Positions 1 to 32,000 are shown, counted from the first letter of the stretch. The stretch: 32,000 nucleotides of DNA from Candidatus Saccharimonadota bacterium (GCF_936981045.1 NZ_OW441264.1:870001-902000), one strand, 5' to 3'. The notes: generated from the sequence alone by a model not told the origin. Program-made: numbers and translations.

Positions 1-17
1 GTAGAAAACCTGTTTCA

Positions 18-1283
18 TTAGGCCATTTTTTTTAGTCCACCTTCTTGGCTGTTGTTTTCTATTTGTCTGAGCAGTTCTAATCGTGTTCTGCTCAATTGTT
101 CTAATGCATAATTTTTATCAATTACTAATTGATGGTGGTCTTTTAAGGATGGAGCCGTGTACATTAATTCATGCATAATGCTTTCACAGATAGAACGCAG
201 CCCCCTGGCGCCTAGTTTGAGCGATATAGCTTGTTCTGAAATGAAGTCAAGGGTTTCGTCCGTAAAGGTTAGGGTAATGCCATCTATTGCAAACAACTTG
301 ATATACTGTTTCACCAATGCGTTTTTAGGTTCTGTAAGAATGCGCCGTAGATCAGATTTTGTAAGCGGTTCAAGTCCTTTTATAACCGGAAGGCGACCTA
401 CTAGTTCAGGAATCAGCCCATACCCTTTTATATCTGAGGAAGAAACATATTTAAGCATATCTTTATCATCTATTTTAGCCCTACGTTTTGCAGAAAATTC
501 AAATCCTATGCTATTAAAATTAATTCGATTCCCAATGGTTCTGGCAATGCCATCAAAAGCGCCTCCGCAAATGAATAAAATCTTTTCTGTATTGACCGCT
601 GTTAGCTTCTGGTCTGGATGTTTTCTTCCACCATGTGGCGGCGCATTTACAATAGAGCCCTCTAATAGTTTTAGCAAAGATTGTTGTACCCCTTCACCGC
701 TTACATCTCGAGTGATGGATGGATTGTCTCCCTTACGCGCAATTTTATCGATTTCATCTACATAGACAATCCCCCTCTCAGCTGCTGTTACTTCATAATT
801 GGCAGCATATAACAACCGGCTGATGATACTTTCTACATCCTCTCCAACATAGCCTGCTTCTGTTAAAACTGTTGCATCTATAATACAAAAAGGCACCTCT
901 AGCATTTGTGCCAGCGTACGGACCAAATAGGTTTTACCTGTACCTGTTTCTCCAACCAGTAATATGTTGGATTTTTCAATGACCACATCATCTTCTATAC
1001 TGGCCGGGTAAGCCAGACGCTTATAGTGGTTGTAGACTGCAATAGACAATGCTTTTTTAGCCTCTTCTTGCCCAATCACATACTCATCTAAATAAGCTTT
1101 AATTTCTTGTGGCCGTAATAGATTAACCGGCTTTATATCATTGATGACGTTATCCTCCTTTTGAAGTTGAATAATTTGTGAAGCTTGCGTCACACATTGG
1201 TCACAAATGCGTCCTTCTGGACCAGTTACCATCATGGTGACTACTTCACTCGTTTTTTTACAAAAAGAACAATGGGTTTTCAT
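18..1283 (-). CDS. clpX: ATP-dependent Clp protease ATP-binding subunit ClpX
   Basis: Track ORF 18..1409 trimmed to Met43 (MKTHCSFCKK). It has an N-terminal zinc finger (CSFC...CDQC), Walker A GETGTGKT and a ClpX-type AAA+ body. It lies 20 nt downstream of clpP, as in the canonical operon. Confidence 0.9.
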   Translation of the reverse strand: MKTHCSFCKKTSEVVTMMVTGPEGRICDQCVTQASQIIQLQKEDNVINDIKPVNLLRPQEIKAYLDEYVIGQEEAKKALSIAVYNHYKRLAYPASIEDDVVIEKSNILLVGETGTGKTYLVRTLAQMLEVPFCIIDATVLTEAGYVGEDVESIISRLLYAANYEVTAAERGIVYVDEIDKIARKGDNPSITRDVSGEGVQQSLLKLLEGSIVNAPPHGGRKHPDQKLTAVNTEKILFICGGAFDGIARTIGNRINFNSIGFEFSAKRRAKIDDKDMLKYVSSSDIKGYGLIPELVGRLPVIKGLEPLTKSDLRRILTEPKNALVKQYIKLFAIDGITLTFTDETLDFISEQAISLKLGARGLRSICESIMHELMYTAPSLKDHHQLVIDKNYALEQLSRTRLELLRQIENNSQEGGLKKMA

Positions 1284-1302
1284 AATGGTAGTAATTGCAT
1301 GA

Positions 1303-2025
1303 TTATTTTTTTTTCTCGTCCTCTTTCTCGTTCTCGTTGTCTTTCTCTTTTCCTTTCTCGTTCTCGAGCACGAAGTCAATGATTCCATACGCTTTGGCCT
1401 CATTTGCACGCATCCAATAGTCCCTATCTGAATGGTGCTCTACAGAAGCATAGTCTTGACCCGTATGTTTAGATAGAATGTTATAAATATCCTTTTTAAT
1501 TTCAATGATTTGCTGTACGGTAATTTCCATATCTGCAGCGGTTCCTTTCGCGCCTCCTAGTGGTTGGTGAATCATAATCCGGGCATGTGGAAGAGAACAG
1601 CGTTTGTTTTTAGCGCCTCCAGCCAATAGTACAGCAGCCATAGAAGCTGCAAGGCCTGTGCAAATCGTGGCTACATCAGGTGAAATATATTGCATGGTAT
1701 CATAAATGCCTAAGCCTGGGTATACAGACCCTCCTGGGCTGTTGATATACAGCAAAACATCTTTTTTGGCATCAACGGATTGTAAAAAAAGCAGCTGCGC
1801 AATAATAATATTAGCAATATTATCATCTACTTGTGTGCCCAGAAAAATGATTCTGTCCATGATCAGCCTAGAGAAGACGTCCACCTCTCTAAAGTGAGCG
1901 GACCGTTGTTCAATGACAGATCGTGTCATGTTTTCAATATTTGACACATAGTTATGAACCTGAAATCCAGTTGCATAACCATTTTTAACTGCAAATTTTC
2001 TAAATTCTTTTTGATCTAATAACAT
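1303..2025 (-). CDS. clpP: ATP-dependent Clp protease proteolytic subunit ClpP, with an atypical E/K-rich C-terminal tail
   Basis: ClpP motifs [22 protein letters not shown] and IMIHQPLGG are present. The start was chosen at Met23 (MLLDQKEF); 2091 is an alternative start. Confidence 0.88.
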
Positions 2026-2186
2026 AGGTAAATATGAGGGGTAAAGTGTATTCTGGTTTCTACATAGGTAGCTTTTTGAAAGGTAGTACAAAATACTGTA
2101 TTAAGCAAATACATATTTATATTATATTTCATTTTATAATCCCCATTTGGTTTGGGTGCTAAAATGGATGCAACAGGTTACAGTCA

Positions 2187-3119
2187 TTAGCCTATCATAG
2201 GACCAATATGGGTTTGTATTTTAGGTAAGTCATAGGGTGCAAACCAGGTTATATGTTTATCTTTTTTAAACCAAGTTATTTGTTTTTTTGCATATTTTTT
2301 TGTGTTAGTTTTGATATGGTTGATTGCTTCTGTTAAACTATATTGGCCATCCATATAGGCAAATAATTCTTTATAGCCCAATGTTTGCAATGCATTGGTG
2401 GCTTTGTAGGGATAGAGTTTTTCAACTTCTTTCAGCAAGCCTTGTTCCAGCATGGCATCCACACGCAGGTTGATCCGTTTGTGGAGTAATGGTTTATCTT
2501 GCGTTAGGCCTATGGTGATAATGTTAAATGGTCTGGCTTCTTTTGTCGGTTGTTTGCGCAGGGTAGAGTAAGGTTGTCCTGTACCTAGGCAGACTTCTAA
2601 TGCTCTGATGACTCTTTTAGGGTTGTTAAGGTCTACTGTGTTGTAGTAGGTAGGATCCTTTTCTGCCAGCAGCTGGGTGAGGTAGGGGAGTCCTTTTTCT
2701 GCTAAGGCAGCATTTAGGGTAGCACGTAGGCTGGGGGATAGGGTAGGCATTTCGGCTAGCCCTTCACAGAGTGCTTTTAGGTAGAGTCCAGAGCCACCGG
2801 TTGCGATCACTACATCTTGATAGGCAAAAAGGTTATGGAGTTTCTGTAAGGCTTCTTTGGCAAATCTACCAGCTGTATAGTTTGCTTGAATGGGTAAGAA
2901 AGCTAAAAAATGGTGGGGGATGCCCCTCATTTCGGCTTGGGTAGGTTGTGCGGTACCAATCACTAGGTCGCGATAAAATTGCCTAGAATCAGCTGATATG
3001 ATCTCTGTTTGAAGCGCTTCAGCCAGTTGAATAGAGAGTGCAGTCTTACCTATAGCAGTTGGGCCAACCATAACGATTAAGTGCTTACGCTTGGCTGTGG
3101 TGATGGGGTTTGAGCACAT
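2187..3119 (-). CDS. miaA: tRNA dimethylallyltransferase MiaA
   Basis: P-loop GPTAIGKT and the ISADSRQFYRDLVIGTA motif are present, in a full-length 310-aa ORF. Confidence 0.9.
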   Translation of the reverse strand: MCSNPITTAKRKHLIVMVGPTAIGKTALSIQLAEALQTEIISADSRQFYRDLVIGTAQPTQAEMRGIPHHFLAFLPIQANYTAGRFAKEALQKLHNLFAYQDVVIATGGSGLYLKALCEGLAEMPTLSPSLRATLNAALAEKGLPYLTQLLAEKDPTYYNTVDLNNPKRVIRALEVCLGTGQPYSTLRKQPTKEARPFNIITIGLTQDKPLLHKRINLRVDAMLEQGLLKEVEKLYPYKATNALQTLGYKELFAYMDGQYSLTEAINHIKTNTKKYAKKQITWFKKDKHITWFAPYDLPKIQTHIGPMIG

Positions 3120-3151
3120 GGGGTATGGGTGTATAGGAAATGAGTCTGTTA

Positions 3152-3391
3152 ACGTGATTTCGGGATTTATTTGACTGATTTACAACAATTTAATATCAAT
3201 TATTTAGTTAATATTTACACCTATTTAACAAGTTTTTATATCTAATTTTATAAATATAATATATATAATAAACTGATTATCAGAATTATTTGTTATTCAA
3301 CAACCTATTTAACTGTCTATAAAACAAATTTTATAAATTTTTATTAATATTGATTATCAAATGAAAAAATAATATAATCCCGAACTCACGT
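3152..3391 (+). mobile_element. 240-bp MITE, copy 1 (A-end to B-end orientation)
   Basis: Termini are ACGTGATTTCGGGATT ... AATCCCGAACTCACGT. It is flanked by a perfect 5-bp direct repeat TGTTA (3147-3151 and 3392-3396). The interior is AT-rich and non-coding. Confidence 0.88.
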
Positions 3392-3484
3392 TGTTATTGG
3401 ATGTTGTTAGTGGTTAATGTAGGTTACATTATACATAAAAATGAAAATTTTACACAAAATGACAGCTATGAAGTAGACGGCTTC

Positions 3485-3964
3485 CTACGCCGAAAAAACG
3501 ACGTCATGTTGTTCAAAAACCTCTGTAGTATGTTGTTGTTGCTGCTGTTGTTGTTGTTTGCGTTTGTGTTTGTGTTGCTGTTGTTGTTTGCGTTTGTGTT
3601 TCTGCTGTTGTTTGCATTTGTGTTGCTTCTGTTGCTGTTGGTTGTTGCTCTTGTTGTTGGTTTCTGCTGTTGTTTGCGTTTGTGTTGCTGTTGCTGTTTG
3701 CGTTTGTGTTGCTGCTGGTTGTTGCTCTTGTTTCTGCTTTTGTGGTTGTTGTGGTTGAGTAGGTGTAGATTGGGTGCCACTATTAAATCTTACCTCTATG
3801 GTGCTGTTAGGGTTTGTTGGGGTGACGGTGATAGATGTGCCGTCTTGGTTGGCCTGAAGGTTTGGATCCGTTGTCTCTATATACAGTATATTGTTCGGCC
3901 CAGTGCGCAGTTGGGCATAGGGGCCTACTAATGACATGATTACACATGGCTTTTTCTGACCCAT
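3485..3964 (-). CDS. Q/T/K-rich low-complexity protein, paralog of 9800..10558; possibly a pseudogene because the start codon of the signal-peptide region is lost
   Basis: The reading frame stays open upstream to 4068 and encodes a lipoprotein-like leader (IKFIFIQYFCLTFLIATNC). There is no ATG, GTG or TTG before the stop at 4070-4072. The first ATG, at 3964, lies after the leader. Confidence 0.4.
   Translation of the reverse strand: MGQKKPCVIMSLVGPYAQLRTGPNNILYIETTDPNLQANQDGTSITVTPTNPNSTIEVRFNSGTQSTPTQPQQPQKQKQEQQPAATQTQTATATQTQTTAETNNKSNNQQQQKQHKCKQQQKHKRKQQQQHKHKRKQQQQQQQQHTTEVFEQHDVVFSA
3527..3765. repeat. Imperfect GTT/GCT-rich low-complexity repeat (encodes a Q/K/H/T-rich tract on the minus strand)
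   Basis: Motifs of the form ttgtttgcgtttgtgtt and gctgttgttg recur. ORFs are open in several frames on both strands, which is typical of simple-sequence DNA. Confidence 0.6.
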
Positions 3965-4093
3965 TGGATCTGGTATGGGTAAGTTGCTTTTTTTAATACT
4001 GTTGCAATTAGTGGCTATTAAAAAGGTTAAGCAAAAATATTGTATGAATATAAATTTAATAGCATGGATTTAACTAGTATGGGTTATTTTGAT

Positions 4094-4116
4094 GGTTCTG
4101 TCGCGTCTATATTTTC
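4094..4116. mobile_element. Solo IS6-family terminal inverted repeat remnant
   Basis: GGTTCTGTCGCGTCTATATTTTC is identical to the first 23 bp of the B-type IS6 end at 16695. Similarity stops after that. Confidence 0.5.
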
Positions 4117-5148
4117 TTTTGTATAGCTCTTCTCTTTACGTAAAAAGAGGCGTTTTCTCTTGAAGTAGGCCCAATGGGAGCGAAGCTACAATATGACAAC
4201 ATTTATCCTTTTAATGTATAAAAACCAAATGATTTCGGTCGCCATCATGCAGCAAGTTTGAGCCTGCTACTCATATCTAGTTCGATTCGACTATATGGAT
4301 TTACATGATGGTATATCATCGGCGTTAACCTACGTCAGTTTTCATCTGTCATTTTGCTTCTTCACGATGGTTCTGACAAAACCCTCTGAATCAGAAGCGT
4401 ATTTATATACACCAGGCTAATCTGTAGTAAATGCAGTGACAGTATGGATATTTCCTGTTCCTCTGGTTTATTGGAGGTGAATTCACTATGATCACCATAG
4501 AAAATAAAATCATTGGCACTGTTCCAGTTTTCGACTACATTCAATCCAGTATTTATTTCATATCGTAATGATTCGTCGTTTAAATAACGACAGATAAAAA
4601 TGGTCTTAACTGTTTTGCCTAATTCGGTCAGTGCCTTGTATGTTGGATGTTGCGAATTATTCCGAGTAAATCTTCTTAATTATAGCTTGAGGCTCTGCCT
4701 TCCTGGTTCTAAGTGCTGTTGTGTATTTTATAATTTCATCATATTGTTGTCGGATCAGTTCCCAGTTTATTTCTCTTGCCAATATAGGTGATAGTTCAGG
4801 ATACAATACAGCATCACTGGAGGAACATAAATTGAGACCGTTGTGATAGGTCGATAGCATAATTTTTCTATTTTTCTAGCATTATTTTTTTGATTTTTAG
4901 TGTTATGGGTCTAAATATTCTTATTATTTATTGGTTTTCAGGTTTATTTCAGTTCATTTTTGATAGACCATTCGCCTAAACACCTTTTAATATGCTATTT
5001 GGCGACCTGTATAAATTATAGGCTATTGTGTCCAAAACGTGTTGTGTATGGGTTTTAGAAAGACCTATATAACGCGCTCTTGAACTTCGGAACTAACTTT
5101 TGATACTTCCAAATACGCGTTCCACCTTATACCGAGTTTGAGCTACTA

Positions 5149-5389
5149 ACGTGAGTTCGGGATTTATTTGACTGATTTACAACAATTTAATATCAATTAT
5201 TTAGTTAATATTTGCACCTATTTAACAAGTTTTTATATCTAATTTTATAAATATAATATATATAATAAACTGATTACCAGAATTATTTGTTATTCAACTA
5301 CCTATTTAACTGTCTAATAAAACAAATTTTATAAATTTTTATTAATATTGATTATCAAATGAAAAAATAATCTAATCCCGAACTCACGT
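5149..5389 (+). mobile_element. 240-bp MITE, copy 2
   Basis: Perfect termini ACGTGAGTTCGGGATT / AATCCCGAACTCACGT. TSD is TACTA (5144-5148 and 5390-5394). It is inserted in the IS5 transposase gene. Confidence 0.9.
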
Positions 5390-5910
5390 TACTAATTTAT
5401 TAAACCGCTTGGCAGTAGGTGATAAGGGATTATTTCTAGTAGCTTTCTTCTGCATAGCTGATTTTAAGGCTTTATTCTTTAATAAGGTTTCATTAGGTGA
5501 GCCGCTGTAGCCCTTATCTGCATATAGCCTACTACCTGCTTTTAGCTCTACTTTATCCAATAAGACGTGTAAATGAGCACTATCATGACTAGATGCTTTT
5601 GTGGTACTGACTGCTAGGACTAAGCCTTCTTTACTTTCCACAAGAACGTGTCGCTTATACCCATAGTAGAGATTATCTCCTTTTTTTGTCCAACTCGTTT
5701 TTGGATCTACACCTTTTTGATAACTTTCGGCTACAGTTATAGTGCCATCTTCATGGAGATCATAGCTTTTTTTACCTTTAGGCCGTCTAGGCGTGGGGGT
5801 AATAGAGGCATCAACAACTGCACCATGTTGAACGAGTACTCCATGTGCAGCTAGCTGATCATTAATGATTTTCAATAACTTTTCTAAGGCCTTTTGTTCG
5901 GTAAGGGAAG

Positions 5911-6743
5911 GGTTCTGTCGCGTTTATTCTAAAAAATGATTATTTTAGTATCGGTATTTAAAAAAGTAGTTATTATGTTTAATATTTCTCCCGAGTTATT
6001 ACCATATTTTAAAGGTTATTGTTCTTCATCAGAAGTCATCCTGTTATTTGTATACATGAAGTGTCGTTTTTCCTTGAGCTATAGAGATTTGGAAGAGATG
6101 ATGCGTATGAGAGGCGCAAGAGTTGATCATTCTACGCTACAGAGATGGGTTATTAAGTTTGTTCCTCTGATAGATAAAGCAGTAAGAAAAAGAAAACGAC
6201 CAATTGGTAGTAGTTGGAAAATGGATGAAACCTATGTTAAACTAAACGGGAAGTGGATCTATTTATATAGAGCAGTAGATCGTTATGGTGATACAGTTGA
6301 CTTTTTTCTATCTGATCATAGAGACAAGTCTTCAACGCTTTCTTTTTTTCGCAAGGCGATCACAGAAAATAATATTCCTAAGAAAGTAGTAATTGACAAA
6401 AGCGGTAGTAATAAAGCTGCCCTTGATGCGATCAATACAGATCTTGATCAAGATCATACCATTCAAATATTTCAAAACAAATATTTGAATAATAGAGTTG
6501 AACAAGATCATAGGTTTATCAAAAAACGGATAAAACCTATGCTGGGTTTTAAGAATTTTTATTCTGCTTCCATTACTATTTCAGGGATAGAAAACATTCG
6601 TATGATTCAAAAAGGACAAGTAAGAGGAGCTAAAAATCATCTTTCTACTTTTGAAAACTTTGCTATCTTAATGGCCGCATAATATCCAAAATTTGACTTA
6701 AACGAAAAACCTATACTAAGAAAACTATAGACGCGACAGAACC
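5911..6743 (+). mobile_element. IS6-family insertion sequence, A-type copy 1 (833 bp)
   Basis: Terminal IRs are GGTTCTGTCGCG ... CGCGACAGAACC. A perfect 8-bp TSD AAGGGAAG lies at 5903-5910 and 6744-6751; 8 bp is the IS6-family hallmark. It is inserted in the IS5 transposase gene. Confidence 0.92.
5975..6682 (+). CDS. IS6-family transposase (235 aa, apparently intact)
   Basis: IS26-like sequence: FKGY..SLSYRDLEEMM..VDHSTLQRWV, DETYVKLNGKWIYLYRAVD, NNRVEQDHRFIKKR. Start set at MFNISPE inside track ORF 5936..6682. Confidence 0.85.
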   Translation: MFNISPELLPYFKGYCSSSEVILLFVYMKCRFSLSYRDLEEMMRMRGARVDHSTLQRWVIKFVPLIDKAVRKRKRPIGSSWKMDETYVKLNGKWIYLYRAVDRYGDTVDFFLSDHRDKSSTLSFFRKAITENNIPKKVVIDKSGSNKAALDAINTDLDQDHTIQIFQNKYLNNRVEQDHRFIKKRIKPMLGFKNFYSASITISGIENIRMIQKGQVRGAKNHLSTFENFAILMAA

Positions 6744-7929
6744 AAGGGAAGTCCTAAATCTGCTTAATACACTATGATCTGGAACAGAACTATCCATCGA
6801 AATACCACAAAATCTGCTAAAAGTAATACGATCATTTACTTCTTCTTCTACTTGATAGTCACTGAGTGAATACCAGGTCTGAAGCAAGAGCATTTTAAAC
6901 AAAAGCAACGGACTATACGCTGGCTTTCCTGATAAATGTAAGCCTTTAGGGTAATATGAGCGGAGTAATTTTTCTACTGATGACCAATTAACTAGCTTAT
7001 TAATTTGATCAAAAAAGGTATGTTTGCATTTACCCCTGTTCGCTGAAATATCTGCCAAACTTAACTGACCACTTGTTTGAATTGCCATAACAATACTATT
7101 AAAAAGCTTAAGTATAAACGATTAAAGAAGTAACATAATTTAACCATTGTATAACACTAAAAGTCACTTTTTATACCAAAGCTTAAAACTCTATTGCAAC
7201 GGCCTCAAATTGAGTTTTTGCCTAGCAATGTTTTTTAGTCTGGGTAATAAGTCAAATCCAAGGATATAACTGAAAGAAAATGCTACTTCACTCTGTCCGT
7301 GACTGTCTACATACTGCTGATTTATTGCCATGTCAGTACAATGTCGAAGCACACCTTTCATCATGGCAGAAACCTCTGAGGAGGAACAACGGCGTATCTG
7401 AGAGTAAATACATGTTGAATTCGTATCAACATGCCAGTAAATCATCACGCCACGGCCACCATACCGGGCATGCCATTCCGTCATCAGATTCTGATCATAA
7501 GCACTAAATTTTCTGGAGTCTGCTGCACAAGACGTTGTTGCATTGCCCCAAATAGTGGGCTGTCTTATTTTGAATATCCCATTGACTATCTGCGATATAG
7601 CGGCTCTTAAGGAACCTTCTGAATAAATTTTCGTTTAATATAACGCAACTCTTCATAGCTGACGCTTGGTTGTTGACTAGCAATACGTTTTAGGCCGATA
7701 TTAGTTCCCAGACCGAATAAACATAACAGCAACCTCCATTGTAATATTTCAGGGTTAATGACCTCGCGACTTCCTGATGTTCTGAATAATGATGAAAATT
7801 TCTCCCGCAGGTCAACTTCCTTCAGTATATCAATTAATTCAAGATCAGCCCAGCGGTATCCAATTTCACGCTTCAGCTCCAATGTGTTTAGTGGTTCTTC
7901 TTTTCTGGTCAAAGGTGTCAAATGTATAC

Positions 7930-8169
7930 ACGTGAGTTCGGGATTAGATTATTTTTTCATTTGATAATCAATATTAATAAAAATTTATAAAATTTGTTTT
8001 ATAGACAGTTAAATAGGTAATTGAATAACAAATAATTCTGATAATCAGTTTATTATATATATTATATTTATAAAATTAGATATAAAAACTTGTTAAATAG
8101 GTGCAAATATTAACTAAATAATTGATATTAAATTGTTGTAAATCAGTCACATAAATCCCGACCTTACGT
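7930..8169 (-). mobile_element. 240-bp MITE, copy 3 (reverse orientation)
   Basis: TSD is TATAC (7925-7929 and 8170-8174). The A-end is degenerate (CCCGACCTTACGT). Removing it restores the Tn3 TnpA frame ..GKNCIHLTPLTRKEE.. Confidence 0.88.
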
Positions 8170-9799
8170 TATACAGTTCTTGCCATGGGTTCTGAGTCTG
8201 ACTTTCTGGTTTCGCGGAAGGCCATCGTTTAGGATACCGAGCCAATGACGCAGAGTGTTTTTAAACTGACAGATAAACTCTTCACCGTCTAATGGAACGC
8301 CAAGAAGGGAATAATAGTGTACCCTGTTATCACAAAAATCAGCAGGTAAATCCTCTTCAGGATTACGGTAACGATCAACTCCTTTTACCCAGATCTCTTT
8401 GTTCCTGAGACTATTTCTTAAAGCGCGTAATACACAAATTTCATAATTAATCCGGTTAATTTTTTCTTCGCCTTTTGCATTCAGTACAATAACAATATTT
8501 CTCCATTTCTTATTAATGATATAGTCAATAGGGACTTCATCAGTAGCATAATAACGTTGGTTGCTGTTTTTGTGGGTTTTTATTACGTTGATAGCATCAA
8601 TAACAGGTCTGTGTAAATGATTGCTAGACTCAAATTCCAGTTCTTCAAGTACGGGAAGTAAAATCCGACGGTAGTGTCTAGCATAAGATGACCGAATGGA
8701 TTCATGGACTTCAAGTTCTATATCGTTTCCTAGTGTTTTAAATTCATGGACAATCCGTTGCAGTGTTTTTTGGGTTACAACAGGATAAACTACTTCTTTT
8801 ATAATCCCGTCAGGTTGGTCAACTGTGGCTTCTGCCATTTGGAAAAGTAGATTGGCTTTCCCCCTTACTTTTTTGAATACAGAAAACTGTTTTTTGTCTA
8901 CTTTCTTTTCAGCTCGAGTTACCAGATTGTGGATCAACTGCATTAACATTTCAATCAATGCATCTGTCAATTGTTGTCGACGACGACAGCAATACATGAA
9001 AACCATTGGATAACGAATGCTATCCGGATGTCGTCGAATCTCCCTTACCGACTCTGTAGCACAACGCTGTCGGAATATTTCTATAAACTTTGGAGAAACA
9101 GCATGAATCAAATCAGAATGTAGCAATATGCTATCCAGAATTGAGAGCTGAGAGATAACAAAAAAATATTATAAAGGCTGGGTTTTCCCGGTTCTTTTTT
9201 TACATCCTTTCTAAAAGCGTTTTCTTTATTATCACACTCATCTGTGTTGTATCACTGAGTCTGGCATAAATGGAATTTAAAATCGTTGCTTCATAATGAT
9301 AAGTTGCCGAACGAACAACCCTTTCCAGATGTGCCATTGCCAGTGGTTCTGTTCGCTGATCACGGAACCAGTCAAGAGCAGCCTCTTTGGCATGAGGCGC
9401 CTTCGGATCCATAGGTAATACTTCAACACATAATCAGTTAAAAAGTTTTCTTAGTTCAGTATCAGAGGAAGGACGATATCCAAGTAAACGACAAATAGCC
9501 TGACGATGTCGTTGACCCTGGCGATCGGTAGGTTCGTACAAAGAAAAAATATTGTCAGGAACCCCGAGTTGTTGAGAAAAGTACTCAATAACATCAGAAC
9601 TGATATCCTCGACCGATCCAGGAAACTTGCCGTATACCTTCATAAATTTTAACTGGACAGAAAATCCAAAGCGACCTTTATCAGTCATGCTAGTCAATAA
9701 AGAAATTTGCCCTGGAGTCAATAGCCAGACATCTTTCCATTCAGATTTATCTTGCCAGTCATACATAAATATTCCAGTACCTGTGAATACTATAAGATA

Positions 9800-10558
9800 C
9801 TACTCTTCTTCTTGAAAGATGTCGCAAATGCCGTCATATTGTAGCTCCGCTTCCATTGGAAGTAACCAGTTTCTTGCCCATTCTTGGTCTTTGTTTTCGA
9901 TCTGTGGGGATGCATGTGGTTCGATCTGTGGTTCGGCATGTGGTTCGGCATGTGGTTCGGCATGTGGTTCGACCTGTGGTTCGACCTGTGGTTCGACCTG
10001 TGGTTCGACCTGTGGTTCGACCTGTGGTTCGACCTGTGGTTCGGCATGTGGTTCGGCATGTGGTTCGGCATGTGGTTCGGCATGTGGTTCGACCTGTGGT
10101 TCGGCATGTGGTTCGACCTGTGGTTCGACCTGTGGTTCGACCTGTGGGGATGCATGTGGTTCGGTCTGTGGTTCGGTCTGTGGTTCGGTCTGTGGTTCGG
10201 CCTGTGGTTCGACCTGTGGGGATGCATGTGGTTCGGCCTGTGGTTCGACCTGTGGGGATGCATGTGTTGTTGTTAGTGCTGGTGTGGTTGGTTTGTGCTG
10301 TTGTGATTGGTAGCTACTGTTCCTGCTGGTGTAGTTGTTGTGGTTGGTTTCTGCTGGTGTGGTTGTTGTAGTTATTTCTGCTGTTTCTGCTGTTGTGGTT
10401 TCTGTTATTGGTTGATTTTGTGTTGTTGTTGCATTATCCCCATCTATATCTGCAATTAATCTATCTGTTAGTCTATTTTTGCATTCAGCTCCAGTTAAAA
10501 CCACTATAGCAAAGTACAATGCAGTACGCTTTGAAAAGATTTTTATGTTGTGTTCCAT
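9800..10558 (-). CDS. Secreted or lipoprotein-like protein with a T-rich linker and a tandem (E/S)P(Q/H)(V/A) tetrapeptide array; the C-terminus is replaced by the Tn3 insertion
   Basis: N-terminus MEHNIKIFSKRTALYFAIVVLTGAEC is signal-peptide or lipobox-like. About 29 in-frame 12-nt repeats follow. The last 19 codons (..PMEAELQYDGICDIFQEEE) are read from the Tn3 IR. Confidence 0.6.
   Translation of the reverse strand: MEHNIKIFSKRTALYFAIVVLTGAECKNRLTDRLIADIDGDNATTTQNQPITETTTAETAEITTTTTPAETNHNNYTSRNSSYQSQQHKPTTPALTTTHASPQVEPQAEPHASPQVEPQAEPQTEPQTEPQTEPHASPQVEPQVEPQVEPHAEPQVEPHAEPHAEPHAEPHAEPQVEPQVEPQVEPQVEPQVEPQVEPHAEPHAEPHAEPQIEPHASPQIENKDQEWARNWLLPMEAELQYDGICDIFQEEE
9903..10262. repeat. Tandem array of about 29 x 12-bp units (ctgtggttcgac / atgtggttcggc variants)
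   Basis: The periodicity is directly visible. All six frames are open across the array. Confidence 0.9.
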
Positions 10559-13227
10559 TCTTAATAAGGTTTTCGTATGGTTTTCGATTGCTTTAATCGA
10601 TGCTTATATAGCTACCATCTAAGGTATAAGCCTATAAACTGGAGCTTGCAATACTTCATTTAGATAGCAATTTTAAGTAAGTTTCTATAATTATACAAAT
10701 ATCGCATATGGAAATTTTATATTATTTTTAAGTAGCAGAGTATTTTTATACTGAAATACAATTGGATAAATAAAGATTTTCGGTTTTGTCGCGTTTATTC
10801 TAAAAAATCATTATTTCAGTATCTGCAGTTAAAAAAGTAGTTATTATGTTTAATATTTCGCCCAAATTATTACCTTATTTTAAGGGCTATTGTTCTTCAG
10901 CAGAAGTCATCCTGTTATTTGTCTAGATGAAGTATTGTTTTTCCTTGAGCTATAGAGATTTGGAAGATATGATGCGTATGAGAGGCGCAAGAGTTGATCA
11001 TTCTACGCTACAAAGATGGGTTATTAAGTTTGTTCCTCTTATAGATGAAGCAGTAAGCAAAAGAAAACGACCAGTTGGTGGTAGTTGGAGAATGGATGAA
11101 ACCTATGTTAAACTAAACGGGAAGTGGATCTATTTATATAGAGCAGTAGATCGTTATGGTGATACAGTTGACTTTTTTCTATCTGAGCATAGAGACAAGT
11201 CTGCAGCTTTTTCTTTTTTTCGTAAGGCGATCACAGAAAATAATATTCCTAAGAAAGTAGTAATTGACAAAAGCGGTAGTAATAAAGCTGCCCTTGATAC
11301 GATCAATACAGAACTTGATCAAGATCATACTATTCAAATATTTCAAAACAAATACTTGAATAATAGAGTTGAACAAGATCATAGGTTTATCAAAAAACGG
11401 CTAAAACCTATGCTTAGTTTTAAGTGTTTTAAGTCTGCAGCCATTGCACGCCGGCACAGGTGTGCAACAAATGGGGTGTAAGTCCCCTGACTCTAATTTG
11501 TCTATTTCGGGAGTCTAGCAGGAGGTTGGATTTGTGGGGTGATTCACAGGTTTAAGTTACCTTTAAATGCATCTGCAAAATAGCGGGCTGCAACAAAAGT
11601 GAACCTAAATTAGCCTCGTTAAGCCGTTTAAGCGCATTTGCCGACTATCTAGTGGCTACAGGAAGGCTGATAGTAGGATGGAAAAAATAGACCATGACCA
11701 TCATACAAGTGCCGGGGTGTTAGGGGTTGCACGCTATGAATGTTTCACATCGTAGTCCGGGAGATCTGATATGAATCCAGTAGGCCACTGGAAACTTTAT
11801 TGTATAAGTAAAGCGAAATCAATAAGGGTGATATCAGAAGTCCGCGGGGTCTATAATACCGTTCGTATTGATTGGGAAACCACTCAAGAGGAAAGGGACC
11901 CTACTTCAGTTAACGAGTTTAAAAGAGTTGAGAATGTCTGATTGCCCTAAAGCTATGAACGGAACATTAAAAGTTCAGCAACTCCAAAGAACTCTATATC
12001 TCAAATCCAAGCAATGTAAGGAAGTCAGATTTTATAGTATATATGATAAAATTTATCTAAAAGATGTACTTTGGGAAGCTTGGCGTCAAGTCAAAGCAAA
12101 TCAAGGTTCAGCAGGGATTGATGGTAAAAGCATAAGTGATATAATAGATCAAGGTGAGGCAAAGATTATCAATAAATTGCAGCAGCAACTACGCGCAAAG
12201 CTATACAAATTTACCTCAAGCAGGTTGGTAGAAATACCCAAAGCTAAAGGTGGAACAAGGCCACTAGAGGTAATGACCGTAGAAGATCTCATAGTGCTCA
12301 CAGCAATGAAAATAGTCATTGAACCGATCTTCGAAGCTGATTTTCACGAATGTTCATACGGCTATAGACCGAAACGAGGAGCCAAACAAGCGAGTTTAGT
12401 GATCCGAGAAGATCTATACCAGCAGGCATGGGGCGTAGTTGAGATTGATTTTCAATCATACTTTATTAGCATCCCACACGAAAAGTTATTAAAACTTATT
12501 AGTAAAAGGATAGCAGATGGCAGTATGTTGAAGCTAATTAAACAAACCCTAACAACGTCAATAGTAAAACAAGGTAAAATTACATGCAAGAAAGTTGGAG
12601 TACCGCAAGGATCACCAATATCACCGTTGTATAGTAATATCTACCTAAATGTTATAGACCAAGTGTGGCACTCAAGGGGGTATCCAGAAAAGCTAAGCGC
12701 AACCTTGCATAGGTATTGTGATGATGCAATTTTGGTATGTCGTAAGAGTGCTAGCTTAGCGCTGGAGAAATTCACAGAATTAGTAAAGAGGTTATCGCTC
12801 ATTATTAACCACCAAAAGACACGAATAACGAAACTGAAAGAAGGCTTTAACTTCATAGGTTTTTACTTTGTAAAAAGAAAGAGTCCAACAAGTGGCAGAA
12901 ATAGCATTTATGTATTTCCAACGAAACAATCCCAACAAAGCATCCGTAACAGACTAAAATACCTGACTTGTAGAAGAGCACCAATCAAACCTCAAGCATT
13001 CATCGAGTAAATAAAACCAGTAGTGTTAGGATGGGTTAACTATTTTAAACATACGAATTCCAGTGAAGCTTTTGTTAGATTGCAGGACTTTATTAATAAC
13101 CGATTTCGCAGATACTTAACCACCTGAGTTCGGGATTAGCTTGTTAAAAAATAGCTTTAAAAAGTTCCTTTGTGTTTTAAATTTGGAGATAAAAAAATAC
13201 TAACCAGATTATCCAAAGGAGCCAGTT

Positions 13228-14357
13228 ATGAATGTAGAAAAGTTAGTTGAAATATATTATGCTGTTAATGAATTTCTCATAAAGTTTATGCCGTATATGG
13301 AAAAACAACTGTTAACCAACTCTAAAAGAAAACCCACTAGAATTTGTTCATTAACTTTGAGTGAAATAATGACTGTTCTTATTGCCTTTCATGTGATTGG
13401 TTTTAGAAATTTTAAGTCTTATTATATTCATTTACAGCAATTTCATTCTAGTGAATTTGGAAAGTTAGTAAGCTAGAATAGATTTATAGAACTGATCCAA
13501 AGAACGTTAGTTCCCTTGTACTGTTTTACACAAAGTCTTTCTAAAACAAAAACAGGTTGTTATTTTATGGATGCAACAGCCATCAAGGTTTGCCATATCA
13601 AAAGAGCCTATACGCACAGGGTTTTTAAATCGATTGCTACTAAAGGTAAAACCAGCACCGGTTGGTTTTTTGGATTAAAGTTGCACTTGATAGTCAATTA
13701 TTTAGGAGAAATTATGAATTTTCAACTGACCATAGGTAAAACTAATGATAGGCTTCCTGTAGAAAATTTGTGTAAACACTTCATGGGTAAAATGTTTGCC
13801 GATAAAGGTTACATAAGCAAAGATTTATTTGAAAAACTGATGGAAAAAGGCGTGGAACTCATTACCCAAATCAGAAAAAATATGAAAAATGCTTTTATGC
13901 CACTCTGGGATAAACTGATGCTTAGAAAACGATCTATAATTGAAACTATTATAGATCAGCTCAAAAATATTAGCCAGATAGAACATTCCAGGCATAGAAG
14001 CATACCTAATTTTCCAGTCAATTTGATAGCTGGAATTACAGCTTATGGACTAAAAGAGAAAAAACCTTCTATAACTAATATAACGTGAGTTCGGGATTAG
14101 ATTATTTTTTCATTTGATAATCAATATTAATAAAAATTTATAAAATTTGTTTTATTAGACAATTAAATAGGTAGTTGAATAACAAATAATTCTGGTAATC
14201 AGTTTATTATATATGTTATATTTATAAAATTAGATATAAAAACTTGTTAAATAAGTGCAAATATTAACTAAATAATTGATATTAAATTGTTGTAAATCAG
14301 TCGAATAAATCCCGAACTCACGTTAATATATATATGACTGGTTCACAATACGTCTAA
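13228..14357 (+). pseudogene. IS982-family transposase with an in-frame TAG (13474-13476) and a MITE near the 3' end
   Basis: Track ORFs 13228..13476 and 13516..14088 are in the same frame, reading ..GKLVS*NRFIELIQ.. where IS982 relatives have SYNRF. The core contains ADKGYIS and RHRS..NF. The last 9 codons are displaced to 14331-14357 by the MITE. Confidence 0.8.
14083..14323 (-). mobile_element. 240-bp MITE, copy 4 (reverse orientation), inside IS982 copy 1
   Basis: Termini are perfect. Comparison with the uninterrupted copy 2 gives a target duplication of AATAT (or TAATATA) within a TA tract. Confidence 0.88.
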
Positions 14358-14513
14358 TCCCGAACTGAGGTTAACCCATAGAAGAAAAGGCCGTGGGTGT
14401 GGGTGGCAAAGCTATCCCAATAGCAAACTCTATACAATGGGGATGTTGTAATTGGTAGTGGAATGATTAAGTATCCTGAGAAAGTTGTGCGAGGTTTATG
14501 AAGAAGACTGCCG

Positions 14514-14548
14514 GACCGCCGTATTCGGGAAAACTGAACGTACGGTGA
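14514..14548 (+). ncRNA. Group II intron domain V
   Basis: GGACCGCCGTATTCGGGAAAACTGAACGTACGGTGAG has paired arms CCGTAT../..ACGTACGG around a GAAA-type loop. The catalytic triad reads CGC. Confidence 0.7.
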
Positions 14549-14856
14549 GATGAGAAGGGAATGGGTAAACAATGAAGAATCAAGTTAGTCAGTTACTGTA
14601 TTGCGAGCAATCAGAAGCAATAGATATGCTTAATTTTAAGTGTCCACCCATTTCTTTACTCTAGACCATTGCAGGGATAGAAAACATTTGTATGATTCAA
14701 AAAGGACAAGTAATCGGAGCTAAAAATCATCTTTCTACTTTTGAGAATTTTGTTATGCTAATGGCCGAATAATAATCAATATATATCCAAAACTTCACTT
14801 AAAAGAAAAGACGTTACTAACGAAAATATAGACGCGACAGAACCTCCAAATGGGTA

Positions 14857-15333
14857 CTAACTTTTTAAAAAATTAGCTATTTGCATTAATTTTTCATCTG
14901 ATTCCCGTTCTGCATCGTGAGAGGAAATGTAACCAGGATATCTGTCAAATTTAGTTTTAATAGTGGTTGCAAGCCTCTTCCAGCTACCATCTTTGGTTCC
15001 ATGCAGAGGGATCAATTTAGCATGTAAGTGGTTAACGCCATACCCTTCAAATACAAGAGCTGTTCTCTCAACGGTTGGAAATTTATGGACCAACAAGTCG
15101 GACACTTGTTTGGCTGCTCCCATTAAGTCATTGATCTCTTCTGATGCATGATCAAAAATATAACTGCTCAGGTGGTGCTTAGGGATCACCACTGTAAACC
15201 CTTCTGTATTAGGAAATATGGATAGAAAAGCCATATAATCTATATCCTCCCATATTTTATTAGAAGGTGCCAATCCTGCTACAATCTTACAAAAAACACA
15301 TTCTTGTGTGGATACATCAGTAGGTAAGTGCAT
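14857..15333 (-). CDS. HIT (histidine triad) family protein
   Basis: N-terminal CVFCKIVAG and a histidine-triad-like motif NHLHAKLIPLH in a 158-aa ORF. The third His of HxHxH is not conserved. Confidence 0.7.
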   Translation of the reverse strand: MHLPTDVSTQECVFCKIVAGLAPSNKIWEDIDYMAFLSIFPNTEGFTVVIPKHHLSSYIFDHASEEINDLMGAAKQVSDLLVHKFPTVERTALVFEGYGVNHLHAKLIPLHGTKDGSWKRLATTIKTKFDRYPGYISSHDAERESDEKLMQIANFLKS

Positions 15334-15568
15334 GGTATCTTAGGTATGTTATCTTTGCTTGCAATCTTTTTAATCATCTATTTGCTTCAACTGGCCAAAC
15401 TACCGTTAAAAGTAATCAATAGTTTAGACTACATTAGACGCTTTAAATTTAGTCAACAAATCTAAACAAATCAAGCTTAGTATAAGCTATCCCACCATCT
15501 ATTGCGTAGATAGAGGCGACCCCAAAAAATGGACCGTTTCAGTTGACACTCTTTCCTGAATAGTGATC

Positions 15569-16630
15569 CTATTGATATATGGCATTTTGGATAGCTACTT
15601 GTTGTGCTAGCATTGCAGCAATTTTATTAAAAGGCATAATTGGTTTATAGGGCATGGTACCTAAATCGCCCTGTTGGCAAATCATGGAAAGCAGTGGAAT
15701 TTGGCCTAAAAAAGGTATGGATTCGTTTTCTGCTAGCAGTTTGCCCCCATCCTTTCCAAAAATATAATATGGATTGCTTGCATCTTCTTTTTCTGTTAGA
15801 AAATAAGACATATTTTCTATCAATCCCAAGATGGGCACTTTGATTTGTTCTTTTTTAAACATAGCAATTGCCTTTATGGCATCGATTAATGCAATTTTTT
15901 GCGGTGTAGTAACCACTACAGCGCCTGTAATGGAAACCGTTTGCACCAAAGTAAGATGAATATCACTGGTGCCGGGGGGAAGGTCAATCAATAAATAGTC
16001 TAATGCACCCCAATCTGCATCCTGTAATAATTGCTTAAAAGCCGCACTGGCCATAGGCCCACGCCATACAATGGCCTCTTGCATATTGGATAAAAAGCCA
16101 ATAGAAAGCAACTTCACATTATGACGGTTTATAGGAATGATATGGTTCTTGCCGTCCCGTTTGACCACAGTTGGTTTGGTGGTTTCGCAACCCCACATGG
16201 TAGGAATAGATGGCCCAAATATATCCGCATCTAAAAGTCCTACATACGCACCATGGTTGGATAGTGCAAGCGCCAAATGTGTAGCAATGGTAGATTTGCC
16301 AACGCCACCCTTTCCAGAAGCAACAGCGATAATATTTTTGACGCCAGGCAGTATAGAAGAGGATCGGGAACGTCCCGAAGTGACTGTTGATGTGAACGTA
16401 ATTACAATTTCAAAATCATCTATTACCTCTTGACGAATGGCTTGTATACATGCCTGTTTTATCATTTTTTGTAATGGGCAGGCTGGGGTAGTCAGTATAA
16501 TGGTAAAAGAAATGGTAGCGCCATCTATATACAGCTGATCAATCATTCCCAAGGACACTAAATCTTTTTTTAAATCAGGATCATCTACCTTACGTAAAGC
16601 TTCTAATACCCTTGTTTTTAATGTGTTCAT
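15569..16630 (-). CDS. apbC: Fe-S cluster carrier ATPase Mrp/ApbC (N-terminal DUF59-like domain plus ParA-type P-loop)
   Basis: The deviant Walker A VASGKGGVGKST is present. The protein is 353 aa and similar to Mrp/NBP35 throughout. Confidence 0.88.
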   Translation of the reverse strand: MNTLKTRVLEALRKVDDPDLKKDLVSLGMIDQLYIDGATISFTIILTTPACPLQKMIKQACIQAIRQEVIDDFEIVITFTSTVTSGRSRSSSILPGVKNIIAVASGKGGVGKSTIATHLALALSNHGAYVGLLDADIFGPSIPTMWGCETTKPTVVKRDGKNHIIPINRHNVKLLSIGFLSNMQEAIVWRGPMASAAFKQLLQDADWGALDYLLIDLPPGTSDIHLTLVQTVSITGAVVVTTPQKIALIDAIKAIAMFKKEQIKVPILGLIENMSYFLTEKEDASNPYYIFGKDGGKLLAENESIPFLGQIPLLSMICQQGDLGTMPYKPIMPFNKIAAMLAQQVAIQNAIYQ

Positions 16631-16694
16631 GATTGTCTGTTTCAGTTCATCGTACGCATTTGGCCCTTATATTATAGATAGGTGGATAACATCC

Positions 16695-17538
16695 GGTTCT
16701 GTCGCGTCTATATTTTCGTTAGTAACGTCTTTTCTTTTAAGTGAAGTTTTAGATATATATTGGGTATTATTCGGCCATTAGCATAACAAAATTCTCAAAA
16801 GTAGAAAGATGATTTTTAGCTCCGATTACTTGTCCTTTTTGAATCATACAAATGTTTTCTATCCCTGCAATGGTAATGGCTGCAGTCTTAAAACACTTAA
16901 AACTAAGCATAGGTTTTAGCCGTTTTTTGATAAACCTATGATCTTGTTCAACTCTATTATTCAAGTATTTGTTTTGAAATATTTGAATGGTATGATCTTG
17001 ATCAAGTTCTGTATTGATCGTATCAAGGGCAGCTTTATTACTACCGCTTTTGTCAATTACTACTTTCTTAAGAATATTATTTTCTGTGATCGCCTTACGA
17101 AAAAAAGAAAAAGCTGCAGACTTGTCTCTATGCTCAGATAGAAAAAAGTAAACTGTATCACCATAACGATCTACTGCTCTATATAAATAGATCTACTTCC
17201 CCTTTAGTTTAACATAGGTTTCATCCATTCTCCAACTACCACCAACTGGTCGTTTTCTTTTGCTTACTGCTTCATCTATAAGAGGAACAAACTTAATAAC
17301 CCATCTTTGTAGCGTAGAATGATCAACTCTTGCGCCTCTCATACGCATCATCTCTTCCAAATCTCTATAGCTCAAGGAAAAACGACACTTCATCTAGACA
17401 AATAACAGGATGACTTCTGCTGAAGAACAATAGCCCTTAAAATAAGGTAATAATTTGGGCGAAATATTAAACATAATAACTACTTTTTTAACTACAGATA
17501 CTAAAATAATGATTTTTTAGAATAAACGCGACAGAACC
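16695..17538 (-). mobile_element. IS6-family element, B-type copy 2 (844 bp)
   Basis: IRs GGTTCTGTCGCG (16695) and CGCGACAGAACC (17538). The flanking 8-mers differ (TAACATCC against TAAGAATG), so there is no TSD. Confidence 0.88.
16767..17474 (-). pseudogene. IS6-family transposase with two in-frame TAG codons
   Basis: TAG at 17394-17396 occupies the Tyr codon of the A-type (the same change as in copy B1). TAG at 17193-17195 occupies a Trp position (GKW becomes GK*). The rest is in frame through to 16767. Confidence 0.85.
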
Positions 17539-17870
17539 TAAGAATGATCCCAAAGGAATTGAAACCTTTTTAGCTCAACTTGATAAAACAACGCATCACT
17601 GTGTCTTAGAAGCCACAGGCAACTATGTCGCTTTATTACTGCAGATACTTACAGAGCATGAAATAGTTGTGTCGATGGTCAATCCCAAGCAAACCAAACA
17701 TTTTGCTCGGATGATGCTAGTTATAACCAAAACCGATAAGGTAGATGCCCAACTTATTGCCCTTGATGGAGAAAAGATGCAACCTGCCCCTTACAGAATG
17801 CTTCCCCAAAATATACAAGGGTTAAATCAACAAAAAACGCTTCTTGTTCAGCTAAAAAAACAACTTACTA

Positions 17871-18110
17871 ACGTGAGTTCGGGATTTATTTGACTGATTT
17901 ACAACAATTTAATATCAATTATTTAGTTAATATTTGCACCTATTTAACAAGTTTTTATATCTAATTTTATAAATATAATATATATAATAAAATGATTATC
18001 AGAATTATTTGTTATTCAACTACCTATTTAACTGTCTATAAAACAAATTTTATAAATTTTTATTAATATTGATTATCAAATGAAAAAATAATCTAATCCC
18101 GAACTCACGT
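17871..18110 (+). mobile_element. 240-bp MITE, copy 5
   Basis: Termini are perfect. TSD is TACTA (17866-17870 and 18111-18115). Removing it restores ..QLKKQLTMFYNLLES.. in frame. Confidence 0.9.
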
Positions 18111-18512
18111 TACTATGTTCTATAATCTGCTAGAGTCTTTTAATGTGTTGCCTCAAGCAGATGACTTCGCCTTAAGAACACTCAAGGAAACTATAGCCTG
18201 CCTGGAAGAACAGATAGAGCTTCTGGAGCAACAAATGCTTTCTATCACCCAGGAGAGCTATAATGAGCTCTATAAGCGCATTAGTTCTATTAAGGGCATT
18301 GGAGATAGAACCGCTCTGCAGCTTATTGTTTCCACTGGAGGGGGGGAACATTTTCAAAGGGCTAAACAGTTTTCTAAGTTCATTGGCTTAGCTCCTAGTT
18401 ATGAGCATTCAGGCTCTTCCATAAGGAAGAAGGGGCATATCAACCGTCATGGGAACTCCCAGCTGCGTTCTTTGCTCTATATGGCTTCTTGGTCTGCTAT
18501 ACGGTTTAATAA

Positions 18513-18753
18513 ACGTGAGTTCGGGATTAGATTATTTTTTCATTTGATAATCACTATCAATGAAAATTTATAAAATTTGTTTTATTAGACAATTAAATAG
18601 GTAGTTGAATAACAAATAATTCTGGTAATCAGTTTATTATATATGTTATATTTATAAAATTAGATATAAAAACTTGTTAAATAAGTGCAAATATTAACTA
18701 AGTAATTGATATTAAATTGTTGTAAATCAGTCAAATAAATCCCGAACTCACGT
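18513..18753 (-). mobile_element. 240-bp MITE, copy 6 (reverse orientation), without TSD
   Basis: Termini are perfect, but the flanks differ (AATAA against GATTA). The flanking IS110 coding segments are not contiguous. Confidence 0.85.
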
Positions 18754-18955
18754 GATTAGACAAGTGTTTGCTATTCTTAGGGACCATACTTGCTATATTG
18801 ATGGGTACCTTTCTAAGCTGAAAGTAACTTCTTAGCAGTTAAGAGAAGACTTTTAGGAGCATCTTAAAGCGCTCTTGTTTGAGATTAATGAACCAAATAA
18901 TTATAAAAATTTCTACGATCAGATTTGTTTTTTAACATAGTTCGTATATAGTTAC

Positions 18956-19498
18956 TTGTTGGATAAATATTGGGTCAACGCTGGTACAACAAAGCAGGTG
19001 CATGTACCTAAACCGAATCAAGTTTGGAGTGGGGATATTACTTATATTCGCACCAGTATTGGGTTTATCTACCTCTCAGCTATTATAGATTGGCACAGTA
19101 AAGCCATATTGAGTTATAAGGTATCCAATACTATGGATACAACGCTTGTAATAGATACCTTGCAAGAGGCACTGAGTAAATATCCTCCACCAGAATGCTT
19201 TAATAGTGATCAAGGCAGTCAATATACTAGTCATAAGCATACAGACTTATTAAAAAGGCATAATATTCAAATTTCTATGAATGGCAGAGGTAGAAGCATT
19301 GATAATATTGTAATGGAAAGATTTTTTACAACCCTAAAATATAATTCCATATTTATCAATGATTTTAAAAATATTAAAGTGTTAAAAGAGGGAATTAACA
19401 GGTACATTACTAAATACAATTACCAAAGGTTTCATTCTAGTATTAACTATCAAAAACCTATGAACGTCCATCTTAACCATGTAAAATTGGTAGACTAG
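18956..19498 (+). pseudogene. IS3-family transposase OrfB (integrase core) fragment, with orfA and the N-terminus missing
   Basis: VWSGDITYIRT..YLSAIIDWHSKAILSY, NSDQGSQYTS, MNGRGRSIDNIVMERFF and YNYQRFHSSINYQKP are DDE/rve-type motifs. Confidence 0.75.
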
Positions 19499-19560
19499 CA
19501 AATGGGAAAAAATAGAAAATAAAATTAAGAAAAAAATGTCCGAATAAATCAGTCCAGTAT

Positions 19561-19749
19561 AGTCTTTCTAAAACCCATACACAACACGTTTTGGAAGCAA
19601 TAGCCTATAACTTATACAGGTCGCCAAATAGCATATTAAAAGGTGTTTAGGCGAATGGTCTATCAAAAATGAACTGAAATAAACCTGAAAACCAATAAAT
19701 AATAAGAATATTTAGACCCATAACACTAAAAATCAAAAAAATAATACTA
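19561..19749 (+). mobile_element. 3' end fragment of the IS5-family element (same family as 4834..7206)
   Basis: It is the near-identical reverse complement of about 4866-5064 and includes the last transposase codons ..LSKTHTQHVLEAIAYNLYRSPNSILKGV*. It is cut off by IS982 copy 2. Confidence 0.8.
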
Positions 19750-20751
19750 ACCCCAGTTCGGGATTAGACGTATTGTGAACCAGTCATATATATATTAGTT
19801 ATAGAAGGTTTTTTCTCTTTTAGTGCATAAGCTGTAATTCCAGCTATCAAATTGACTAGAAAATTAGGTATGCTTCTATGCCTGGAATGTTCTATCTGGC
19901 TAATATTTTTGAGCTGATCTATAATAGTTTCAATTATAGATCGTTTTCTAAGCATCAGTTTATCCCAGAGTGGCATAAAAGCATTTTTCATATTTTTTCT
20001 GATCTGGATAATGAGTTCCACGCCTTTCTCGATCAGTTTTTCAAATAAATCTTTGCTTATGTAACCTTTATCGGCAAACATTTTACCCATCAAGTGTTTA
20101 CACAAATTTTCTACAGGAAGCCTATCATTAGTTTTACCTGTGGTCAGTTGAAAATTCATAATTTCTCCTAAATCATTGACTATCAAGTGCAACTTTAATC
20201 CAAAAAACCAACCGGTGCTGGTTTTACCTTTAGTAGCAATCGATTTAAAAACCCTGTGCGTATAGGCTCTTTTGATATGGCAAACCTTGATGGCTGTTGC
20301 ATCCATAAAATAACAACCTGTTTTTGTTTTAGAAAAACTTTGTGTAAAACAGTACAAGGGAACTAACGTTCTTTGGATCAGTTCTATAAATCTATTCTAG
20401 CTTACTAATTTTCCAAATTTACTAGAATAAAATTGCTGTAAATGAATATAATAAGACTTAAAATTTCTAAAACCAATCACATGAAAGGCAATAAGAACAG
20501 TCATTATTTCACTCAAAGTTAATGAACAAGTTCTAGTGGGTTTTCTTTTAGAGTTGGTTAACAGTTGTTTTTCCATATACGGCATAAACTTTATGAGAAA
20601 TTCATCAACAGCATAATATATTTCAACTAATTTTTCTACATTCATAACTAGCTCCTTTGGGTAATCTGGTTAGTATTTTTTTATCTCCAAATTTAAAACA
20701 CAAAGGAGCTTTTTAAAGCTATTTTTTAACAAGCTAATCCCGAACTTAGGT
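19750..20751 (-). mobile_element. IS982-like insertion sequence, copy 2 (1002 bp, uninterrupted)
   Basis: Ends are ACCCCAGTTCGGGATTAGACG (19750) and GCTAATCCCGAACTTAGGT (20751). The flanks are TACTA and TATAA, so there is no TSD. Confidence 0.88.
19764..20645 (-). pseudogene. IS982-family transposase with the same in-frame TAG as copy 1
   Basis: Track ORFs 20397..20645 and 19764..20357 share one frame. TAG at 20397-20399 is at the identical codon position (..GKLVS*NRFIEL..). Confidence 0.8.
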
Positions 20752-20863
20752 TATAAAGCAGGTGCTAAGGCCAGATTCAGGCATTCAGATTAGATTATTT
20801 ATTTAGTTTTCAATTAAATGAATTTGATGCAATTGGGGTAAACCGCATTAGAAATTATGGGTA

Positions 20864-21103
20864 ACGTGAGTTCGGGATTTATTTGACTGATTTACAACAA
20901 TTTAATATCAATTATTTAGTTAATATTTGCACCTATTTAACAAGTTTTTATACCTAATTTTATAAATATAATATATATAATAAACTGATTACCAGAATTA
21001 TTTGTTATTAAACTACCTATTTAATTGTCTATAAAATAAATTTTATAAATTTTCATTGATATTGATTATCAAATGAAAAAATAATCTAATCCCGAACTCA
21101 GGT
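20864..21103 (+). mobile_element. 240-bp MITE, copy 7
   Basis: TSD is GGGTA (20859-20863 and 21104-21108). The B-end carries one substitution (CTCAGGT). It lies 117 bp upstream of the nrdB start. Confidence 0.88.
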
Positions 21104-21220
21104 GGGTAGTGTTGAACCTTTGGTTGCATTTAGCTAAGTTTGTTGTACACATCAGTTTATGGCCTTAATTATAGCCTTAAATTATATGCCACTTACCAAC
21201 TCGTAAAACGAAAAAATCAA

Positions 21221-22216
21221 ATGAGCAACCATACTTATGCAGATGAACCTCTTTTGCAAGAGAATAAAAATAGATTTGTTTTATTTCCTATTGAGCATCA
21301 CGATATCTGGAGCTTTTATAAGCAAGCAGAGGCCAGTTTTTGGACCGCGGAAGAGATCGATCTTAGTCAAGATATAAAAGACTGGGAAAACTTAACATCT
21401 GGTGAAAAGCATTTTATTACCCATGTGCTTGCTTTTTTTGCTGCCAGCGATGGTATTGTAAATGAAAATTTGGTTCAAAATTTTTCCAATGAAGTACAGT
21501 ATACAGAGGCCAAGTTTTTTTACGGATTCCAGATTGCTATTGAAAACATCCATTCTGAAGCCTACTCTTTACTGATCGATACCTATGTCAAAGATCCTAA
21601 AGAACGCCATAGGTTATTCAACGCCATTGAAACCATTGAGTGGGTAGGCAAAAAAGCAGATTGGGCGCTGCGTTGGATTAACAAAGGTTCGTTTACAGAG
21701 CGATTAATTTCCTTTGCAGCGGTAGAAGGGATCTTCTTTTCTGGTAGTTTCTGTGCTATTTTTTGGCTTAAAAAAAGAGGATTAATGCCAGGACTAACCT
21801 TTTCTAATGAACTCATTTCCAGAGATGAAGGGCTACACTGTGATTTTGCTTGTTTGCTGTATAACCAACATATCAAACATAAACTCCCAGAGGAACGGGT
21901 TGCCCAAATTATAGCTGATGCAGTAGCAATTGAAAGTGAATTTGTATCCGATGCATTGCCGGTTAAACTGATTGGTATGAATGCAACGTTGATGACCCAA
22001 TATATTCAGTTTGTTGCCGATAGACTACTATTAGAATTAGGATGCAAAAAAATCTATCATGTAACCAACCCATTTGATTTTATGGAAATGATTGCCTTGC
22101 AGGGTAAAACCAATTTCTTTGAAAAAAGGGTAGGCGAATACCAAAAATCAGGGGTCATGAGCAGCATCTCTGAAGACAAAGAAAAAGCGCGATTTAAACT
22201 AGATGAGGAGTTTTAG
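21221..22216 (+). CDS. nrdB: Ribonucleotide reductase class Ia beta subunit (R2)
   Basis: Di-iron and radical motifs are present: [19 protein letters not shown] (E, H, Tyr), EGIFFSGSF and SRDEGLH. The C-terminus is ..FKLDEEF. Start set at MSNHTY inside track ORF 21140..22216. Confidence 0.9.
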
Positions 22217-22414
22217 GGGCATATTTTTCGTAATAGGACCAACCAGTAACATGAATGCGCAATGCATCACTTTATGCGCAACTTGCGTTTAGTGTTAGAA
22301 TATTCTTACGCCTGATAATCAAGTATATAAATATATTAACCTTCCAACCTGAGTGACACTTTTGATGGTACTAATATGAAGTAATAATCAGTTAAAAAGC
22401 TTTATACAATCTAT

Positions 22415-22969
22415 ATGTTCATTATAATGAATGGCATTAAAAACTTGTCAAAGGTTCCTAAATCAGTCGCGTTAAATAGAGATTTAATGATGAAGCAGTT
22501 AAATAAATCTCATACAGAAGTGTTATTCGCCTTAACAGATCAAAATAGATCATACTTGAACAGATGGTTACCTTGGGTAGATTCATGCATTAGTCAAAGT
22601 GATACTTTAAATTTTATCACTAGTGCCAATCATGGCCTTCTCAAAAATAGTGGACTTACATTTGGCATATTTTACAAGGGAAAAATTTCTGGAATGATAA
22701 GTTTTAATACGATTGATCTATCGGATGGTAAAGGTGAAATTGGTTATTTGATAGGGGAAGCATTTCAAGGCTTAGGCCTAGTGACACGCGCTTGTTCCAA
22801 ACTTATTGATATTGGTTTCAACCAATTAGATTTAAAAGGACATTTTATTAGATGTGCGATAAAAAATACTAAGAGTCAAAGCATACCTATTCGTTTAGGA
22901 TTTAAAAAAACTGAGCATGTACCAAAAAAAGAAAAGTCTTATCAGGTAATGGCATCAACTTTTGGCTGA
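22415..22969 (+). CDS. GNAT-family N-acetyltransferase (RimJ/RimL-like)
   Basis: YLNRWLPWV, IGYLIGEAFQGLGLVTRA and NTKSQSIPIRLGFK are typical of the RimJ/RimL-type fold. The start is uncertain (22415 or 22427). Confidence 0.7.
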   Translation: MFIIMNGIKNLSKVPKSVALNRDLMMKQLNKSHTEVLFALTDQNRSYLNRWLPWVDSCISQSDTLNFITSANHGLLKNSGLTFGIFYKGKISGMISFNTIDLSDGKGEIGYLIGEAFQGLGLVTRACSKLIDIGFNQLDLKGHFIRCAIKNTKSQSIPIRLGFKKTEHVPKKEKSYQVMASTFG

Positions 22970-23139
22970 ACAGATAGCTGATTGCAACCCTATGTCGTTA
23001 ACACATGGGGGTTGGATTAGGTATGATCAAACCATTAGCTAGTACCACTGTTAGGTACAATATAGGCAGTTCAGTAGTAACAAACTTAACACAGCACCGC
23101 TTATCATTCGATTAATAATCAAAAATTTATAAAAAGTAG

Positions 23140-25470
23140 ATGTTAGTTGTAAAACGAGATGGACGTTTAGAATCCGTTAAATTCGATAAAATAACTGCTA
23201 GAATAGAGAAACTCTGTTATGGGTTAAATAGGGATTACATCGATGTTATTGTTATTGTTAAAAAGATTATTGAAGGGATTTATGATCGGGTAACTACCTC
23301 AGCTATAGATAACTTGGCGGCAGAAACAGTGGCAACGATGGCTGTGTACCATCCAGATTATGCCATCCTAGCTGCTCGCATAGCGATTTCCAATCTGCAT
23401 AAAGAAACAAGTAAATCTTTTTCTAGTACTATAAAAAGGCTCTATACCTATGTAAATCCTTCAACTGGTCAGAACGCTGCCCTTATAGCCCAGGACATTT
23501 ATAAAATTATTGCCAGCCATGCCGCAATTTTAGACAATTCCATTGTACATGAACGTGATTTTACCTACGATTTTTTTGGCTTTAAAACATTAGAACGTTC
23601 TTATCTGCTTAAAATAAATGGAAAGGTTGTGGAACGTCCTCAGTACATGTTGATGCGTGTAGCAGTAGGCATTCATGGTGATGATCTGGACGCTGTACTT
23701 GAAACCTACCAGCTCATGTCTGAAAAGTGGTTTATCCATGCCACCCCTACGCTTTTTAATGCAGGCACACCTAACTCACAGCTTTCTTCCTGTTTTTTAT
23801 TAACGATGCAAAACGATAGCATTGAAGGCATTTACAATACCCTTACACAATGTGCAAAAATATCACAACATGCTGGAGGCATTGGATTAAGCATTCACAA
23901 TATACGTGCCACAGGTTCTTATATTCGAGGGACCAATGGTATCTCTAATGGGATTGTGCCTATGTTGCGGAACTTTGATATGACGGCCCGCTACGTAGAT
24001 CAAGGAGGGGGTAAACGCAAAGGTAGTTTTGCCATCTATCTAGAACCTTGGCATGCGGATATCTTTGATTTTTTAGAGTTGAAGAAAAATCATGGAAAAG
24101 AAGAAAGAAGAGCCAGGGATCTTTTCTATGGATTGTGGATCCCAGATTTATTTATGCAACGTGTAGAGGAAGATGAGATGTGGTCACTCTTTTGTCCCAA
24201 CGAAGCACCAGGCCTCTCGGACTGCTATGGAGCAGCATTTGAACAAAAATACAAACAGTATGAACAAGAAGGCAAGGCACGTACCTCTATTAGAGCACAA
24301 ACGCTTTGGTTTGCAATTCTGGAGTCTCAAATAGAAACAGGCACCCCTTATATGCTCTATAAAGATGCAGCCAACCAAAAGTCTAATCAAAAAAACTTGG
24401 GCACTATAAAGTCCAGTAACCTCTGTACAGAGATTATAGAATATGCTTCACCCGATGAAATTGCGGTTTGCAACCTTGCTTCTATTGCACTGCCGATGTT
24501 TGTAGATGGGGATCGATCTTTCGATCATACTAAATTATATTCGGTAACCTACTTGATCACTAAAAACCTTAACAAAGTGATCGATCGGAATTACTATCCT
24601 TTACCTGAAGCACGTACTTCTAACTTAAGGCACAGACCCATTGGTATTGGGGTACAGGGATTAGCAGATGCCTTTCTTAAAATGAAACTTGTTTTTGACA
24701 GTCCAGAAGCGCGATTACTCAACCAGGAAATTTTTGAGACCATTTACTTTACAGCATTAACGGCTTCTAAAGATTTGGCACGAGAAGAGGGGGTATATGA
24801 AAGCTACCCTGGATCCCCCATTTCTCAAGGTATTCTTCAATTTGATATGTGGAGCGTAACCCCTGCCTCCGGAAGATGGGATTGGGATCATTTACGTAAA
24901 GAAATAGGTCAATATGGTATAAGAAACGCACTATTGGTTGCGCCAATGCCCACAGCCTCTACTTCCCAAATACTGGGGAATAACGAATGCTTTGAACCCT
25001 ATACCGCCAATATTTATACCCGAAGGGTGCTTTCTGGAGAGTTTATTGTGGTAAACAAATACCTACTAGAGGATCTCATCGAGCTTGGCCTTTGGAATGA
25101 ACGGGTGAAAGAGGAGCTGATGATGGGCAATGGCTCCATTCAGCAGATTGAATGTATTCCGCAATACATTAAAAACCTGTATAGAACGGTTTGGGAGATT
25201 CCTCAAAAGTCTATTATCGATATGGCAGCAGACCGAGCTCCCTATATCTGTCAAAGCCAAAGCTTAAATCTTTATGTGAAGGATGCGACTATCGCTAAAT
25301 TAACTTCTATGCATTTTTATGCTTGGAAAAAAGAACTGAAAACAGGCATGTATTACTTACGTACCAAGCCTGCAGCAGATGCTATTAAGTTTACCATACA
25401 AAAGAGAGAAAAAGTTGAAACACATTTTCCGGGTGAAGGAGAAGAAGAATGCTTAATGTGCAGTAGCTAG
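23140..25470 (+). CDS. nrdA: Ribonucleotide reductase class Ia alpha subunit (R1)
   Basis: An N-terminal ATP-cone ([20 protein letters not shown]), active-site [23 protein letters not shown], and a C-terminal CLMC redox pair in a 776-aa ORF. Confidence 0.93.
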
Positions 25471-25644
25471 TTAACCTATAAAGGAATTTGCATCTTGCTT
25501 TTTTCTTGTTTTTGGCTAGTGGAGCCAGATGGATATGCTTTAACTTACCCGTTAAAAGTCTTTTAAGTACAAATTTTAAGCACCAGTAACCAATTTTCTT
25601 AATTGTATATTAATTTTTAGCTTTTTAAAAAATCATTTTCATTT

Positions 25645-26223
25645 ATGTTTAATATTATTCTAGTGGGACCTCCTGGGTCGGGAAAAGGCACACAATCTGA
25701 ACGAATGGTTCAAAAATATGGCTTTATACCGATTGCTTTGGGTGCTTTATTGCGCCAACAAATGGCAGAAAATGGGGCCAATAAAGCATTAATTGAAGGA
25801 TACATAAACAGTGGTCAATTGGTACCAGATCATCTATCCTTTGAGTTGGTAACGCAATTGGTGCAAGCACAACCTTCCAATACATCTTTTTTATTTGACG
25901 GTTTTCCTAGAACCCTTGCACAGGTAACCTTCTTAGAGAATTTTTTAAAACAATTCCATGCTAAAACAGATGGCGTGATTTTTTTAGATGTACCCAGTGA
26001 GATCTTACTAAAACGTCTTAAAAATCGTGCAATCATTGAAGAAAGGCCTGATGACCAGGATGATAACAAAATCAAAACACGTATGCACATATATGAACAA
26101 GAGACGCTACCTATTGTGAACTATTATAAAGCCCAAGGGGAATTACATAGTGTAGATGGCACACAAAATGTGGATGAGGTAATAAAAGCGATTGAAACCA
26201 TTATCGATGGACTAAGATCATAA
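25645..26223 (+). CDS. adk: Adenylate kinase (short-lid form)
   Basis: P-loop GPPGSGKGTQ, FLFDGFPRT, 192 aa. Confidence 0.9.
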   Translation: MFNIILVGPPGSGKGTQSERMVQKYGFIPIALGALLRQQMAENGANKALIEGYINSGQLVPDHLSFELVTQLVQAQPSNTSFLFDGFPRTLAQVTFLENFLKQFHAKTDGVIFLDVPSEILLKRLKNRAIIEERPDDQDDNKIKTRMHIYEQETLPIVNYYKAQGELHSVDGTQNVDEVIKAIETIIDGLRS

Positions 26224-27230
26224 TGACCATGTCACTACCCAACTTTATTGATCACGTTAAGCTTTACCTACGCGCTGGAAAAGGAGGAGCTGGACGCATC
26301 CATTTCGTACGTGCCAAGTTTGTTCCAAAAGGAGGACCAGATGGAGGAGATGGTGGCCAAGGGGGCCATATTATTTTACGTGGTGTCAAACAGTATGGAA
26401 CTTTACTCCATCTCAAATACCGAAAACATATCATTGCAACCAATGGGAAACCCGGTGGTGATAGCTGCAAAACAGGCGCCAGTGGAAAGGATGTGATTAT
26501 AGATGTGCCATTAGGCACAGTAGCCAAAAGAGCAGATCATGACGAGGTATTGGTAGAGGTATTGGAGGACAAAAAAAAATATATCTTAATGCAAGGAGGG
26601 AAAGGTGGTTGGGGCAATACCCACTTTAAAACCCCTACCCATCAAACACCTCGTATTGCTTATCCAGGAGAAGCTGGAATGGAGGGTTGGATGGTATTGG
26701 AATTAAAATTATTGGCTGATGTAGGCCTTGTAGGACTACCGAATGCAGGTAAATCTACGCTGCTTTCGGTTGTATCAGCGGCTAAGCCCCGCATTGACAG
26801 CTATCCGTTTACTACTTTAGTACCCAACCTTGGTGTAGTAGCCTATCGAGCGCACCATTCTTTTGTAATGGCAGATATTCCAGGGATTATAGAGGGCGCA
26901 GCAGCTGGAAAGGGTTTAGGTACACGTTTTCTACGCCATATTGAACGCAATGCAGTCTTACTATTTATGGTTAGCGTAGAATCTAATGATATCAATAGGC
27001 ATTATAAAATGTTGCTGCGCGAACTGGAAGTACATCATCCCTTATTGCTAGCCAAACCCAGGCTACTGGTTGTTTCAAAAATAGACTTGCTAGACCAAGC
27101 AACACGTAAAACTTTATTACAAAACTTACCTAAAGGCATAACATGCTGCCCTATTTCTGCTAGTACGGGAGAAGGTATTGTACGCCTTAAAGACTTCATC
27201 TGGGAAAAACTTGCTGCAATAAAATCATGA
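26223..27230 (+). CDS. obg: GTPase Obg/CgtA
   Basis: An Obg fold with glycine-rich repeats (GKGGAG, GGPDGGDGGQGG), G1 GLPNAGKST and G3 DIPG. Its ATG overlaps the adk TAA by 1 nt. Confidence 0.9.
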   Translation: MTMSLPNFIDHVKLYLRAGKGGAGRIHFVRAKFVPKGGPDGGDGGQGGHIILRGVKQYGTLLHLKYRKHIIATNGKPGGDSCKTGASGKDVIIDVPLGTVAKRADHDEVLVEVLEDKKKYILMQGGKGGWGNTHFKTPTHQTPRIAYPGEAGMEGWMVLELKLLADVGLVGLPNAGKSTLLSVVSAAKPRIDSYPFTTLVPNLGVVAYRAHHSFVMADIPGIIEGAAAGKGLGTRFLRHIERNAVLLFMVSVESNDINRHYKMLLRELEVHHPLLLAKPRLLVVSKIDLLDQATRKTLLQNLPKGITCCPISASTGEGIVRLKDFIWEKLAAIKS

Positions 27231-27382
27231 TTTAAGCTTTGGTAAGATATAGTTAATAAATGCCTTGCAATCAGCGCTATATTTAAGCTTTGGTAAGATA
27301 TAGTTAATAAATGCCTTGCAATCAGCGCTATATTTAAGCTTTGGTAAGATATAGTTAATAAATGCCTTGCAATCAGCGCTAT
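27230..27382. repeat. Three perfect tandem copies of a 51-bp unit
   Basis: The unit ATTTAAGCTTTGGTAAGATATAGTTAATAAATGCCTTGCAATCAGCGCTAT occurs at 27230-27280, 27281-27331 and 27332-27382. The first base of the array is the last base of the obg stop codon. Confidence 0.92.
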
Positions 27383-27392
27383 AGTAACATAC

Positions 27393-27567
27393 TGAGGCCA
27401 TTGCAATAGAAAATTTTACATGGTTTTACTATAATAATTCGGACATATTTGTAATGTTTTTAGACTAGAAATATTATTGTTTATGTATTTTTAATACTTA
27501 AAAGTAACTTTTAGGCGATAATTACCTCTATCTTATAAAAACTTAGTTTTCTATTGCAACGGCCTCA
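27393..27567. mobile_element. 175-bp MITE with IS5-family-type termini
   Basis: TGAGGCCATTGCAATAGAAAA ... TTTTCTATTGCAACGGCCTCA are inverted repeats matching the IS5-like end at 7191-7207. The interior is AT-rich and non-coding. No clear TSD is present. Confidence 0.75.
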
Positions 27568-27960
27568 GACCATTAAACATAGCGTTATCATCATCAGGGC
27601 TTGTATACGACTCTCTTTTTTTAGAAAGACAGAGGATACCTCAAAGGCATTACCTTTAATAAATCGAAATGCTTATTCTGTTTTGTGCTGATCTTTATAC
27701 TCCTGCAGCATTTCCTGATCGCTTAAAGCATTGTTATCTAGTTGATTAGTAGCTAAAATAAATCGCCCCTGTTGGGAACGCAATAGGGCTATTCTGGACT
27801 CATTAGTAACTAGTTGCGTACGTAATTTATAACCTATGACAGTAGGTTTAGTATCCTTTTTAGGTCTTCCTTGTCCACTATGTTGGGTAACTTCTTCCAC
27901 TTGTGTGACTGCTAAATCATGATATATAAATGGCTTACTGAGTAAAGCAAATGCTTTTCC
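27568..27960 (-). pseudogene. IS4/IS1634-family transposase internal fragment
   Basis: ..GQGRPKKDTKP..GRFILATNQLDNNALSDQEMLQEYKDQHKTE*AFRFIKGNAFEVSSVFLKKESRIQALMMITLCLM.. is typical of the C-terminal third of IS1634-type transposases. It has an in-frame TAA and is bounded by other elements on both sides. Confidence 0.6.
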
Positions 27961-28270
27961 GGTTCTGTCGCTTCTATATTTTCGTTAGTAACGTCTTTTC
28001 TTTTAAGTGAAGTTTTGGATATATATTGGTTATTATTCGGCCATTAGCATAACAAAATTCTCAAAAGTAGAAAGATGATTTTTAGCCCCGATTACTTGTC
28101 CTTTTTGAATTATAAGAATGTTTTCTATCCCTGCAATGGTAATGGCTGCAGACTTAAAACACTTAAAACTAAGCATAGGTTTTAGCCGTTTTTTGATAAA
28201 CCTATGATCTTGTTCAACTCTATTATTCAAGTATTTTTTTTGAAATATTTGAATGGTATGATCTTGATCA
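27961..28270 (-). mobile_element. IS6-family B-type 3' fragment (copy B3)
   Basis: It starts with GGTTCTGTCGCT and encodes only the last 65 aa of the transposase. Homology to copy B2 ends at 28270. Confidence 0.85.
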
Positions 28271-28284
28271 GGAAGTGTTTACTA

Positions 28285-28669
28285 ACCTCAGTTCGGGATT
28301 AGACGTATTGTGAACCAGTCATATATATATTAGTTATAGAAGGTTTTTTCTCTTTTAGTGCATAAGCTGTAATTCCAGCTATCAAATTGACTAAAAAATT
28401 AGGTATGCTTCTATGCCTGGAATGTTCTATCTGGCTAATATTTTTGAGCTGATCTATAATAGTTTCAATTATAGATCGTTTTCTAAGCATCAGTTTATCC
28501 CAGAGTGGCATAAAAGCATTTTTCATATTTTTTCTGATCTGGGTAATGAGTTCCACGCCTTTCTCGATCAGTTTTTTAAATAAATCTTTGCTTATGTAAC
28601 CTTTATTGGCAAACATTTTACCCATGAAGTGTTTACACAAATTTTCTACAGGAAGCCTATCATTAGTTT
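28285..28669 (-). mobile_element. IS982-like element, copy 3, 3' fragment truncated by IS6-A2
   Basis: It starts with ACCTCAGTTCGGGATTAGACG and encodes the C-terminal 113 aa. Homology to copy 2 stops exactly at the IS6 IR (28670). Confidence 0.85.
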
Positions 28670-29502
28670 GGTTCTGTCGCGTTTATTCTAAAAAATGATT
28701 ATTTTAGTATCGGTATTTAAAAAAGTAGTTATTATGTTTAATATTTCTCCCGAGTTATTACCATATTTTAAAGGTTATTGTTCTTCATCAGAAGTCATCC
28801 TGTTATTTGTATACATGAAGTGTCGTTTTTCCTTGAGCTATAGAGATTTGGAAGAGATGATGCGTATGAGAGGCGCAAGAGTTGATCATTCTACGCTACA
28901 GAGATGGGTTATTAAGTTTGTTCCTCTGATAGATAAAGCAGTAAGAAAAAGAAAACGACCAGTTGGTAGTAGTTGGAGAATGGATGAAACCTATGTTAAA
29001 CTAAACGGGAAGTGGATCTATTTATATAGAGCAGTAGATCGTTATGGTGATACAGTTGACTTTTTTCTATCTGATCATAGAGACAAGTCTTCAACGCTTT
29101 CTTTTTTTCGCAAGGCGATCACAGAAAATAATATTCCTAAGAAAGTAGTAATTGACAAAAGCGGTAGTAATAAAGCTGCCCTTGATGCGATCAATACAGA
29201 TCTTGATCAAGATCATACCATTCAAATATTTCAAAACAAATATTTGAATAATAGAGTTGAACAAGATCATAGGTTTATCAAAAAACGGATAAAACCTATG
29301 CTGGGTTTTAAGAATTTTTATTCTGCTTCCATTACTATTTCAGGGATAGAAAACATTCGTATGATTCAAAAAGGACAAGTAAGAGGAGCTAAAAATCATC
29401 TTTCTACTTTTGAGAACTTTGCTATCTTAATGGCCGCATAATATCCAAAATTTGACTTAAACGAAAAACCTATACTAAGAAAACTATAGACGCGACAGAA
29501 CC
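28670..29502 (+). mobile_element. IS6-family insertion sequence, A-type copy 2 (833 bp)
   Basis: It has the same ends and the same IR-to-ORF offsets as copy A1. No TSD is present. Confidence 0.9.
28734..29441 (+). CDS. IS6-family transposase (235 aa, apparently intact)
   Basis: It differs from the A1 product at two residues (PVGSSWR against PIGSSWK). Confidence 0.85.
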   Translation: MFNISPELLPYFKGYCSSSEVILLFVYMKCRFSLSYRDLEEMMRMRGARVDHSTLQRWVIKFVPLIDKAVRKRKRPVGSSWRMDETYVKLNGKWIYLYRAVDRYGDTVDFFLSDHRDKSSTLSFFRKAITENNIPKKVVIDKSGSNKAALDAINTDLDQDHTIQIFQNKYLNNRVEQDHRFIKKRIKPMLGFKNFYSASITISGIENIRMIQKGQVRGAKNHLSTFENFAILMAA

Positions 29503-29571
29503 CCGCATAATATCCAAAATTTGACTTAAACGAAAAACCTATACTAAGAAAACTATAGACGCGACAGAACC
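29503..29571 (+). repeat. Tandem duplicate of the last 69 bp of IS6-A2 (a second right end)
   Basis: 29503-29571 repeats 29434-29502 exactly (CCGCATAATATCC...GACGCGACAGAACC). Confidence 0.9.
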
Positions 29572-29946
29572 TAACGATCTACTGCTCTATATAAATAGAT
29601 CCACTTCCCGTTTAGTTTAACATAGGTTTCATCCATTCTCCAACTACTACCAACTGGTCGTTTTCTTTTTCTTACTGCTTTATCTATCAGAGGAACAAAC
29701 TTAATAACCCATCTCTGTAGCGTAGAATGATCAACTCTTGCGCCTCTCATACGCATCATCTCTTCCAAATCTCTATAGCTCAAGAAAAAACGACACTTCA
29801 CGTATACAAATAACAGGATGACTTCTGATGAAGAACAATAACCTTTAAAATATGGTAATAACTCGGGAGAAATATTAAACATAATAACTACTTTTTTAAC
29901 TACAGATACTAAAATAATGATTTTTTAGAATAAACGCGACAGAACC
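29572..29946 (-). mobile_element. Inverted 5' fragment (first 375 bp) of an IS6-family element
   Basis: It ends with the left IR ..AATAAACGCGACAGAACC at 29946 and encodes the first 103 aa (MFNISPE..YRAVDR). It is broken exactly where the duplicated IS6 right end abuts. Confidence 0.88.
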
Positions 29947-30254
29947 AGTTGAAGCCATTAACCGTTCTATTGGTATGGTGGGTTCTATCCATATAAAATG
30001 GATATAGATTTGGATCTACTTTGTTGGTAATTTACTTCAGATTCCCTTAAATTTACCTTTCGTTAAGTCTTCTTGTTGACTCTACTTGTGGTTAGGATAG
30101 GTTGGAGCTGGGTTTTAGCGTGGGGGCCATACCTTTTTTGTTCATGATATAAAACCTTTGGTTGCGCGCGTGCTTTTAGGGTTTTTACAAATCTATTTTC
30201 TCATCTAGGCTTGTTAAGCATCGTTGTATCATATAAGACCAAAAAACTACGATT

Positions 30255-31646
30255 ATGAAACTAAAAGGAGAAAATAAGTTTTTTAAGTGGATGCGTTTGC
30301 TCAACCAGCAGCAAGAGAAGCGGTTGGCCTATTGTTTGGAGCGTGCAGCGCCTATAGAGGTGTCCAGGTTTTTAGAAAAGCAATCTTTTGAGCTGGTTAT
30401 AGCAATATTTCGCACCTTGTCTATTCCACGACAAGGGGAAATATTTGCCTTATTGAATGATAATGCGTTGCAGATGCAAATCTACCACGCTATTCCTAAA
30501 AGCAGCTTTGCCAAGATTTTTTCTTGTATGCCTTCTGATTTGCGCGTTGATTTTTACCAACGATTGAGCAATAAGGAACATGCCCATTTGTTACCCTATT
30601 TAAACAGAAAGGTTCGGGAAGATGTAATTATGCTCAATGCCTATTTACCAGATACGGCAGGCGGTATCATGAATACAGATTTTGCGACTGTTTTAAATTC
30701 AATGACTGTAGAAGAAGCTATCGCTAAAATCCGTGAGGATGCACCTTCTAAAAAGATGCTTTATTACATCTATGTAGTAGATGAAAAGATGAAATTGGTA
30801 GGTTTTATTTCTTTAAAGGATTTAGTGATCCGTTCTCCTAAAGAGAAGATAGAGACTATACTCAATGCAAATTTTGTCTATGCTACGGTAGATGAGGATC
30901 AAGAAGTTGTCGCTAAAAAAATTGAACAATATGATTTGGTAGCTATTCCTATTTTGAATCAAGAAGAACAAATCGTAGGTATTGTAAGTTATGATGATGC
31001 CATACATATTATCAGGGTGGAGCAAGTTGAGGATATGGATAAATTTATGGGTATTACTTCAGAAGAAGATGCACCAGATTATCTAAAGGTCTCCAGTCTA
31101 CAACATCTTAAAAAGAGAATTAAATGGATTGTAGTAGTATTTATGGCCAGCATCGTTGGCCACGCTTTTACACATGCTAAAAGTGCTTTTTTTACGCCAT
31201 TTAATTTGATTTTCTATTTGAGTATGATTACGGATACTGGAGGCAACGTAGGCAGTCAAGTAGCTTCAGTAGTACTGCAAGCATTGAATCGAGGCCAGCT
31301 CACGCTGTCTGACTGGGCTAGGATTATTTTAAAGGAATTAAGGATTGCCATTATGTTGGCTTCTATTTTATTTTTTCTTGCTTATATTAAAGTATTCTTG
31401 ACCTCCAGTCTGGATTCAGAAGTCAACAGGCACTACCAGGTAATGTTTGTAGTGGCATTGAGTATTGTGTTACAAGTTATTTTTTCTGCTTTTATAGGAG
31501 CGACTTTTCCATTAGCTGCTAAATATTTTAATGGAGATCCTGCAGTAGCAGCCAATCCTGCGATTAATACAACTGTAGAACTATTGGGTGTGATCATTTA
31601 TTATGTAGTAATTTGTTGGCTCATTAATCCAGTCGGTAGCTGTTAA
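30255..31646 (+). CDS. mgtE: Magnesium transporter MgtE
   Basis: An MgtE N-domain, a CBS pair and a C-terminal membrane domain with DTGGNVGSQ, 463 aa. Confidence 0.9.
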   Translation: MKLKGENKFFKWMRLLNQQQEKRLAYCLERAAPIEVSRFLEKQSFELVIAIFRTLSIPRQGEIFALLNDNALQMQIYHAIPKSSFAKIFSCMPSDLRVDFYQRLSNKEHAHLLPYLNRKVREDVIMLNAYLPDTAGGIMNTDFATVLNSMTVEEAIAKIREDAPSKKMLYYIYVVDEKMKLVGFISLKDLVIRSPKEKIETILNANFVYATVDEDQEVVAKKIEQYDLVAIPILNQEEQIVGIVSYDDAIHIIRVEQVEDMDKFMGITSEEDAPDYLKVSSLQHLKKRIKWIVVVFMASIVGHAFTHAKSAFFTPFNLIFYLSMITDTGGNVGSQVASVVLQALNRGQLTLSDWARIILKELRIAIMLASILFFLAYIKVFLTSSLDSEVNRHYQVMFVVALSIVLQVIFSAFIGATFPLAAKYFNGDPAVAANPAINTTVELLGVIIYYVVICWLINPVGSC

Positions 31647-31723
31647 TTACCAATTTATATCTACTTTTTTTCTTTGGCTTAAGCACTACATGTAATGATC
31701 TTAAGGCTGTTTTATTTAATGAA

Positions 31724-32000
31724 ATGCTGGACTTTGCTGTTCCTGTTCAGTTTTTTTTTGCTTCATGTAAGTCAGATCATGGGGAGGATGTATTGATTTT
31801 ACGAGATGAGTTGGTGGTGCCTCTGATGGAGGCATCGTCGTATATTACCGGCAAACAAAAAGAGATAGATGACCGTGGCCAGATCATTAGTGGAGTACCT
31901 TGTGAAATAAATTTCACGAAGGCGCATGAATTGTGCGCACATGTGGAAAAAAGATTACGAGGTTATCCAAAGATTACAAGATATGAAATCTCCCAAAGCG
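31724..32000 (+). CDS. Partial ORF (92 codons or more, runs off the window), probable lipoprotein with a frameshifted leader
   Basis: The frame is open from ATG 31724 to the window end (MLDFAVPVQFFFASCKSDHGEDV..). A better leader, MKCWTLLFLFSFF, starts at ATG 31719 in another frame and is separated by a T9 tract at 31751-31759. Confidence 0.45.
   Translation, partial: MLDFAVPVQFFFASCKSDHGEDVLILRDELVVPLMEASSYITGKQKEIDDRGQIISGVPCEINFTKAHELCAHVEKRLRGYPKITRYEISQS

Follow-up and report, generated by a model that had tools for sequence, protein, structure and literature searches.

Seven 240-bp repeats in the 32,000-nucleotide stretch of chromosome analysed here (the window) are copies of MITECca01, a transposase-less, IS982-family-dependent element of the spider symbiont Cardinium, and their recognition as a MITE in the initial annotation was correct but not new. 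As a whole, a 240-bp non-coding element mobilised by an ISCca4-type transposase is the best explanation for these repeats, with a probability of roughly 0.9. The element was named, with ISCca4 as its parent, by Halter, Hendrickx, Horn and Manzano-Marin (2022, Microbiol Spectr 10:e02627-22; PMC9769881) in the genome (OW441264) of Cardinium cOegibbosus-W744x776. They reported 169 copies making up 3.5% of the chromosome (genome-wide figures given here are theirs), described the element as ~240 bp with ISCca4-like inverted repeats, located mostly in intergenic regions or within other mobile elements, and stated that a MITE in a maternally inherited endosymbiont had been unreported before 2022 (PMC9769881).

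The window sequences agree with that description in organism, 240-bp length, 16-bp inverted repeats, the AGATTATT next to IRL, the sequence of the interior and the parent proposed for them, as well as in a tendency to occupy intergenic DNA or other mobile elements and in the rarity of interruptions. Nothing essential differs, the window containing 7 of the 169 reported copies. Furthermore, the MITECca01 and ISCca4 sequences of Fig. S1 match the window elements, allowing for text-extraction errors (PMC9769881), and NrdA encoded in the window is 100% identical to a protein of 'Cardinium endosymbiont of Oedothorax gibbosus'. The main text of PMC9769881, when searched, refers neither to target duplications nor to a preferred target. 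The small additions made here are exact duplications of 5 and 7 bp, an asymmetric NNNTA target rule which ties the MITE to ISCca4, and one deletion beside a MITE (copy 6), together with a hint of comparable IS982-type MITEs elsewhere in the Bacteroidota.

IS-derived bacterial MITEs, such as the Correia element of Neisseria, RUP of Streptococcus pneumoniae and Nezha of cyanobacteria, are short, non-coding, multi-copy elements with IS-matching terminal inverted repeats and target duplications, and are presumed to be mobilised in trans. MITECca01 resembles them in these features, and differs from them in its partner IS family (IS982), its very AT-rich interior and its maternally inherited endosymbiont host.

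Sequence and termini of the MITECca01 copies

The seven copies could be aligned over their full length once copies 3, 4 and 6 were reverse-complemented, which bears out the boundaries initially assigned to them (Table 1). Pairwise identity is 94.6-98.8%, total G+C is 18-21%, and internal G+C is 14-17%. A blastn search of the window with one copy returned exactly seven full, uninterrupted copies (240-241 bp) and no fragments. As the initial annotation had noted, the copies have no coding capacity of their own: no ORF of at least 80 aa lies inside any of them, and ORFs touching them only read in from the flanks. For the strands we used the published orientation, in which the ACGTGAGTTCGGGATTAGATTATT end is taken as IRL; four copies face one way and three the other.

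Table 1. Mobile elements in the window (positions counted from its first nucleotide)
Feature	Position	Strand	Target duplication (TSD)	Context and remarks
MITECca01 copy 1	3152..3391	-	TGTTA at 3147-3151 and 3392-3396	Intergenic, 32 bp upstream of miaA start (3119, minus strand)
MITECca01 copy 2	5149..5389	-	TACTA at 5144-5148 and 5390-5394	Inside IS5-family transposase gene
MITECca01 copy 3	7930..8169	+	TATAC at 7925-7929 and 8170-8174	Inside Tn3-family transposase pseudogene
MITECca01 copy 4	14083..14323	+	7-bp TAATATA at 14076-14082 and 14324-14330	3' end of ISCca4 copy a
MITECca01 copy 5	17871..18110	-	TACTA at 17866-17870 and 18111-18115	Inside IS110-family transposase gene, between DEDD_Tnp_IS110 and Transposase_20 domains
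MITECca01 copy 6	18513..18753	+	None (flanks AATAA, GATTA)	Near 3' end of the IS110 transposase gene that contains copy 5
MITECca01 copy 7	20864..21103	-	GGGTA at 20859-20863 and 21104-21108	Intergenic, 36 bp upstream of nrdB start (21140)
ISCca4 copy a	13122..14371	+	TAACC at 13117-13121 and 14372-14376	About 1002 bp without the MITE
ISCca4 copy b	19750..20751	-	No perfect TSD; flanks TACTA (IRR side), TATAA (IRL side)	1002 bp, uninterrupted; in-frame TAG at codon 83, as in copy a; adjoins end of IS5 fragment 19558-19749
ISCca4 copy c	28285..28669	-	IRR flank TACTA	3'-terminal 385 bp with IRR only; truncated by IS6 copy starting at 28670
IS5-family element	about 4870-7100			Hosts MITECca01 copy 2 and IS6 at 5911-6743; itself inside the Tn3 transposase pseudogene
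Tn3-family transposase pseudogene	about 4362-9766	-		Hosts MITECca01 copy 3

A search of the window for the 16-mer ACGTGAGTTCGGGATT with up to 3 mismatches gave 19 matches against 0.08 expected: 14 fall at the ends of the seven MITE copies, and 5 at those of the ~1-kb IS982-like elements. All copies are thus bounded by this 16-bp inverted repeat, as first described, and 11 of the 14 termini are perfect, the substitutions being confined to one in copy 1 (terminus 3152-3167), two in copy 3 (both in terminus 8154-8169) and one in copy 7, whose terminus 21088-21103 reads ACCTGAG and is IS-like. The proposed sub-variants were also recovered in the alignment, copies 4 and 6 having CACTT, AACATA, an extra A and AATTG in common, and copies 6 and 7 having TTTTCATTGATA in common. 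Divergence between copies reaches 5.4%, and the termini of three are mutated; mobility may have been lost in some copies.

Insertion into other mobile elements

The MITE disrupts IS5, Tn3, IS110 and ISCca4 elements or lands in short intergenic spacers, and its insertion is real. The nesting in IS5, Tn3, IS110 (twice) and IS982 was confirmed, and five of the seven copies lie within other mobile elements. In-silico removal of a copy together with one duplication restores four transposase frames: that of IS5 (copy 2; ...AKRFNKLVAQTRYKVERVFGSIKS), that of Tn3 as a single continuous ORF (copy 3; ...RTHGKNCIHLTPLTRKEEPL...), that of IS982 in ISCca4 copy a (copy 4), and that of IS110 (copy 5; ...LKKQLTMFYNLLESF...). 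The flanking contexts of the seven copies are all distinct.

One might instead suppose a REP-like or regulatory repeat of the host, propagated through recombination or kept by selection for a role as promoter, terminator or small RNA, given that two copies are found 32-36 bp upstream of the housekeeping genes miaA and nrdB and that the strand folds better than its shuffles (z = -3.5). However, the fold signal is that of the terminal stem alone, no Rfam family matches, and the Bacteroidota-type -7 box TAnnTTTG is absent on either strand, so that functional readings of the element were rejected. Moreover, the target duplications and restored reading frames demonstrate insertion, most copies are inside other mobile elements, and both orientations occur. 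We regard a host repeat as highly improbable, and see no sign of a cellular function for MITECca01.

With respect to the order of insertion, the initial annotation had taken the MITE to be the youngest mobile layer, into which nothing is ever inserted. The latter is true of the window but says little, since MITE copies cover just 5.3% of it and few insertions into them are to be expected. The former is shown solely as an order of insertion at four loci, and divergence among the MITE copies is not lower than among the ISCca4 copies (94.6-98.8% versus 97.7-98.5% identical). In an empty-site comparison for copy 7 with the closest relative that could be compared, the Cardinium of Philonthus spinipes, homology upstream of nrdB ends ~7 bp short of the MITE, with rearrangement on the upstream side.

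Target duplications and target preference

The five perfect 5-bp duplications claimed for copies 1, 2, 3, 5 and 7 are all present. Identity of the flanks by chance has a probability of 0.0019 per site, which for five of seven copies gives P of about 5e-13. For copy 4 a repeat is likewise present, but the reading AATAT/TAATATA within a TA tract given initially is better replaced by a true 7-bp duplication, TAATATA: the joined flanks of copy 4, minus one TAATATA, equal the exact intact sequence of ISCca4 copies b and c, in which this site is unoccupied. Copy 6 has no duplication because ~28 codons of the IS110 transposase are deleted beside it, as seen at the junction in an alignment with six full-length IS110 homologues.

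The duplications always have the form NNNTA, and TA lies against the same end of the element, opposite the IRL-type end, in six of the seven MITE copies and in all three ISCca4 copies. Given a TA frequency of 0.092 in the window, this shared TA-side rule has P = 4e-9. TACTA is the target of two MITE copies and also a flank of two ISCca4 copies. The lengths of the duplications also agree, namely 5 bp in five MITE copies and 7 bp in one, and 5 bp in ISCca4 copy a. A duplication of only 2 bp (TA), suggested by TA...TA flanks of elements in other Bacteroidota, was ruled out for the Cardinium copies on account of the copy 4 empty-site test and the perfect 5-bp repeats.

ISCca4 as the probable partner element

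The partner element in the window belongs to the IS982 family, as indicated by its length of 1002 bp, the match of its ORF to DDE_Tnp_1_3 (PF13612, 2.4e-69), the names of its homologues (IS982 family or ISCca4) and its ends beginning ACC. Ends beginning AC are typical of IS982-family elements in ISfinder. The window elements correspond to ISCca4, first named in the Cardinium strains cEper1 and cBtQ1; they have ends ACCTNAGTTCGGGATTAG and make a 5-bp duplication, and their transposase (DDE_Tnp_1_3) is 82% identical to that of ISCca4 of cBtQ1 (P0127). ISCca4 is the autonomous partner rather than a MITE, although the three copies in the window are defective. Copy a, whose ends are ACCTGAGTTCGGGATTAGC (IRL) and ACCTCAGTTCGGGATTAGACG (IRR), is inactivated by an in-frame TAG in place of Tyr83 and by MITE copy 4, and copies b and c are also dead. 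Thus, any transposase has to be supplied by a locus outside the window. An intact 293-aa IS982 family transposase (P0121), which has Tyr at codon 83 and shares 99% identity with the conceptual translation of copy b, is annotated in the same genome, and seven intact ISCca4 copies have been counted there among 68 in all (PMC9769881).

The 16-bp terminus is common to the MITE and to ISCca4 ends only, with 1-3 mismatches, and the other ISs of the window lack it; the near-identity of the termini in the initial annotation is therefore specific to the IS982-like element and not a general feature of the ISs present. At the IRL-type end the similarity extends to 24 nt (21/24 identical). The suggestion of a non-autonomous derivative mobilised in trans is supported by the termini, the duplication length and target preference, the restored frames and the intact 293-aa transposase, and MITECca01 would accordingly be, judging from sequence, a substrate of ISCca4. 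A DDE transposase of the ISCca4 type, supplied by one of a small number of intact copies outside the window, would bind the MITE termini, and the element would be inserted through a staggered cut that duplicates 5 bp, occasionally 7 bp, of an NNNTA target whose TA lies next to the end opposite the IRL-type one. The presumed gain in copy number would imply a replicative or repair-assisted mode. An origin of MITECca01 from ISCca4 by simple internal deletion is unsupported, because similarity between the MITE interior and ISCca4 stops after about 24 nt at one end.

The third terminal position distinguishes the two elements, being ACG... at 13 of 14 MITE ends and ACC... at all five ISCca4 ends in the window, and the cognate transposase could thus be a slightly different IS982 variant. 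One such candidate, possibly with ends of its own reading ACGTGAG, is the second IS982 transposase annotated in the same genome (P0122, 89% identical), and termini of the ACGTGAGTTCGGGATT type are common in other Bacteroidota elements. Nevertheless, the published consensus ends of ISCca4 likewise read ACC... and no other IS982 type is listed for the genome (Table 1 of PMC9769881), the ACCTGAG end of MITE copy 7 has the ISCca4 form, and the target rule is identical for ISCca4 and the MITE. We therefore consider it unlikely that a transposase other than that of ISCca4 drives the MITE.

Another reading is that an IS982 transposase once dispersed MITECca01, which now persists as immobile, passive repeats and recombination substrates. 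The pairwise divergence of 1.2-5.4%, the substituted termini of three copies, the deletion rather than clean insertion at copy 6 and the inactivation of all local ISCca4 copies, two of them by the same nonsense codon, would fit such a fossil family. Against this, most MITE termini are perfect, five copies have perfect duplications and copy 4 an exact one, and the genome retains an intact annotated transposase along with the intact ISCca4 copies. Present immobility is a somewhat doubtful reading, and mobilisation by an ISCca4-type transposase remains the preferred one.

Related termini in other genomes

A 26-nt MITE pattern had no match in species-representative genomes, whereas a 21-nt terminal pattern was found at 16 genome loci and 38 metagenome loci. 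When the full MITE was compared with these 16 and 38 loci by blastn, the termini alone matched, over up to 43 nt, and a second host was not found among them. Many of the terminal-pattern matches from the two collection scans are unrelated elements of 110-400 bp, bounded by ACGTGAGTTCGGGATT, in other Bacteroidota. Several of these have clean 7-bp TANNNTA duplications, into which their TA...TA flanks resolve. It is conceivable, though we put this forward only tentatively, that ACGTGAGTTCGGGATT marks a wide, mostly undescribed group of IS982-driven MITEs spread over the Bacteroidota, with staggered 5- or 7-bp (TA)NNNTA targets, of which MITECca01 is one lineage-specific instance. If so, the end sequence would be older than the O. 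gibbosus lineage, which would speak against an origin in that lineage alone. In another Cardinium strain, a solo end was found with 28 nt identical to MITECca01.

MITECca01 copies, termini and sequence

The ~240-bp repeats in the window are the element already published as MITECca01. Halter et al. 2022 described it in this genome, with inverted repeats resembling those of ISCca4 (IS982 family), and counted 169 copies occupying 3.5% of the chromosome (PMC9769881); the MITE and ISCca4 sequences of the window match Fig. S1 of that paper. According to these authors, MITECca01 resides mostly in intergenic DNA or in other mobile elements, is itself rarely interrupted, was not found in other Cardinium genomes, and is likely maintained by the 7 of 68 ISCca4 copies that are intact (PMC9769881). 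Since a search of the main text of PMC9769881 found no mention of target sites, duplications or direct repeats, the duplication and target details reported here are minor additions rather than a new finding.

Searching the window with the terminal sequence ACGTGAGTTCGGGATT at up to three mismatches gave 19 matches, where shuffled sequence would yield 0.08. The two ends of each of seven MITEs account for fourteen of them, exactly where the initial annotation had placed these elements, and the remaining five are ends of ISCca4, a ~1-kb element with three copies in the window. With one MITE copy as query, blastn likewise returned seven copies and no fragments from the window, which confirms the original observation. 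Four copies (1, 2, 5 and 7) face one way and three (3, 4 and 6) the other; with the latter three reversed, all seven can be aligned end to end, with pairwise identities of 94.6-98.8% and with the sub-variants that had been named at the outset. The G+C content is 18-21% overall and 14-17% internally, the window ORF scan found no ORF of 80 aa or longer inside any copy, and the MITEs make up 5.3% of the window.

MITECca01 copies, ISCca4 copies and the Tn3-family pseudogene in the window; flanks are tabulated with all MITE copies written in a single orientation
Feature	Position	Strand	Left flank	Right flank	Remark
MITE copy 1	3152-3391		TGTTA	TGTTA	perfect 5 bp
MITE copy 2	5149-5389		TACTA	TACTA	perfect 5 bp
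MITE copy 3	7930-8169		GTATA	GTATA	perfect 5 bp
MITE copy 4	14083-14323		TATATTA	TATATTA	7 bp
MITE copy 5	17871-18110		TACTA	TACTA	perfect 5 bp
MITE copy 6	18513-18753		TAATC	TTATT	no duplication
MITE copy 7	20864-21103		GGGTA	GGGTA	perfect 5 bp
ISCca4 copy a	13122-14371				
ISCca4 copy b	19750-20751				
ISCca4 copy c	28285-28669				truncated
Tn3-family transposase pseudogene	about 4362-9766	minus			fragmented

Target duplications and insertion

Identical 5-bp flanks would occur on a random 240-bp segment with a probability of 0.0019, so that five of seven correspond to P of about 5e-13. Copy 4 occupies a site within one ISCca4 copy that is empty in the other two; its flanks, joined minus one TAATATA, give the exact sequence of these unoccupied copies, and in-silico excision of the MITE with one TAATATA restores the C-terminus of the ISCca4 transposase. 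A duplication of 5 bp or 2 bp at this copy is inconsistent with the empty sites. Removal of the MITE and one duplication also yields a continuous frame in the transposases of IS110 (copy 5), Tn3 (copy 3) and IS5 (copy 2). These duplications and restored reading frames effectively exclude that MITECca01 is a non-mobile functional repeat, a reading against which the absence of Rfam matches for the MITE and of a Bacteroidota-type -7 box within it also speaks. At copy 6, alignment with six full-length IS110 homologues revealed that about 28 codons of the transposase are absent exactly at the junction, which, together with the missing duplication, suggests that DNA next to the MITE was deleted or that two MITE copies recombined.

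Relationship to ISCca4

ISCca4 is 1002 bp long, encodes a transposase with a DDE_Tnp_1_3 domain (2.4e-69), and ends in ACCTGAGTTCGGGATTAGC and ACCTCAGTTCGGGATTAGACG. At up to three mismatches, no MITE-terminus match was found at the ends of any other IS in the window. The IRL-type ends of MITE and ISCca4 are identical at 21 of the first 24 nt, and the MITE interior is unrelated to ISCca4. The ISCca4 duplication is 5 bp, TAACC (GGTTA when the IRR end is placed left). In this IRR-left orientation TA adjoins the IRR end in all three ISCca4 copies, and it adjoins the equivalent end, opposite the IRL-type end, in six of the seven MITEs; with a TA frequency of 0.092, nine out of ten gives P = 4e-9. 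TACTA is the target of two MITE copies and flanks two ISCca4 copies. This asymmetric target rule, common to both elements, provides independent support for one common transposase.

All three ISCca4 copies in the window are defective. In both copy a and copy b, codon 83 is an in-frame TAG (13474-13476, 20397-20399), where intact homologues have Tyr (LVSYNRF). The two otherwise keep a 293-codon open frame and differ from each other by about 2%; their common nonsense codon apparently spread by copying, via trans-mobilisation of a dead IS or gene conversion. Copy a is additionally interrupted by the MITE. Directly upstream of copy a lies a group II intron (11470-13010; Rfam D1-D4 match 11470-11598, reverse-transcriptase ORF 11868-13010), preceded by a truncated IS6 copy (10779-11445). 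A protein search identified an intact 293-aa [quoted passage not shown], 99% identical and with Tyr at codon 83, and the annotation of that genome also includes a second IS982 transposase variant at 89% identity.

Shared termini, duplications, the target rule and the annotated intact transposase thus support the initial reading of the repeats as an IS982-derived MITE. In the best-supported model, an ISCca4-type DDE transposase would recognise the 16-bp MITE termini and mobilise the MITE in trans, making a staggered cut at NNNTA of 5 bp, occasionally 7 bp. We infer this transposase as the driver and, likewise, the mode by which copy number was gained. The terminal triplet is ACG in 13 of 14 MITE ends versus ACC in all five ISCca4 ends, so the MITE could instead be mobilised by a different IS982 variant. 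The family could also be inactive today, in line with divergence of up to 5.4%, three mutated MITE termini and the deletion at copy 6.

Genomic surroundings

The window is chromosomal (clpX, clpP, miaA, mrp, nrdB, nrdA, adk, obg, mgtE) and dense in mobile elements, which also include several IS6 copies, IS110, an IS3 fragment and the group II intron. The nesting of MITEs in other mobile elements was borne out. Three levels are present, with the Tn3 pseudogene containing IS5, which in turn contains IS6 and MITE copy 2; copy 3 lies directly within the Tn3 gene. The Tn3 pseudogene is of the type that has been listed as single-copy (ISCca15; PMC9769881). Two MITE copies sit in intergenic DNA, copy 1 at 32 bp upstream of miaA and copy 7 at 36 bp upstream of nrdB. 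The proposal that the MITE is the youngest mobile layer is supported by insertion order at four loci but not by divergence, the ISCca4 copies being 97.7-98.5% identical; the lack of insertions into MITEs carries little weight because they fill just 5.3% of the sequence.

Several tandem repeats were also observed. An ISCca2-type IS6 has its terminal 69 bp duplicated in tandem at 100% identity (29434-29571). An array of at least 26 12-bp units (9836-10314) lies inside a minus-strand ORF (9800-10558) and encodes PQVEPHAE-type repeats; it is 69-75% similar to an array of 24-bp periodicity (3526-3767) in overlapping ORFs adjoining MITE copy 1. A 51-bp unit occurs three times in tandem (67-nt register, 27215-27383), from the obg 3' end into the downstream spacer.

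Related termini in other genomes

Species-representative genomes yielded 16 loci with a 21-nt terminal pattern, and metagenomes 38; at none of them did similarity to MITECca01 extend beyond the termini. In Cardinium sp. cBcalN2, contig_67 carries a solo end (L003, 3524-3551) with 28 nt identical to the MITECca01 IRL end and a TAGTA flank, and no partner end within 8 kb. This end hints that the variant extends beyond the O. gibbosus strain. Many further loci with the pattern, from diverse Bacteroidota MAGs and metagenome contigs, hold unrelated 110-400-bp elements bounded by the ACGTGAGTTCGGGATT terminus (loci L012, L024, L028, L039, L049, L050, L051, L052 and others). Several have clean 7-bp TANNNTA duplications, which makes the 7-bp duplication of MITE copy 4 unsurprising, and one has a 5-bp TATTA. 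These elements may represent further IS982-type MITE families, which suggests repeated origin of such MITEs within Bacteroidota.
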